Origin: Pavona decussata
Lineage: Eukaryota
Length of the DNA: 64,000 nucleotides
NCBI GenBank assembly: GCA_977016875.1
Contig: CDRNST010000141.1
Coordinates: forward strand, 806,001 to 870,000
Direction of reading: 5' to 3'
In this document: piece after piece, positions 1 to 64,000 of the stretch
How positions within the stretch are numbered: the first letter of the stretch is position 1
Layout of the letters: each line of letters begins with the position of its first letter
The notes under the pieces: model-generated
Told to the model about the DNA's origin: nothing
What the model saw: only the letters and a program-made list of their open reading frames with translations
Databases searched by the model: none
Program-made: the position numbers and the translations under genes

Positions 1-3000
1 TAGAATGACTACAGTTCTAAAATTGTTATATTTTGTTTAAAACGCCAATTGTTAAAATTGGTCGTGCAAGCTCATATCAAATTCCAAGTGGCTTTAATAT
101 GCAAATTGGCAATGTTTACACTCCGCTTTCCCAAACACAAATATATAATTCCAAAAACAGAATAATTTGTAAAAGCTTTTTTCAGCCAAAACGTTTATTC
201 AAATAAACAATACATATGTTTTTTAAAGCAAACAACTTGCGATTTTATTGCGTGCGTACAAACACAAAGCGATTGGTTTTGCTGCTGGGTCCAAAAGGGG
301 GAGGGGGGTCCGTGTTTTGTCCTCGCCCCGTTGTTATGGGAGAAAAACAAAAGAACTTGTGATAACTAAGGTTAATGTCGGCCACCATTTGAACGTTGAG
401 CGATCTTGTAATTCATTCGATGGGTAATGATTTAGTTGGTGGGTTTATTTCGTGTTAAAACGTTTGTTTTAAAACTTTATACCAAAGTGTATGAAGGAAT
501 TTTTTTCTCGTGTTGACGAAAATTGGTTGTTTATTTCATCTTCTGACCTACAGAAAAAATACGATTTTGTTTTGTTGATCGCTCAACGTGTAGGTATAAA
601 TTAGTTATTGTTGGCTCAGTCGATGTCGTCGGATGTTTTGTATTTTAAGTTGGCAACTGACAGTTTATCAAATACAAAGTTTTTGCAGGATGCAATTTTG
701 GCACACGGTGTTAAATATTTGTTTCTTGGAACTAAGAACAACTCTTTATTTGGCAACTGATTGGCGAAAACCTTTGTACAAAACAAGCTAGAGAACAATA
801 TAGATATATTTGTGCACATTTTTCGTTCTCCAATTTTCAAATTTAAACAAAGTAAAACAATGAAATTGATATGAAATGTCATGAAATTGTCTTATTTACC
901 GAAAAAACGACACGCTTTTGTGAAGTCCAGCTGATTTAAATGCAAACCACTTTTGAAGTTGCCAAATTATTTCATTTTCACACTTGTGAAACAAAAATAA
1001 ATGTTTTTACGACTAAAAATCCAAACGAAAATAAATTTTGTTTCGAAACTCTGGTGTTGTTGCATCAATGTTTATATCTATTTTTTCTCGAAATGTACGT
1101 TTTTCCAAAAAGAAAAGATTGAAAACATTTCTGTCAATCGGTTGGAAGTTTTTATTGAGTTATTTCAGATTTACCCAAAGGCTGGCATCATAAAAGGCCG
1201 ACATTACTGATTGCTGGGAAAAATATATACGTACATGATAAACTGTCACTGCCTTCTTATAAATATCGACACGTTCGCTGCATCGACTGATAAACTTTTG
1301 TTACACGAGAGAACAGAGGCACTTTCAAGTTCTTGGTTATCAAAGTTTTTTTGCTTATCAAATTCAAGGAACATTCTTATGGTCGTTGATATTACAAAGA
1401 TAATTTTTCGCTTCTCGAATTTTGGCTTATCTTGTCAGGAAAGGTAATTCTTAACGGAATGTTTCACACGTTCTTGCAAGGTGCCCGTGTTCTCTTGTTG
1501 TTGTACAGTTGATAGTTGTCATAAAACTCTGATGTCTGGTGTAAAAAGAAAAGTTGGTTTTAAGGTTGATTAAAAAAGGCTTGTTATACAGACCACAATA
1601 AGAACAGAACTTTTTGACAAAAAAAATTCTGATTATCGAGACCAAACAACATTGAATGTTTCATTTATTGCAAACTTCGAGTGAAAGTTTAGAATAAATT
1701 CATTTGGTGATTTAATTTCTCTGCACCGCTCCCCAACATTTTGATTGTCGTTCGATTTTAAATAGAAGAAACTTATGGGACAATATGATCATTTTTTCAG
1801 CAAAACAGAAGACTTTGGAACCAGTTAATTCATGTTTCAAAATACTTTTTGTCACGCAATTGTCTTCGTCATTGCCGTGTTTTTAAATTATTTTTGAAGA
1901 TTTCGACACGGTTTTGTAGCGCTTGAATTCCTTGAAACAAAACTGTCCTGATTTTTGTCGCAATAATAAATTACAGGAATATACTTTCAATTGTTTGTTC
2001 GTTATCCAACAAATTTCAAGATTTGGAACCAAACCAAAAACCATTTAGGCGGCGTTTCTGTTTTACATATAATTATTTTTCCTATTATTCACTGATAACT
2101 GTGGATCTAAATTGTACGAGAAACTAATTTTTCCTCGGCACATGCTTCTTCAACTTATAAATTGTTCTATGACCAAATACAGTCGATTCAAATGGAACCA
2201 TTATGGACAGTAGAATTTCGTTTTTCAATTTGTTTATAAAAAAAAGACCGAGCAAGACTTACTTGGTCGCGTAATTTCTTCAAACCCAAATATTGTTTCA
2301 TTCTTTCATTCGTTTCAAAAATTATACACCTTGCTTTCGACTAGGTTCTTCTGGTCACTAAGCGCGGGTACTTTTACGTTGATTTTATTTTGTGTTTATT
2401 GTGGTCTGTCTAACAAGCCATGCATTTATTTGATTCGTGTTTCGTTTTGTATTCAAATTTCTGATTTTTAAAATGAAACTTGTTGTCACTTGAAACAATG
2501 GTTTTGTACTAAGAACCAGACACTGGGGTTTTATGATAAACTATTAATTTTAGATTTTATGTTGGAGGAAAAGATCTTTCTTTCTGCAAGCCTGTTCTCG
2601 ATGTAGCACAGTAAACTGATTTATCAATGCACGATCGTGAAGAGCTAAAGCTTAATACTTAAACTCGGCTTGAATTTGATACAAGAAAGAACATGGAGCC
2701 ATACAATTGTCTGTTTTATGGTCTAAATTTTATCACTTGCTCCAAACTTCCAAGCAGCTTTTCTTTTTTTTAAATTATGGCGCAAAATGTTTAGGCCACG
2801 CATTTTCCACTGTGCTACAATGAAAATTGTCTTGAAGAAAAATATCTTGTTATTAAAAGCAACATGGCAAGCTATGCTAAGAATTGATTGGCCTTGACAA
2901 AAAACTATTGCGATACGAGAACTTAAGATTATTTGTTTCCAAAACATTCTGTATCGTAAAAATCTCTTTTTACAGAGAAAATTCTCTAAAGTTAGTTTTA

Positions 3001-3142
3001 GTTTTCATAGCTTGCCATGTTGTTTATAATATCCTCCTTGTATACACCATCTCGCGCAGAAAAATTTAAAGATTAAGAGGGGTTTTTTTTTTTTTTTTTT
3101 ACCATTTCGGTCTTGACGTTTCTGCACGAAAAGGTGTATGTT

Positions 3143-3728
3143 TTTTGGCGGGTTAAAATTTGTAGGGGTAACCCTTGAACTTTATTGGGAACCAAAAATG
3201 TTCAAGGGGTCCCCTGTTAAATTTTTTGTCAAAATTGTTGCCAGGGGAAACGCTGTGCAAATTCACTCAAATTTTCCCGCCAAAAGACTTAGTATATATA
3301 GGAAGAAAAGTTTTGTCACACCATTTAATTAATTAAACGATTTTCACTTAATTAATTAACTGAAGTAGAAGAACTTGTAACAAAAATTAAGACAGATAAT
3401 AAAGACAATGAAAGTGAAATGACTGTTGAAGTTTTATTGTTGTTGCCTTCTAATCAATTATTTTTACATGAAGCTTACAGTAAAATAAACAACACTAAAA
3501 ATAACTATTAAAAATTTTAAAAAAAACCGGCGCATGCGTATTTTAAGGCACCGCATTTTTTCTAAGTTTTTTGGCGGGAAAATTTAAGATTTTCAAACAA
3601 ATGTTAACAACTTGGCATTTTTTTAAAAATTAAAAAAAAAAAAATGGCGCATGCGTATTTAAAGCGCCCGTATTTTTTCTAAGTCTTTTGGCGGGAAAAT
3701 TGGAACGATTTAACCAGGGGTTACCATG
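3143..3728. promoter_or_regulatory. Imperfect palindromic block with four E2F-type motifs (TTTTGGCGGG[AAA]) and duplicated GGCGCATGCGTA motifs
   Basis: Perfect 23-bp inverted repeat 3270-3292 / 3679-3701 (aattttcccgccaaaagacttag); further TTTTGGCGGG copies at ~3143 and ~3569; ~60-bp direct repeat at ~3528 and ~3645; two TTAATTAATTAA palindromes at ~3325-3359. Confidence 0.45.
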
Positions 3729-5147
3729 AGAGAATTGAAAGGAAATTCGACATTAAGTATTCCAATACAAAAATGTGAACAAGTTTTCGCTAACAAATTT
3801 AATGCAGACTTTGCAAAAGAGTAAATAGATTCAAATTTTATAATAATTGCCGAACCATTTTAAGCTGAAATGATACTGATATTACTTGAAAATTGAAATT
3901 TGCAACCAAAAATCATCCGAAGGCTAAACAAAAATTAATTTCTAAGCGACAAGTTGAACTGCAAATGTGATTTCTGCTACTTTTGTTTGCTCTGTTTATA
4001 AGTTGCCTATTTGTAAAATATTTACTCGGCAAAGCTTGCATACGATTGATGAAAACAGCGATAAATATTTGGTACGATTTTGAAACATTTTCAAATCTCA
4101 GAAGGTCAAAACAATGGTAAACAATTTGAATTACCAGGGATTTTCAACATTTTACGAATTCAAGAGAAGCATGCAATATTCGAAAGCAAACTTAACACCG
4201 TGAAAATTCGTCTTTCAGTGGTGATATAGTGCAACACAAATATAACTAACAATTCCAAGTTTGATGACAAAATGGACCTTTGAAATAATCGTAAAAAAAC
4301 AAATCAGTCGATCAAAACTGCCGATAAATTTGAGCTGATAACAGTTGATTGCATGACAATTTTAGCCATGAATTGTTTTCATCACTAAAATGGGGCGAAC
4401 TAACAAAATTTAGACTAAACATACCAATAACCTGCTATTAATAAATATGCTGCTGAGAAATTGTGGATCCTCCGAAAATAGCCTAAAATGGCCAAATGGC
4501 CTAAAATTTCCACTGAGAATTTGTGTTTGAACTCTTAAACAAGGACCCGCACAAAAAAGGGTTAGCTACTCCCACCGCTTCAACGTCACGTTAGCCATGG
4601 CGGACATAGTGAGCAAGTGGAAAGTAAACGTTATTAACTCGATATTTCTAGAAATAAAGCCAAACATGTCTTGAAAAAATAACTTAAGCTGTCAAAAGAA
4701 TATTTTGGACAAAATATATTACAACTGAGCCGCAAAAACAAATTTGCAATACTCTAGTATTATTCACGAGGGAAATACGCATACGATTTTCAAATTTATT
4801 CTATCAATATTCTATTGTATCATGCCGCACGGACCCTGCGATGTTCACAGCTCAGTGTCTACAATGAAATGACTAGCGGTCCGTGTTTAACAGCCTCAAA
4901 TTCTTGTCTAAAAACAGACCAACGGCCTAACAGTTTCCTTGCCGAATCTTGCGTTTGGAAACTGACAAACAAAAGATAATTGTAATGTATTATTGAAAAC
5001 TTTTGACAAAGGTGTGTTCAGTTGTAAACTCAAAACAAATAAGAAATCGACCTAACACTTTACCTACGAAAAAGCGTTTCAGACTCAAAACGTTTACTGA
5101 ATATTGCATGAAAGAATCAAAATGTATTATATTCTGAAAAGAAATAA

Positions 5148-6218
5148 ACGGCCTAGCTTTTCACAGTATAATCATCAGTGTCTGAAGGTTTAAATCCTTA
5201 CAAAACAGTCAACATTTGAACTGAAAACAAACAAATGGCCTTAAGTTTTTTTCAGAGAAATCAATAGTGTCCGAAGCTATAATGTTAACTGAAAATATAT
5301 TACCAAAAGTTGAATTGAATACACAAAAAATGTCAGGAATGTCTGAAGCTTAAATTCTTGAACAAAAAGTTGACGGCCTAGCTTTTCACAGTATAATCAT
5401 CAGTGTCTGAAGGTTTAAATCCTTACAAAACAGTCAACATTTGAACTGAAAACAAACAAATGGCCTTAAGTTTTTTCCAGAGAAATCAATAGTGTCCGAA
5501 GCTATAATGTTAACTGAAAATATATTACCAAAAGTTGAATTGAATACACAAAAAATGTCAGGAATGTCTGAAGCTTAAATTCTTGAACAAAAAGTTGACT
5601 GAGCCAATCCAAATTTTCTTTGAAAGTAGTCAAATGCCCTAACGTTTTCTCCAGAGAAATCAATAGTGTCCGAAGCTATAATCTTAACTGGAAATATATT
5701 AACAAAAGTTAAATTGAATACACGAAAATGCAGGAATGTCTGAAGCTTAAAATTCTCACCAAAATTGACTGAGCCAATCCAAATTTTATTTGAAAGCAGT
5801 CAAATGCCCTAACGTTTTTTCCAGAGAAACCAATAGTGTCCGAAGCTATAATCGTAACTGGAAATATATAAACAAAAGTTGAATTGAATACACAAAAAAT
5901 GTCAGGAATGTATGAAGCTTAAAATTCTCACCAAAATTGACTGAGCCAATCCAAATTTTATTTGAAAGCAGTCAAATGGCCTAACGTTTTTTCCAGAGAA
6001 ATCAATAGTGTCTGAAGCTATAATCTTAACTGAAAATATATTAACAAAAGTTAAATTGAATACACAAAAAATGTAAGGAATATGTGAAGCTTTAAATCCT
6101 TAAACTAACAATTGACTGAGCCAATCCAAATTTTATTTGAAAGCAGTCAAATGGCCTACCGTTTGTTCCAGGGAAATCAGTAGAGTCCGAAGCTATAATC
6201 TTAACTGAAAATATATTA
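5148..6218. repeat. Tandem satellite: two ~225-bp units followed by ~171-175-bp units
   Basis: acggcctagcttttcacagtataatc starts at ~5148 and ~5373; tgactgagccaatccaaatttt recurs at ~5597, 5767, 5938 and 6113. Confidence 0.9.
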
Positions 6219-6420
6219 AGGCCGGTGCCTACTAATACAGAGGTAGTTGCGCAGTTGATCACTGTGGGTTTTAGCAAGGGCTATTGGAATCCAAAAACGA
6301 AAATTGGGGGTAACCACGCATTTTTCAGAGATAATTAAGCAGCAACAATTAAAAAAAAAAAAGAAGTAAAATGTAAAGCGATGTATGGCGTTTTTTTTTT
6401 CAAATTGAAGCTTTATTATC
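6217..6420. mobile_element. Truncated non-autonomous DNA element (MITE-like) ending the satellite
   Basis: Abrupt compositional break at taaggccggtgcctact; contains gggggtaaccacgcatttttcagagataattaagc, which I recall as a dispersed coral repeat (not searched). Confidence 0.5.
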
Positions 6421-8994
6421 TTTATTATTTTACTGAACGCTCACTGAAACAGAATTTAAACTGAACAGAGAAACGGCCTGTTTGAAGCCTCAATTTTTTC
6501 CTCAACACGGAAAAATTACTAGATGTTAATTTTCAGAGAGCGTCTGAAGGTTTAAATCCTTATCATTTGTTGAAAGTTAGTTGAAGCAATCAAACTAATT
6601 TTAATAGAAAACAGGAAATAGTATCTAGAACGTTGGCTAAAACTGACAAACAGTACAAGATTCAGTTCTTGCTGAAGTGTCTCACCACTGAAATTCTTGC
6701 TAAAAACTGACAATTGCCCTCTCAATTTTTTGCAGAAAAGTTGTATCAGCTTCAAAATTTTTTTATACTGGCTGACGAATGGCCTGATGTTGGAAGTCGC
6801 CTTTCATTAACAACCTTTCAAATAATAGAAATGAAGGAAACTGAAAGGGAAAAACATAAAGCCGGACCGTCCACTAAGAAATTGAATGTCTTCACCTTTC
6901 TAAAAATTCCTTCTGAACACTGATAAACAGCGGAACATTTTTATTGAAAAATGTCTGGAATTCAAAATTCTTAATGACAACTATGACAAACAAATGGTCT
7001 AACATTTGCTTAGTGGAAGTTGAAAAGCAAAAAAAAATTAAAGCTAAAGTACCATAATTAGTAAAATTTATAATATAAATTTTTCAGACTATAATTTACA
7101 TTTTTAACTTGATAATGGTGTTACGAAGACGCTGAAACATCATTTTTGATCACTGTTTTTTGCTTGTATTTGTATAAGTAAACCGAAAGTAGAGAACAAA
7201 TACTTTTTTATGAGAAATCATGTCACCCTTAAATATTATTCAACAGAAATTAATAAAAGAAAACTTAAGTGACAAAATGTCTAAAATGGTAATGAAAAGT
7301 GACAAATGGCTCAATGGTGAGTTATAAATTACAATGAAAACAGTCAAAAAATCAAACATCTTTTTACTGAAATGTGTCAATTTTAATTTCTGGCTTAAAA
7401 CTGACAAACACTAGTGGCCTGTCATTCATGATATTTTTTTAATAGCAACCATGGCTCAACGTCAACAGCGTTACTGAAAGCTAAAAATACAAAATATTAA
7501 CTGAAAAAATCAAATGCCTAGTGGAATCCTTGTACAGCTCAAGTTCCTCTGAAAAACAGCAACTTTCAAACTAAAAACATTCGAACTTTTTAACATCCAC
7601 AAACGACCAAAAACATTGAGTTGTAACATTGCCACAAGGTGAATCGGGAAAAAATTTGATACATTGTTTTTTTTTTTTTAACTTATTTGCTTTCATTATT
7701 GTCTTATCCCTTTTCCTTGTTTAGTCATCAATTCTTCTCCTTAAAATTTTTCAAGCTGACTTTTGAGAAAAGCTTAATTTTTCCTAAGATCTCTTCTGAT
7801 TGCATTACCTGTTTTTTAAAAAACTACCCTCTGTTTTTCAAAGATGATTAACTGATATGTACATGTACAATTGGTACAATGTGGCTGGACAATATGCCTG
7901 TTCTTATCAGCAATGATTGAACCTGTTACCCTAGACTAAAACACTAAAACAGATAAGTGGTCAGTTCTTTTCCCTGGGAAATTTCACTTAGACGTCAAAA
8001 TCTTCACTTAACAGCGAAAAAAGATTAACTTTGTACTGAGAAATACTTGCTGCATCTCAACTACAGTCAAAAATTGAAAACTGGTAGACTATTTTAAAAT
8101 TTGGAAACCGCTGTCTCACAAACATGTGACAAAATTATTTTTTTAGAAAAGTGGCCGTGTCTGTTTGATTTATGTTCCCCAAAATTAAGATAACTGAATA
8201 CATGTACCACTTTAACATCTATGCTATTGATGTACCAAATGGTCCAACATTCTTAGCGACCAATTTTTTTGTTTTTATCTACACCTTTCTGAAGTCTTTA
8301 AGAGCCCAATATTTGATCAAGCTGACAATAGTCATTCATGTCGTTGTTGTTGTTGTTGTTGTTGTTTTTTAACTCACAAATGGTTTGGTAATATCGATGA
8401 CAGCTCATACTGTGAATTTCAAAAAAAGGCCAAAATATAGACAGCGAAAAAGACAATTACATCTTCAAGATTTTACTGAAAAATTTGCTATCATTAGTTA
8501 CGAATTATTACAGACAAAAGGCAAATATTGAGAAATCCAATCTCTCTGAGAAAAGAAAAAATTAGCTTGTTTTTAATAAGAATTATGCCAACTAAATGAA
8601 AGTGGTTAGACTACAGAAAAGGTCTCAAATTCAGTGATGAACAAGTTTTCACATTTTTCTTTCTCCATGACAGATTGAGTAAACCTCAAGCCTTAACGGA
8701 AAACTGTGAAGCTGCCATTTTGTTGTACTGCATGCAGGCAAATCTACTTTAACACCAATACCAACTGAATCAGTGAATGAATAATGACTTGACGTTGCTA
8801 CAAAAAAATTGTTTCAAACTCGACATTCTTCCTAAAAAGAGAGAAGTAGCTTTTGAAATCTTCAAGTGATTGATTCAAACTGAAAAGTGAAACTACCGGT
8901 AGTTGTTTCGAGTAACTTTTGGAGTTGGATAGTGAAAAAGAGAAGTATTGATTTCAGTTATCAGCGACGTAAGTTTTGGTTTGTTTGGCTTTAA

Positions 8995-9835
8995 TTATAG
9001 TCTGACTTTAAAAAAGAACTGTTGTTGGTGACATTGACTGACATTTGGACAGACTGAGCGGAAGTCATCATCAGAGTCAAGTAAATTGTGGAATGTCAGT
9101 AGATGGTGTTTAAGCCCCTGGTCACTGATTGGTCAATTAAGTCGTGATGTCAGTGGCTCTTAGAGGGGTTTTTCAATGAGTGTCGTAAAACCCAAACCAA
9201 AGTAGTTATTCCAGCCTGTAAAAACAGAGCTAAACAGTGTAATGAACCAACAGAACTCAAAGCAAATACATGTAACAGGCAACAAAAAGATGTGTGTGAG
9301 GAAGTTACGATTGGTTTGACTTTTGTTTCTCATTGGTTGACAAAGTGGTGAGAGTTTTTGCTAACAATCACAGTAAATGCATAATTGTTTTCAATGCTCA
9401 ATTGAAAAATGTTCTTAAAGCCAAGACAGTGATTGGTCAGTTGTAAGTGTCTTTCCGTTTTTTGTTGGTCTAAATGTCAGTCTGTTGTTAGTCAAATTTA
9501 TCAGTAAGTTAGGTCAGTCTTTTTGTTGGCTTCTCTGTTGATGTGGTTGATAAGCAACGTTAGTAAGGTGGAGATGCCAAGCTGTTGGTATTGGATTCAT
9601 TAAAATTTGTTCTTAGTTGTCAAACTGTCCTCACTTTAGGTAACACGTTCAGCACTCAGTCAATTCTGTGTGCTCGATTTCTGCAGCTCCCTCAGGTCAA
9701 GCCTATTTATTCTGTGGTTGGTTTCTAAATGGGCCTCATCAATATGATCTGTGTCCTCATTATTTTTGGTCCCTTGCTTGTGTTTACCCAGTCATTTGTT
9801 CAAACTTTTGCCTGACTCACCAATCATAGGTGAGT
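8995..9835 (-). mobile_element. Decayed Penelope-like retroelement (GIY-YIG endonuclease end plus pseudo-LTR with degenerate hammerhead core), interrupted by a MITE at ~9161-9418
   Basis: Minus-strand translation near 9700-9830 gives IGESGKSLNK*LGKHKQGTKNNEDTDHIDEAHLETNHRI, matching the PLE YIGETGR..LxEH..HIAEHH..TNHRIDW pattern; minus strand 9035-9075 reads CTGATGA-TGAC...GTC-CAAAT (GAAAC mutated). Confidence 0.7.
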
Positions 9836-9894
9836 TTTGTTCCTAAGCTGGTGATGTATAGTAGTCACAGTGATAATTTTTTGAGTAGCATGCA

Positions 9895-10156
9895 GTGAAA
9901 TTCAAATTAAGATCTGTTTCAGCCCAGGTGAGCTAGGAGCTGATTCAATCACTCCTAGGGCCACTTAGGTGACAATTTGAGGCAAAATGGCGCTATCAAA
10001 GAACATTTAAGCCCACTCTGGGACTTGTTTTAGCCCTTAGGGGTATTTCAGCCCTTGAGATGAAGCTATTGTGACACTAATTTCCAAGTTAGCACTTTAT
10101 TTTACTTACCGAATCGCTCAATTTTGGGGCTAAAACAGATCTCTTGAATTTACATG
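9895..10156. mobile_element. MITE with terminal inverted repeats
   Basis: gtgaaattcaaattaagatctgtttcagccc ... ggggctaaaacagatctcttgaatttaca are imperfect inverted copies. Confidence 0.6.
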
Positions 10157-12050
10157 GATTATGTAAGGTTTACTGTCATACGTTAGTCTCAGAGGTGCCT
10201 TAACATAGGGTCTGGTATTGTCGCTATAAAACTAGGTGTCAAGCTAACATTCGTTCGACAGGATTGTTGTTTCTGCTCGTGCTCAATCTAACCGCAGACA
10301 CTCAGTTGTAACTGTCATTCCTTGAAACATTGTTTTATTTCTGAATTTCGTCCGGTGGGCTGTTAACTGTAGGCAAGTGGTAGGCTAGTTGCACTTGTCT
10401 TATCAAGTATATACAGTGGTTGTTTGTTAGTCCGTTACTAGATGAAATACGATATGTCAGGTTCTTTTGTTGGTGTGTGCTGGCCTAATGTACATTTGTT
10501 GTCGGTAATGAGTTGATCTTAGTTGCTCTCATGTCTTAGTTACTGAAACTTACAATTTCCTTCAATTCAATCTTCGCAACAAAACATATCCAGGTGTTTT
10601 GTCCGCAAGTTACAAGCACAAGCCTAGAAATTCCATGATAACTATGTTTGTTTTGGCAACCGTGGTTTAATACTTTCTGACTAGTTGGAATTGGAATATT
10701 GGTGGAGTGTAATTCACATTTAAGGTGTCAGTCATTTCTACCATATTTAAAAGTTTCATTCATTTCAGAAGTTGTTAGTTTTTGTTTAGGTTCATCGTAA
10801 AACGATCTAGTGTAAATCTTAATAAAAGTACTCAGTGACAGTCCAACAGAACGAGGCTATGGGTCGCATCGATGTATGTAACGTTTGTGCGCTTTCTGCG
10901 GTTGCAGTGAAGGGTTCTCAATTGGTAGCAAGGCTGAATCATTTGTCACCAGTGCCAATCTCCTTCAGTTCATTAGAGAAGTTTACTGTTTTGTTTGCCA
11001 TGAACTGCTTAGTAGCGTCAAGTCTTGTCTAGGCTCTTAATTATACCTTTGGTTGTCGCAAACAAGTGCGTCCAGTTTGTCAGGCAGTCAATGTCACCAA
11101 CGACAGAATCGTAAAATGATTCTGGACAGATGAATGTTCTGTACCTTTATACTCTGTTGACAGAGGTTTGATTGGACAATGCATAGGAAATACAGATTTG
11201 GTTTAGCTGCTTTCATTTTCTACCTGCTATGAATTATCACAAAGCACTGAATTTTGTTTTCTTTGCATCAGGAAACTTGTTATTCATGTGTTGCACTGTA
11301 TCAACCATGGTATTTTGAAATTTATCTTAATTCAGTTGTTTCAGAAAAAAATTGAAGAAAAGCTATAAAGCCAAGTGCGTGGGCGTTCACTTCCAATTTA
11401 TCCCAAATTTGGCGCGAAGTAATTATTTCACAGAATCGCTCTGGACTACACGTAAGCCGCCCAGGATCATAATTTTGCTCACTTTGTGGTCGCTGTTGAA
11501 AGAAAATAACGCCTAGGAACCTAGCCAAAAGGTACCAGATTTGCCCACATAGAGGATGAATGCACGTATAAACCATACTCTAAACTTTACAATCTAGTTA
11601 CTCCAAACCCTAACCCTAACCTCCCCACTAAAAAAGCTTAATGCGCATCATAGTGGTTGTTTGCACTATCCCGTTAAACCTAATGCTAGGCTAAAGACCG
11701 GTTTATCTTCGAAGAAAGTGGCCTATATGTGGATGAATATGGTAGCCTTTAAGCTGCGCTTTTCCTTGAATAATGTTAGTATCTACCTCTACTTCTTGTT
11801 TTATTGATCACCTCTCTTTCTTGCTTGCTTACTTGCTTGATTCCAGTATCTGAATGTTCCTTGTATCCTGAAAAGAATGAAGAAAAGATATGATTAATGC
11901 AATTACACCAGGATATATAGCATGGTGGACGCTTGTGCCTGCCAATACAACTACCCCAATCAATGTTGTAAAATTTTCAAGCCTCAGGCTTACACAATAC
12001 AACCAAAAGGTTGTATGAGTAGGTATAAATCTTTTGGTATTTCCGCTGTA

Positions 12051-12556
12051 ACGCATCAGTCAATTCCAACAGTACCCATCCCCCCCCCCCCCCCCCCAGC
12101 CGGACCGAGCTCCAGGAATTAGGATTTGTGGAAAATAAACTGGCAAATATTCCACAGCCTAGACAAACTAATTGTTCAAATGCCCCAGGGTAGTAGCTCA
12201 AAAATGTTTTATTTTCCTTGTTTCTTGTCTTATTTTCAATAACTTCTCAGCTAATTCAGGTCAAATTTAGTCATAGCTGGCTTTTGTTTCCAGTAGTACA
12301 GTAAAAGTAGGTCATTCTGCAGCTGTAGCCTCCCATTTATGCCCTATCTAGACCTATTCAATAAGAAACTTACTGCATTTGCCGATGAATTGGTCATTAA
12401 AAGAAGCGACAATACTGTAAGGTGAATAAAGTGAGATGGTCAAATGCCCCAGGGGTAATTGGGTGGAAGGCCAATGCCCGACCCCTGGGATGGACAGTGT
12501 GGGAAAATGGCCCACTATTGCCCAGGGGGATGGGCATAGCTGGAATTGGATGCATA
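12051..12556. mobile_element. MITE with ~30-bp TIRs
   Basis: gcatcagtcaattccaacagtacccatccccc at the left; gggggatgggcatagctggaattggatgc at the right. Confidence 0.65.
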
Positions 12557-13306
12557 ATTTCACAGTTGTCAAAGCCAAAAGATTGGACAAAATACCATAA
12601 ACATTTGTCCCTGCGAGTTTATTTCAGCAGGGGTGAGGCAGATCTGAATTTGGTAAATTTATTAATAAATTAATCGTACCACCGTGTCAGATGAGGTTTC
12701 CCGACAGCATCAATTGAAATAGCTGTATACCACAGTCTTCTCCAAAAACGTGGGGTCTAACTTGGGGTAAATCATACAAAATTATTTCACTTGCCCTTCT
12801 TACATATAATCATTTTAAACAAGTTCAAGAATTATTATTTATACCTCAGCTCTGCTTCTTATTTAAAGTGATGATCTTTCTTGCTTGCATGTGCCTTACT
12901 TCCAATCAGGTGCCATGATAGTATCGCTCTGTTTAGAATAAAAAAATAAAACAAGTCAATAAAGTAATGACTGAAATCTATTGTTAAACAGTTTTCAAAA
13001 AAATGCCAGGCAGGGAGAGTGTTTTAGCCAAGCTTATAAATTCATAAAAAGAAGTGACATATTGACCTCATTTCAGACTAGAAAGGCTCCAAGGAGCATG
13101 TTCCATACACGATGGGGGTAGGGGTGTGTAACCAGTCATTGAAGCTTTCACCTGTACTGTTGGTGCTAATAAAACAAATGAAGCCAATTAAAGTGAAACA
13201 ACTCACCTCTTCGAAATACTGTAGGTTGAGATTGATGAGGCCTCGTTGACACTTCCCTTTGCTCGCCCTAGCAGTTACCTGGAGACAGGTAAGCATGTTG
13301 TTAAGA

Positions 13307-13854
13307 TATCGTAAAATCCTTGTTATAAGACCTATACGTCCCCCCCTCCACTTATCCACTTATAACTGAGCTCCCTCAGTTATACATGTGTAAGCCTATC
13401 TATTTGTAAACAAATTTTTTATTCCGGTTATAAGCCCTCACCCTCTGCTTATACACCCATCTTTATGTAAACACCCCTCCCCCCACCCCTACACACACTA
13501 AAAAATGCTGTGGGATTCCTTTATACGAATCCCACTCATAAGCCCCCCACCCCTTAAAGAGGATGTAGAGATGGATGATTCAGACAATGACACTGATGAT
13601 GATGAAGAAGACGAGTTTGAAGTGGAAAGCCTTAATTAACCAAAGTCTGATCTTGTTTTGTTATGTTCCACTTGCAGTTAGAGTTTTGAATTTGGTCTTG
13701 TAGTCAAATAAAGAACCTTTTGGTATCAGCTTGTTTCTGAAATTTTTTTACTCCACCTATAAGCCCCAACCCCCCAACCCCCGAAATATAAACCCACACA
13801 AAACTCCATACAAAATTGTATAAGCCAATGGCTTAAAACCGAGATTTTACAGTA
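13307..13854. mobile_element. Non-autonomous Tc1/pogo-like element
   Basis: TA-flanked imperfect TIRs (tatcgtaaaatccttgttataag / cttaaaaccgagattttacagta); internal acidic coding remnant DDSDNDTDDDEEDEFEVESLN*. Confidence 0.5.
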
Positions 13855-16800
13855 TGCTGGTAACGCATCTGGGTGCGTTCAGTATAAATATGGATCAAAA
13901 CAGAAATTAAGTTAACGAAAATAACTACTCACCCTTTTAAACAATTTCATACTGCTGGAGGATGATGTCTTCTTTTGTTCATTTTATTTTGTCCCATCAT
14001 GACGTCTGAAATTAACATAGGAAGAAAGATGAATAATACACACATGCTGGTTAAGATCTTGTTCTTTGCAAGTGGTTGAAAAACCTTGTTTGATTCCCAG
14101 GGTCCTTTTGGGAATGAGGTTGGTGGTTGAACAATAAATAAATTATTGGAAAAGAGTTTGAATCCTGGTCACTTCTACTTGAAAGTATCAGAGAGGCAGG
14201 CTAACAGGTTATCCAAATCCTGTCAAGCTGACTGCATTGAGGACAAAAGTGCCAAAGGGTACTGGGGTAAGGGGTTGGGGGATAGAGGGATAAGGTGTAG
14301 GGGTTTCAACTCCCTGCCTTCCAACCCCACCCTTTTCACCTTCTGTACCACTAAATCTTCCCTATATTTCTCCCAGTTCTCGCCACTCACAAATACTTTA
14401 TTTCTAGTTTCAATTCTCTTAAATACCAAGTTTTTGTTTCTCTCTATCCCCTGCCCATTTTATTGTGTTCAACGTCAGGAGAACGCAACCTAACCTCAAC
14501 CTCTAGAGGCCTGGGCACAAACATTTAGCAGAGAGAAAATCAATTTTGTTTGGGTCAAGTACCGGATACGGAAATACATCATAGACTCAGGCAGCAGAGT
14601 GCATGCACACGTTTTTTCCCCCCACATGCAAAGAAGTGGTTTTGCTTCATGCCTTCATGTAAAGAAGTGGTTTATCTTCGTTAGGATCAGTCTGCCATCA
14701 GTATTTTGTATTTGAAATAATTTGCTGATCCAGGTACCACTCATCAGTTTGCCGCTGTGGAACTGCAGATTTTATTGTATTTGACGACATCTCAGTCGGC
14801 TCTATTTGCATGGAAGGTTGTATTCAATTCAAAATGAGTGTCACGTCTCTCATGCGAGAATTTTTCAAGGTAGCAGTTTGTGGTTCTTGGAAGGAAAACA
14901 CAGGTTTTCAATACTGTAAATCAAAGGAACAACTTCTAAGAAATACTCCACTGTTTAAACATAGGAAATCAGTGAGTTCATAGCGAAGGAATTCCTGTTC
15001 GAGAATTTGTCAAAGCGAACTGAAACATGTGCGATCGCACATCACTGCAAAGATTGTGAGGTAATGAACACAGAGGCGTAAACACAGGTCTGTCTGATTA
15101 ATTTGTTTAATTAAGAAAGCTTATTGTCTGTTTTTCTGTGTCTTTCTTCACTATGCGATCTTATGGGCTGTAGACTTTCTCGGAAATTTGTAAGTGCTCC
15201 TGGGAATCCACTTTACAGAACATTACAGGGTTGAATGCAAAAAATCCTATAACTTTTATGATTTCCTTCGTAAAGCCATTTCATCTTTGATCAATCGATT
15301 CTTTCAACCAAACTGAAGTGTCTGGAAAACATTTTTTTTTTTTTGTAATTTAAAGAGGGGCCGGAAAACATGCATACAGCGGTACAATAAAATCAAAAGT
15401 TATTTTCCTTCCAAAAGCAAATGTGTTGCTTATCAGAATAAAATTTTTTGGTTGGAAAAGCTTGTTGTCGATTATTCTGAAGGCTTGTTACTTCGGAGTT
15501 GTATTTAGGAAGCGCCGGCATAAACAGGTTGAAATTTGATATCAAAGCAGTTTTCATAAAATTGCGAAAGACACTAATATTAATGTCCACTTCCATTCAA
15601 TCAGGAATTTTAGCAACTTTCGATTTCAAGGTTATTTCCTTGATATGTAACCATAGTTTTTTTATAGCAGAAAATGTTTTCTTTTGACATATAACTAGTT
15701 TCAGCAAGTTTCAGAAAATCCTCTGTCTTTTAGGAAATGCCACTGTACACATGAAATCCCATCAGGTTTTACCATACTCTGCAGACTGGTCAGTCAATTC
15801 ATTATTCTTTCCGCCCCCAGACCATGCTATGCTCGCCCCGCTCACCTATTTGTCTCTTCACCCTATGCCCCGCACGAGAACCTGTTCACAGGCTACTACC
15901 ACCGCACCTGGGCACAGACAACCATACTGAATCTTGGAGCCAGTCTCCAAAGAATCAAATGCCTGAACCCCAGAAAAGTTACATGATCAAACGCCCCACT
16001 GTGGGAATGGACATTCTAATAAAATCCCCACCTGTTGCAGACACTGCACAGCCTCTACCCCTTCCCCCACCACACCCCACCCCATCCCTCTCCTGCGGGA
16101 TTTACATTGCCAGGTGCATTAGTAAGGCCTAGCATTTTAGTCAAAAATTGAATGGAAATTTATACAATTTGATACGATGCAAAGATGACGCCTCAATTCA
16201 CAATTTCTAAAATCTCATACAAAATTCATAATGTTTAAAATAAACTCAATGATACGCAAATAAGCTTAAAGGCTTTTTAGCTTAAGCTTATACGTGCTTG
16301 GCATGGGTTTCTTTGAGCCCCTTCGTCTAAAATTGTAGTTTTAATACGTCTGTTATAAAGTCACTCCGTCTCGTAAGCCTTACTTTAATTAACATCCACT
16401 TATTATGGGAACCATTAGCCACGTTAAAGTTCAAAGCAGGAAGGTTAAGCTTACCCGTTAGCCTTGTCTGTTTTAGCTCTGCTGCAGTGTCTTCACTGTC
16501 TTGCAGTTCTGTAGCCCGAGTTCTGCTAGCTTTCAGCACACTGAAAGGCAAACTAGGTGTTTTAAGTTTATCTGTGTATGCAAAAGTACAAAATCATTCC
16601 TAACAGAGGGAACATAAAAGCGCAGTTGTAAAGTTTACTGACCTTTTTTCTGTCACATCTTGCCACAAGATGGCCGAACTGACCGGTTCCAAACTTACAA
16701 AGATTCATGGGAAATGACACGCAACTCGCGCGTTGCTCGCGCGAGTGGCTTGATCTACACAATGTAATGATTCCAGTTTGTGAAAGCCTTGTTAAAAAAA

Positions 16801-16955
16801 AATGGGACAAATATGGCACGAATCTACTCAGTTAGGTTCATATTTATTCGACTACGTAGATTTTTGCTCTTTCAATTCACGTTCAAACCTTTCTCGATAT
16901 TTTTCACCGCAAGAAAGTTTATAACCCGTGAGAGAGAATTCCCCGTAAATGAACC

Positions 16956-17077
16956 AGGGTCGAGTTGTTGGAAGCCCGATTATCACTAATCCTGGGTTAA
17001 CTGTTGACAAAACCTATATGCTGTCATGGTAGTTAACCTGGATTAGCGTAAATCGTGCTTCGAACAATTCAGCCCAG
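16956..17077. mobile_element. Short palindromic MITE
   Basis: cagggtcgagttgttggaagcccgattatcactaatcctgggttaac versus gttaacctggattagcgtaaatcgtgcttcgaacaattcagcccag. Confidence 0.6.
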
Positions 17078-17848
17078 TACTGTGACGATACTTTAGTCTA
17101 AGCTTTAGGTCTAACTAGTCAGTTCAAATGATGTACAGTGTACGAATATAATTACTATTGGCGGCTTGTTGAACTCGTGCTCTCGTTAGCCACAAATCAC
17201 TTCATGAACAAAGAACTGTCGTAGTTGAACGTGTTCATTAAAAGCTAACAAAACTATATGAAAGGCAGGCTAGATTTCCCGGTGTTTACGAGATCAATTT
17301 TTTGATGATTAGTTTCATTTCTCTTACTACCAAAGCCTGGAATTTGTGTCTGATACTTCGCTAATTTGGGTAGAGGAGAGACTATATTTTGCGCGTTACA
17401 AGACGTTTTGGGATCCATGTTTTATGAAACAACAATAACAAATAGCTTTATTTACATGATCATAAAGTAGTTACAATATTGCAAAACCTTACTGAACGAT
17501 GAACCGAAGATTAAATCATTACGTAAGAAAGCAACCGATTGGCAAACACTATAACCCATTGCATTAAAGTTTTTGCATATCTTATATTGCATTTGAAATG
17601 GTAATTATTATGCTGTACTTCTTTTTGACAAGGTTTGGCCATGTACTTGTGAAGGAAAGTTTTTGCTTTTTTCATTTAACTTATGACACTTATTGCGACA
17701 GCGACATGATATTTCATTTCTTTTGTTCATCGTTCGTAGTCATGCGCTATGACGTGGACAGATGTCTGAATTTGGGCCCATCCGAAATCACTACCACATG
17801 CATTTGGTAGACCACTCGACTCGCGTTGGTTGTTCTACTTTTTGCTGT

Positions 17849-17901
17849 GCTACACCGTGCTGACTAGAGCCAACCAGCTCGAAACAGCTGTCCACGGTTG
17901 C
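17849..17901 (+). ncRNA. Type I hammerhead ribozyme with one core mutation (CUGACUA for CUGANGA), within a retrozyme/PLE-type repeat (~17780-18010)
   Basis: CCGTG-CTGACTA-GAGC-caacca-GCTC-GAAAC-AGCT-GTC-CACGG; all three stems pair. Confidence 0.75.
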
Positions 17902-18255
17902 CGCATTCTGTTGATTCTCGGTTTGGTCTCTATCATGTCGCTGACGTGTTAAGTTTTCTACGCAGTCCGATTAGCCTTGCAGATATTTGAGTAATTATTC
18001 AGTATTGACTTATAAGTTATAAGTCAGTGTACGCTATAACTCAGTGGGAGGCCACAAAACAGCTTTGCAACCTCACGTATTTTATACGAAGTTCCCAGGC
18101 TCAAGATTCAATCCGTCCAGTCCGTCTCTTACTTGGAGCTAATATGTAGAAATCCAAGTTCTGTATGGTGAAGAAACATTACTTGGAGTTCCTATTTTCT
18201 GACAGTCCTAGTCATATTTCTAGTTCCAATTTTACCGTACGAAATCCAAGTATTT

Positions 18256-21200
18256 TTAAACTATTGTACAGATCAAACTACGACCACAGTCACAGCTTTT
18301 GAACTTAAAATCTTCCAATTGTAAACCCTTCTTATTTTCATGTTCCTGACGTAACCGAGCCAAGTTGTCTTGAACGGTGGCAACAAATGGATGCTCAGTA
18401 CCATGCTCTTTTATCAAAATAGTCAACGCGCGTTCAAAATACTCCTTCGACTGCTCCAGGTCTCCTTGGTCACGGAGTACAGTACCCAAGTTGTTAAACG
18501 AAGTAGCAACATGAACATGTTGAGGTCCCAGCTGCTCTAATTGAATGGCCAGGGCACGCTCATAATACTCCTTCGCCTGTTCAAGGTCACCTTGGTCACG
18601 GAGTACTTTGGCCAAGTTGTTATAAGAAGTGGCGACATTAACATGATGTGATCCTGACTGCTGTAGGCGAATAGCCAGGGCACGCTGATGATACTCCTTC
18701 GCCTGCTCCAGGTATCCTTGGTGACGGAGTACAGTAGCCAAGTTGCCATAAGAACTGGCCACGTCAACATGTTGAGGTCCCAACTTTTCAAGTCGAATGG
18801 CCAGAGCACGCTCATAATACTCCTTCGCCTGCTTCACGTCACCTTGTTCACGGAGTACAGTAGCCAAGTTGTCATACGAAGTGGCGACATTAACATGTTG
18901 AGTTCCCAGCTGCTGTAGTCGAATGACCAAGGCACGCTCATAATGTTCCTTTGCGTGCTTCAGGTCACCTTGGAGACGGAGTACAGTAGCCAAGTTACCA
19001 TAACAACTAGCGACGTCAACATGTTGAGATCCCAACCTTTGTAGCCGAATGGCCAGGGCGCACTCATGATACTCCTTCGCCTTCTCCAGGTCACCTTGTT
19101 CACGGAGTACAGTAGCCAAGTTGCCATAAGAAGTGGCGACATTAACGTGTCGGGGTCCCAGCTGCTGTAGTCGAATGGCCAGGGCACGCTCATGATACTC
19201 CTTCGCTTGCTCCAGGTCACCTTGGTCACTGAATACAGTAGCCAAGTTGTTGTAAGAAGTGGCGACGTTAACATGTCGAGGTCCCAACTGCTGTAGTCGA
19301 ATGGCCAGAGCATGTTCATGATACTCCTTCGCCTGCTCCAGGTGTCCTTGGTGACGGAGCACAATAGCCAAGTTGCCATAAGAACTGGCGACGTCAGCAT
19401 GTTGAGATCCCAACTTTTGTAGTCGAATGGCCAGAGCGCGCTCATGATACTCCTTCGCCTGCTCCAGGTCACCTTGGTGACGGAGTACAATAGCCAAGTT
19501 ACCATAAGAACTGGCGACGTCAACATGTTGAGGTCCCAATTTTTTTAGTCGAATGGCCAGGGCACGCTCATGATACGCCTTCGCCTGTTCCAGGTCACCT
19601 TGGTCACGGAGTGCAGTAGCGAAGTTATTAAAAGAAATGGCGACATTAACATTTCGAGTTCCTAGCTGCTGTAGTCGAATGGCAAGGGCACGCTCATGAC
19701 ACTCCTTCGCCTGCTCCAGGTCTCCTTTGTGCCGGAGTACAGTAGCTAAGTTGCCATAAGAACTGGCGACGTCAACATGTTGAGGTCCCAACTCTTGAAG
19801 TCGAATGGCCAGGGCACGCTCGTGATACTCCTTCGCCTGCTCGAGGTCTCCTTGGTGACGGAGTACATTAGCCAAGTTGCCATACGAACTGGCGACGTCA
19901 ACATGTTGAGGTCCCAACTCTTGAAGTCGAATGGCCAGGGAACGTTCAAGATACTCCTTCGCCTGCTCCAGGTCACCTTGGTCACTGAGAACAGAAGCCA
20001 AGTTGTTATAAGAACTGGCGACATCAACATGGTGAGGTCCCAGCTGCTGTAAACGGATGGCCAAGGCACGCTCACGATACTTCTTTGCCTGCTCCAGGTC
20101 ACACTGGTCACGGAGTACAGTAGCCAAGTTGCTACAAGAAGTGGCGACACTAACATGTTGAGGTCCCAGCATTTTTAGTTGAATATCCAGGGAGCGCTCA
20201 TGATACTGTTGGGCAAGGTGAAACTCACCCAGTTCATGATGAACATTGCCAAGTAAGTAGTTGGCTATTAAGGCATCTTCTTCTATAACGACGCCATCAT
20301 GCTGTATTAATTTTAACGCTACATTCAAGAACACTTTTGCAGTGTTAAACTCGCAATGACTAAAACATATCTTGCTAAACCTTATGAAATAATTTGGATA
20401 GTTTCTTATATCCAACGTAAAGTTTTCAACGACTTGGACTATGTCGTCTCTGTTGAAAGTAGCTTGAAATTTTGTACTTAAGAACTTTAAATGAGGAACC
20501 ACATGCCTGCTGTTAATAACACAATCCAAGTTATCTATGCACTGATAAAATGATGTAATGACCCCGAGATCGATTTTGAAATTTACACCCACCGAATAGT
20601 TTTTAGTTTCAGATTTGATCACATCATGCACACCCTGATGTACGCGAATGTAGACATCACCATCATCCTCTTCAAATAGCAGCAGTTGGCCTCTTTGAAT
20701 CTGCATTCGAATGGTATTGTCATCCTTTAAGTCGTCATCTACATTCAGTATGTAGTTTATCACAATTTCAAGGTTTAATGGTTGTTGTGAACAGAGCGAA
20801 AGAAAAGTGAATGTGTGATTCATAACTTTGTCTGAGGACATCGCATTTTTCACGGCTAATGTAGTGGCTGCGGTCATGGATTTTGGATAGCCTCGATTTG
20901 TCTCAGTAAGAAGAGTCTCAGTTCCAGCGCACTGACCTTTCTTTAGTTTTTCCAGGTAGTCTTTCCATCCATAATTTGAAGAGGCTTTGTTCTCACAAAC
21001 TTGTTTAACAAATGTGGCAGCACTTGCCAGGGCAAGAGGTTGATAGTCTAATGTCTGTGCGACCTCCTCTTCCACCTCAGTGTCAGTGATACCAGAAAGC
21101 CTGGATAATAAGGAAGTGGCATCAGCAAGCTCCATACCTTTGCTCACTGAGATGTGACTGATGAGAGAGTTTTTTAAGGGGATGGAGGTAGTGTCCTGTG

Positions 21201-22335
21201 TTGTGATCAGCATTTGCCCTCCTAACCACTGCTCGTTCCCAGATTCTGGCAAATGAACACTTACTTGAGGTATGCTGATAACATTGTCAACTATCAGTAG
21301 CCATGAGGTGAAGAGCTCAACTTTTTTGCTAACTAACGCCTTGAGATTGGCGATCTTTTCCCCTATCTCTGAATCCTTAGAACTAAGGGTGTCTGTAATT
21401 GCATATTCTGAACACTTCAACAGTCGAGCAAAAGAGACAAACGATTCTAGCAGTGAGTCAAGACTTTCAGCATTAAGAGTCATTACAAATGAGGTGTTTG
21501 CGGCTTCTTGGAAAAATCTGTTTGCGACGAGTCCGGCCAACTGAGATTTGCCACTGCCAGGATTCCCTGAGATGTACAGGTAACTTAAGCAGCTTTTGTT
21601 GCCTTCTTTAAGTTCCTTTAGCTGTTGGGTTATTTTAGTCACCTCATCATCTCGACCGGCAACGTCGTGTGAAGGCTTGGGAGGGAGAATGCAAAATGGA
21701 GAAACTTCAATCCGAACTGGCTGATCTTCAAGGACCTGTCTTTCATCTTCTTCTTCTTGAGGTTCTGCTACTTTCTCTTGGAGTTCCTGATAGAGGTCTT
21801 CAACGATTTTCAAGATCTTTGCTAACTCCTCCGTTTGAAAACTTCTCCGGTTTCTGATTTCTTCAATACTTAAGGTGGAGAGCCCGAGTTCTTGAAATGA
21901 AAACTCAACCTTAGTTATGGCACTGTGAAACGCTGGGTTTGAAAGATGGCCTCGTGGTATGTGAGGAAATTCTTCATTACGAAATTTCCTGAGATCATCT
22001 ACATTGGACTTGACGACTGCGTTAAGACTGTTGCCGATACAATCCGAGTACAAAATGGCATAAAAAAGCACGGTGCAATCCCACTCAGCTCGATTTCCAT
22101 TTATCATGGTAGCGAAAAGTTTTGCACCTCGTCTTTTACTACTTGGAGACTCCCCGTTATAGAAGTCCAGCCCATTCCTCGGCTCGTCCTTCCATCCCCC
22201 CAATGTAGCCTTGTAGCGGTTGTCCCATTCCTGTTTGAAGATTGTTCGTAGACTCTCGGCTAGTACATCCGTGGTGATACAGCAAATCCTGAAGTAGTTC
22301 AGTTGTTGATCGCTGAATTTTGTTGCAGCGGCCAT
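18256..22335 (-). CDS. NLR-like STAND protein: HEPN (DZIP3-like) - coiled coil - NB-ARC-type P-loop NTPase - 15 x 42-aa TPR - CaaX; 1359 aa, single coding exon
   Basis: Uninterrupted ORF; first ATG (MAAATKF) at 22335 just after a ttttatag acceptor (~22360); RNEEFPH (Rx5H); Walker A GNPGSGKS; Walker B WLLIVDNV; MLITTQ; YQPLAL (GLPL equivalent); RVHQ (MHD equivalent); kinesin-light-chain-type repeats; ends in CTIV*. Confidence 0.93.
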   Translation of the reverse strand: MAAATKFSDQQLNYFRICCITTDVLAESLRTIFKQEWDNRYKATLGGWKDEPRNGLDFYNGESPSSKRRGAKLFATMINGNRAEWDCTVLFYAILYSDCIGNSLNAVVKSNVDDLRKFRNEEFPHIPRGHLSNPAFHSAITKVEFSFQELGLSTLSIEEIRNRRSFQTEELAKILKIVEDLYQELQEKVAEPQEEEDERQVLEDQPVRIEVSPFCILPPKPSHDVAGRDDEVTKITQQLKELKEGNKSCLSYLYISGNPGSGKSQLAGLVANRFFQEAANTSFVMTLNAESLDSLLESFVSFARLLKCSEYAITDTLSSKDSEIGEKIANLKALVSKKVELFTSWLLIVDNVISIPQVSVHLPESGNEQWLGGQMLITTQDTTSIPLKNSLISHISVSKGMELADATSLLSRLSGITDTEVEEEVAQTLDYQPLALASAATFVKQVCENKASSNYGWKDYLEKLKKGQCAGTETLLTETNRGYPKSMTAATTLAVKNAMSSDKVMNHTFTFLSLCSQQPLNLEIVINYILNVDDDLKDDNTIRMQIQRGQLLLFEEDDGDVYIRVHQGVHDVIKSETKNYSVGVNFKIDLGVITSFYQCIDNLDCVINSRHVVPHLKFLSTKFQATFNRDDIVQVVENFTLDIRNYPNYFIRFSKICFSHCEFNTAKVFLNVALKLIQHDGVVIEEDALIANYLLGNVHHELGEFHLAQQYHERSLDIQLKMLGPQHVSVATSCSNLATVLRDQCDLEQAKKYRERALAIRLQQLGPHHVDVASSYNNLASVLSDQGDLEQAKEYLERSLAIRLQELGPQHVDVASSYGNLANVLRHQGDLEQAKEYHERALAIRLQELGPQHVDVASSYGNLATVLRHKGDLEQAKECHERALAIRLQQLGTRNVNVAISFNNFATALRDQGDLEQAKAYHERALAIRLKKLGPQHVDVASSYGNLAIVLRHQGDLEQAKEYHERALAIRLQKLGSQHADVASSYGNLAIVLRHQGHLEQAKEYHEHALAIRLQQLGPRHVNVATSYNNLATVFSDQGDLEQAKEYHERALAIRLQQLGPRHVNVATSYGNLATVLREQGDLEKAKEYHECALAIRLQRLGSQHVDVASCYGNLATVLRLQGDLKHAKEHYERALVIRLQQLGTQHVNVATSYDNLATVLREQGDVKQAKEYYERALAIRLEKLGPQHVDVASSYGNLATVLRHQGYLEQAKEYHQRALAIRLQQSGSHHVNVATSYNNLAKVLRDQGDLEQAKEYYERALAIQLEQLGPQHVHVATSFNNLGTVLRDQGDLEQSKEYFERALTILIKEHGTEHPFVATVQDNLARLRQEHENKKGLQLEDFKFKSCDCGRSLICTIV
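18345..20260 (-). repeat. 126-bp coding tandem repeat (15 TPR units)
   Basis: Recurrent SYxNLAxVLRxQGDLEQAKEYHERALAIRLQxLGPQHVxVA; DNA motif tactccttcgcctgctccaggtc recurs every 126 bp. Confidence 0.95.
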
Positions 22336-24747
22336 ATTCACCTTGTGTGACTGCAAGTTCTATAAAAATTAATAATCTGCTGTTAGCAAAACCGTGGTGG
22401 AATCTGGGTGGCCTGTTTCAGGTTCTAACGCCCCGTCCACACATGAATCTTCTCATTTGTAAAGGGAAATATTTTGTGTGTGGCCTGTGTAAATAAAAGT
22501 TTTTGTAAACGCTGACGTTACAGCATCTGATCCAGTTTGCAAACAGGAGAAAGTATCGGATATGGCAAATGATCTACGCGTGCTCAATTCAAGGGCTCAG
22601 AGTTTCTTGGGGACGGGTGAAATCTAATGTAAACTATCGCGGTATATGTGTCAATGGATTATAATTATGCAGTGGCGAAAGTAAACGCATACGCCTGAAC
22701 CGGGTTTAAGATGACGGAAACACACAATAGTGGCAGGCTTCCGTTTTCCCGGGAACACTCGACAGGTAAAACACTGAAAGTTCTGCTCGAGAGAGAGGAA
22801 GTTCTAGAAAGCCATGAGTAAGTTGCTCTGAGCAAGGGAAATAAGTAACTGTAGTAGAAAGCGTGAGATTTAAGATAACAAGAGTCTTTTTAATTCGATA
22901 TAGATCCCATCTACTGGGTAAGGCGACTGACGTGCTTCGGCCAGCGAATTACAAACATTGAATTCCCTTTTAACCATTTATTTTAAAACCCTGGAGTAAG
23001 GTTCACAAGCAATCACTTTGTGCTACTTTAACAAAGAAGGACGTAAGTGATAATATCTAGGGAGGCTTGCGAGCGAGTCTCGTGAACCTGTACAACGTTC
23101 GACGCCTGATCCAATAGTGCGCCTTCTGTTTACACAGAAGGTGAACCATGGGTGAAAACAAAAGGATCTTTACAACTTTTAAAACTACTTTAGTACTGTA
23201 TCTGGTTTATCTAACATTCAGATAATACTTCATTTCATTTGCCCACTAGAGCCGGTATTCCTTATGGCAATTGTTGGGGCAGATTGGTCCCCACTACAAT
23301 TGAAGATTCGTTTTAAACATTTGCTGTAAGGCTGTTTTTTCTTTGTGACAATAGGATTGTTTTAATGCTCTGCTTGTCGGCGCACGTGGAATTTGCGAAG
23401 GCGGGTGTAGGGAGTGAGTGGACAGCTCACTTCCTCCATGGCCAGAAGGCTGAATTTCAAGGGCGGTTTGATTTCACTCCACACAATCAAAACGATTCAC
23501 AAAAATAGGTCTTCATTTCACACAGTATTCAAATTACAGGGTAAGCCATTTTTCTTTCTCAAACCCGAGTGGACAAAAGGTAATTGAACTGTGGAGTTAT
23601 CTTACATGTGATAATTTCTGGTTGGTGACTTTGCATAAAAAGTTAGAAAGCGCTCTATTATGTGCACTAAAATTAAATATTCTTTTGTCTACTATAAAGT
23701 AGCCATACTAGCCTCGTTCAAGGTAAACTGATATTCTTTTGATTTTTGACTTCAAGAACGAGGTTTCGGTAGGTTGGGGTTTTCAGGTTCAATTTTTTAA
23801 TAGCCACATTAAATTGACCTACGACTCATCCGGAAATTTTTAAAGCTACAATAATATGGAGTCTAATTATAGTGTAGATTACTCCACAGAGAACAACTTA
23901 AACGACATATTTATTCCATAACACCTACTAAAGGTCAATAACAAGTAAATGAAAATTTGCTACTTTCAAGTGTCGGAACTGAGGTAAACAATCCAAACTA
24001 CCAGTTGACTTTGAGGGATTTAAAGTATTGACATGATCGACTAGAACCTATGCAAATGAAACGCTTTGTTGCTTGAAAAGAAATAAAAGGCGAAGTAAAA
24101 TTGCTGTTGTGGCTGTCAAATTAGGGTTTTTCTACTGTTTCCCAACTAAGGAATTCTATCGAATGGGCTGATTGGCTTAACAGGCGCTTCAAAATCAGTT
24201 GCAGCCAGGGAAAAGTCCAGGCTGTAGTCCACAATCAATTTTACAAAAACCCCTCGCACTCTGCGTCAGTAGACGTCTTCGTGTCGTTAAGTTCCGCACC
24301 ACTAATTTCTAACTGTTTTTTAGGTTGTTGTTTTCGAGAAACCCGAATATTCAGTGATGAATTGAAACATACTTAGAACATATGCATCGCATGTTAATTT
24401 AACACGTTGTTTTACCATCACAAATAAGAGGTAAAATACAAACAGCAACTGATGATGCCCTACACTTGAGCTTCATTTGAATGGTAATGAGCTACTCACA
24501 TTAGATAGGATTTCATTCACACACTTCGAAGTTTAACTGAACCATGGCCAAATTTCATGGCTCGGTCCAACTGTACTATCGCCAAGTACTCTACAGAAGC
24601 CGACATCAAATCAATGGAAATAGTCCTTTTTTGGCCCCATGCATCAAAATGGATATAACAAGTGCAATTTTGTAACTTTGCAGAATTTTGCAAGTTTGCA
24701 TGGCATTCACGAAAGAGAATCCAAAGTCAGTAATAAAGAATACTCAC

Positions 24748-24840
24748 CCTTTGCTGTGGTTCCAACTTATTTCCGAGTAAACTAAATCAGCAGGCGGCAG
24801 TTATCAATATTGTACAAAAGAAAAATCTCTTTGAATTTCA
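24748..24840 (-). other. Putative non-coding first exon of the STAND-TPR gene
   Basis: Strong donor AGG|GTGAGTA at 24748/24747; homologous to the first exons of the peptide genes; the nearest downstream large coding exon is the STAND ORF. Confidence 0.55.
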
Positions 24841-24876
24841 ACTTCAAGACATGACGTGTTTGTCTATTTTCAGCAT

Positions 24877-25123
24877 AGTTAATTGAAGGACTGGTTATGA
24901 AACCTTGGTGCTGCCATTTATGTTGTCAGGTCCGCGAGTGTGCACAATCCTTTGTTTGATGTTTACACCTCAGTATCTTAACGACCCTCAACAGGAACGT
25001 TTCTATTGGTCAGTCGCTCGAACACACTATTGTGGTTTGTGCACGGTAAAGGCCAAAAATGCGAACAAAAACGTTTAACAAAGAAGTTTGTCAGGTTTCA
25101 TAACCATTGCTTTCATTAACTAT
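24877..25123. mobile_element. MITE with ~30-bp TIRs
   Basis: atagttaattgaaggactggttatgaaacct / aggtttcataaccattgctttcattaactat. Confidence 0.65.
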
Positions 25124-25627
25124 GATTTTCAGCCATCGCGGGTCCAGATCACGCGATTTTTATCTCGACCTGTCAACACTTCCCTGCGACAACATTTGAA
25201 TGCAATATTGCATGAAACTCCGCGTGATAGTTTGAAAGCCAAATTTCATTAAGAGTTCCATGAAGTGTGAAAATCGTATAATTTAGAAACTTTATTATTG
25301 TGCTTAAGTCTCGCGATTACTAACATGTTCACGTGATAGATGGCATGACGTTCGTTTTCTGACTGCATAAAGTACGAAAATGGCGATGTCTCTCACAACT
25401 TGGGAGACAACTTCAACTTGATGTTTCTTGTCACGCTCCCTGCACATTTCTCAGTTGAATGCATTCAGTCATCAACTTTATGCAACATAGTTACTGAATT
25501 TAGCGTTTGGGAAAACACTTTTCCAAGTTGAGTGCACCCAGGCAAAATCTTTATCCAAATTATGGTTATCACAATGGGGAGAAAAGGACCTGAAACGTTA
25601 CTAACATCAGTCTCACATTTATCACGT

Positions 25628-25930
25628 NNNNNNNNNNNNNNNNNNNNNNNNNNNNNNNNNNNNNNNNNNNNNNNNNNNNNNNNNNNNNNNNNNNNNNNNN
25701 NNNNNNNNNNNNNNNNNNNNNNNNNNNNNNNNNNNNNNNNNNNNNNNNNNNNNNNNNNNNNNNNNNNNNNNNNNNNNNNNNNNNNNNNNNNNNNNNNNNN
25801 NNNNNNNNNNNNNNNNNNNNNNNNNNNNNNNNNNNNNNNNNNNNNNNNNNNNNNNNNNNNNNNNNNNNNNNNNNNNNNNNNNNNNNNNNNNNNNNNNNNN
25901 NNNNNNNNNNNNNNNNNNNNNNNNNNNNNN
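25628..25930. other. Assembly gap (N run)
   Basis: Run of N. Confidence 1.
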
Positions 25931-26149
25931 ACGACTGAATTTTACTATTTTAAATTTTGAAAGAACTTTACTATTTTAGCCGAGCAAGAGAGCTAGGATC
26001 AAGGGGCCGAGGAAATACTCTCCTACTTAATTGTCAGTTAAGCGTTTAGCACTACCAAGGATAAAATTTGAAGGCGATGTTACAATCTTACGTAGAATGC
26101 GTTCAGAGTGACTGAAAATGCATCTAAATACGGCAGACGATTATTGAAG

Positions 26150-27250
26150 CAAATTTGAACTACTGGAACCGGTTGCAGCGGACGTGGTTTTCATTTCGTT
26201 GGTCACACTCATTCGCCACAAGTCGAATCTTATCGGTTCTTGCATTATGGACTGGATGTGCAATATTGCCACATGCTAAAACCATAGCTGATTCATGTTG
26301 CTCAGAACCATGATGATGATGATTATTACTATTATTTCGACTTGCAAATAAAGATAACCAGTTCTTAAATCATCATCGTAACTGTTACGTTCTTCCAGGT
26401 ATTTGATTTGTGAGGATATGTCTTTGGTGTTCAGTCTTTGGTCTCTAGTGCTCAAAATAGATTCTTCGATATACTTCAGTCTTCAAGTTCTACTGGGAAG
26501 GTGTTTCAGTTCTAACCTAAGACTCTCACAGGAGCTCTTTTTCTTTTATTTCTTGGTACTTTAGGCGCTGTGATGGAAGTATAAAGTGGTATTTTGCGAA
26601 GCACTGTTTGATAGAAAGTTGCAAAACATCCGGCATCTTTTCTAATTTTGATGAGCACATCCGTCGTGACAAGCTGGTTTTCTGTAAGGTCTCCGATAGA
26701 TTGTCGGTATGGGAAAAAATTTTCTGCAAAGAACAGGACAAACTTTCTCATTTGTGCTTGGCACCGAAAACTCCTGCCGGGAATATCTGATCCTGGTCTT
26801 GTTTCAAGGCAATCATTCCATGGCATTAACAATCTTTCAATCCTCAGTTGTCGATGGCCTTTTGAAAACAAATGTTTGCACAGTCCATCTTAGTTCATCT
26901 TGTTGTACTGAACTTAGTCAAGCCAGATGCAACCATGTCTTCCTCTTTTACTTCTATATTGGACTTTTAAAATTTGTCCGAGTATGGTTTCGCGCTTTGG
27001 CGAGAACTTAGCAATTTCTGCTTGGTGTCGTTCATTGCCTCTGATAATATTTTGCAGTTATTTGTTGCATCTTTTACGCTGATAATTAGCGAATGAGCAT
27101 GGCAATGTGTAGGGGGAGCATTTTTCTGAAAGTATCTTGAATTTGCTTCGCAACACTCGATTTTTTACCCAACATGCAGCTCGGGCCATTACATGGAAGG
27201 TTGCAATCTGATAAAAGCATCTTTTATGACCAACACCACCGTGCCATATG
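26150..27250 (-). mobile_element. Decayed hAT-type (ZMYM1-like) transposase
   Basis: Frameshifted minus-strand motifs MLGKKSSVAKQIQD, PTHCHAHSLIISVKDA, KFSPKRETILGQI, FATFYQTV..PKVPRNKRKRAP, YRRIYFE, and a dimerisation-domain-like MNQ..HVAILHI..RTDK..VANE. Confidence 0.8.
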
Positions 27251-27627
27251 CAGTATTAGAAACCAAATAAAAGCACCAAAAATCTTCATGCACCTTCGGT
27301 AACTTATTAACTGCGCCTTCGGTAATGTATGAACTGCGTCTTTCGCCCCCAATCATCTACACTAGCGTTTTCACAGGTAGGGGGGTGAATTAGAGGCTCC
27401 AACCCACTCCCCCACGTGAGAAGATTGGGTCTCGAAGTCGGAAACAAAGATTTTCAGTTTCGCTTGGTTCAGCGTCTTTCAAATTTTTGTTTTACTTACA
27501 AAAGACTTTGAAATCCTAAATAAAAAAAAAATGACGATACTACGAAAGAACAAAATTTCTTCCATTATCCAACAAATAATCTGATCCCCACATTTTAATG
27601 ACACATCTAAGCCACTTAACAATTCTC

Positions 27628-27849
27628 TCAATGTTTCTTGGCGGGATCTATGTTACTTTTGGAGGCTTCGCAGTTTTCGTCGACTACTTTTTCGGTGGCG
27701 GTGGGGTCTCTGCGGTCCCTGTGCAGTCGGCCAACGCCGCGGCGTCGCTTTCTGTGCATCCTTCGCGCTCGCCCTTGGCTGTTAACGGTGGCAGTTAACA
27801 TCAGATTAACCAGTAACAGAACAAGTAAGAGATATACCACTTTTGCCAT
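27628..27849 (-). CDS. Secreted Arg-rich peptide precursor, copy 1 (73 aa)
   Basis: MAKVVYLLLVLLLVNLMLTATVNS | QGRARRMHRKRRRGVGRLH | RDRR | DPTATEKVVDENCEASKSNIDPAKKH; acceptor tcttctctctgcag 5 nt before the ATG; ATTAAA ~30 nt after the stop; ORF conserved in three paralogs. Confidence 0.85.
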   Translation of the reverse strand: MAKVVYLLLVLLLVNLMLTATVNSQGRARRMHRKRRRGVGRLHRDRRDPTATEKVVDENCEASKSNIDPAKKH

Positions 27850-28377
27850 GTTCACTGCAGAGAGAAGATCATTATGAGATATTAAAATGTAGAATGATCA
27901 CTTGAACCTGAAATAATCTTTGTAAGTTTATAACACGCGCTAATTTATAACAACTAATAATTGTAAATAAGTTTTCTTCTTTTAATGAAGGGGGAGGAAC
28001 CTCCGACTCCCGCTCCACTCTCCCCAGGTTGCGCTCACCGTTACAAACTAAGATGGCGGGGATTGGTAAGTTAAAGCACCCAAACGAATCATTTTGTATA
28101 GGCTTACTCAAATATGTCTTTAAATGGACAGAAAAAGATACCTTCTGCAGGTACAATGAAAATTTGCATTGGGACGTACGCTTATATAACAAATATTTGC
28201 GCAATAGCGGAACTACGTAAAACTAAAGTGATTGATAGTATAAAATATGAAGCAAATGAAATAATAATAATAACAACAAAAAATAAAATAATAATAATAA
28301 AAGGAAAAAATCTAGTAAATTTCTTCGCGAACATTGAGGCCATGTGGAAGAAGTGTCCTGCCTTTTGTGATTAAAAA

Positions 28378-28925
28378 GGCTTCCCTTACGGATTGAGTCT
28401 CGGTTAGAGTAGACTTTTTCTATGGGGATTAATTGCATGTCGTTAGCGGTGTGGTTAGGAGCGGTGAGGAAGTGTTCTGCGGCTGTGGTGGGTTTAGATT
28501 TAGTGTTAAGGTTATCTATGGTGCGGCGGTGTTCATTAACTGAAGCGGTCTTTTAAGCGTGGTTTAGTCTCTCCTATGTATTGTAAATTATAGCAGTTAC
28601 ATTGGATCATGTAGATTAGATTTTAGTTTCACAGGTCAGGTTAGATGATAGGGCGTGTTTCACCGGTGGAAAAAAAGGTGTAGTTAGTGAGACCATCGGA
28701 AATGTATGGGCAGGTGGCGCAATTTTAACCGCAACGATAGGAGCCGGGAAGGAGTTGTGGGTGGGGATTAGTCGAAATACAAGAAAGTTTAGCCGAAACC
28801 AGTAAGCCAGGTAGGTTAGGAGATCGTCTGAAGGCCACAACAGGTAAATTTGGAAAAACCTTTTTGCAGCGGTCAAACGAGAGCAGTAAATGGCAATGTT
28901 TTTTAATGATGTTGGAGATGTGACC
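28378..28925 (-). mobile_element. Penelope-like retroelement fragment (GIY-YIG region) in the intron of peptide copy 1
   Basis: PVVAFRRSPNL..LLVSAKL, CG*NCATCPYI, TCETK/NLIYMIQCNCYNLQYIGETKPRLKDRF/NEHRRTI, AAEHFL..NHTANDMQLIPIEKV; stops and frameshifts present. Confidence 0.88.
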
Positions 28926-29338
28926 ATTTTCTGTTCTCGTCTGACCGCTGCAAAAAGGTTTTTCCATGATGAACATATGTTCCGGGAATTTATAGCTCAC
29001 TCACGTGATTTGTTCTCTCGCGCGGTGATTGTTCGTTACGCGGCGTCGTGATTGTAGCACGCGGGTCTCTGACGGAGGACGTGGAATCACCTCTGAACTG
29101 ACTTGAATGATGTGAAATCAGTAACAATTTAGCCGCTGTCCGTGAAAGGTCAAAATCTCAGGCTTTAGTTGTCTGTAGTCCGAAATTCTTAGATTTTGCA
29201 AAACATCTCGGTTTACACAATAGGCCTCGGTGTCAAGATACGCCGTCGTGATGCTCACGAGTTTCACGAGTTTGCATCAAATGAAAGCCACAAAAAAGTG
29301 CCGGAATACAAAGTTTCTAAAATAAAACAAATACTCAC

Positions 29339-29484
29339 CCCTGCCTAAGTTTCCAACTTGCTTTGGAGTGAGTCAAAGCAGCAAGCAGTAGTTTCTCAGT
29401 ATTGCCGCGTAGAAGTGAACCTCGCCTCAACTTGACCAACTCAGCGAAATTGAATTCGAGATCCAAGACAAGGCCTCTTTTATA
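29339..29484 (-). promoter_or_regulatory. TATA box and non-coding exon 1 of peptide copy 1
   Basis: TATAAAAG at 29484-29477; ATG-free ~115-nt exon ending GG|GTGAGT at 29339. Confidence 0.65.
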
Positions 29485-30962
29485 TTCCGTTATTGCATGT
29501 TCAAATCATGTATTTTTTATCTTGACATGACAACGCTTCTCTGATCTGCGGGTGTATTGACAGGAATCCATGTGATCCCGGTCCCCGACCTGAAATGATC
29601 CCCAGAGTGAACCACAAATGATGCCGTGAAAAATAATAGAAATGCTCCGTTTACCGGGGAAATGAAAACAATCCATACCCTGTCAATATAAATAACACTG
29701 CGTATTGAGTTCAAAAAGTACATGCTGTGAGATCTCTGCTGTTAAGTCGGCGTTGATTTCCATTCAAACGAGTCAAAACACACGTTCGTGTCCTGCATTT
29801 TAGTACCAGAATGAGATGAACTGAAGAAGGAAATGACTAAAATGAACTGTAAAAAGTACATTTGACGCGATATTTAATTAAACGAAATGGTAAATAAGGG
29901 CAAACGAATGAGGATATCTGCTCTCTTCTGTTCCAGGCGAAAGAGATTTGGCAGGAAGGTAAAAGGAAAACTACATGCTATGATAATTTATGATTCTGTT
30001 TACCGTTCAAATTAAATGGGCGATAATTAATGGGGTAAACCAAGAACAAAACACACACTCCACTAAAGTTGGTAGACTAATTTTAACTAAGAAAAGAGAA
30101 AGAAAAGATTAATTGTCCGCTGTTCATATGAAAACCTGGTCATCACCGCCATAATTTCGCTTCTTGGTGATCACTTGTAACGGATTGTGTTTCAGTTCTG
30201 GTCTTAACCGCAGCAATCTCTAACACAAAAAGTCACGATGTAGCATGTAAAATGCAAGTCGAAAAAGTTAAGGCAAAGTTATCACGCCTGGGTAAAGACA
30301 GACTTAACTCAATTGGCAATTAGCTAATTAAGAACTAGAGCGGGAAAACGCGCACGAGATATTGAGAAACACAATTTGGCTTTTAATTCCTTCTAGTAGA
30401 AAAAAAAAATCGCAGTTGTTAGTCAAAAGCAAAGCAAACATTGTACTTAAAAACTACTCAGGGCCGGCTGTGTAGACATTCTCTGCGTCTGCACTCTTTC
30501 CCAAAATTGTTCATAAGAAATTGGCGCGTTAACTGAAATGTTCCTGTCATGAAAAATTTGTACCCTCCCCACAGGTACCCCAAGCTCTATGAAAAGCAAT
30601 GGAACTAAAATGCACTAAAATCGCGCTCAATCGCTCCATAAACCACACAGGAGAAAGCAAAACAGACAAGGGAGTTCAGGTAGGGATATTTTTATTGAAA
30701 ATTGTTGGTATTTTTAAATTGAAGCAGGAATGGTTTTTTTTTTCCATACAAATCCTTATAATTTCGCCGTTACGCAATGTTGTCCGTGACGCTCAAATTA
30801 TATTACAACACTCACGCAAAGGTCACGGCCTATATCTCTCATAGCACTTAGGGTACCTGTGCCCTCCCCCGGCAAATTAAATTCATATCCTGAAAAGATT
30901 TTGGAAAACTGGCTGAAATATCGCCTTCCTAAGACGCCAATTCAGTTCATATCATAGAAAGT

Positions 30963-31045
30963 TCATTGCCGTGTTGTGTGAGAGTTTCCTTTCCTTAGAT
31001 AGCGGCAATCCTCCAGTTCATCGCACCAGGCCCCAAAAGTCGTCT
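30963..31045 (-). pseudogene. 3' remnant of a coiled-coil/CRYLR gene
   Basis: Encodes TTFGAWCDELEDCRYLRKGNSHTTRQ*, near-identical to the ends of the ORFs at 34314 and 41864; the upstream part is missing. Confidence 0.9.
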
Positions 31046-31491
31046 ACCTTGCGAGCAGAGGCCCTTCGATCTTCCTAGATAAGTCGGGAAGTCATGCGCC
31101 TTCGGTAACTTATAAACTGCGCCTTCAGTAATGTATGAACAGCGCTTTTTGCCCCCAACCATCTACACTAGTGTTTTCACGGGTAGGGGGGTGGGTTAGA
31201 GGCTCCAACCCACTCCCCCACGTGTGAAGATTCAGTGGGTCTCGAAGTCGCAAATGACGGTTTTGTTTTGAATTTCGCGTCTGGTTCAGCATCGGGTCTT
31301 TCAAACTTTTGATTTACTTACAAAAGAGTTTGAAATCCTAAAACAAAAGAAATGAGCATACTACGAAGGAGCAAAATCATCTGCCATTGTCCAAAATTCA
31401 TACCCAGCTGATTCAAACCCAAAGTTTGATTTGCAACAAATATTCTGATCTCCACATTTTAATGACACATCGAAGCCATTAAACAACTCTC

Positions 31492-31701
31492 TCAAAGTTT
31501 CTTGGCGGGATCTATGTTACTTCTGGAGACTTCGCAGTTTTCGTCGACTACTTTTTCGGTGGCGGTGGGGTCTCTGTGGTCCCTGCGCAGTCGGCTACGG
31601 CGCCGGCGTCGGGCATTGAACATGCCTAGCCCTTGGCTGGTGGAAGTTAACATCAGATTAACCAGTAGCAGAGCAAGTAAGAGATATACCACTTTTGCCA
31701 T
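31492..31701 (-). CDS. Secreted Arg-rich peptide precursor, copy 2 (69 aa)
   Basis: MAKVVYLLLALLLVNLMLTSTS | QGLGMFNARRRRRSRLR | RDHR | DPTATEKVVDENCEVSRSNIDPAKKL; same acceptor and ATTAAA as copy 1. Confidence 0.85.
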   Translation of the reverse strand: MAKVVYLLLALLLVNLMLTSTSQGLGMFNARRRRRSRLRRDHRDPTATEKVVDENCEVSRSNIDPAKKL

Positions 31702-31818
31702 GTTCACTGCAGAGAGAAGATCATTATGAGATATTGAAATGCAGAATGATCACTTGAACCTGAACTAACCTTTATAAGTTTATAACACGCGGTAATTAAT
31801 AACAACTAATTGACGCAT

Positions 31819-31849
<31 letters not shown>
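31819..31849. repeat. (ATG)n microsatellite
   Basis: About 10 perfect units. Confidence 0.95.
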
Positions 31850-33046
31850 CCTTTCTTTAACCGCGGCAGTGTTTATAGTATATAGTACATAGGGCAGAAC
31901 ATTAAACATTGTTAAAACGTTACATTGTTACATACGAAAACAATAACATTGTAATGTTGTCAAAAATCCCAACTAGAAGGAGGCAGAGCAGTTGGTTACA
32001 AACGTCAAAGATAAAAAAGGTGCCTGTCTTTGTTGTATGAGCATCCCTCTGATAAGAATGCCACAAAAAAGCAAATTTGTCGTCGAAAATGCGAAAAAGG
32101 GCCAGTCCCCTACTTTTCCATGGCATTTTCAAATTTTCGTGCACGCTTTGATCGAGCCCGCCATCTTAGTTTGTAACGGCGAGCGCTTCCTGGAGAGAGT
32201 GTCTGAACTACCAGCGGATATTGGCTGGAGTACATTTTATCCGCTGTATAGCAGTTTATCCACTGGAAACAGCTATCCGCTCTTTAAACAAGTGGGGCCA
32301 GATGTTTCGTTCCCAGCCAATTTTTCGAGAAAGGGCTAAGCTCGAAACGTCTGGAATGTTTTTAGGTTTTTTTTGGCACTTCTCCACCATTTACTCAACT
32401 TTCAGGATAGCTTTACTCGCGGGGGGTGAGCAAGCTGGCGTTTCTGGTGATGACTCAGTTTATCTGTTTGTCAATGTTTTCAGCGTTTTCTTAAAAATTT
32501 TCAATGTCAAGCTGAGAATAATGGTTATGTTAATATCAGGAGATAAAAAAGGATAGGTCAGACTACTTGCTTAGGAGAAAATAACCATTTAGTGGTTAGA
32601 TGGGCTTTGCATCAAGGCTTGAAGTTTACCGTGTTTCTAACGTGCGCGCACTGATGAAGCAAGAACTTGTGGGCTGTGAGAACGCCTAATGCAGTTTAAT
32701 GGAACCACCATCTTTGAAGAACCAGGAGCAGATAGTTGGGTCAGAAGGATGTCAAATCGGGTTAACTTACTGACCCAACTATCCGACCCTGGGTCTCCGA
32801 GGACGTGGAATCACCTCTGAACTGACTTGAATGATGTGAAATCAGTGACAATTTAGTTGTCCGTGAAAGGTCAAAATCTCAGGCTTCAATTGTCTGTAGT
32901 CCGAAATTCTTAGATTTTGCAAAACACCTCGGTTTACAAGATAAGCCTCGGTGTCAAGATACGCCTTCGTGATGCTCTCACGATTTTGCATCAAATGAAA
33001 GCCACAAAAGTGAATCCAAAGTTTCTACAGTAAAAAAAATACTCAC

Positions 33047-33486
33047 CCCTTCCTTAGTTTCCAACTTGCTTTGGAGTAAATCAAAGCAGCAGTTTCCAGT
33101 ATTGCGTAGAAGTGAACCTTGCCTCAACTTGATCAACAGCGAAATTTAATTCGAGAACAAGACAAGGCTGCTTTTATATTCAGCTATTGCGTGTTCAAAT
33201 CGTGCATTTTTTATCTTGACCTGTCAACGCTTCTCTGATCTGCGAGTGCATTTGCACGAATCCATGTGGACCGCGCCGCAAATGATCTCGGGGCCGCTAA
33301 TGATCCCGGTCCCCAACCTGAAATGATCCCCAGAGTGGACCATAAATGATGCCGTGAAAAATAGTAGGAATGCTCCGTTTACCGAGGCAATGAAAACATT
33401 CCATACCCTGTCAATATAGAAAACAATACGTCTTGGGTTCAAAAAGTACATGCTGTGAGATTGACGAAAAGTCGGCGGGGATTTCC
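33047..33486 (-). promoter_or_regulatory. Exon 1, TATA box and kappaB-like site of peptide copy 2
   Basis: Donor GG|GTGAGT at 33047; TATAAAAG at 33178-33171; GGGGATTTCC at 33477-33486. Confidence 0.6.
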
Positions 33487-34313
33487 ATTCAAGTCATTGA
33501 AGCAAAATCAAAATAACTGTAAAAAGTACATTTTACGCGATATTTAATTAAACGAAATGGTAAATAAAAGCAAACAAATGAGGGTATCTGCTCTCTTTTG
33601 TTCCAGACGAAAGAGATTTGGCAGGAAGGCAAACTACATGCTATGATAATTTACGATTCTCTTTGCCTTTCAGATGGACGATGATTAGTTTGTGCAACCA
33701 AGAACAAACAAACACTCCACTTAGGTTGGTAGAATGGGTTTAACTAAGAAAAGAGAAAGAAAAGATTGTCCGCTGTTCATGTGAATCCTGGTCATCACCA
33801 TAATTGCACTTCTCGGTGATCACTTGTAACGGATTGTGTTTCAGTTCTGGTCTTAACCGGAGCAATCTATGACACAAAAAGTCACGATGCAGCATGTAAA
33901 ATGAAAGTCTAAAAAAGGTAAAAGCAAAGTTATCACGCCTGGGTTAAGACAGGAACAACTAGACATAACTAATTAAGAACTAGAGCGGGAATTCGCAAAC
34001 GAGATATTTAGAAACACAATTTTGCTTTTAATTCCTTTTAGTAGAAAAAAATAGCCAATCAAAGCTTAGTTAAACAAAAGCAAAGCAAACATTGTACTTG
34101 AAAACTACTCGGGACCGGCTGTGTGGACATTCGCTGCGTCTGCACTCTTTCCCAGAGTTTTTGATAAGAAATTGGCGCGTTGACTAAATAGACCCTTTCA
34201 TGAGAAATTTGCAGCCTCCCGTAGCAATTCAATTCATATCCTGAAAAGATTTTGGCAAACTGACTGAAATGTCGCCTTCCTAAGACTCCAATTCAGTTCA
34301 TATCATAAAAAGT

Positions 34314-35096
34314 TTATTGTCGTGTTGAGTGGGACTTTCCTTTCCTTAGATAGCGGCAATCCTCCAGTTCATCGCACCAAGCCCCAAACGTCGTCTTGCT
34401 TGTCCCAGCACCTTCACAGCCTGAAACTCTCACGTCTTTCAATCTCTGGTACTCCTGTGTTTCTTTTCTCTGTAATGGCGTTCTCATACAGCATTGGTGT
34501 ATTGGTGGTAACACAAGTGGTGGTAGTATGTCTGATAAGGCTCTTGGTCGTTTTAATTTCGCCTCTCCGATGCCCGAGTTGGTCATATGTTCGGTATCAT
34601 AAGCAATACTCACTCCATTATTTCTCTCTCTATCGATTTGCGCATGGTTAACGATAGAAGGATTTCTTTCCTTCGAAATCCAATTTACATATGCAGCCTC
34701 TCTCCATTTGCTTTCCCAGTAGCGCTGACCACCACACCATACCAAACTCGAAGACTCTTGTTGTGAATAACTTCTGCATCGATTCAGAGATTTTCCAGGC
34801 GCACCTTTGAAATCCGATTCTCTGCGCCACTGGTCATTGCATGTGCTTTGATTATTGACATTGCTTCTCTCAATTTTCTGCGATTCAGTTTTTTGCTGCA
34901 GAAGTTTCTGTTTTTGATGTTGAAAGTGCATCTCTTTCACCGTCCTTTCTTTGTTGATTTGTCGGGTAAGCTTGTCCAACGCCATTTTTCCAAAGGTGTT
35001 TCTCGTCAAAAGATGTCGCACCAAACCGCTTGATATCGGCTTCGATTCGTTGGAGCGTTCTTCTGAACGCATGCCTCCGATTTTCTTGTTTTCCAT
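34314..35096 (-). CDS. Intronless coiled-coil / LPPI / C-terminal CRYLR protein (260 aa), family member A1
   Basis: Intact ORF; N-terminal LLTRN..L.K...I.KE....E..F..QKQKLLQ motif shared with five other ORFs in the window; ILPPLVLPPI; DELEDCRYLR. Confidence 0.8.
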   Translation of the reverse strand: MENKKIGGMRSEERSNESKPISSGLVRHLLTRNTFGKMALDKLTRQINKERTVKEMHFQHQKQKLLQQKTESQKIERSNVNNQSTCNDQWRRESDFKGAPGKSLNRCRSYSQQESSSLVWCGGQRYWESKWREAAYVNWISKERNPSIVNHAQIDRERNNGVSIAYDTEHMTNSGIGEAKLKRPRALSDILPPLVLPPIHQCCMRTPLQRKETQEYQRLKDVRVSGCEGAGTSKTTFGAWCDELEDCRYLRKGKSHSTRQ

Positions 35097-36002
35097 CCAA
35101 GGAATTCACGGAGACTTTCTGGAATTACTCTTGGAACGCACCGAGATACATATATCTTTTCAGTTATCTTTTGTCTCACCAAATTAAGTTGTATTCTCTG
35201 TTGATATACACCTTGATACAGGCACAACCGGGTAAACAGTGGGGTTTCGCAACTGTCGTCGGTGACGCACTGAAACACATGCCCAAGAGGTAAAATTTAA
35301 CCAGGAGAGGGATCCATGCACGGAAGCTACAATTCATACCAATGGGAAAAGTCATCTGTCCCTGCATTTGCTTTTGTATCAACTGAAGGAAGGTTACCTA
35401 TTTTCAGTATTTTGAAAGTGAACGTGTAATAACGTGACACATTCAGTATAACAGAACTTTCTCCGTTCCCGATCGCTTTTCTAAACTGACATAAGGCTCA
35501 GATATCCACAAAAAACTCAGTATTATTAATTACCCTCTATACTTTAATTTATCGCCTTTTTAGCTTTATACTTGAGTAAGATTTTATCGACAACGCAAAA
35601 CTTGGACTTCGTTTATACTGACTCGCTCCAGCACGAGCTAACTGTTATTCTCAATTCAACATCTCAAATTCCGCATAAATTGGTATAAGCGTTCTATCTC
35701 CCCCTCCCCCCTCCCCCTTCCCTCCACTCACTGATACCCTATGGTGTGTCGCAAAAGCTCAAAATACAGAAAAAAGCCTGAGACTAGCTAGGAGCTACCC
35801 TGAGCTTGCTTGCAGCCTCTCTTACGAGGTTTCCAGTTTCGGTCGAAGGCTCTCCAGCCGATCCAAGTCCACGCGGCGCGCGAGGTAAAACCTCTTGTAC
35901 CCTGGTTAGCTAGAAGCTGGAGTGACTCTTGTTTGAACAAACTTTAAAAATACTGTCAGAAGTGAATGGGGCTTCTTTAGAGACAACAAGCGGTTGTTGC
36001 CA

Positions 36003-36550
36003 GAAAAAATTATCTGTAAAGAACAGGACAAACTTTCTCATTTTTGCTTGGCACCGAAAACTCCTACCAGGAATATCTGATCCTGGTCTTGTTTCAAGGC
36101 AATCATTCCATGGCATTAACAATCTTTCAATCCTCAGTTGTCGATGGCCTTTTGAAAACAAATGTTTGCACAGTCCATCTTAGTTCATCTTGTTGTACTG
36201 AACTTAGTCAAGCCAGATGCAGCCATGTCTTCCTCTTCTACTTCTATATTGGACTTAATTTGTCTGTGGTATGGTTTCGTGTTTTGGCGAGAACTTGGTC
36301 AGTTTAGCAATTTCTGATTGGCGTCGTTCACTCTCTCTTATAATATTTTGCAGTTATTTGTTGTATCTTTTACGCTTATAATTAGCGAATGAGCATGGCA
36401 ATGTGTAGGGGGAGCATTTTTCTGAAAGTATCTTGAATTTGCTTCGCAACACCCGATTTTTTACCCAACATGCAGCTCGCGCCATCACATGGAAAATTGT
36501 AATCTGATAGAAGCATCTTGTATGACCAACACTACCGTGCCAGATGCAGT
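36003..36550 (-). mobile_element. Duplicated part of the hAT transposase remnant (left edge of cassette unit 3)
   Basis: Near-identical to 26715-27250. Confidence 0.8.
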
Positions 36551-36821
36551 ATTAGAAACCAAATAAAAGCAGCAAAAATCTTTATGCGCCATTGGTAATG
36601 TATGAACTGCGTCTTTCGCCCCCAGCTATCTACACTAGTGTTTTCACTGGTAGGGGGTGGGTCAGAGGCTCCAACCCACTCCCCCACGTGTGAAGATTGG
36701 ATCTCGAAGTCGCAAACAAAGATTTTCAGTTTCGCTTGGTTCAGCGTCGGGTCTTTCAAACTTTTGTCTTACTTTCAAAATAGTTTGAAATCCTAAAACA
36801 AAAGAAATGAGCATACTATGA

Positions 36822-37306
36822 CAGCATTATCGTTCGCGGTCCTTTGCAGTTTTCACGTCTACTTTATTTTTTGGGACCGTAGGTCTTTACAGATCCGATA
36901 TGCTGTGCCTTTTAAGCATGGTTTTGTCCATGCTGTGCCTTTTAAGCATGGTTTTGTCCATGCGTTTCAATGTAAAGATGGTTTTGTCCATCTACATTCA
37001 GTTGATTTTGCGAGACAGGAATTCGATGCTTTGTCTGCTTTCTCCCTGAGGCACGTGATGTGGCAGCGCGTGGTTCGGGAGCGGGCAGGTTCAAAGTACG
37101 AAACCTGATAGGACATGGGTTTTGTTGCATTTTATTTGAGCTGGCTCTGTCGCTGGTTTCATATAGAACTGCTACACCGTGCTGACGAGTTCCAATAAGA
37201 ACGAAACAGCTGTCCACGGTTGCAGCCCTGGTTTGTCGGTTTCTGTCGGATTGTTGTCTCGCAAAGTCAACTCTTTCACGTAGTATCAGCCTTGCAGTTT
37301 GTGTTA
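36822..37306 (+). mobile_element. ~485-bp retrozyme/Penelope-type non-autonomous insertion with 10-bp target-site duplication
   Basis: catactatga at 36812-36821 and 37307-37316; absent from the paralogous sites at ~27540 and ~31360; internal 30-bp tandem repeat (~36900-36990) and a hammerhead motif. Confidence 0.85.
37171..37226 (+). ncRNA. Intact type I hammerhead ribozyme
   Basis: Stem I ACCGTG/CACGGT; CTGACGA 37182-37188; stem II GTTC-caataa-GAAC; GAAAC 37203-37207; palindromic stem III ACAGCTGT; GTC cleavage triplet 37212-37214. Confidence 0.9.
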
Positions 37307-37405
37307 CATACTATGAGGGAACGAAATGTCTGCTATTGTCTAAAATTCAAACCCAACGACAAATATTCTGATCACCACATTTTAATGACACATCTAACAA
37401 CTCTC

Positions 37406-37621
37406 TCAACGTTTCTTGGCGGGATCTATGTTACTTTTGGAGGCTTCCCAGTATTCATCGACTACATTTTCAGTGGCGGTGGGGTCTCTGCGGTCCCTGT
37501 GCAGTCGGCTTTCGCTGTGGTGTCGTCCACTGCGTTTCCTTCGCCCTTGGCTGTTAACGGTGGCGGTTAACATCAGATTAACCAGTAACAGAACAAGTAA
37601 GAGATATACCACTTTTGCCAT
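37406..37621 (-). CDS. Secreted Arg-rich peptide precursor, copy 3 (71 aa)
   Basis: MAKVVYLLLVLLLVNLMLTATVNS | QGRRKRSGRHHSESRLH | RDRR | DPTATENVVDEYWEASKSNIDPAKKR. Confidence 0.85.
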   Translation of the reverse strand: MAKVVYLLLVLLLVNLMLTATVNSQGRRKRSGRHHSESRLHRDRRDPTATENVVDEYWEASKSNIDPAKKR

Positions 37622-37749
37622 CTTCACTGCAGAGAGAAGATCATTAAAATGTAGAATGATCGCTGAAACCTGAAACTAATCTTTGTAAGTTTATAACACG
37701 CGCTAATTTATAACAACTAATAATTGTAAATAAGTTTTCTTTTCTTAAT

Positions 37750-38515
37750 TATTAGTCGGGCTTCCAAAGGAAAGCCCGAGGTTTAAAATGGGCACGAGTT
37801 TATTCTCCAGTCGCAAATCGCCCTCTGACGTCTTCTGCGCGTGCGCAAGGTTAAAAGAGGTCAGCGGAGCACATGATCTGTTTACAAAGCTTCAGTGAAG
37901 CGAAGCCATCTGTCTTCAGTGGAACGTCAGGGATTGCAGGCTTGAATATACGCTAAATCCATCGTAGACCCACACTAAACATGACGAGTGTCTATTCATT
38001 TTATTGAGTTTATCTTACTTTGTTTTTATCATGATCTCTACAATTATTGTAATCGCTTATGTAGTAGCAGGTAGTAGGCAAGCGCTTGATGTTGTATGTA
38101 GATGGCTATGCAGAGACCGTTGTTATTTCGACATTTGATAATTGTGGTATCTTAGACAAAGCTATTTAGTTAACCGGAATTCTATACAACGATTCAATTG
38201 TGACAACAAAGGTGGGAAAAGACATGAGATCTCGCTATGCGAAGTATGTTTATTGTAATTATTCTCATGTGAGGATATGCAAACAGCGCAAAGAAGAAGC
38301 AAAAAGCTTAGGGACATTGTCTATGATATCTTCGTTCAAATACACCCAAATCCTCTGGATTGCATGCTTAAAAAAAGGCACAACAACATCGAAAGAAAAC
38401 CGTTTGTTTAACAGTGTTATTGTCTGTGTTGTTAGGCAAATGGGGACACTAACGTGACATGCCAAGTTCATTTCCATACGGAGAAGCCCGAGTACACGCA
38501 GTTATGCGTCTAGTT
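37750..38515 (+). mobile_element. Non-autonomous Helitron/Helentron-like element in the intron of peptide copy 3
   Basis: 5' hairpin tcgggcttcc-aaa-ggaaagcccga; subterminal inverted gaagcccga near the 3' end, then hairpin acgca-gtta-tgcgt and CTAG; T-rich insertion site; absent from the copy 1 intron. Confidence 0.65.
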
Positions 38516-39528
38516 ATGTAATAGTTCACACTGTGGCCGACTCCCACTCCCCTCTCCCCAGGTTGCGCTCGCCGTTACCAACTAAGATGGTGGGGGTTGG
38601 TAAGTTAAAGCACCCAACGAATCATTTTGTATAGGCTTACTCAAATATGTCTTTATAGGGACAGAAAAAGATCTGGGAACACAGGAGGCTGTTTGCTTTA
38701 AAATTTCTTGTTGCCTGACCTAGCTTGGTTTATTGAAGTTCACAGTTACAGTCTCACGTATTGGATACGTACTGGAGTCTCGCCGGATCATACAATTGAC
38801 TGATTAGTTGATCATTTTCAGAACACAGATCACCGCTCACACCCAATTTGTAACAGGTGAAAGTTGGGCGAACGAGCAGCAAAGTATTGGTGATGTATTG
38901 GCTGAAGTACATTTTATCCGCTGGATAGCAAATATCCACTAAACAAGTGGGGCCAGATGTTTGGTTCCCAGGCAATTTCTCGAAGACTTTACTTTTTTGG
39001 ATACAAAACGAATAAAGGAGGTCAGAGAAACATTAATTAATGTCAGTTGCCGAATGGTGATAGGATACATGTATTTTCACAGTTCTAGTTTATCAAGCGC
39101 AATTCAGCGAAACCTCGTCGCGACATGGGGGAATTCTACTGGATGAGCCTAAGGTGATTCCTTTGAAATAAAAGTAGTCGTAAGAGTTTTCTCACACTTT
39201 CTGTGATCTTTTAACTATTATGCATCGCTTCAAAAACTTGAATAAAAAATTTTGTTAGGTAACCGTGCCACAGCGGAGTAGTGGGACACTCAAGTTACCC
39301 CGTGTATAATTGTTTGTACCAATGTCAGGTGGGAACGGAAATTACATTGATAAAGCAGAACTTCAAAAAATCGTTTTATATAAGCAGCAATTAAAGATAA
39401 ATTTCTTAGTAGGAAATCACAATATGAACCAGTATTTATCATTTGTTGCGTGCGTGTTCTCAGTGTCATTACGTTATGTTGGTAAAACGAAAATATTCGA
39501 GGGCTGCGTGGTACTCATATAAAGGCTA

Positions 39529-39700
39529 TGAAAGTTGAGTAAATGGTGGAGAATTTGAAAAACCTCCAGACTTTTTAGCCCTTCATCAGTGAAGGCAAGT
39601 GAAAATCTTAACTTAAATTACACTGAGGAAGGGCTAAGCTAGAAACGTCTAGAATGTTTTTTAATTTTTTGGCACTTCTCCACCATTTACTCAACTTTCA
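39529..39700. mobile_element. Inverted pair of Penelope-type pseudo-LTR fragments with hammerhead-like cores
   Basis: tgaaagttgagtaaatggtggagaa / ttctccaccatttactcaactttca inverted; + strand CTGAGGA-agggctaagcta-GAAAC-GTC at 39623-39649; minus strand CTGATGA-agggctaa at 39589-39575. Confidence 0.6.
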
Positions 39701-39946
39701 GTTACTCGCGGGGGGTGAGCAAGTTCGCGTTTCTGTTTTCTTAAGAAAATTCAATGTAAAGGGAATAATGATTATGATAAAATCAGGAGATAAATAAGGA
39801 TAGGTCATGCTACTTGCTTAGGAGAAATAACCATTTAGTAATTAGCTGGGCTTAGCAGGTGAAGGCGTGAAGCTCACAATGTTTCTAATGCGCGCGCACT
39901 GATAATGCAAGAACTTGTGGGCTGTGAAAACGCCTTATGCCATTAT

Positions 39947-40117
39947 CTAGACCGCAAGCAGTCCCTTTCTGGGTAGTTGAGAGGGTGCGCTCACAGCGCA
40001 GCGAGACTGGAGTGAGGAGACATAAAGCCTCCCTTCGCTCGTTCGCTCAAATTTTTTCGCGCTCGCTTATTTCGCACGACCTCTCGACTATCCAGAAAGG
40101 GACTGCTTGCAGTCTAG
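39947..40117. mobile_element. MITE with ~35-bp TIRs
   Basis: ctagaccgcaagcagtccctttctgggtagttgagagg / cctctcgactatccagaaagggactgcttgcagtctag; absent from the paralogous site at ~32690. Confidence 0.8.
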
Positions 40118-40521
40118 CCAATCTCGACTCCAGAGCTCTTCCCTTCTGCGCAGTTTAATGGAACCACTATCTTTGGAGATTTAGGAGCAGATAGTTGGGT
40201 CAGGAGGATGTCAAATCGGGTGAACTTACTAACCCAACTATCTGACACGGTCTCCGAGGACGTGGGATCACCTCTGAACTGACTTGAATGATGTGAAATC
40301 AGTGACAATCTAGTTGTCCGTGAAAGGTCAAAATCTTAGCTTCGGTTGTCTATAGTCCGAAATTCTTATATTTTGGAAAACACCTCGGTTTACAATTCTT
40401 GGCCCCTTGCCGTGTATCAAGATAGGCCTTCATGATGCACCGTTTTCACGCAATTTTTTACGAGTTTGCATGTAATGCCACAAAAGTGAATCCAAAGTTT
40501 CTAAAATAAAAAAATACTAAC

Positions 40522-40963
40522 CCCTGCCTACGTTTCCAACTTGCTTTGGGGTAAATCAAAGCAGCAAGCAGTAGTTTCCCAGTATTGCGTAGAAGCGAAC
40601 CTCGCCTTAACTTGATCAACAGCGAAATTTAAATTGAGATCAAGACAAGGCCTCTTTTGAATTCAGCTATTGCGTGTTGAAATCGTACATTTTTTATCTT
40701 GACCTGTCAACGCTTCTCTGATCTGCGAGTGCATTTGCACGAATCCATGTGGACCGAGCCGCAAATGATCGGGGCCCCCAACCTGAAATGATTCCCAGAG
40801 TGAAAAGTAATAGAAATGCTCCGTTTACCGGGGCAATGAAAACATTCCATACCCTGTCAATATAAATAACACTGCGCCTTGAGTTCAAAAAGTACATGCT
40901 GTGAGATTGACGAAAAGATCTCTGCTGCATGTTAAGCCCGCTGTTAAGTCGGCGAGGATTTCC
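40522..40963 (-). promoter_or_regulatory. Exon 1 and promoter of peptide copy 3 (TATA degraded)
   Basis: Donor GG|GTTAGT at 40522; TTCAAAAG at the TATA-equivalent position (40661-40654); GAGGATTTCC at 40954-40963. Confidence 0.55.
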
Positions 40964-41863
40964 ATTCAAGGAAAGTCAAAACGCGTGTTCGTGCCCTGCA
41001 TTTTGGTAACAAAATGAGGTGAATTAAGAGGGGACTGAACTGTAAAAAGTACATTTGACGTGATATTTAATTAAACGAAATGGTAAATAAGGGCAAACGA
41101 ATGAGGGTATCTGCTCTCTTCTGTTCCAGACGAAAGAGATTTGGCAGGAAGGCAAAAGGAATACTACATGCTCTGATAATTTATGATTCTCTTTGCCGTC
41201 CAAATGGGCGATGATTAGTTCGTGCAATTAAGAACAAAACACACACTCCACTTTGGTTGGTAGAATGGTTTTAACTAAGAAAAGAGAAAGAAAAGATTGT
41301 CCGCTGTTCATTTGAAACCTGGTCACCATAATTTCGCTTCCTGGTGATCACTTGTAACGGATTGTGTTTCAGTTCTGGTCTTGACCGCAGCAATCTCTAA
41401 CACAAAAAGTCACGATGTAGCAGATAAAGTGAAAACCGAAAAGGTTAGGGCAAAGTTATCACACCTGGAAAAAGACAAACTCAATTCAATTGGCAATTAA
41501 CGAATTAAGAAATAGAGCGGGAAAACGCGCCCGAGGTATTGAGAAACACACAATTTGGCTTTTAATTCCTTTTAGTAGAAAAAAAATCGTAGGAGGAATT
41601 TTAACCAATCAAAGTTTAGTTAAACAAAAGCAAAACAAACATTGCACTTGAAAACTACTCAGGACCGGCTGTGTGGACATTCTCTGCGTCTGCACTCTTT
41701 CCCAGAGTTGTTCATAAGAAATTGGCGCGTTGACTGAATAGACCCTTTCATGAGAAATTTGCACCCTTCCCCGGCAATTCAATTCATATCCTGAAAAGAT
41801 TTTGGTAAAGTGACTGAAATGTCGCCTTCCCAAGACTCCAATTCAGTTCATATCATAGACAGT

Positions 41864-42637
41864 TCATTGTCGTGTTGCGTGAGACTTTCCTTTCCTTAGA
41901 TAGCGGCAATCCTCCAGTTCATCGCACCAAGCCCCAAAAGTCGTCTTGCTTGTCCCAGCACCTTCACAGCTTGAAACTCTCACGTCTTTCAATCTCTGGT
42001 ACTCCTGTGTTTCTTTTCTCTGTAATGGCGTTCTCATACAGCATTGGTGTATTGGTGGTAACACAAGTGGTGGTAGTATGTCTGATAAGGCTCTTGGTCG
42101 TTTTAATTTCGCCTCTCCGATGCCCGAGTTGGTCATATGTTCGGTATCATAAGCAATACTCACTCCATTATTTCTCTCTCTATCAATCTGCGCATGGTTA
42201 ATGATAGGAGGATTTCTTTCCTTTGAAATCCAATTTACATATGCAGCCTCTCTCCATTTGCTTTCCCAGTAGCGCTGACCACCACACCATACCAAACTCG
42301 AAGACTCTTGTTGTGAATAACTTCTGCATCGATTCAGAGATTTTCCAGGCGCACCTTTGAAATCCGATACTCTGTGCCACTGGTCATTGCGTGTGCTTTG
42401 ATTATTTCTCTCAATTTTCTGCGATTCAGTTTTTCGCTGCAGAAGTTTCTGTTTTTGATGTTGAAAGTGCAGCTCTTTCACCGTCCTTTCTTTGTTGAGT
42501 TGTCGGGTAAGCTTGTCCAACGTCATTTTTCCAAAGGTGTTTCTCGTCAAAAGATGTCGCACCAAACCGCTTGATATCGGCTTCGATTCGTTGGAGCGTT
42601 CTTCTGAATGAATACCTCCGATTTTCTTGTTTTCCAT
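41864..42637 (-). CDS. Intronless coiled-coil / LPPI / CRYLR protein (257 aa), family member A2
   Basis: Intact ORF, near-identical to 34314-35096 apart from a 3-aa in-frame indel and scattered substitutions. Confidence 0.8.
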   Translation of the reverse strand: MENKKIGGIHSEERSNESKPISSGLVRHLLTRNTFGKMTLDKLTRQLNKERTVKELHFQHQKQKLLQRKTESQKIERNNQSTRNDQWHRVSDFKGAPGKSLNRCRSYSQQESSSLVWCGGQRYWESKWREAAYVNWISKERNPPIINHAQIDRERNNGVSIAYDTEHMTNSGIGEAKLKRPRALSDILPPLVLPPIHQCCMRTPLQRKETQEYQRLKDVRVSSCEGAGTSKTTFGAWCDELEDCRYLRKGKSHATRQ

Positions 42638-43348
42638 TCAAGGAATTCACGGAGACTTTCTGGAATTACTTTTGGAACGCACCGAGATACATATATCTTT
42701 TCAGTTATCTTTTGTCTCACCAAATTAAGTTGTATTCTCTGTTGATATACTAATACAACTTGATACAGGCACAACCGGGTAAACAGTGGGGTTTCGCAAC
42801 TGTCGTCGGTGACGCACTGAAACACATGCCCAAGAGGTAAAATTTAACCAGGAGAGGGATCCATGCACGGAAGCTACAATTCATACCAATGGGAAAAGTC
42901 ATCTGTCCCTGCATTTGCTTTTGTATCAACTGAAGGAAGGTTACCTATTTTCAGTATATTGAAAGTGAGCGTGTAATAACGTGACACACTCAGTATTACA
43001 GAACTTTCTACGTTCCCGATCGCTTTTCTAAACTGACATAAAGCTCAGATATCCACAAAAACCCCAATATTATTAATTACCCTCTATACTTTAATTTATC
43101 GCCTATTTAGCTTTATACTTGAGTAAGATTTCATCGACAACCCACAACTTGGACTTCGTTTATACTGACTCGCTCCAGCACGAGCTTACTGTTATTCTCA
43201 ATTGAACATCTCAAAACCTAATAAATTGGTATAAGTGTTCTACCTCCCCCACCCTTCTTCTCCCCCTTACCTCCACTCACTGTACTTATACCCTATGGTG
43301 TGTCGCAAGAGCTCAAAAAACAGAAAAAATCTTGAGACTAGCTAGGAG

Positions 43349-43740
43349 GTCAGGGGGGAGGGGGTTACTTCCTTATAAGAGGCTAATGGGGATGTGCCGC
43401 TGGATGGGGTCGCATTTTCACGACTGGATTGACTAGAATGGGGTCGCATTTTCAATAGAGTTACTAGAATGGGGTCGCACATTTTCGGATTTTTGGGGTC
43501 AGAAAATTCTATTAAGTAGGGATTCAAAATGGTCTCGGTTAAAAAGTTCAGAAAGTTGTTGTTTATGCATAAATAGAAAGTGACTTAGTTGGGATCGCAA
43601 AAATTACATTTTCCCAAAAAGTGACTTAGATGGGGTCTATAACTGGCCACAAAATAGACTATAATGGGGCAGGGGCCCTTAGAGGCCAGCGGCACATACC
43701 CAGCAAAACTTAACCCAAGTACCCCCCCCCCCCCCCCGGG
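43349..43740. mobile_element. MITE with G/C-run termini
   Basis: Absent from the paralogous site at ~35792 (gctaggagctaccc); internal ggggtcgcattttc repeats; ends gtaccccc...ccgg. Confidence 0.75.
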
Positions 43741-44897
43741 GAGCTACCCTGAGCTTGCTTGGAGCCACTCTCACAAGGTTTCCAGTTTCGGTCGAAGGCT
43801 CTCCAGCTGATCCTAAGTCCACGCGGCGCGAGAGGAAAAACCTTTTGTACCCAGGTTAGCTAGAAGCCGGAGTGAGTCTTGTTTGAACAAACTTTAAGAA
43901 ACTCAGAGGTGAATGTGGCTACGTTAGTGAGAGCAAGCGGTTGTTGCCAAAAGACTTGGTTAGATCAATTTCAGAATTTATACACACCGTATTTTATCAA
44001 AAGATTTTAACTGATGGACCAAGGGTAGTCAATCGATAAACAAATAATCGATACCGGTCGATATGATATCGATTGCCGACAGCAATCGGTGAAAATCAAT
44101 AAAGAAAAAAGTTGTGAGTTTTGGTATCGATTATCATCCAAAACACTTTTTGTCTTTCTATCCCCCGAGTGCCCCTGGTTCTACCCCTGACTGGTAAAAT
44201 CACTGACACGGTTTGTCTGCATCAGGCATGCAAGAGTTCTACATTCAATCATCAACAAAATACCAGGAGCATAAACAACTTTACTGACCTCTAGAAGGAA
44301 AAATGCCGAATCAAAGCAAATTATTGTCGCGTGTTAATGGGATTTCACGCTTGACATCTAAAAGCTCTGACCTCTGAACAAAGCGCAACAGTTCACGCTT
44401 ACAATATATAGTGTCAACGGCTGATACAAAGTAGTGCAGGACGAGAATCCAGAACAGGGTGTTTGGTTTGTGTTTTGCTTGATGTCCGACTTGCATCCTA
44501 AACAAGGTGGTCTTTATAATTTAACCGCAAACATGTTTACTGATGAATTTTCTAAGCTCTGGCACCTACGAAAGCGGCAAGCAAAGCTAAGCGTTTAATC
44601 TGGTAATTAATCTTCTACTGAACACTCTTCATCTAATCTGGGTGACAAATCTGAATTGCGGCAAAAGGAACGGTGTTATTGGTCCGGAGAATCATTAAAA
44701 TCAAAGGTATTAGGATAATCTAATCAAAACACAAGCGGAATCTTCTCTGCCACTCACATACATAATTAAAAAATGCGTTTAAGTTATGCAACGTTTTAGG
44801 AATTTGAAAAAACAGTGAAAGTAATCCACAGTAAGTCCGTTCGCAACAGTCATTTCACGGCCAAGTTCGTCAGATCAGTCAGTCAGATGTCAAGAGG

Positions 44898-45510
44898 ATG
44901 GACTTTGAAAAAGAAATGCAAAAGTCTTTAAGGGTCATTTTTCAAAATATTCAAGCCTTGGAGGAGAGAAGAGAAAAAACACCAGCCAACTTGGTTGATC
45001 GAGATACGTGTGTTAAACGACAGCAGCGAAAACTCAGCGTACCTGTTCAGGGATCTTCTTCCAAATCTGTCGGGAAGTCGGCAACATTGATCCCGCGAAA
45101 GAAGCGTGGTTTTAGCGTTTAAAGCAGAACAGAGCTTGGTAAAGTTAGTAAAGTTCCAACTAAAGCAAGTAACCTAATAATTAAGCATTCATCTCAACTG
45201 AAACTTTGTGGAATGCAATCGACGGCCTTGTTGTTTACCTCGGTCATTTACCAATCATCAAAACTGCAGTGGGCTTCAGTGCAAGTGAAGTTGTTCCTAG
45301 TGCTGTGTGGAACGGAACCTTTTCTGGATTGTTGATTTTTCCTCGTTGGGCTTTGAACAAGACAATCTGCTCAGTTATATGAACAACAGGACTTGGGAAT
45401 GGATTTGACCTGTGCGCGCAATACTGAGGAACTGAATAACCCGTTGAAACAAGGCGATAAATTATCAGACTTTTATAAGCGCAAAGCACTCCTTCCGTTG
45501 TCGAACTGAG
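44898..45510 (+). pseudogene. Probable decayed small basic-protein gene
   Basis: MDFEKEMQKSLRVIFQNIQALEERRE...RKLSVP...RKKRGFSV*; coding-like sequence continues through stops (DLTCARNTEELNNPLKQGDKLSDFYKRKALLPLSN). No family recognised. Confidence 0.3.
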
Positions 45511-47114
45511 GCTGAACTTTTAAAATTTTGTTAAGGATTTGAAACATTGGAACGTTAAGAAATCCGTCGTGTTCCTGGAAATTAAGAGCGTGTTTTGCAG
45601 TATAATCACCTACCAACCAGCTACAAAACAGTTTTCAGTGTTATCGATATCAAACTACTAACGCTGATTTTAAAAATAGGCTAGGGGACGCGCGCAGTAT
45701 TTCAGTAATGTGAATGTGAATGTCCGGCATGGTATTAAAATGCCATTTGTCAAAGCAGGTTCGGTATTCCGTCGAATTTGGACACAGTAATTCTGGTGTC
45801 AGGCTTAAATTTTCTTCTCCAACCCCCCCACTTTGTGATGATGTTTTTCAAATATTGACATTTCTCAGGCTCACGGCTGTCCTGATAAAATCAGTTCTTT
45901 GAAAGACGTGTATTAACTGATGGAGCGGCTTAGAATAAAAATACATTGTTGATCTAAATTAAGAGCTGCTTTTCTCAGTATTCATTTTTCTTGCAGTGAC
46001 ACTTTCAAGGATTAAATGTACTGTGTACACAACTGAGCATGAGCAAGACCTGGGACCAGTTCAATAAAATTTTCATCCTTGTAGCTAACAGTGAGCCCTT
46101 GTTATTAAACGCGTATGTAGAAAATGAGCCAACAAACATTGGCAGAGGTCTGTAACGAGGATTCATTAGTAAACCTCGTTTTTTTAACTCCTCGTTGTGT
46201 TTCTTATTAAGTGCGCACGTAAAACCGACCTCCTAGATTGCAGACTACAAGTGCAAAGCGAGCAAGCGCAAAAACTGCCTCCCACGAGGACAAGCAACGC
46301 GCGGGAGGCAATGTTTGCGCATGCTCGCTGGTTTTGCTTCACTTTGTTTAAGGGACTATTAATAGTCTAATTTTCTTGTGAAAAAAGACTGGGTAATTTT
46401 CCCACTTTGATGGAGGGATAGTTAAGGTTTACCACGCGCCTGTTTGTGTTTTCTTCACTGGAGAGAGATGGAGATCTGCGCACGCAATTTGCGTTATTCT
46501 CAAAGAGTTGTAACCAAAATTGCAGATCATAAAGTTCCGGCTAAACACAACCATGAGCCCTATAGCACCTAGGGCAGACAGGGAATCTGAGAGCATCGGT
46601 CTTTAGAAAACTGAATGCTTTCAGAAAACAAGGAAACAACTTTGCGTCCAAGCAACGAAAATAAAGGTTAAACATTGCGGATTGCATAGAATGCTTCAGC
46701 GGCTTCAGCCGAGGGCTCACTTTAGGGAAACGCACAGATCTTAAAGATTGTTTATTGAAACGTCGGTAACAGGGGCATTTTGAAATGAAAACAAAAAATC
46801 TTGAAAACAGCAACGACTTACAGCGATTTAAAAGAACAAAACATTTTTTAACTGATTCGATAACATGTTCCGACAGAAACTTCTGTCAACTCTAAGGGAT
46901 ATGCCGCTTATGGCTGAACTGATCACAATCGATCACTTGGAAAATGGCGTAGTGTCTGAAAATTACGTCGTGAAAATTGAACGATATTTTGGTCTAAAAA
47001 CAAAAATAAAACTAGGTAGGGCAAATCACACACTTTGGATAACAGGCAGACCCGGTACCGTCAACAAAAATTTTGAAGAGTATCTCCTTCCGATCGATTC
47101 AGCCGAGTTCAGAG

Positions 47115-47174
47115 CAACCTCGTTCCCAGGGCCAACCTACAATTTACAAGGGAAAAGCCCTGGGAACGAGGTTG
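47115..47174. mobile_element. 60-bp palindromic mini-MITE with 9-bp TSD
   Basis: caacctcgttcccaggg / ccctgggaacgaggttg flanked by agttcagag and agtttagag. Confidence 0.8.
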
Positions 47175-47669
47175 AGTTTAGAGTGATAAAGAGTCGTAGA
47201 AAGATTTCAGACTGAAAGGTGACGGCATCTATTTTTGGAAAACAAAGTGCCTAAAACATGGAAATTTCGGGAAGAATTTACAGCAGACTTATTTTAGAAC
47301 AGATATAATGAAATCGAGAACTTTACGATACTACCTAGGAATTTAAAGAATGCAAACAAACGCTCATTGCAAATCGATACAAATCCTTTAACTTTTTTTT
47401 AATAACATGAACTGTTAATACTTGACCCTAAGCCACAATCCGTCTATTGTAAATCTTGACATGTGGGGTAAATTAATTGATATTATACTTGTTTCGTCAC
47501 ATACTGCCTAAATCAAACTTATTAAGAATGTTGAAAGGCAAACTGAGCATAACATAAAAACATCATATATTATTCTACTTCACAGAGTTTTAACTACAAA
47601 CTCGCACCCCTGCGATTTGACGTCATTTTCACTGGGTCAACCAGTGGCAAACAAAAATTTTTGTGCACC

Positions 47670-48641
47670 TAATAAGGTATCTTTCAGATCTTTTGCTGTA
47701 CACGGATTACAAGCAAGGGGATCAGTAATTATTCAGTATTTTTAGCAAACGTATTATGGCCTAATCCCCTAAGTTCACTATATTTAGAATTACGTGACTT
47801 GAAGAACCTCTTGGATCTTGCTCGTCTTTGCCATTCGACTGCCTGTATAGTCAAGTCAATTTTGTTCTTAGCGAGCTGGAAGTTCACGGCAATAAATGTT
47901 TCCCATATATATCGCGCTGTACGTATCTGACACTGGAAGAGCTCTACCTTATTTGCCCTGTCTGGTTCTCTGGGCACGTCGTTATTGTAATACATGTAAA
48001 TGAAAAGTTCTTACTCTTCTTTTAAAGTTCTCTTGGCGAACTTACGTTTTATAAGAAAAATAGCCCATGTATTCAGTCTTGTTTCCGCTTTCCAGACAAA
48101 CGTCTTTCGCCCCAATTTCTTCAGCGTCTCGCTTTGTCTACCGGAATATGTATGCTGAAGGTTAAATCGGTGGTAAAGCACAACTCGAAGATCGCACACT
48201 TGTTGACCTGTCCCGCTGAGGAAGAAGGTTTAATCCATCTCTGTTGTTCGTCGAAATGGAGAAAATGGACTCGTGAGAAGAACACAGAGTTGGCTTGCTT
48301 GTCGATAGAAATCCTTTGTTTCTTGGTAGTCCAGTGTACAAAGGTGTATCACTACTAACTTCCCATTTGTTCTCATCCTCTATTTGGGAAGTCCTTTTAC
48401 TCGCAGTGCGTAACCGTTCATAAGGCTCGCTTAACCGAATCTCTTGCATTCTAGAATGACGTTGAAGAAGCAGTTCTTTTTCCCTCTGAAAAGATCTCTC
48501 CTCCTTTGTTTTGGCTTTCTCTAGCAGAAAAGACTTCTTTCTCAAGATAACTTTCTCGTGCGCGTTTCTTGTCATCAGGTAACTTGCACTCTTTGTAGAT
48601 AAAACAATTTCGGGTAAAACATCATTGTAAGCGCACATCAT
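47670..48641 (-). pseudogene. Coiled-coil/CRYLR family member B1, truncated (159-aa ORF 48162-48641) with decayed tail
   Basis: LMTRNAHEKVILRKKSFLLEKAKTKEERSFQREKELLLQRH; stop directly after LPPI while homology to the 52057 paralog continues (KDVCLE vs KSVCLE); frameshifted KDLKD/RYL remnant at 47674-47694. Confidence 0.7.
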
Positions 48642-49439
48642 TCACGGGTCAGTAAGCCAACTCTAAAAGCTTACAGCTCAAAACAAACTGCAGGAAACTA
48701 CAAGCACTGATTATTTTATGCCATTACTTTCAGCTGTCCGTTTTTTTTTTTTATTTAAGGGCGTAGAGCTTATGACGCCGGATGTTTGTTTTTCATCAGG
48801 TTTCTCGACGTATGTGATCCTTAGGACATGACCTTACAATCACACACGTCTATTTCAATTTTGTAAGCTTGTCATTCTTTTTTTTTTTGTTTTCGTACGG
48901 GAAATATTTTGTAAATAAACCATTGGATAAACTCTAAAACATTTGCATCGAGTCTTGTCAGAAGTTTGCTCCCAAACACAATCGTGATAACATTTCAACC
49001 TCAACCACAAACCGAGTCGGCGTGATGACGTCATAGAAGTATCCGAGAAACGAAAGTGGGATGTCTCGAAAATCCAAAATATTTACTCTCTTTACTGAAT
49101 TTGTCTTATTTAAGTATCGTCATATTTCAATCTACAGAAAGTTAAAATAAGCAATGCATGACCTTGTAAGATTTTTAAAACAACTTAAAGAATGCACGGC
49201 TGATGGAACAGCTAGTTTTTGCTCAGACAAAACTAACCTTCTTCAAGGGCTAGAAAGGTCTAGAAAGATCTCTAAGATTTCTCAGGCGGCTATCGCGGGT
49301 GGGGTAGAGTGCCACGGATCGTGATCGCAAGCTTGAGTGGGAAGTGTTGTTAGATTTAAAGATTAAACTGCAAAGGACCGCGAACAAAAATGCTGCTAGT
49401 ATACGCAGGTTCTGTGAAAGATCTAATCAGCCAAAAATA

Positions 49440-49582
49440 AACATACAAGTAACTGAAATAACTACAAGGCTAATCTGACTGCATAGAAAACGTCACACGA
49501 CAGTGACATGATAGAGACCAAACCAAGAGTCAAGAATGCAACCATGGAGAGCTGTTTCAAGTTGGTTGGCTCTCGTTAGATT
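49440..49582 (-). mobile_element. Degenerate copy of the hammerhead-bearing repeat seen at 17.8-18.0 kb
   Basis: Minus strand ctaacgagagccaaccaacttgaaacagctctccatggttgc...tttggtctctatcatgtc matches 17860-17985. Confidence 0.75.
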
Positions 49583-52056
49583 TCTGTTAGTTTCTCAAGT
49601 CCTTATCCTGTTGTGTCTGATTAAAAGCTCATGTTGACAAAATTTTACCTCATTTAACACCGATTGTCTCCTTCATTTTTTTCTCTGTTTACGTGCCAGG
49701 TCAGGTAACCAAAGGGTCACCAGACAGATGATGTGTGGACATTTTTATAAAGGTGATGCACTGATTAAGAGCAGAACCACTCAATCTAACGGATATTTGA
49801 AGTGAAAATTAGTTGTGGCGGACTTAACCTGTCGACAAATAACATTTGGGGCGCTGCAGGGGGCAGATTCACAAGGTCCTCCTAAGTTAAGATGTTTTCT
49901 ATTTTTTGTTTGTTAACAATAGTCTGTTGATGGCAGGACAATAGTCTATTGTCATGAAACAGTATTTAGGATATGGCTCATAACTTAGCAAGGCTTCCTG
50001 AATCTTGGCTCCTGATCCCAAAGCCTTTTTCTTCAGGGAGCTCACGCAAAATGCTAATTCTGGAGCCGGGAGTAAGGCTAAAGATCCCCCTGAGATACTT
50101 GGCACACTCTAACCAAAACTTAATACAATATGATAGTTAATAGAAAAACTAATGAAATCAAATTATAATGTATTGAATTTAGGAAAAAAATGTTTAAATC
50201 CGACCGAAGAATCCGCAGTGTAATTTAGTTCTATCCCTTGTTTGCTGGTAATGATTGGTGAAATCAGAACGTGTTGAACTGATACTGAATATCCAAACCG
50301 CACTGAATTTAGGAATTATGCCAAGGAGACCAGCTTTTTTTTTACGTCTACAGATGTTTGTTTAAGTGCTATAGTTGGTCAGATAGTAACCGAGTTCAGT
50401 AGTACAGCCTTCTTCAGGGTGGGTACACCCTTGTGTCCTGGCATTACAGCCTTCTACCCCGAACAAGGCTGTAATGGTAAAACATCGGTAATCATAAAAC
50501 ATATGATCAACTCCTCTAATTATCGAGTTCAACCGCTGCGTAGTACATATATTATTATGGTATTAGTTTCCATGTTTCTCAGCGAATGCGCACAGTAATT
50601 TCTTTAAGGCTTTCTTTACGTTTGACGTAACTCCGATTGTCATCATTTATCTCTGATTCAGTAAAATTTTAGTTAGATATGGTAGCTTTAATTTGCTTGT
50701 GCAGAGACATGTATACCGGCAAAGTGGATTTCGAAGAAAGAGACATGACAAGGAAAAAAGAACTTATCAAGTTGCCAGACATGTTCCTGTGCAAAGTTCA
50801 CAACTAAAATGTGAAAGAAAACATCTAACACCCGGCTGAAGAGCCACCAGTGTTTCATATGAGTCACTGCTGTTGATTTATTTCGGCTGCAAGCGAAATA
50901 CCATCGCCATTGGCCTTCTGGCGCCGAATGGTGTACGGTAAACTGGAACGATAAATCATAAAGTAATTTCGTTCCTACTGAAAGCCTCCACAGTTCAAGA
51001 AAGTTTTGTATTAGAAACTAGCTCAAACATCTCGATGACTTTTCACCTGTAGACGACTTCCCGTCTACCGGCGGCCGACAACGTCCCTTTGTACTGCCTC
51101 GTATGGACCGTATGAAAACATACAGAGCAAATTGTACTGATGGTAATCAATGTTGCAAAACGATATGATTTCAAGTATGGTGGCCTGTTGAGCCATGTTC
51201 CATGTTTTAAATTTTGCCTATATGCTAATTTTCAATCGCTTTCTTATAACTTGAAAATGACCTCAGAAAGGTCGAGACATAATTTCTTTTTATCGCTAGT
51301 TTTGATCGTCAAAAATTGAAGATTAGAAAAATTTTACGCGCAGAAATTTGTAGCTGACAGACCGTCCCATGTCAAAGATCAGAAGCTTTCTTTCCCCGGA
51401 ACACAGGAAGAACAACACAAGATTACGTTAGCATTCTCGGCTTGTCTGCCGCCTAACGCAATAGACAGTTCCGTTGTAAACTTATCACATGCGAAAGCAG
51501 TTGTTTATTTTCAGCAACTTTGAATCAGAAGACATAATACTCTGTTATCCTATCTTATAATATACTTCTTGGCTCAGCATGGTGTTTGAAGTTGGAACTG
51601 CAAAACGTCCTGCCTGATTATATACAGGGAGACTGCAGCTTTCGGTACGCAGTGAATAAGAATGGTTAATAATATATGGCTAAGTTATGTAGTAAGCCGC
51701 TACGTCGTACATGGTACTAAGAAAGCAATTAATTCAAGAGTCATGGATGAACATAGCAGAGTACACGGTTCGCTAGGTAGAGAGACATCGAAAAAGAAGT
51801 ACGCAATTAATTTATCTCCTTATTTCGCTTTTTTACAACAATGAATGTCTGATGTAAAAGTTTCTGTCTTTTTTGTTTCAGAGGAGTGCACACACTTCTC
51901 TCTTTCACTTTACGCGTTCATCGATGGAACAAGGAGGGTGCACATTAACGTTCCGCTTACCACGTGCTCGCTTTGTGTGAGTCATCCTCCAAGGTATTCT
52001 GTAGTTTCGCTTTCAAACAGGTAGCGTTTGCAAAAGCTCCCTTACGGACATTGATT

Positions 52057-52644
52057 TTAGACTCTCGTATTTCGTCTCTCCAAACAAACGCTTTTCATTT
52101 GCTTTCTTGTTTTACTCTCTGCGGAATGTGGGTATGAAAATGGCGCAATCGGTGGAAGAACACAACTCAAAGATCGCACCTTTGTAAGGCTGTCCTCTCC
52201 TGGCGTTGTTGTATCGTAAACTTCGCCGCTGTTACGTGTGCTGTTATTCGTCGAAAGGCAGAAAATAGACTCATGAGAAGAACTCAGTGTTCGCTTGCTG
52301 TTCAACAGAAATTCTTGGTTTCTTCGCTGTTGGGTGTACAAAGGTGTATCACTATTGATTTCCCATTTATTCTTTCCTTCGATTCGTGGAGTCGTTTTGC
52401 TCGCGCTGTTGAATTCTCCATAAGGATGCGCTCTTCGAGCTTCTTGCGTTTTCAACGTTTTAGAATGGCGTTGAAGCAGCAGCTCTTTTTCCCTCTCAAA
52501 CGCCTTCTCATTCTTTGTTCTGGCTTCTTCTAGCAGAAGACACTTCTTCCTAAATATTTCTTTTTCGCCTGCGTTTCTTGCCATCAAATATCTCGCTCGC
52601 TTCTTAGATAAAACAACTTTGGGTAAACCATTGTAAGCAGACAT
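52057..52644 (-). CDS. Coiled-coil family member B2 (195 aa; probably C-terminally truncated)
   Basis: LMARNAGEKEIFRKKCLLLEEARTKNEKAFEREKELLLQRH; NKWEINSDTPLYT and SSHESIF shared with B1; LPPI; no CRYLR before the stop. Confidence 0.65.
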   Translation of the reverse strand: MSAYNGLPKVVLSKKRARYLMARNAGEKEIFRKKCLLLEEARTKNEKAFEREKELLLQRHSKTLKTQEARRAHPYGEFNSASKTTPRIEGKNKWEINSDTPLYTQQRRNQEFLLNSKRTLSSSHESIFCLSTNNSTRNSGEVYDTTTPGEDSLTKVRSLSCVLPPIAPFSYPHSAESKTRKQMKSVCLERRNTRV

Positions 52645-55600
52645 CTTTATGAACTGTTGAACAGAATTTTATCGGCTGAAAAGTTGTGCCGTGTAATAGC
52701 TGGTAAGTTACAAGCACTCGTCTTTATATAGTATGGGCGTAATACCTGATACGATCAGCATGCGGAAAATCGTTTATTAACGTTCTTCATCCGTAGCCCT
52801 GGTATGTGCTTTCACTATTAATGTACACAAACTAAGCTTAACAAACGCTTTCACCAAGGAAAAAAGGCAGGTTTAACGGCCGTATTTCAAGCTGAGTATA
52901 ACTAGTCTTAACGGTTACTAGCTGAAATATTGGCCATATTTGCCTTCATATCAGCCTGATTAAAGACTTCGGCTTCTTACACATTAATGGACCTGTGACA
53001 CGTGCATCACTGCAGCAATAGATCAGGTGCTATTTATTTGTCTGTTATTCGGTCCTTGAATTCCAATGTTTTTTGACAAATAACGTGCAGTTCAAAAATC
53101 CCTTATAAAAATAATTTCGTGATCTAAGTTTTGTAAGGGAAATACTTGTATTCGATATATTCGTCGATGCCATAAACTGTATAAATTCTGTCGAGAACAA
53201 CAACATCAGGGCTTGGTCCAAACTTTTGCCTCAGGTATCTTTGTCATCAACTAAATATATTGATGCGCAGGAGAGCTATTGATCATTTTGATTGGGTCAC
53301 GTGACGGCATGCTTGCTCGAGTGCAAGCGATGACGTCTTTTGTGGCCTGAGAACAAAGCAAAAAGATTCATTCATATCTCGTGACAAAACATATTACGTC
53401 ATTCAAAGACTAATTCGGACAACAAACATTATGACCAAGCGTGAAGTATAGATTTAGAAGTTGTCACATTTTCTAAATATAGAAAAGAATCGACGCCATT
53501 GCAGTGCTACCATAACACTTTCGCGTCTTACTTCAGTACAAGCGTTCACTTTGGATTTTAAAAACTACTTTTCAAAGAATGATACAATTCACATGTATAA
53601 TTCCGGATCTTCGGAGAAACTACCTAACAAGTAACTATCAAATAATACACATATTTTTATTTAATCCACTCACGTGATTGAGCATGCACTTTGATTATTC
53701 ATTCGTACAAAACCGTTCGAATCGATTCAGCCACTACTTACCAAATCCGCAGTTTCGGCTTTTTTATATATTTATAAATATTAACCTTGGAAAGGAACAG
53801 GGAAATTGGCCTGTAATGGATCGAAAAGTTAAACTGGACGAATCGGTTATTTCCTGTTTTTGACTAGTGCCAGTCTCGCTCTAAGCTAGCTTTGTCTCAG
53901 GCTTAGAAGAAACTGAAGCCGGCACTGTACCATGGGACGGCTTGCCAATCGAGATGAGGGACATTGCATTTAAAAAACAAAATAAAAAAAAAAAAGAAGC
54001 AAAACGATGTAATCATTCAACATCTTTACTATCCTGTCCATAATTAACCACAACATATACAATAGCTGTTCTTTTTCGTTTTGATTATAATTAGTACAGA
54101 GACTATGATATAGTGTAATATTTTAAAAATGTCGTGCTGTACGGTGTAAACAATATGATGAAAACAATATATATTTTGGAGATCTCCTTATGAAGATCTT
54201 GCAGGAATCATCTGCAATTGGGAGAAGTACCTTTCGAGATCAAAGCGATGTATGTGTGAAGTTAAAAATGGCAAATCAACCGTCGGCCAAGTTCTTTTAC
54301 AAGCTCACATCCTTTTATCAAGACACGAAAGTTTGAACTGAACATCTCTACATTCCAGTATGACAACTAAGGCATCAGAAAGTTAGAATAGCTTTCCTCT
54401 GAATGATCTCATATTTAAGCCGTTTGTCCGAGGTTATCTAGTGTAATGCAGTGGGCCTGGCTGACTCAAGAAAGAACCCGATACTAAACAAAGACAGAGA
54501 GAGAAAAGAAAGAAAGCGACTGTACAGCAGCCATTTTCAAGATTGTTTAAATGATATCATCTGCGCACAGGCACAAAGTCTGAGCTACATTGTCCTGACA
54601 AAATAGCAAACAGCAGCATAGGATGCTGTTCTCGAAATATAGCTCTCATTTCCGGCATTCAGTAACCAGACTGATACTAAGAAACGGTACTAAGGAAACG
54701 TATCGCTAAATTCTGGCCCAGCTTTTTTTTTAATTGTCACACACAAGTTAGTGTACTATCCAATGGCTCAAATTTGAATACCGTACCACCTAATTGCCTA
54801 CTTTGACCGAGTGAGCTGTGAGATTCGCTTCTGAGCTAGTTTTCCTTGCTAAAAGTGAGTTTCGTTTTACAAGAGTAGTCAATAGGGTCAATATGACCTT
54901 GTCACGTACCTTTCCATTACTAGTCTGTGAATGTGAAAACTTGACGACAAATTGTATACCAACAACTTGTCACCCATTTTCTAGGTACGAACTTGAAAGG
55001 TTGGAAATTGTCTGCCCCACGTTTTCGTTTTCGACTTCCCCTGGTGAAAAGGATTTTTCAAGTATTACTAGAAATAGATGGATGTTCCTCACTGAATAAA
55101 AACAGATTTTAAGGGATAAAAGGATAACTGTCATAATTTGCGTAATAACATTGAGAATTTTTTTTCGGTGCTATGGAAGTATCAACCACGTACATTTTTT
55201 AGAGCCATTTTGGGTAACTAATGGGGCAAATTTTGACCCCGCGAAGTCTAGAGGCATTCTTGCACGCAACTATCTCACCCAGTTTTCATCGTCTTTCACT
55301 CGTCAAGACTCCCCATCGATTCATAAACCCAAGGTTGTCTCTGTGCTGCACGCTCTTGTACGGAAATTTGCCAAGTCCCTGTCCAGCTTTTTCCCAGGCC
55401 CTCACGATCAATCTGCTTCGGTGACGTGACCACGTGATCCGAAACGGATTGGCCGAGATGAAACGCTGTACAACAACGTAAATATCTACATTCTCTCCAC
55501 TCAACAATAGCACGACCTGATCCTTAAAAAAAGCTCACTTTAAAGCTGCTCTACGGTTTTGTAGTACCATTCATTTTTTTCTTGACCTATTTTTCCAGTT

Positions 55601-57204
55601 GCGGCATGCATAGGTGGTGAAACTGGCATAAGACTATTTCCCAGTCCACTCGCAGAGTTGGCGAACATTTGGCCCACGAAATGATGATCAGAAATTAGTA
55701 ACGTGAAGGTGGGGACGGAACTGTTATGTAAATGCTGTGCGTGGGGCGGCCATCGAAAACCGAAAAAAATAATATTTGCTTTTAGAGGCTGCAAAGCAAC
55801 TTAATTATGCTGAGACCCTTAAAACAACAAGCGGCAAATGTAGAATAAACATAGTCACGTGGTCATTACTGCCGTTTACCGTAATTCTACACTCTTTATA
55901 ATCTCAACTATTTTACTCAGGTCTACAAAAGTTCCGCTATCTCTCAACGTCTTGTCACTCTGGTCTTGCCAAATTAAAGTTCTGTGGTCGGAATAACGTA
56001 AAGGGAAACTTGTTCGATTCTTTCAAGCTAGTGATTAAATTTCTCAAGGAAAGCACGTCAATAAAAACTGGCTCAAATTGGCACGTACACCAAACAAGAA
56101 AAAGAGGAAATTTGCTAAGTTTGGCCTCTTAATATTTTCGTGGTTTGGGACTTTTGGGGATAACGGCATGGATCAGCATCGAAGGAACGGTAGCAACTTT
56201 CATTTCACTCGATGGAAAGAGAATTCGTGCGGTTGATGGCGAACCCCTTCAACCACCCCTTCCCAAAAAAAATATAAAATAGATAAACAAACAAATAAAT
56301 AAATGAATAAATAAATAAATGATCAGTGTGAAAATCGAAGAAATTAGGGCTGATCGCAGAGTAGAGCTGTAAGTGCGGTGAGATAAATTGCATAACCAAC
56401 CAACCAACCACAGTATATTGACTTGTCTGGTTCTCCAGTAAATTTCCCCACTGTGCTGTAACTCATATCAGTACAGTGATTTATTTTCTCCCTAATGGAT
56501 CTTTTCTACTCAAATTAAACAAAACACAAAGTTGTCACTTATACAGATAATCTTTCTCCATTGAAGTGCACTTATAGCGTGGCCGAGGAAGCACAGCTCG
56601 ATTGCCACAAATGAAATATTCTCGGGTCAGTGCGTCAATCACGCGATTTACACATTATTCATGGATGATTGGTTCAGTAATACATTTGATATTGATATAT
56701 AACCACAATCTCGTAAAACCATAATAACAAGACATCTCAATAAACTCATAGAATTTAATAAAATCATAGAATTTACTCCACAATATTTAGGATAATCGAT
56801 ATTTAGAACAATATTCCTTTATTCATCAGGAGTTCTGAATCTCCTATCGCAATAAAATATCAACATTTTACATGCTGAATCGACTTTCACTGATCTTTAC
56901 ACGAACATTTGCTGTTTTATGATCTGCCGTGGTTTTTAATAGTTTTTGTAATATTTGCTACCAATTACTTAGCTAAATATAATATTAGTTAGTCCTCATT
57001 AAAAGTAATTATTGCACAATATATGTATGTTACATAAATAAACATCACAATTATCATCATCATCATAAATTTTTCGAGTAATACCGTTTTATAGTTCATT
57101 TTTATGCAAATATCAAAAATTATCTCCCGTACCCGTTATAATGTGATACAAAAGCCAATATTACACATGCCTTCAGTTGTCTGTAATCATCTCAGTCAGT
57201 TTTT

Positions 57205-57999
57205 TCAGTCTTTGCAGGATGTCCGTAAATATCTACACCTTCGCATGTCCTGCCAGTCATCAAGAGGACAAAGATCCTCGTCTATTGCATTTTTGCGTCC
57301 TATCCACTGCAGTTTTGTCTCACTTTTGGATAACTTTACACTTGTTTTCAGCGAGGTGAAATTTATATCCGGGAGCGAAAGTGTCGAAGAACTGTCACTG
57401 AGTTTCTTCACGGAGTCTAAGGACGTTTTGCTTCTCGATCGAGGGCGAAGAGGCATCGACGACAACTGTTGATCACCCATCGACAAGGACGAAGCTGGAA
57501 GGGTTAGTGTTGACGGCGTACTACTCGTTGGGCGAATATTGGGAGTGGTTTGGCTTCTTGAGACGGCGCGAATTGGGCGAAGAGGCGACCAATGCTCGCT
57601 CATGATGACTCCCGCCGACGAAGATGAAAGTGAAGATTTCATTGTATCACCGCTCACAGGTCGACGATCAGCATCTGAAAACGTTTTGCTTCTCGTAATC
57701 GTGACCCTTTTGTGAGAAGGCGGCGATAACTGCTCATGTAACGATGAAGAAGAAACTGAAAGCATGTTCCTCTCCGGAGCAGCTTTCCGCCTCGAATTTG
57801 GCGACAATTCGCCCGTCAAATTTGACCGCCGTTGTAGCATCTGTTCCCTCTGCTTGAGGAACATTTTTTCCTCCGAGTTCCATTCTTTCTGGAGAAGCCG
57901 CGCCTCTTTCTTTAAAGCAGCTGCGTCGTGTGCATTTCGGAAAAGCAAAGTTTTTGCGTTGTTCTTGGACAGTAAAATCTCTTCATTGCTCGGTTTCAT
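57205..57999 (-). CDS. Intronless coiled-coil / Ser-rich / CRYLR protein (264 aa from first ATG), family member C
   Basis: LLFRNAHDAAALKKEARLLQKEWNSEEKMFLKQREQMLQRR; disordered S/R-rich middle; SLPDI; DDWQDMRRCRYLR at the C terminus. Confidence 0.85.
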   Translation of the reverse strand: MKPSNEEILLSKNNAKTLLFRNAHDAAALKKEARLLQKEWNSEEKMFLKQREQMLQRRSNLTGELSPNSRRKAAPERNMLSVSSSSLHEQLSPPSHKRVTITRSKTFSDADRRPVSGDTMKSSLSSSSAGVIMSEHWSPLRPIRAVSRSQTTPNIRPTSSTPSTLTLPASSLSMGDQQLSSMPLRPRSRSKTSLDSVKKLSDSSSTLSLPDINFTSLKTSVKLSKSETKLQWIGRKNAIDEDLCPLDDWQDMRRCRYLRTSCKD

Positions 58000-59619
58000 G
58001 TCGGTACGTTCGTGACGAAGGAAAACTCTACACTGCAAGCCTCTGACGAGTGATCATTCAATTTAAGCTTCTGATATTATCATTATTCAAACAATTGCTT
58101 AATGACGATCAAGATGCATGAGTGACGATACAATATGTTGAACAAGCTTTAAACAATCAACTTTTGAAACCACCTACGCTCAATGACGTCAAGTCACCAG
58201 TGCGAATCTGAACTTTTCACGCAATCGGACAGAACATAACAGATAATTTGTGAAAAAGAAACATATAATCACTTAAGCCTACTAAAACCGTCATCTTTAT
58301 CCTTGAAAGGTATTATTAATTGGTGGGTAATTCACGGAATTTGGCCTTGTAGTCTTAGTTCTTCAACACTGACTTTCTTTCGCATTTCTCTTTCGTCATG
58401 GAGGGAATGCAGTACTTCAAATTTCCGGAATGCTTTTATTTGTTCAACCCTGAAGTCAACAACACTTCGTTTAACGTTGCTTATCTTCTCTGAAGCTTGA
58501 TTAATTGAACTCAAAATTTGTTTGCAAAGTAAAACGGACTTATGGCCGCTGGGTTGGGCTGGAACTCTATGATGATTCGGTGTGTAAACTTTCTTCTTTT
58601 CGTGTCAGCGGAAGAAGAAGGCAACTACAAGCGAATCACCGTTCACTCAAGACCTTAATCATCTAAAAATTTCGGAATAGTTGTACAGAAAATCTTAGTT
58701 TTCTTCGGCAAAATGCCAGTTCAAAACTTCGCAACACTGGCAAACTATGTCCCTTTGTTTTTGGAAGGGCAAATATGCGAAATAAGGTCAACTAGCATTT
58801 TCGTGAAGCCAACAACAGTTCATAAATTCGGGAAACAATATTCCATTTTTCAAAAACTTTGCGAAAGTTAAATTTTCAGCTGAAGCATTCGAACAGATTA
58901 CACTGTGCCAGCTAACACAGATATGCCTTTAAAGGGCGGCAAAACGAACTTGGAACACAGTAGACAACATATTTTTTGGTGAACTGTTCTCGTTGGGTGC
59001 ACCATTCCCAATTACTTCATGGTTATTGCTCCCCGATTTCGTGACAAAAATTTTCTTCGCCCTCACACCTCCAGGATTTAATTATACAGCTGAGTAAGTG
59101 AACGTGATGTAATGCCAAGGTTTAACTTCCATTGTTGCTTATCAATGCTGGTCTTTTGCCCAACACACAATTGATCAGCTAATCCTTTTAGTCTTAGCCT
59201 TGAGTTATGTTATTAAAAGCTCTAAATTTCGAGCAAGTAGAGGAAAACGAAAGTGTGACGGCAGTGAAAGTTCAGCTGAGTGACATTACTGACTTTCCTG
59301 CGGTGATGTTTACTTCTGAATCTATGGAAAGTTATAATCCTGCAGTGCGATCAATTAAGTCAAGCCATGCACTGGGCAGAAATTACACTGCGATTTGAAC
59401 ACATAGCACGGGTCGCGGTAGGAGTGGGGGGAGAGGAAGGGGGGAGGATGAACTCCTGATTAAAGTGTTACCCACCCAATTGCCCTTAAGCAGAAGAATG
59501 TTCGGCTGTTTCGGTTTATTTTATGGTATTTAAAAAACACATTCAGGGATTTCGTCCTGCTCCAAAATTATCGTGAGAACTAACCATGACTTTGAAAGTG
59601 CGAGTGGCTGATCAAATCA

Positions 59620-59971
59620 CTCATGTCCTATGCCTGTTTCCTCTGAGCCATAACGTACATTATTCAGTAAGCTTTGTTAGTAAACTTCTCTACCCACACC
59701 AAAGCAAATACCAGTGACGCTGTGTGATTGAACGTGATCCGGCCGCCTGTACACTTTTCACGCAATCAAAGCTTGCCTTGTTATGCTCCAGTCCACTCAA
59801 GGGTTTCTTGAGGTCTCCTCGCCACTTCTTACTTCTTTTACTATTTTTTTATTTACTCTAAACTTATGTACTTGTAATCCTAGTCTATTATTCATTGTAA
59901 CTTTCTATGTTTGTATGTCGTGGTGAATAAATAAATAAATAATAAATAAAAATAAAATAATAAATAATAAA
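59620..59971 (+). mobile_element. Probable LINE 3' end with (AATA)n tail
   Basis: T-rich UTR-like stretch ending tgtatgtcgtggtg-aataaataaataaat... Confidence 0.4.
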
Positions 59972-61049
59972 GCAACTGCATACGACAAATACGGCGGCAA
60001 TTAACTGATTAACCAAATCCAAACACAGAGCACTTTCATTTTCCTTCAGTTACTCTAATTTCTGCTCTTTTGTGTTCATTCCTAAAGTTAATTCTTACAA
60101 GACGTGCCCAGCTCCAAGCAATTAGAGAGGAAACGAGCCCATTAGATTATGATAATTAGGGTCACGAAGTATTTATTTTTCAACTGTTTGCTTTTTCTAG
60201 AAGGTCCTAGAATAAAAACTAGTCCATCACATATACGTAGTTAATTGCCGTAAAATTTAAAGCCAATGAAACGCGGTGCGGTATTTGTTGAGCAACAAAT
60301 ATTGCACGTGTTTTCACTGTGTATCATTCGCTTCAAAAAAACTGAGCGGTTGTTTTATTTGAAACACACACCAAAGAGCTAGCTATTCATAGTGTCGACG
60401 GAATATGAAAACCTTGTTGTACTTTTTAACTGTTTGTAAATAATGCAAATTCATTTGGCAAGTTGTGACGAGCCTTCTCGAACCCATACCCCTACAACAA
60501 GGGTCAAAATTCGTTCGACCACCCGCCCCCTTTCCCCCGTGCAATGTTGGATAGCGCGAGGAACGCGACATCATTTGCAGCGCGTTCAAGTTTAAACATT
60601 GAATGGTGGGAAAGGGAGAGAGACGCGATCAAGACGAAAGTGTACCTCTCTTGGCCGGAGTACAATTTCAACTCAAATCGCTTCCAGAATCGGTGCAGTT
60701 TTGCGAGTCACCACGGCCATTTTTGGTATTGCCACGCACACTGCGACCAGAATATACAAACGCTTTCATCGAAACGCAATTCGACTGTGGCCTGTCTCAC
60801 TGAACAGCTGCCAGGGAAACTACAAAATCGTGCTGCCAGAGGTATTAGGAAATCAAGTCTGGACCACTATGAATATGGCAATTACTGTGGTACCTACGGC
60901 CGTGGACAAAAATATACGAGCCAATTGAAAGAGGAAGCCCAAGCACCCTTGAACCCTTAATCAACTTTGCTGCGGGGGAAATAGTGTAAAGCACCAAGGT
61001 GTCACGATCTTTTACTCTGTGTTGGCACTGGGTTGTAGCTATACCTTAA

Positions 61050-61350
61050 TATGTTAGAGAAGCTAACGGCAAGTATGATGTATAAAAAGTACATTAACAA
61101 GTTCGACCCAGTTTATCTCTGTAACATCAGACGTTTACTTATAATTATGATTCCCACGACAAGAACCAAAAATTGTTTTTGCCAAAGCCAAGAATTGACT
61201 ACTTAAAACACAGCTCTTCTTATAGTGGAACTATTCTCTGGAACAGTCTCGGCCCCAAGGAAACGGCCAATTCTCTGGGCCTCTTCAAAAGAGGTATTGA
61301 ATGGATGAGTTTCTGTATCGACCTGTATCCGACTCAAACACGGTAAATAT
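61050..61350 (+). mobile_element. L2/CR1-type LINE ORF2 C-terminal remnant
   Basis: YNYDSHDKNQKLFLPKPRIDYLKHSSSYSGTILWNSL...ANSLGLFKRGI matches the LPKPRTxxxKRSFSYSGAxLWNSL tail of these reverse transcriptases. Confidence 0.75.
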
Positions 61351-63263
61351 CGAAGCAGTCAATGGAGTTTGATATTCTCTAAATGTTTGCAAGTGAAGTA
61401 GAGCTGCATCTTATACTGGTCAGTTGGCCAATGCGACAAAGCACGAATTGAGAGCAGGTCCTTCGTGCGAGGCGTCACATCTCATAGTTCGTAGAAGGTC
61501 TTAAAATGGTCTTCAACGTGCAGAATGTTATTGTGCCAAGGCCGGTACAGTAAAAACAACATAGTATTTGTGTCCCACAGTCAATTAAAATTGTTTCAGT
61601 TAGTTGCTTGGTAAAATTTTGTTCAAGTTAAGTTAAATTTTGTTCTCCCACCCTCTCTACAAAGCCCTCTAACTGGCCCCACTGTCTTAAGACCTTAAAA
61701 ATACATACAATACAAGCCCCCAAGGGTTCAATAAAGCACTGATTTTCGGTGTACAGATCATCGCTTTGTCATTTTAAGACAACTCACTACTGTTGTCGTG
61801 TACGCATTTGCGACATCCAAATTAATTGTAGCTCGGCTCACTTTTAATCTGTCTGCCGAAGTTAATTTTGCAGAATTAACAGATTCATTCTCGCTGCCGG
61901 CAGGTTTCAACATATTACTCCGTTTGTGACAATGTCCTGATAACCTACCAGGCCTGAAAGCTAAATTGAACAACAGAAGCTCAATTTTTGTTTTTTGTAA
62001 AAGCGGACTTAAAATCTCCACAAATTTCATAGTATCGAGTACATTAAGAAAGTTACACTAAAAAGATAAAAAAAAAATGGATTTAAAATACTAAACGTAA
62101 ATCGGTTGTGTTGATCGAACTTCATCGACTTCCAGTTCATTACAACGAATTACATTAAGATTTTTTCTTCTTCTTTAGAAAGCTTTCAATAGCTGATGTC
62201 CTAGGTAGCTTTTTTGAGTAAAGTACATCAGCCATCAAGAGAGCTACAGCCAAGCCGGTAAGAATGGAGACAGGGCGTTTTACGTGTGCCCCAAGAGATC
62301 GGAAAAAGTGGCACCGATTCGTCGGACAAGAGCCAAAAAAAAAAAACACAGGAGTACTAATTTCCGCGCGGTCAAAAAGCGAGAAACACACAAAGTCCCA
62401 GGGAAACATTAGCTACGCAGGTCAGTTAGAACAATAAGCGCGCATTTTCCTTCCTGACGCTCTGGACTTGTGCGGTGACGATACAATGGGTATGGACTGT
62501 TTGAAAGCGTTTCTTTCCCACTGCTGATACCCAAGTCATAAAATTTTCGCGGGAAAGCCGCCAAAATAAAACTCCATTCCCACTGAATCAAATGAAAGGA
62601 CGATTTTTAGCTGTGTCAGTTTTCAGCGTGCAAAATGACACGCAAGGATCAAGAAAGGGAAAAAACTGTGACTAATGACGCAGCGAGTACTTAAAAAAAA
62701 ATAACTTGAATAAAAAAAAAGAAAGAGCAGGCACTCCAAACATCTGCAAAGTACAATATGTGCTTGAGAGTATTTATAGTACATACGCGACGAAAAAACA
62801 AATCAAGCCTTAGTCATGGGTTGGTTTAATTCGTTTGTGCCATTAATAGAACGCTTGTTTGTTTATGAATCAAAATCGTTCGGCGTAACAATTTGTGACA
62901 AAGGTAAAGTAAAGGTTACTCTCTATTTTAATTTTAATGTGCAATGATTTTATTTTCTGCGCATCAGAAGAAAAATTGGTGGCCTTTTAAGAAACCCCGT
63001 CAGCGTATTTCTAGAATTTGCCAGGATGAAGAAACTCTTGCGCGCACTGAAGTAATGCTTGCGTCTTTGTCTCATTGTTCGGCGTTATCTCAAAGAGCAC
63101 GTATACCCAAAGGCAAATACAATTGCGGTTAAAATGTTGACGGTCGATTGGTTCCGTTCGTTCAAACATCACGTCGTTAAGATCCCTTTAGGACTCATAA
63201 ACAACCACTTTTTACGCTGAGTGGTCCTGAGTCAAGTTGTTTGTAGCCGGCTAACAGTGTAAG

Positions 63264-63509
63264 ATGCCAACTCACGCTGATGATTTGCCCGAACTGTTTT
63301 TAACCAAAACACGCGCGAGATGGCTGCTCGCGAGAAACGCAAATGAGAGTGAACTTTTCAAGAAAACATCTTCCATGATAGATAAAGCAAAATGGAGGGA
63401 AGAGAGGGCCTTTCAGAGAGAGAAAGACGAACTATTACAACGCCAATCACAAACCAAACAGGTGGTGACACCACTGCGTTATGCAAGGTTTGACTCTTCC
63501 AAGAAATAA
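63264..63509 (+). pseudogene. Coiled-coil family member D, inverted orientation, truncated at 81 aa
   Basis: LPELFLTKTRARWLLARNANESELFKKTSSMIDKAKWREERAFQREKDELLQRQ aligns without gaps to B1, B2 and C; early stop, with stops in the downstream frames. Confidence 0.7.
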
Positions 63510-64000
63510 GAAGTATGTGCGGTGAGATAGGAAAACGAGGACGCTGACAAGAATTTCTGAAAGTGTTCGGCCGTGTTCTCAAACCAACGTTGAGGCACGT
63601 GTACAACTTTGCTCTGTCACGTGCAACATTCCTGTCTCCAGTTAAAGTTTGGCACAGAAATGAACCCATTGCTCTTGATACAAGACATACGTTTGTTTTG
63701 TACAAAAATAACCTTTTTGTACACCTTCATCTCATCGCTTTTGGGTTCAGTAGAGCCCATCATCTGGTACTGATACGGGTTGGAGCCGATCCTGTACCCG
63801 CAAAGATTAGAGTTGCCGAAAAAACAGAGTCACTCAAGTCAGGAGTGTACTGGATATCACAACATCACGATGTTTATCAATTTGTTTTGATACATTGTAC
63901 ATATATTTATATCAAATCAAGAATGTTCCTATTGTATTTCTTTGTTTGTTCCCTCCATTCTTCTCTCCTCCCCCACCCCCCCCCCCTTTCCTCTCTTCTT

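Follow-up and report, generated by a model that had tools for sequence, protein, structure and literature searches.

Proteins in which an N-terminal HEPN domain is followed by a central STAND NTPase and C-terminal repeats have already been described from cnidarians and molluscs, as reported in the available portions of a HEPN survey (PMC3710099) and of coral and mollusc genome papers (PMC8260672, PMC10236652, PMC9646362). According to the available text of the survey, an RNase function of such proteins has been predicted in print since 2013 (Anantharaman et al., PMC3710099). The stony-coral (Scleractinia) gene analyzed here belongs, judged by its sequence, to this large and already described, lineage-expanded family of NLR-like STAND receptors. 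Since the prediction dates to 2013 and the genome papers list the family, we regard the locus as another member and not as a new idea.

The gene lies on the minus strand of a 64,000-nucleotide stretch of Pavona decussata DNA, hereafter called the window (GenBank assembly GCA_977016875.1, contig CDRNST010000141.1, positions 806,001 to 870,000), in whose coordinates all positions are given. It comprises an uninterrupted, single-exon open reading frame of 1359 codons at 18256-22335 with its stop codon at 18256-18258; the translation was checked. Read mechanically, the frame extends over 18256-22356 (minus strand), the real start being the ATG at 22335. The sequence upstream of it (22336-22361) holds a 24-nt 5' UTR (22359-22336) and an AG splice acceptor (22361-22360), and the in-frame TAG upstream of the ATG is the splice acceptor itself. 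We also considered upstream coding exons, but paralogs and homologs from other corals keep the ATG and the residues following it as their start, which makes an extended N-terminus unlikely. An ENA-predicted protein (P0003) is 99% identical to the window protein and likewise 1359 residues long. In its overall layout, the protein consists of a HEPN head, a helical linker, an NB-ARC switch, about 14 TPR units and a cysteine-rich tail with a CaaX-like box. Purifying selection acts on the gene, and a pseudogene was rejected because of the intact frame, dN/dS values of 0.2-0.4 and coverage by RNA libraries.

The RNA evidence consists of contigs alone, from which neither strand nor expression level is readable. 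The stretch 20300-22359 is covered by contigs from four runs, two of them metatranscriptomes and two probable RNA runs. One contig, from a probable RNA run, ends exactly at 22359, at the AG acceptor, and none of the four runs has a contig lying in 22388-23605. The coverage follows an exon-only pattern; among the contigs of the four runs, none was found that connects the coding exon by a splice joint with an exon further upstream. Given their divergence of 1-4% from the window, the contigs may originate from alleles or from sister taxa. The window gene is probably transcribed.

The N-terminal domain (aa 8-165, 21841-22314, minus strand) is helical, about 160 residues long and, by sequence comparison, a divergent HEPN domain of the DZIP3/hRUL138-like type. 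An earlier, sequence-only reading had placed a HEPN effector fused to a STAND NTPase in the span 21500-22335, which corresponds to aa 1-279 and includes HEPN domain, linker and P-loop. The two strings it quoted are present, WDCTVLFYAIL at aa 85-95 (22051-22083) and VDDLRKFRNEEFPH at aa 112-125 (21961-22002), the latter ending in the putative catalytic motif R119-N120-E-E-F-P-H125 (Rx5H, 21961-21981, minus strand). The regular expression Rx4-6H has three matches within the first 700 residues of the protein, and a bare match is insignificant; the copy at aa 119-125 is meaningful because it is conserved, for which reason we also rejected a chance occurrence of Rx5H. R119 is kept in 122, N120 in 123 and H125 in 122 of 124 homologous coral domains, whereas in 32 paralogs from the same genome R119 and N120 are invariant and H125 is kept in at least 90%. 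These counts do not refute the HEPN assignment, which had been made to depend beforehand on the conservation of R and H among homologs. No other positions of the domain are as conserved as these three, and its median dN/dS is 0.22 versus 0.36 for the NB-ARC module. One peculiarity of the window copy is Pro124 directly before His125, at a position where 119 of the 124 homologs have alanine.

In profile comparisons, none of the Pfam HEPN models matched the window domain itself at E ≤ 0.01; HEPN_Swt1 came closest, at E 0.16. At the same threshold, the domains of its paralogs matched HEPN families alone, 21 of 32 matching PF18738; the Swt1-like model PF18731 was matched by 13 of the 32. Five of the ten close paralogs matched PF18738 with 17.7-23.9 bits, all under the Pfam gathering score of 27 bits, and the other five had no match; in the close paralogs, residues 106-165, the equivalent of the motif-bearing stretch, align to profile positions 75-136. 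The coral homologue P0002 has a second domain copy with the motif RNEEFAH; this copy and the window domain match each other at E 7e-63, and its score of 29.4 bits with PF18738 exceeds the cutoff. Since the window copy is unmatched while its paralogs and P0002 are matched, we assign it to PF18738 through these homologs and not by its own score. A Foldseek search of the PDB with the predicted HEPN structure gave no match at E ≤ 0.001, and the HEPN family sequence profile gave a single, spurious match of 23 residues against the PDB. On balance, the evidence favours a HEPN fold for the N-terminal domain.

The linker that follows (aa 166-212, 21700-21840, minus strand) is acidic and helical in sequence and predicted model. 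The coiled coil previously proposed here amounts to no more than a short helix that begins at aa 168 and extends to about 191, after which come Pro192 and a run of acidic residues; in model 1, the helix starting at 168 reaches the end of the model at 184. Linker length varies among paralogs, and distant paralogs have long heptad-like repeats in the same place. Directly before the NTPase, the paralog alignment reveals a conserved F-C-x-L-P-P-K-P-S-H motif (aa 214-223, 21667-21696, minus strand), in which F14, L17 and H23 do not vary and P21 hardly varies (numbering of alignment A2, 27 paralogs).

The NTPase module (aa 213-668, 20332-21699, minus strand), consisting of NBD, HD1, WHD and a helical extension, is of the NB-ARC type, with Apaf-1 as the best match both by fold and by profile. 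Its AF2 model (pLDDT 80) had Apaf-1 (3sfz) as the first Foldseek match (E 1.2e-11, probability 1.00), followed by CED-4 and the plant resistosomes NRC, ZAR1 and Sr35. Searches with the NTPase family profile against PDB sequences also had Apaf-1 first (E 5.8e-6), with the P-loop, TT(Q/R)D, (Q/S)PL and (V/L)H(Q/D) aligned in register. PF00931 was matched at E ≤ 0.01 by 19 of 27 paralogs (best 6.7e-8) and PF05729 (NACHT) was weakly touched by three of the 27. The window NTPase remains below the PF00931 gathering score (12 bits, E 0.12, versus 23.5 bits), and its region had no match in a phmmer search against the PDB. In profile scans of the window protein, NACHT was absent from the matches and no LRR model was matched, so that it is not an animal NLR in the strict sense of NACHT plus LRR.

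The NB-ARC motif set had been called complete, and all of its positions are indeed present, but several are non-canonical (TTQ, D-N, VHQ). The Walker A motif or P-loop, GNPGSGKS (aa 257-264, 21544-21567, minus strand), aligns to that of Apaf-1. Walker B reads LLIVDN (aa 346-351, 21283-21300, minus strand); among the paralogs, D350 is invariant and N351, which replaces the second acidic residue, almost so, whereas Apaf-1 has D-D. In LITTQD, an almost invariant Gln aligns to the sensor-1 Arg265 of Apaf-1. The GxP position is occupied by YQPLAL, with QPL aligned to SPL of Apaf-1, and the LHD/MHD position by RVHQ, with an invariant His and with Gln instead of Asp. Two of these deviations, the Gln at sensor 1 and the D-N of Walker B, suggest that hydrolysis is slow.

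The third part of the protein is an array of about 14-15 TPR units of 42 residues, of the kinesin-light-chain/NPHP3 type (aa 669-1330, 18346-20331, minus strand). It scores 518 bits with TPR_12, 451 bits with TPR_10 and 269 bits with TPR_NPHP3, and at the DNA level TRF reports a 126-nt unit repeated 14.0 times with 82% match at 18439-20207.

The array is followed by a cysteine-rich tail (aa 1331-1359, 18259-18345, minus strand) ending in a CaaX-like C-T-I-V (18259-18270), which is no textbook CaaX box because it has Thr at a1 and Val at X. A cysteine at position -4 occurs in 52 of 120 coral homologs, and its frequency differs between gene models with a post-TPR tail (46 of 79) and models that stop inside the array (3 of 33). 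It is found in half of 20 paralogs from the same genome, distant ones included, and the endings of homologs include CTIL, CQLL, CVLS and CAIS. That complete family members often end in a conserved CaaX box, a predicted prenylation signal, is a modest addition of the present analysis: the available portions of the published descriptions of HEPN-STAND proteins (PMC3710099, PMC8260672, PMC10236652, PMC9646362) contain no mention of such a tail that we could find, nor did we find, in the available literature, a paper linking CaaX with HEPN/NB-ARC proteins. The probable role of the tail is that of a membrane tether, and it offers a cheap and testable hypothesis on the place of the receptor in the cell.

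A search of the Pavona decussata genome with the HEPN domain gave 105 or more matches, mostly in tandem clusters, and 951 database proteins match at E ≤ 0.001. In precomputed domain lists, PF18738 is noted on one of 120 homologs and PF00931 on none, and several homologs carry the database name 'Nephrocystin-3'. Because the subclade of the window protein lies below the Pfam cutoffs for PF18738 and PF00931, surveys keyed to NACHT or NB-ARC would not count it, and it escapes NLR tallies made with Pfam or InterPro. This invisibility, as judged from profile scores, is the second modest addition of our analysis.

The HEPN-STAND-TPR domain reading is therefore backed by family profile matches, motif conservation, purifying selection and structure prediction. 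For the function of the window protein we infer, with the sequence-only reading, a ligand-triggered, oligomerisation-activated RNase in innate immunity. Taking Apaf-1, plant NLRs, bacterial Avs and the dimer-activated HEPN RNases RNase L, Ire1 and Csm6 as analogues, we find it reasonably likely that the protein is a coral NLR-like receptor, anchored by its CaaX tail, whose HEPN RNase head is switched on by assembly of the NB-ARC module after ligand sensing by the TPRs. At rest, the TPR array would keep the NB-ARC module closed, monomeric and ADP-bound; binding of a ligand to the variable TPR surface would open the switch, and nucleotide exchange would drive assembly into a ring or dimer. Assembly would bring together at least two single HEPN domains, whose paired R/N/H motifs could form a composite RNase site, and this site would cut cellular or invader RNA, leading to translation arrest or abortive cell death. 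With Gln for the sensor-1 Arg and a D-N Walker B, slow hydrolysis would mean that the switch stays on for long once loaded. If ligand-activated RNase function were established for any member of the family, animals would have their first NLR-like receptor with an enzymatic executioner of its own, and this would directly link animal innate immunity to the HEPN logic of bacterial Avs and CRISPR-type systems.

DZIP3 is an RNA-binding E3 ligase, and the HEPN head of the coral protein might itself be non-catalytic, acting in RNA binding or as a homotypic adaptor in a receptor that signals by recruiting other proteins. The unusual proline before the histidine of the window copy would fit this explanation, as would the matches of 13 of the 32 paralog domains to the Swt1-like model, given that the HEPN domain of Swt1 is inferred in the available text of the survey to be possibly inactive, having lost the conserved motif, and may bind RNA (PMC3710099). 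Further, in the available portions of the HEPN survey and the coral and mollusc genome papers we came across no DZIP3-like HEPN protein with reported RNase activity (PMC3710099, PMC10236652, PMC9646362, PMC8260672). However, the HEPN families judged inactive in the survey, as far as its available text goes, have lost Rx4-6H (PMC3710099), whereas 98-99% of the 124 coral domains retain R, N and H, with a dN/dS of 0.22; for an adaptor of purely structural function there would be no need of precisely this trio. We therefore consider a non-catalytic head rather unlikely.

Somewhat less likely still, in our view, is that the family has no role in pathogen defence and serves instead in some other self/non-self or housekeeping function, for instance in allorecognition, in the control of dinoflagellate symbionts or as an NPHP3-like scaffold. 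The name 'Nephrocystin-3' of several homologs and the TPR_NPHP3 score point in this direction, and NPHP3, like the coral protein, has a P-loop NTPase followed by TPRs of the kinesin-light-chain type. Yet the match to NPHP3_N is below the cutoff (19.7 versus 24.8), the fold of the NTPase is best matched by Apaf-1, CED-4 and plant NLRs, and NPHP3 is not known to have a HEPN head. NPHP3 is also a single gene, whereas the coral family is massively expanded; more than 100 tandem copies per genome with variable TPR arrays are the pattern of conflict genes and not of a single-copy ciliary scaffold. Very improbable, finally, is that the N-terminal bundle resembles the CC domain of a plant CNL resistosome, the oligomer inserting into a membrane to form a pore or channel.

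The reading of the protein as a receptor with an RNase head can be set against several known systems. With the published cnidarian and mollusc DZIP3-like HEPN-NACHT/NB-ARC proteins, as described in the available portions of the respective papers, it shares the N-terminal HEPN domain with R-N-x(4-5)-H, the central STAND module, the C-terminal repeats and the lineage-specific tandem expansion, and an RNase role is predicted for both; the subclade of the window protein has Rx5H, in contrast to the Rx4H more common in the published proteins. The NBD-HD1-WHD fold is common to the window protein, Apaf-1, CED-4 and plant NLRs, and its P-loop, TTxD, xPL and xHx are in register with Apaf-1. The coral protein differs from Apaf-1 by the Gln at the position of Arg265 and by VHQ instead of LHD/MHD, and from the whole group by having HEPN and not CARD, CC or TIR as its effector, and TPR and not WD40 or LRR as its sensor.

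The order effector-STAND-TPR is shared with bacterial Avs and with prokaryotic HEPN-STAND-TPR proteins, an example of the latter being Npun_F6454 (Table 1 in the available portion of PMC3710099), and the expected logic of Avs, in which ligand-induced oligomerisation activates an N-terminal nuclease, would be similar. PADLOC nevertheless found no match of the window protein to Avs or any other defence system; besides a generic TPR model, its output was confined to three hits that are weak and unrelated. As no Avs model of PADLOC-DB was matched, the NTPase is nearest to the eukaryotic Apaf-1 and the HEPN domain is of the animal DZIP3-like type, we rejected membership in the Avs family; the Avs-like layout that had been pointed out holds as a likeness in design.

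The antiviral system of OAS1 p46 and RNase L resembles the proposed mechanism in having a dimer-activated, HEPN-type RNase as executioner and a sensor that a C-terminal CaaX box directs to endomembranes (PMC8357416, PMC7612834). The coral protein has no 2-5A second messenger and its sensor parts are non-homologous, so that the two are analogous only. A more far-reaching and tentative idea, which we hold to be possible though doubtful, is that the database proteins, roughly 1000 in number, and the 100 or more copies of the genome represent a coral HEPN-NB-ARC-TPR clade which, labelled TPR or 'Nephrocystin-3' through Pfam thresholds and missed by surveys, would consist of single-chain membrane sensor-RNases, anchored by CaaX (with Ras-like upstream cysteines in some paralogs) at sites of RNA-virus replication or at the symbiosome. 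If true, this would make them a one-protein counterpart of the prenylated OAS1 p46/RNase L system, in which sensor, switch, RNase and anchor would share a single polypeptide.

The gene lies on the minus strand, where 18256-22356 forms one unbroken reading frame in the window; from the first ATG, at 22335, a single exon encodes a protein of 1359 residues, which joins an N-terminal HEPN domain, an NB-ARC-type NTPase and a TPR array, all conserved among its relatives. The nearest database protein, the ENA-predicted P0003, is 99% identical and likewise 1359 residues long, and the named relatives among the matches listed are all stony corals (Montipora, Porites, Stylophora, Oculina, Orbicella, Acropora), which places the genome in the Scleractinia. 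The sequence directly upstream of the ATG holds a polypyrimidine stretch and, at 22361-22360, an AG acceptor, which is itself part of the in-frame TAG bounding the mechanical ORF. Contigs from two coral metatranscriptomes and two probable RNA runs (96-99% identity) cover 20300-22359 piecewise, one of them stopping precisely where the exon begins behind the AG (22359), and none from these four runs falls within 22388-23605. Such a pattern is consistent with splicing of an intron in the 5' UTR; no joint to an upstream exon was recovered among the contigs, which show neither strand nor level. Farther upstream, at 24824-25171, contig word depth is near 10,000 in two metatranscriptomes, compared to 10-200 over the coding exon, with abundant loose contig ends at 24872-24907 and 25106-25115; the site may be a leader exon shared by the clade, or else a repeat. 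A run of N, either an assembly gap or a masked stretch, occupies ~25630-25930.

The sequence-only reading had placed a HEPN RNase-like effector fused to a STAND NTPase-TPR sensor at 21500-22335, a span of residues 1-279 that runs from the N-terminal domain over the linker and includes the P-loop. Both strings it quoted are present, WDCTVLFYAIL at residues 85-95 and the string with the Rx5H motif (R119-N120-x4-H125) at 112-125. On its own, the domain has no Pfam match at E<=0.01 (best weak match HEPN_Swt1, E 0.16); its assignment to HEPN rests on the family, which has at least 105 copies in the coral's own genome and occurs in 951 database proteins. We aligned 32 own-genome copies, 25-82% identical to the window copy. 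Scanned singly, 21 of the 32 matched HEPN_DZIP3 (PF18738) and 13 HEPN_Swt1, and the only two further families matched were also HEPN. Across the alignment R119 and N120 never vary and at least 90% of the copies keep H125, with the spacing R-N-x4-H (Rx5H) in the window's clade and R-N-x3-H (Rx4H) in more distant copies. Five of ten copies of the Rx5H clade matched PF18738, all below the 27-bit cutoff (18-24 bits) and all over profile positions 75-136, which contain the motif; a Porites lobata copy, whose motif is also Rx5H (RNEEFAH) and which matches the window domain with an E-value of 7e-63, reached 29.4 bits.

A bare Rx4-6H string is not meaningful by itself, because three occur within the first 700 residues. 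Conservation of the R and H among homologs, proposed earlier as a test, is nearly complete: in 124 domains from the best 120 coral homologs, each is kept in 122 and the N in 123, which together with the PF18738 matches supports the claim of a HEPN domain with an Rx5H motif. The median dN/dS against 21 paralogs is 0.22 in this domain and higher in both linker (0.35) and NTPase (0.36), and the AlphaFold2 model computed on the alignment is confident and all helical (pLDDT 89.7). In one close paralog (L017:1501-2055, contig C44) the motif histidine is replaced by glutamine (R-N-E-D-F-A-Q) within an otherwise intact ORF, so that its head may be naturally inactive.

The coiled coil that had been read after this domain amounts in the window copy to a short helix, from residue 168 to about 191, with Pro192 and an acidic run behind it. 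Distant paralogs have long heptad-like repeats in the equivalent place, and linker length therefore varies in the family; three of them on contig C46 (L052:1-1500, L061:1-1500, L064:1-1500) carry up to ~10 tandem seven-residue units of the type D-Q-T-K-S-D-L. Judged from these sequences, coiled-coil spacer length differs greatly across the family, with the window copy as the shortest form. Between linker and NB-ARC, an F-C-x-L-P-P-K-P-S-H motif (residues 214-223; 21667-21696, minus strand) has invariant F, L and H in 27 paralogs of only 31-81% overall identity, and could form the N-terminal strand of the domain that binds the nucleotide.

For the NTPase, the window sequence scores only 12 bits against Pfam NB-ARC (E 0.12, below cutoff), its best matches being sub-threshold AAA_16, NPHP3_N and nSTAND models. 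An alignment of residues 201-684 with 26 paralogs shows a well-conserved module, matched by NB-ARC in 19 of the 27 members at E<=0.01. Foldseek searches with its AlphaFold2 model (pLDDT 80) had Apaf-1 (E 1.2e-11), CED-4 and the plant NRC, ZAR1, Sr35 and Roq1 resistosomes as top matches, and the alignment profile, searched against PDB by sequence alone, also found Apaf-1 first (E 5.8e-6). In the latter comparison the P-loops are in register, as are Q-P-L with S-P-L of Apaf-1, V-H-Q, with invariant histidine, with L-H-D, and L-I-T-T-Q-D with L-L-T-T-R-D, so that a nearly invariant glutamine replaces sensor-1 Arg265 in the coral family. Walker B reads L-L-I-V-D-N, with invariant Asp and nearly invariant Asn, whereas NB-ARC proteins normally have D-D here. 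The complete NB-ARC motif set claimed earlier is thus right in kind, yet three hydrolysis-related positions deviate family-wide.

The TPR part, as claimed, matches TPR_12 very strongly, as it does TPR_10 and TPR_NPHP3, and consists of 14.0 copies of a 126-nt unit (18439-20207); long alternative-frame ORFs, such as 18960-19526 and 19746-20156, are by-products of this repeat. The array looks unstable from the paralog sequences: L068, L070, L073 and L077 stop prematurely within it and L074 shifts into an alternative TPR frame, with loss of what follows. This is a Cys-rich tail (18259-18300, minus strand) whose last four residues form a CaaX-like box, C-T-I-V. Of the 120 best coral homologs, 52 have cysteine at position -4 (CTIL, CQLL, CTVL and CVIL are among the endings); so do 46/79 gene models with a tail past the last TPR, against only 3/33 stopping inside the array, and, when the genome's own paralogs were read to the first stop, 10 of 20, distant ones included (survey loci L067, L069, L071, L072, L075, L078, L080, L081, L083, L085). 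One distant paralog ends in C-V-L-S with further upstream cysteines, Ras-like. This retention suggests a prenylated, membrane-anchored family; a literature search found no paper linking CaaX with HEPN/NB-ARC proteins.

Taken together, the protein is probably a receptor with a ligand-triggered, oligomerising, RNA-cutting HEPN domain. By analogy to Apaf-1, plant NLRs, bacterial Avs and dimer-activated HEPN RNases, the NB-ARC would open once a ligand binds the variable TPR array, nucleotide exchange would lead to oligomerisation, and single HEPN domains would pair into a composite R/N/H site that cuts RNA. Through its CaaX tail the receptor would sit on a membrane, and the sensor-1 Gln and Walker B D-N would slow hydrolysis and hence switching off. 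That the HEPN domain is instead a non-catalytic RNA-binding or adaptor module seems unlikely beside the near-universal R, N and H, and a non-defence role of the family slightly more so. A pore former like the plant CC domains is very improbable.

Compared to known systems, membership in Avs was rejected (no Avs match in PADLOC), as was a NACHT-LRR NLR (NACHT absent among the matches, no LRR model matched). The 2013 HEPN survey describes DZIP3/hRUL138-like HEPN fused to TPR, NACHT, Death and LRR, and expanded in Nematostella and oyster (PMC3710099). According to Emery et al., NACHT is combined with this HEPN more often than with any other partner in many cnidarians (PMC8260672). Noel et al. report DZIP3-like HEPN domains in large number at the N termini of coral NACHT/NB-ARC proteins, NB-ARC usually being joined to TPR (PMC10236652), and Takeuchi et al., who also counted Rx4-6H motifs, describe the same kind in a pearl oyster (PMC9646362). 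The architecture is thus of a known kind, to which this gene adds a member. Only one of the best 120 homologs has PF18738 in its precomputed Pfam list and none has PF00931, so this subclade escapes domain-keyed surveys; it is one of two additions made here. The other is the conserved CaaX tail, reminiscent of OAS1 p46, a prenylated sensor that acts upstream of RNase L (PMC8357416, PMC7612834).

Follow-up and report, generated by a model that had tools for sequence, protein, structure and literature searches.

The window, that is, the 64,000-nt stretch of a Pavona decussata contig analysed here, carries on the minus strand a gene for a predicted STAND-TPR protein and three tandem copies of a gene whose predicted product is a small, secreted, Arg-rich peptide of restricted taxonomic distribution (Table 1). 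The STAND-TPR coding sequence extends from the ATG at 22335-22333 through 1359 intact codons to the stop at 18256-18258 and encodes a protein with a weak HEPN-like N-terminus, followed by a P-loop STAND NTPase and then by a TPR array. The TPR array matches TPR_12 with an E value of 2e-159; the matches of the NTPase region to AAA_16 (6.6e-7), NPHP3_N and nSTAND1 are all under the Pfam cut-offs, and those to NB-ARC and NACHT are marginal only. With a P-loop NTPase followed by a TPR array, this is, as judged from the predicted domains, an NLR-like STAND NTPase-TPR gene. Upstream of the coding exon, we predict an intron that includes a conserved island (24080-24202) and a branch-point motif GCTAAC (22382-22387), and a non-coding leader exon which lacks ~40 nt of the exon found in the paralogs and whose 5' end probably lies about 30 nt downstream of a TATA-like box. 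In the peptide genes, a strong polypyrimidine-AG acceptor directly precedes each ATG. No exon or open reading frame considered here crosses the assembly gap, so the reading frame is unaffected and the gap has no bearing on the finding.

Table 1. Features of the STAND-TPR gene and the three peptide genes in the window
Feature	Coordinates	Strand	Remarks
Single coding exon, STAND-TPR (NLR-like)	18256..22359	-	24-nt 5'UTR part 22336-22359
Predicted intron, 2388 nt	22360..24747	-	GT 24747-24746, AG 22361-22360
Predicted non-coding leader exon 1, STAND-TPR	24748..24843	-	3' end from conserved donor
TATA-like element CTGAAAATAGAC	24862..24873	-	kept in STAND paralogs; aligns with TATAAAAG of peptide genes 1 and 2
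MITE-like insertion, 251 bp	24874..25124	.	copy-specific; 32-nt terminal inverted repeats 24874-24905 / 25093-25124
Upstream promoter region, STAND module	25125..25627	-	homologous among STAND paralogs, 71-75% identity; reaches assembly gap
Assembly gap (N)	25628..25930	.	intergenic, between STAND promoter block and 3' flank of peptide gene 1
Peptide gene 1	CDS 27628-27849	-	leader predicted to splice to 27854
Peptide gene 1 module copy	29259..29543	-	TATAAAAG 29477-29484; leader exon about 29454-29339; donor GT 29338-29337
Peptide gene 2	CDS 31492-31701	-	leader predicted to splice to 31706
Peptide gene 2 module copy	32980..33267	-	TATAAAAG 33171-33178; leader exon about 33148-33047; donor GT 33046-33045
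Peptide gene 3	CDS 37406-37621	-	leader exon end 40522, predicted to splice to 37626
Peptide gene 3 module copy	40456..40754	-	degenerate TATA TTCAAAAG; weaker donor GTTAGT 40521-40516

The first-pass annotation of this DNA had claimed homology between the block upstream of the STAND gene and the exon-1/donor blocks at the three peptide genes, with the same orientation and the same GT donor. Pairwise blastn comparison of the four blocks within the window bears this out: 24628-24842 aligns with 40396-40620 (66% identity over 229 positions, E 6e-16), 24685-24793 with 32983-33092 (73%, E 6.5e-13), and 24717-24812 with 29304-29404 (70%, E 3.5e-8), and a second common block links 25120-25186 to 33171-33237, 40662-40720 and 29477-29543. 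The homology is also evident from a profile HMM that was derived solely from paralogous loci at 18 other places in the genome and is thus independent of the window copies, which matches the three peptide blocks with E values reaching down to the 1e-35 range (2.8e-35, 1.2e-27 and 7e-26). All copies are on the minus strand, and the donor is GTGAGT, except for GTTAGT in peptide gene 3. The last exon bases (24748, 29339, 33047 and 40522), each with GT next to it, and the first bases past the AG (22359, 27854, 31706 and 37626) lie exactly where they had been placed. Likewise, no relic of a peptide exon was detected between 24747 and 22360, where the best tblastn match has an E value of 0.11, nhmmer yields none, and there is no gene-strand open reading frame of at least 40 aa.

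The similarity between the start contexts GTGAATATGGC (STAND) and GTGAACATGGC (peptides), also noted at the first pass, does not reflect homology. The acceptor/start profile built from 16 STAND paralogs, in which the start-context consensus is GCTGAATATGGC, finds nothing at the peptide acceptors even with a 1.2-kb target and E values up to 100, and the distance from the acceptor to the ATG is 24 nt in the STAND genes vs 6 nt in the peptide genes. The part of the module common to the STAND and peptide genes is limited to about 300 bp, roughly from -85 to +80 nt into the intron; of the upstream promoter region, only the proximal ~85 nt (25125-25210) are common to the peptide genes. The peptide copies lack the CACGTG-type and GAAAGTGAAAGT-type motifs, both of which are kept in the STAND copies, so identical regulation with the STAND genes should not be assumed.

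A search of the 602-Mb genome with a sequence-only covariance model of the 3' end of exon 1, the donor and 75 nt beyond it, in which 150 of about 222,000 candidates were scored, identified 31 copies of the module: it heads all 23 STAND-TPR paralogs, 3 copies belong to the peptide genes and 4 are orphans. Altogether, 27 of the 31 copies precede a STAND or peptide gene in the same orientation, including a second tandem module in front of C44:720082. Among the members of the STAND-TPR clade (n=23, defined by at least 74% amino acid identity in the N-terminal part), the module is found upstream on the same strand in 23/23, so that its copies are tied to gene starts; the distance is 1.0-8 kb in 20 of these genes and 11.7, 14.0 and 20.2 kb in the remaining three. 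A full paralog lies within 9 kb downstream of the module in 15/20 loci inspected. The paralogs are clustered, with 17 on one contig, and homologs are widespread across Scleractinia (1432 matches at E<=1e-30). Some motifs of the module, picked out by eye only, are E-box-like, CRE-like and IRF/ISRE-like.

The splice signals are conserved throughout the clade. The donor AAAGG/GTGAGTATTC (in some cases GTAAGT or GTCAGT) is present in 22 of the 23 aligned non-window copies, and GT is found in the window copy and the three peptide copies as well, the sole GT-less copy being an orphan. On the acceptor side, all 16 aligned paralogs contain GCTAAC followed, after ~20 nt, by the acceptor TTTTTATAG/A located 24 nt ahead of the ATG; the similarity of this region among the paralogs fades some 100-250 nt farther upstream. 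Within the module, conservation is highest in the first 40 nt of the intron (82-88% identity vs 74-79% at four-fold degenerate sites), and the identity of exon 1 among the STAND copies (78-82%) barely exceeds the four-fold-site level. Sequence constraint on the module is clear only around the donor.

The window copy is distinguished by a MITE, flanked by an 8-bp target-site duplication (ATTTTCAG at 24866-24873 and 25125-25132), that lies between the proximal promoter and the TATA-like box, at position -1 of that box. Contig depth over this element in four runs ranges from 928 to 18195, whereas bins of the coding sequence mostly have tens to hundreds and at most ~740, suggesting a high-copy element. 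Contig depth is also high within the predicted intron, at about 23550-23899, where a repeat may lie. The hallmarks of a transposable element are confined to the separate 251-bp insertion and do not extend to the leader block. Taken together, the insertion and the ~40-nt exon deletion could have impaired the window copy.

Alignment of Logan contigs from 4 runs, which are too short and too mixed with 90-95%-identical paralogs to speak against such splicing, to positions 20400-25627 revealed neither the 24748-22359 junction nor cross-junctions; contigs with a peptide junction were not seen in this species either. A non-canonical joint from 22594 to 24092 (GC..GC, with a 25-nt side) was set aside as repeat or paralog noise. 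The peptide homologs P0001 and P0002 are on unspliced contigs of genomic type, devoid of a splice joint, as are the matches to N-terminal fragments (P0130 and P0126); a 20-nt motif of exon 1, searched for in metagenome contigs, yielded a single bacterial match, by chance. Spliced architecture is observed directly in Orbicella faveolata, where comparison of the JGI contig L055 with the genome locus L056 identifies a spliced transcript of a STAND-TPR homolog: a non-coding exon of 267 nt is followed, across a GT-AG intron of 6.66 kb, by a coding exon that begins 44 nt ahead of the ATG. The leader exon of the Orbicella gene has no sequence similarity to the module, so the module cannot be shown to be older than the present clade. 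For the P. decussata genes themselves, we infer both the use of the donor and the site of transcription start.

Taking these observations together, it seems probable that the module is the common 5' end of the lineage-specific, 23-gene STAND-TPR clade and that ~300 bp of it were copied locally to head the peptide genes. The segments 24748-24873 and 25125-25627 would then constitute the window gene's copy of a module that consists of a promoter, a non-coding leader exon and a 5' splice site. Each gene of the clade would be transcribed from the TATA-like core promoter, and the leader exon, ~95-140 nt in length, would be spliced over an intron of 1-8 kb (in a few genes, up to 20 kb) to a single coding exon that starts 24 nt before the ATG. 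The copied ~300 bp, most likely a product of local partial duplication, would now supply the promoter, leader exon and donor to the three tandem peptide genes, with the peptide coding exon contributing its own acceptor, unrelated to that of the STAND genes.

The transfer probably proceeded from the STAND genes to the peptide genes. Neither the peptide family nor its variant of the block has copies in the genome beyond the three in the window, and only ~300 bp are shared, which makes this direction the likelier one. The first-pass annotation had preferred a capture of the STAND coding exon downstream of a duplicated peptide leader, mentioning the reverse in parentheses; given that the peptides are window-only vs 23/23 STAND genes with the module, it is the parenthetical option that is favoured, and a one-off capture does not fit a module carried by the entire clade, although the proposed homology of promoter and leader with the peptide genes stands. 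The trees do not settle the direction: in the unrooted block tree, which joins the peptide blocks to the STAND block of the window (support 98/92), the peptide branch is long (0.34) and, under a clock, could hold the root, so that the tree is not securely rootable, and the tree of the coding sequences, rooted with outgroups, has a basal polytomy.

An unlikely alternative is that the module originally belonged to a peptide gene and that the ancestor of the STAND clade exchanged its own leader for a captured duplicate before the expansion to 23 genes. If the block tree were rooted on the long peptide branch, the window STAND copy would be the first to diverge, and the lower identity of exon 1 between peptide and STAND copies (64-69%) than among STAND copies is as expected for a split that predates the radiation of the clade. 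However, the peptide family is confined to three copies at one locus, with its own relatives detected on no more than two contigs, both of a close relative, and the tree of the coding sequences weakly pairs the window gene with L043 (81/69) rather than placing it at the base. Moreover, STAND homologs of a distant coral already possess a leader exon, a long intron and a single coding exon, so the clade ancestor needed no foreign leader. That the module was not detected at more distant STAND subfamilies would also fit a peptide origin, but this negative result is weak because only 150 of the about 222,000 candidates were scored. We consider it rather improbable that the window block is a relic, inactivated by the MITE and the exon deletion, such that the STAND gene is silent or starts elsewhere and the block has no present function. 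The separation of the proximal promoter from the TATA-like box by 251 bp, the shortened exon, the missing junction in the short, paralog-mixed Logan contigs and the occurrence of the module at paralogs that are pseudogenes (L044, L045 and L048) are compatible with such decay; nevertheless, the 1359-codon frame, the donor, the branch point and the acceptor are all intact, the target-site duplication of the MITE regenerated the TATA-like box, and runs X1 and X5, whose RNA origin is no more than a guess, contain near-identical contigs over the coding sequence.

Far less plausible still is the view that the block is repetitive or mobile DNA, dispersed without relation to transcription starts: although there are several genomic copies and a true MITE adjoins the block, 31 copies in 602 Mb, 27 of them gene-linked and co-oriented, effectively refute this reading, and the block is not bounded by terminal repeats or target-site duplications, with the flanking homology running into promoter and intron as it does in gene duplicates. 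We give next to no credence to the possibility that the copies encode small RNAs of the spliced-leader type, which would donate their leader in trans. A short exon is indeed followed by a highly conserved donor-proximal segment with ACTTTGG, and leader and donor pair in a weak helix; yet there is no conserved secondary structure (-0.76 kcal/mol, no covariation) and no Rfam match, and the copies occur strictly in cis and share the orientation of one gene family. To our knowledge, spliced-leader trans-splicing has been described in hydrozoans but not in corals.

Returning to the local copying of the STAND module, which we favour, the sharing is a clear-cut, if rather ordinary, instance of a new gene using the start of an old one. 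It provides a precisely bounded example of the way in which a lineage-restricted secreted-peptide gene can take a ready-made promoter, leader exon and donor from an immune-receptor-like neighbour, and it defines, for a coral NLR-like clade of 23 genes, the conserved regulatory module at the 5' end, a possible handle on the regulation of expanded receptor families. It also corrects gene models, in that apparently 'intronless' STAND genes probably possess an upstream non-coding exon missed by annotation based on open reading frames. More speculatively, the peptides might be recently born, restricted secreted effectors of antimicrobial-like or signalling-like nature that arose when the module was copied beside a proto-ORF; if so, which we regard as doubtful, intracellular sensors and a secreted effector would be switched on by related promoters, and, all units having one orientation, a leader might now and then be spliced to a coding exon farther downstream, that of the STAND gene among them.

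In corals, tandem expansions of STAND-TPR ('nephrocystin-3-like') genes, as part of pervasive tandem duplication, and lineage-specific expansions of NLR-like genes have reportedly occurred, and the genes described here conform to this pattern in their single large coding exon, clustered paralogs and hundreds of homologs in Scleractinia. We know of no description of a conserved non-coding leader module in this clade or of its sharing with a non-receptor gene, and keyword searches of the literature for these returned nothing. In the protocadherin and UGT1A clusters, several alternative first exons each have a promoter to themselves; the locus resembles these clusters in the repeated promoter and first-exon units in one orientation, from which splicing of an upstream leader to a downstream acceptor is possible in principle, but there the first exons contain coding sequence and are all joined to one common set of constant exons, whereas here each leader has its own coding exon. 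Spliced-leader RNA genes, present in hydrozoans, nematodes and other organisms, resemble the module in that their non-coding exon is short and that both the donor and a segment downstream of it are conserved; unlike these, the module lies in cis, is restricted to one family, and has no conserved fold, tandem spliced-leader array or Rfam match. The closest parallel might be the origin of new or chimeric genes by partial (tandem) duplication, through which a promoter and a 5' exon come to lie ahead of sequence new to them (e.g. Rogers et al. 2017, PMC5460883; reviewed in Katju 2012, PMC3449122). The present case differs from such chimeras in that the parent belongs to a large immune-receptor-like family, the recipient is a tiny secreted-peptide frame devoid of detectable relatives, and the new gene, known from sequence alone, has itself been triplicated. 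As in those chimeras, a short segment with a promoter, a 5'UTR exon and a donor is joined to an unrelated coding exon, apparently through a local tandem event that left the parent gene intact.

The sequence block that heads the STAND-TPR (NLR-like) gene, consisting of a promoter, a predicted non-coding leader exon 1 and its donor, is homologous to the exon-1/donor blocks of the three neighboring secreted-peptide genes, and this homology is more general than the first-pass annotation noticed. All four blocks align: in a blastn search within the window, the STAND block matched peptide blocks 3, 2 and 1 with E-values of 6e-16, 6.5e-13 and 3.5e-8, respectively, and a second short block shared by the STAND and peptide units was found further upstream. 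The strongest test is a window-independent profile, constructed from paralogous loci at 18 other places in the genome, which matched the three peptide blocks with E-values of 2.8e-35, 1.2e-27 and 7e-26. The donor and acceptor positions proposed for the STAND gene (24748 to 22359) and the peptide genes (29339 to 27854, 33047 to 31706 and 40522 to 37626) are exact, and a search of the intervening 2388 nt, from the block to the STAND ORF, for a remnant peptide exon found none, as had been claimed. The supposed match between the start contexts did not hold: a profile of the STAND acceptor and start region has no match at the peptide acceptors, the spacing from acceptor to ATG is 24 nt in STAND vs 6 nt in the peptide genes, and what the two have in common is TGAAyATGGC, including the usual A at -3 and the Met-Ala start.

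Features of the STAND-TPR gene, its 5' region and the peptide genes (window coordinates)
Feature	Position	Strand	Description
STAND-TPR ORF	18256-22335	minus	1359 codons; STAND P-loop NTPase and long TPR array
Peptide gene, 3 copies	upstream of STAND ORF	minus	two exons; 69-73-aa peptide
Promoter (homologous part 1)	25627-25125	minus	~500 bp
Block and ~450 nt of intron (homologous part 2)	24873-24319	minus	abuts promoter directly in paralogs
Intronic island (homologous part 3)	24202-24080	minus	small
Intron of variable length (part 4)	between island and ATG-proximal part	minus	unalignable
Pre-ATG stretch (homologous part 5)	last 100-250 nt upstream of ATG	minus	homologous with paralogs
MITE-like element	24874-25124		251 bp; 32-nt terminal inverted repeats; 8-bp target-site duplication ATTTTCAG

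The N-terminal ~215 residues of the STAND-TPR protein show a weak match to HEPN (HEPN_Swt1, E 0.17), and HEPN families are precomputed for some of its homologs; the closest named homologs of this stony-coral protein come from Montipora, Orbicella, Oculina, Porites and Stylophora. Each of the three peptides combines a signal peptide with an Arg-rich core, and the three copies are parts of a triplicated cassette. The assembly gap at 25628-25930 is intergenic and is crossed by no exon or ORF of the STAND and peptide units discussed here. The intron of peptide gene 1 contains a near-perfect palindrome (28851-28966) with a sub-threshold match to Rfam mir-335 (38.5 bits vs the gathering score of 64), probably a hairpin-forming repeat rather than a known miRNA. 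Peptide gene 3 differs from copies 1 and 2 in its weakened donor, GTTAGT (40513-40523), and degenerate TATA box, TTCAAAAG (40652-40659), and may be decaying or under different regulation.

The block turns out to be a 5' module common to a whole STAND clade. A search of this coral's own genome with the block as the query identified ~25 further copies, the majority on a single contig (C44). Among the 20 of these loci that were retrieved for comparison, 15 contain a full, co-oriented STAND-TPR paralog downstream (72-80% amino acid identity). A sequence-only covariance model, covering the 3' end of exon 1, the donor and 75 nt, detected at least 31 module copies in the 602-Mb genome, including 4 orphans and 3 that head the peptide genes; the same search found no module at more distant STAND subfamilies, a weak negative because 150 of ~222,000 first-look candidates were scored. 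All 23 STAND genes in the genome whose N-terminal domain is at least 74% identical are preceded by a co-oriented module, at 1.0-8 kb in 20 cases and at 11.7, 14.0 and 20.2 kb in the other three, for which the linkage is less certain.

Several individual loci show additional variation. One STAND gene (ATG at C44:720082) is headed by two tandem modules 1.8 kb apart (G000:C44:711969-713971), suggesting that module-only duplications occur within the STAND cluster as well. At another locus on this contig (L039; G000:C44:180500-190400), three tandem orphan modules (L039:701-2932) stand 1.4 kb upstream of a co-oriented ORF (L039:4313-5401), whose 362-aa Cys-rich product has a signal peptide and a hydrophobic C-terminus and matches no Pfam family. 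The ATG of this ORF is preceded, at a distance of 25 nt, by a pyrimidine-rich AG acceptor, and the gene may be a second non-STAND user of the module. Three module-bearing STAND paralogs have broken ORFs: L044 (contig C213) carries an early frameshift or stop, L045 (C1) is interrupted by a stop at codon 132, and L048 (C44) is truncated after ~431 codons.

The splice signals are well conserved. The donor AAAGG|GTGAGTATTC is kept across copies, with GTAAGT or GTCAGT in some, and the only copy without the donor GT is an orphan. At the other end of the intron, GCTAAC, followed after ~20 nt by TTTTTATAG|A, 24 nt upstream of the ATG, is present in 16 of the 16 aligned paralogs; an extra TGCAG in the window is not conserved in the paralogs, which leaves 22359, the position originally chosen, as the conserved acceptor. 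Identity to the paralogs rises from 74-79% at 4-fold degenerate sites through 78-82% in the exon to 82-88% over the initial 40 nt of the intron and is ~60% beyond, so that clear constraint is confined to the donor region. The spliced architecture has direct transcript support in a homolog from Orbicella faveolata: a JGI transcript contig (L055) that codes for a 959-aa member of the STAND-TPR family aligns to the genome locus (L056) in two pieces, implying that a non-coding exon, 267 nt or longer, is joined across a GT-AG intron of 6.66 kb to a coding exon that begins 44 nt upstream of the ATG. In sequence, the Orbicella leader does not resemble the module described here. The L056 gene is annotated as a single-exon CDS; the spliced transcript reveals the upstream non-coding exon 6.66 kb away. 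Logan contigs of Pavona decussata from four runs, mapped to 20400-25627, cover the CDS, with coverage ending near the ATG; these contigs are mostly paralog-derived and contain no 24748-to-22359 joint, and other contig searches likewise yielded no spliced contig for this coral.

The homology between the window and the paralogous loci falls into five parts (see the table). Because promoter and block directly adjoin in the paralogs, the 251 bp between them are an insertion private to the window copy; its insertion point coincides with the STAND module's TATA-like box. In four runs, the depth of contigs on this segment (928 to 18195 per bin) is far above that over the CDS (where most bins are in the tens to hundreds and the maximum is ~740), suggesting a high-copy MITE. 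A second high-depth interval in the STAND intron (23550-23899; 5 to ~1035 per bin in four runs, with 0 in flanking intron bins) is possibly a repeat. The intronic island shows 63-85% identity among many paralogs within an otherwise unalignable intron.

These observations bear on other interpretations of the block. Copy number and strict gene linkage exclude a dispersed repeat, one of the two findings that would have undone the original proposal. A spliced-leader RNA gene is unsupported, given that we found neither a conserved fold nor an Rfam match and that all module copies lie strictly in cis. The MITE insertion, together with a ~40-nt exon deletion, could impair the copy in the window; however, the STAND ORF and every splice signal are intact. 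Among regulatory motifs recognized by eye, a TTGACA..TGTCAA palindrome, two CACGTG/CGCGTG motifs, ACGTCA and GAAAGTGAAAGT are conserved near the TATA-like box in the STAND copies. The peptide copies keep the palindrome, with a TATA box better than that of STAND, but no longer contain the E-box-like motifs or GAAAGTGAAAGT; common promoter ancestry is therefore no guarantee of co-regulation.

As to the direction of transfer, the peptide units and STAND loci share only ~300 bp, a stretch that starts ~85 nt before the TATA box and ends ~70-80 nt inside the intron. Both the peptide family and its variant of the block are limited to the three window copies in this genome, and the only two peptide homologs found beyond it are on contigs ~94% identical in DNA. 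In the module tree, the peptide copies and the window STAND copy are separated from all others (support 98/92), and the peptide branch is long (0.34); in the CDS tree, rooted with other corals, the 16 paralogs are monophyletic with an unresolved base, and the window gene pairs weakly with a paralog, L043 (81/69). The first-pass annotation was right in part, in that both gene types carry homologous leader modules; its first choice, capture of the STAND exon by a peptide promoter, is the less likely direction. The 23-to-3 distribution of copies, the confinement of the peptides to a single locus and the older leader-exon architecture in STAND homologs favor transfer from STAND to the peptides, which we consider fairly probable: a local partial duplication would have placed the STAND promoter and leader in front of the peptide genes. 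A root on the peptide branch, implying a peptide-first origin or an older common ancestor, is less likely than this STAND-to-peptide transfer. New genes are known to arise by capture of a promoter and leader through partial duplication (PMC5460883, PMC3449122); the STAND/peptide case is not a new kind of system but a new, well-delimited instance in the context of immune genes.

Follow-up and report, generated by a model that had tools for sequence, protein, structure and literature searches.

Three young tandem paralogues with a fast-evolving arginine-rich core, a candidate family of small secreted peptides in a stony coral

We found three previously undescribed paralogous genes (A, B, and C) in the stony coral Pavona decussata, each encoding a small protein in which the same hydrophobic N-terminus is followed by an arginine-rich core and a 26-aa tail. 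The core diverges faster than non-coding DNA that borders the genes within their duplicated segments, with an excess of nonsynonymous changes. Transcription, secretion, processing, and activity are what we infer from these patterns, and we tentatively favor, as a serious possibility, that the genes encode convertase-processed secreted prepropeptides in which the cationic core would be the selected effector.

The three genes lie in a window of 64,000 nucleotides (the whole stretch of DNA analyzed; contig CDRNST010000141.1, positions 806,001 to 870,000). They form a genuine family of small ORFs, as the first-pass annotation had proposed, with pairwise tblastn E-values of 1e-25 to 1e-31, and all three were located on the minus strand using the ORF list, tblastn, and a codon alignment:

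27628..27849, minus strand: peptide gene A, uninterrupted coding sequence of 73 aa plus stop (ATG at 27849, stop at 27628-27630)
27778-27849, minus strand: signal-like segment of A
27709..27777, minus strand: core of A, 23 aa with 11 R and 1 K, net charge +11, holding R-x-[KR]-R motifs
27631-27708, minus strand: tail of A
31492..31701, minus strand: peptide gene B, coding sequence of 69 aa plus stop (ATG at 31701, stop at 31492-31494)
31636-31701, minus strand: signal-like segment of B
31573..31635, minus strand: core of B, 21 aa with 9 R, net charge +8
31495-31572, minus strand: tail of B
37406..37621, minus strand: peptide gene C, coding sequence of 71 aa plus stop (ATG at 37621, stop at 37406-37408)
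37550-37621, minus strand: signal-like segment of C
37487..37549, minus strand: core of C, 21 aa with 8 R, 1 K, and 3 H, net charge +7
37409-37486, minus strand: tail of C

No fourth copy was found within the window by tblastn. The copies differ by two indels of 6 nt each, both in frame as had been noted earlier, while the flanking DNA of the duplicates carries many indels. When 1.84 billion representative proteins were searched exhaustively with a profile, one other cluster came back, the family's own, and the database homologues amount to two independent proteins with intact ORFs, P0001 and P0002. A Pfam scan at E-values up to 1 gave only four sub-threshold hits, all unrelated, and a PDB profile search with the peptide family gave nothing relevant. 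Judged by these searches the family is an orphan, in line with the earlier statement that it was not recognized. A collection of 15 billion proteins includes the product of the neighboring gene but lacks the peptides, and its gene calls on near-identical large contigs omit the peptide ORFs. The named relatives of the neighboring NLR-like gene are all scleractinian.

All three copies sit in a tandem segmental duplication that interleaves peptide-gene modules with a 1.5-kb module and with a family of 257-260-aa ORFs that carries no name. Each copy carries its own set of candidate gene-unit elements:

26713..37749, no strand assigned: tandem segmental duplication bearing A, B, and C (repeat families, self-blastn)
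27286-27986, 31092-31810, and 36585-36821 plus 37359-37749: peptide-gene modules in the duplication
27850..27958, minus strand: upstream block of A, common to the three copies (DNA alignment, sequence, motif scan)
27944-27949 and 27927-27932, minus strand: TATAAA of A at -100 and -83, putative promoter elements
27855-27868, minus strand: acceptor-like pyrimidine tract plus CAG of A, putative intron role
27852-27872, minus strand: uORF of A, 6 codons
27594..27599, minus strand: ATTAAA of A, poly(A)-signal-like, 29 nt past the stop, putative role
31702..31810, minus strand: upstream shared block of B (DNA alignment, repeat families, motif scan), with TATAAA at -83 and -75
31707-31720 and 31722-31724, minus strand: acceptor-like motif and uATG of B
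31458..31463, minus strand: ATTAAA of B, poly(A)-signal-like, 29 nt past the stop, putative role
37622..37721, minus strand: upstream shared block of C (DNA alignment, self-blastn, motif scan), with TATAAA at -91 and -74
37627-37640 and 37642-37644, minus strand: acceptor-like motif and uATG of C
37381..37386, minus strand: ATTAAA of C, poly(A)-signal-like, 20 nt past the stop, putative role

The acceptor-like tract ends 6 nt ahead of the ATG in all three copies, and the context of the start codon in copy A is favorable, with A at -3 and G at +4. These elements suggest a compact unit in which a TATA-like promoter block would be followed by a short 5' UTR, perhaps interrupted by an intron up to that tract, then by a single unbroken coding exon and by ATTAAA as its signal.

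Nucleotide divergence among the copies is 1-6% in the signal-like segment, 4-10% in the tail, and 5-19% in the non-coding DNA next to them in the duplication, whereas in the core it reaches 21-32%. Odds ratios for the core versus the non-coding flanks are 2.1-3.3 (Fisher p = 1e-4, 1e-3, and 0.014). Core changes are nearly all nonsynonymous, with Nei-Gojobori dN/dS of 2.1-3.6 in tests that cover three DNA copies and rest on 13-21 substitutions; in the signal and tail, where estimable, dN/dS is roughly at or below 1. The first-pass annotation had described a fast-evolving core between conserved flanks. Its core stands, as divergence and dN/dS there exceed those of the flanks, but its conserved flanks do not: signal and tail are about at, or slightly below, the divergence of neighboring non-coding DNA, and they look alike because the duplicates are young. 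The nonsynonymous excess is compatible with diversifying selection. Core charge is maintained (+7 to +11) although the sequence turns over, and this kept composition, together with change faster than in neutral DNA, argues for a core that is under selection and likely the effector. The core of B is also identical to that of P0002 at all of the 14 variable positions even though the rest of P0002 has diverged, and such stability within a type speaks against a drifting spacer.

It is also conceivable, if unlikely, that A, B, and C are non-functional or very young unexpressed ORFs whose core divergence is an artefact of CpG decay, slippage, or patchy gene conversion. The core is built from repeated Arg codons and is 62-68% GC with 6-10 CpGs, compared with 45% GC in the remaining coding sequence, and mutation or slippage may be locally raised there. 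CpG-context transitions account for 2/18, 4/13 (C versus A), and 6/18 of the core differences per pair, up to a third, and the His and Ser of copy C occupy places where A has CpG-containing codons. An antisense ORF is likewise open in all three copies, the omission from existing gene calls fits this account as well, and the youth of the duplicates makes their intact ORFs modest evidence. Nevertheless, CpG transitions leave most of the core differences unexplained, and neither the maintained charge nor the B-type core shared with P0002 would be expected from mutation alone. The frame is kept in 5/5 sequences (A, B, C, P0001, and P0002), which contain many CGA codons yet no stop and whose only indels are 6 nt long, and the start-codon context, signal-like segment, TATAAA, and ATTAAA are all conserved in the sense orientation.

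At the N-terminus a basic n-region leads into a 15-residue Leu/Val h-region; small residues occupy -3/-1, and the S-Q after them is invariant. These features resemble those of the signal peptide named in the first-pass annotation. Of the whole gene the N-terminus has diverged least, and it holds the single confident helix of the AF2 model (pLDDT about 90, modeled over residues 2-31). This helix, and a hydrophobic stretch that can be read as 15-19 residues, would also suit an uncleaved anchor, in which case each product would be a very small protein that crosses the membrane once, its juxtamembrane stretch polybasic and its short tail cytosolic, an arrangement we regard as improbable. The 15 residues following the hydrophobic segment carry +3 to +5 versus +2 on its N-terminal side, and under the positive-inside, or charge-difference, rule such a bias favors a cytosolic C-terminal part. 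Polybasic juxtamembrane segments tolerate sequence change if their charge stays, but neutral tolerance leaves divergence above the neutral level unexplained. The small -3/-1 residues and the invariant Gln fit a signal-peptidase site instead, and the layout is that of documented secreted precursors (PMC5577615; PMC6780910).

The core has a pI of 12, with 8-11 Arg per 21-23 aa; the counts given in the first-pass annotation for its own core segments (8R+1K, 7R, and 5R+1K+3H) are correct. It is very hydrophilic (averaging about -1.0 to -1.2 on the Eisenberg scale), its low hydrophobic moment (0.09-0.44) indicates that it is not amphipathic, and it is predicted to be disordered (pLDDT about 52), with AF2 giving no helix beyond residue 31 and showing low confidence there. 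The peptides had been called Cys-free, which is true of the core, but the whole precursors of A and B carry one Cys each, in the tail, at a position occupied by Trp in C and in the two database homologues. The R-D-x-R site proposed ahead of the tail is indeed there, as R-D-R-R in A and C and R-D-H-R in B, and a predicted furin-type site (R-x-[K/R]-R or R-x-x-R) is conserved at this point, in one or the other of these two forms, in 5/5 sequences. R-x-[K/R]-R motifs number 2-3 per precursor, and since one or two fall within the core, an intact core peptide is not assured. The tail ends in K-K-X, is predicted by AF2 to be disordered, and carries -2 to -4 net (-4 or -5 over its first 16 residues, 0 to +3 over its last 10). 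The first-pass annotation likened it to an anionic propiece, but it is not one that balances the core, because this charge falls well short of +7 to +11. The three copies share the tail, yet it is not uniformly conserved, as B and P0002 differ at 6 of 26 tail positions.

These processing motifs raise the alternative that bioactivity resides in the shared tail, as a signaling or other secreted peptide, and that the core is a discarded spacer or propeptide rich in convertase sites. The conserved motif lies exactly at the N-terminus of the tail, the K-K-X end suits carboxypeptidase trimming, and between the window copies the tail is far more alike than the core. We find this doubtful, as a spacer is expected to change at the neutral rate, whereas the core changes 2-3 times faster and nearly always nonsynonymously. 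The tail itself is predicted to be disordered and is not more conserved than the adjoining non-coding DNA, and its differences between B and P0002 accompany identical variable cores. Cnidarian amidated neuropeptide precursors have repeated units that end in Gly followed by basic residues; on inspection the coral precursors show neither repeated units nor a conserved Gly-basic signal, and membership in that class was rejected.

Under the reading that we favor, of secreted prepropeptides with a cationic effector core, the three young tandem paralogues would belong to a lineage-restricted stony-coral family. The N-terminal 22-24 residues would be a cleavable signal peptide whose removal exposes an N-terminal Gln. 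Furin-type proprotein convertases may then cut at R-D-[R/H]-R, and possibly also within the core, freeing the disordered poly-arginine core from the tail, whose K-K-X end would be trimmed. The core would thereby become a linear, non-amphipathic, Arg-rich cationic effector against microbes or other foreign cells.

The closest analogues of such precursors, by layout rather than homology, appear to be the myticalins of mussels. Myticalins and modiocalins are linear cationic antimicrobial peptides (AMPs), the myticalins active as synthetic peptides in assays, in which a conserved signal peptide is followed by a hypervariable, unstructured, Arg-rich core, a basic site for convertases, and an extension at the C-terminus; the central region is defined by more than 10% Arg and a pI above 11, and one intron of the myticalin gene lies immediately ahead of the ATG while another, in phase 1, interrupts the extension (PMC5577615). 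The coral peptides have the same order of parts, beginning with a putative signal peptide and including the convertase site and a shared extension, they are likewise multigene and taxonomically restricted, and their core is hypervariable and unstructured with a pI and Arg content in the same range. Their acceptor-like motif recalls the myticalin intron ahead of the ATG and may mark a similar one. In contrast, the coral coding sequence is uninterrupted, no sequence homology was detected in the profile search, and the phyla differ, with myticalins restricted to Mytiloida. The myticalin extension is 35-75 aa, strongly anionic, and Asp/Glu-rich, exceeding the 26-aa coral tail in length and charge, and myticalins are Pro/Arg/Tyr-rich while the coral core consists almost purely of Arg and contains furin-type motifs of its own. 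Antimicrobial activity has been demonstrated for myticalins and is putative for the coral peptides.

Other AMP families resemble the coral precursors in fewer respects. A signal peptide, cationic peptide, and C-terminal pro-region are found in Ascaris cecropins, tunicate styelins, and fish piscidins/pleurocidins (PMC6780910), and the likeness to these drawn in the first-pass annotation holds for domain order only, since their mature peptides are amphipathic alpha-helices while the coral cores are hydrophilic, disordered, and low in hydrophobic moment. Ascaris cecropins are also highly conserved, unlike the hypervariable coral core. Membership in the cecropin and pleurocidin-piscidin families was rejected, with no Pfam match and no amphipathic helix in the core. 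Damicornin and AmAMP1 are six-cysteine, ShK-related folded scleractinian AMPs processed at basic sites (PMC11767717). The coral peptides share the scleractinian host, a cationic part, basic sites, and probably secretion, but membership was rejected given zero or one Cys per precursor, none in the core, and no predicted fold. The arminins of Hydra are linear, taxonomically restricted cnidarian peptides (PMC11767717) that, like ours, combine cationic and oppositely charged parts in one precursor; the arminin cationic part is the C-terminal region, whereas ours directly follows the signal peptide, and no similarity was detected.

The core is nearer in composition to protamine-like or cell-penetrating Arg-rich peptides than to amphipathic AMPs, which would suit a different secreted effector, namely one that serves in venom or nematocysts, or a cell-penetrating or nucleic-acid-binding poly-Arg peptide whose targets are symbionts or cells of the coral itself. 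The coral peptides lack, however, the six-Cys framework found in coral and anemone AMPs described so far, and cnidarian toxins typically share such frameworks. Toxin families, too, often pair a conserved signal peptide with a hypervariable mature region (PMC5577615), but our data indicate no target, and we consider such a role very unlikely.

Of peptides from stony corals, a review names just damicornin and AmAMP1, both with six cysteines (PMC11767717). The boldest form of our proposal, a long shot at present, is that A, B, and C represent an unseen, fast-diversifying stony-coral family of secreted protamine-like poly-arginine peptides, the first linear, cysteine-free effectors of defense or partner control in Scleractinia, which would penetrate cells or bind the nucleic acid or membranes of bacteria or the coral's own symbionts, with paralogue-specific cores kept by selection. 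As these genes illustrate, small genes of this kind are missing from current coral gene sets. If our preferred reading is true, a linear, Arg-rich, fast-evolving family would widen the effector repertoire of coral innate immunity, and with it the repertoire for control of the microbiome or symbionts, and would add a further convergent case of the conserved signal, hypervariable cationic core, and C-terminal extension seen in mussels, frogs, and cone snails.

Three paralogous peptide ORFs were identified in the Pavona decussata window, which is eukaryotic DNA with a GC content of ~40%. Each precursor is composed of a signal-like N-terminal segment, an Arg-rich core, and a 26-aa tail that follows an R-D-[R/H]-R site. 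Counted from the ATG, the ORFs are as follows:
27628-27849, minus strand: copy A, 73 aa
31492-31701, minus strand: copy B, 69 aa
37406-37621, minus strand: copy C, 71 aa

When each ORF was searched against the window with tblastn, the three copies retrieved only each other (E 1e-25 to 1e-31), and 49 of the 75 columns in their alignment are invariant. The first-pass annotation had described three very different cores, an R-D-x-R site, and in-frame indels, and inspection of the sequence showed this description to be accurate; there are two indels, each of 6 nt. It had also considered the peptides to be Cys-free, which is correct for the core but not for the tail, where a single Cys in A and in B occupies a position that is Trp in C and in both database homologues, P0001 and P0002. 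These two proteins were recovered when 5.8 billion proteins were searched by word index; both are unnamed and come from ENA contigs 529 and 1064 nt long. An exhaustive HMM search of 1.84 billion representatives, with a profile of all five sequences, returned only the family itself. The earlier statement that no known family could be recognised also stands, as a Pfam scan gave only spurious sub-threshold matches (HemY_N, FXR_C1, YxzE, and Sarcoglycan_1). A profile search of PDB sequences yielded only chance matches (ribosomal protein L21, E ~0.16), none of the 349 pattern matches in JGI metagenomes was confirmed in a scan with the family alignment and degenerate patterns (which include the exact DNA), and a full-text literature search for five family motifs returned no papers. 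The window's own peptides are missing from the protein collection although a neighbouring 257-aa protein is present there exactly, so existing gene calls have evidently passed over them. The peptides constitute a real, undescribed, lineage-restricted family of small genes.

Homology among the three copies begins ~110-135 nt before each ATG and continues beyond the stop codon. The common upstream block contains a pair of TATAAA motifs (located between -74 and -100), a 6-codon uORF, and an acceptor-like pyrimidine tract with CAG whose end lies 6 nt short of the ATG. The start codon context is good (A at -3, G at +4), and an ATTAAA lies 20-29 nt downstream of each stop. We infer from this arrangement that each peptide gene is a compact unit with a single coding exon. 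Transcription may begin behind the TATA-like motifs; alternatively, an upstream non-coding exon may be spliced to the acceptor-like site, the use of which would take out the uATG. A perfect (ATG)10 microsatellite is found at 31819-31849, exactly where the upstream homology of B to A and C stops. ORFs are also open opposite all three peptide genes (27638-27877, 31502-31729, and 37416-37673, plus strand), and are probably a by-product of sense-strand codon composition. It is unlikely that these loci code on the plus strand: the minus strand is the one that fits the start context, the signal-like segment, TATAAA, and ATTAAA, and both database proteins match the minus-strand frame.

The peptide genes reside in tandem segmental duplications, in which modules of ~0.7 kb are interleaved with a 1.5-kb module and an ORF of 257-260 aa:
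27286-27986: peptide module
31092-31810: peptide module
36585-36821 and 37359-37749: peptide module, in two parts
34314-35096 and 41864-42637, minus strand: 257-260-aa ORF
30862-31051: remnant of the 257-260-aa ORF
48162-48641, 52057-52644, and 57205-58038, minus strand: further paralogues of this ORF
18256-22356, minus strand: NLR-like protein in a single ORF of 1366 aa, with an AAA_16 NTPase region and a long TPR array

The 257-260-aa ORF belongs to an unnamed family of five tandem minus-strand paralogues (159-277 aa), for which we found no Pfam domain and 22 unnamed homologues in public data. Its three longest copies have a C-terminal Cys-Arg-Tyr-Leu-Arg motif, and within the duplicated units the peptide genes and the two closest 257-260-aa copies occur in alternation. 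The possibility that the peptide ORF is a terminal exon of this upstream gene was rejected, since the 257-260-aa ORF has its own stop after the C-terminal motif common to the paralogues, and since peptide-module homology also breaks ~110-135 nt upstream of each ATG. The NLR-like ORF has >1000 relatives, and every named one is from a stony coral (Montipora, Porites, Stylophora, Orbicella, Oculina, and Desmophyllum), which identifies the host as a scleractinian. The best matches to this ORF are unnamed ENA proteins (99%, 81%, and 78%). A tRNA scan found no tRNA genes. The start of the window (1-8000) is an AT-rich stretch of 32-33% GC, and a run of 303 N bases is present at 25628-25930.

Copy C is parted from the 3' flank that it has in common with A and B by a ~540-nt insertion (36821-37359). 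Within it lies a full-length match to the type I hammerhead ribozyme (37176-37220, plus strand; Rfam RF00163; 39.4 bits against a gathering threshold of 34, E 1.7e-6), a motif that has been reported in animals as a component of non-LTR retrozymes (PMC7229834). A second copy of the motif (57 nt, 86% identical) is located at 17848-17904 on the plus strand, just 3' of the NLR-like ORF. The insertion also holds a 30-nt tandem repeat with a hairpin-forming unit (3.1 copies; 36900-36991, plus strand), whose match to the Rfam alphacoronavirus 5' UTR model is far below threshold (30 bits, gathering threshold 70.3) and, we assume, due to chance.

Pairwise substitution divergence differs between parts of the gene:
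Non-coding flanks: 5-13%, up to 19% for B-C
Signal segment: 1-6%
Tail: 4-10%
Core: 21-32%

The signal segment and tail had been regarded as conserved flanks, but their divergence is close to the non-coding level, so this conservation does not exceed expectation and merely reflects young duplicates. The core is the outlier, with odds ratios against the non-coding flanks of 3.3, 3.3, and 2.1 (p = 1.4e-4, 1.1e-3, and 0.014), although these comparisons are based on three copies and few sites. Core differences comprise 12-16 nonsynonymous and 2-3 synonymous changes (Nei-Gojobori counts), and the elevated core dN/dS that the first-pass annotation had predicted was recovered at 2.1-3.6, again from three copies and few sites. 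At 0.13-0.22, core dS is comparable with non-coding divergence. The ORFs might instead be non-functional and the core divergence a mutational artefact, a reading that we consider unlikely. CpG-context transitions account for a minority of core differences (2/18, 4/13, and 6/18), and thus CpG decay plays a part, particularly at the His and Ser residues of copy C, without explaining the core excess. Slippage in repeated Arg codons or patchy gene conversion may contribute as well. Through these changes the core has kept a net charge of +7 to +11, and the pattern is typical of fast-evolving secreted effectors.

Compared with the two homologues, the family shows mosaic behaviour. A and P0001 share 90% identity, with no differences in the signal, four in the core, and three in the tail. 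P0002 is of the B type, with an identical signal and variable part of the core, two core differences near the cleavage site, and a tail that differs at 6 of 26 positions. Core types are therefore stable lineages, and tail conservation is not uniform. The tail, with its net charge of -2 to -4, could itself be the actual product, but to us this has a low probability.

AlphaFold2, run on the five-sequence alignment, predicted one helix (residues 2-31), with confidence only for residues 1-20 and a pLDDT of ~52 for the remainder. Such a helix could belong to a membrane-anchored micro-protein, which we regard as rather improbable. R-x-[K/R]-R motifs number 2-3 per precursor. The cores are strongly hydrophilic (mean Eisenberg hydrophobicity ~-1.0 to -1.2), with a hydrophobic moment of 0.09-0.44, and their composition is like that of unstructured Arg-rich peptides. 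That the peptides are an effector of another kind seems unlikely.

The proposed similarity to cecropins holds for the order of parts, as seen in Ascaris cecropins (PMC6780910), but does not extend to the amphipathic helix: being hydrophilic, low in hydrophobic moment, and predicted with low confidence, the core is unlike those of helical cecropins and piscidins. Six cysteines characterise the known coral antimicrobial peptides damicornin and AmAMP1 (PMC11767717), whereas the core described here is Cys-free. The closest analogue is the mussel myticalin/modiocalin family of linear cationic peptides (PMC5577615). Its precursors begin with a conserved signal peptide, where the coral copies have their signal-like segment; as in the coral family, the central peptide that follows is hypervariable, unstructured, and Arg-rich, and a basic cleavage site leads into a shared C-terminal extension. 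Both families are multigene and taxonomically restricted. The myticalin gene has an intron just before the ATG (PMC5577615), the place at which the coral copies have their acceptor-like motif. In contrast to myticalins, the coral C-terminal extension is short with only a weak negative charge, and the coding sequence runs without interruption. No homology to myticalins was detectable in the HMM profile search of 1.84 billion representatives; the likeness is one of design rather than descent. Our preferred reading, which we hold tentatively, is that the coral genes encode a convertase-processed secreted precursor. Removal of a cleavable signal peptide would uncover an N-terminal Gln, convertases would cleave at the conserved basic site, and trimming of the basic ends would leave the cationic, disordered core as the effector on which selection may have acted.
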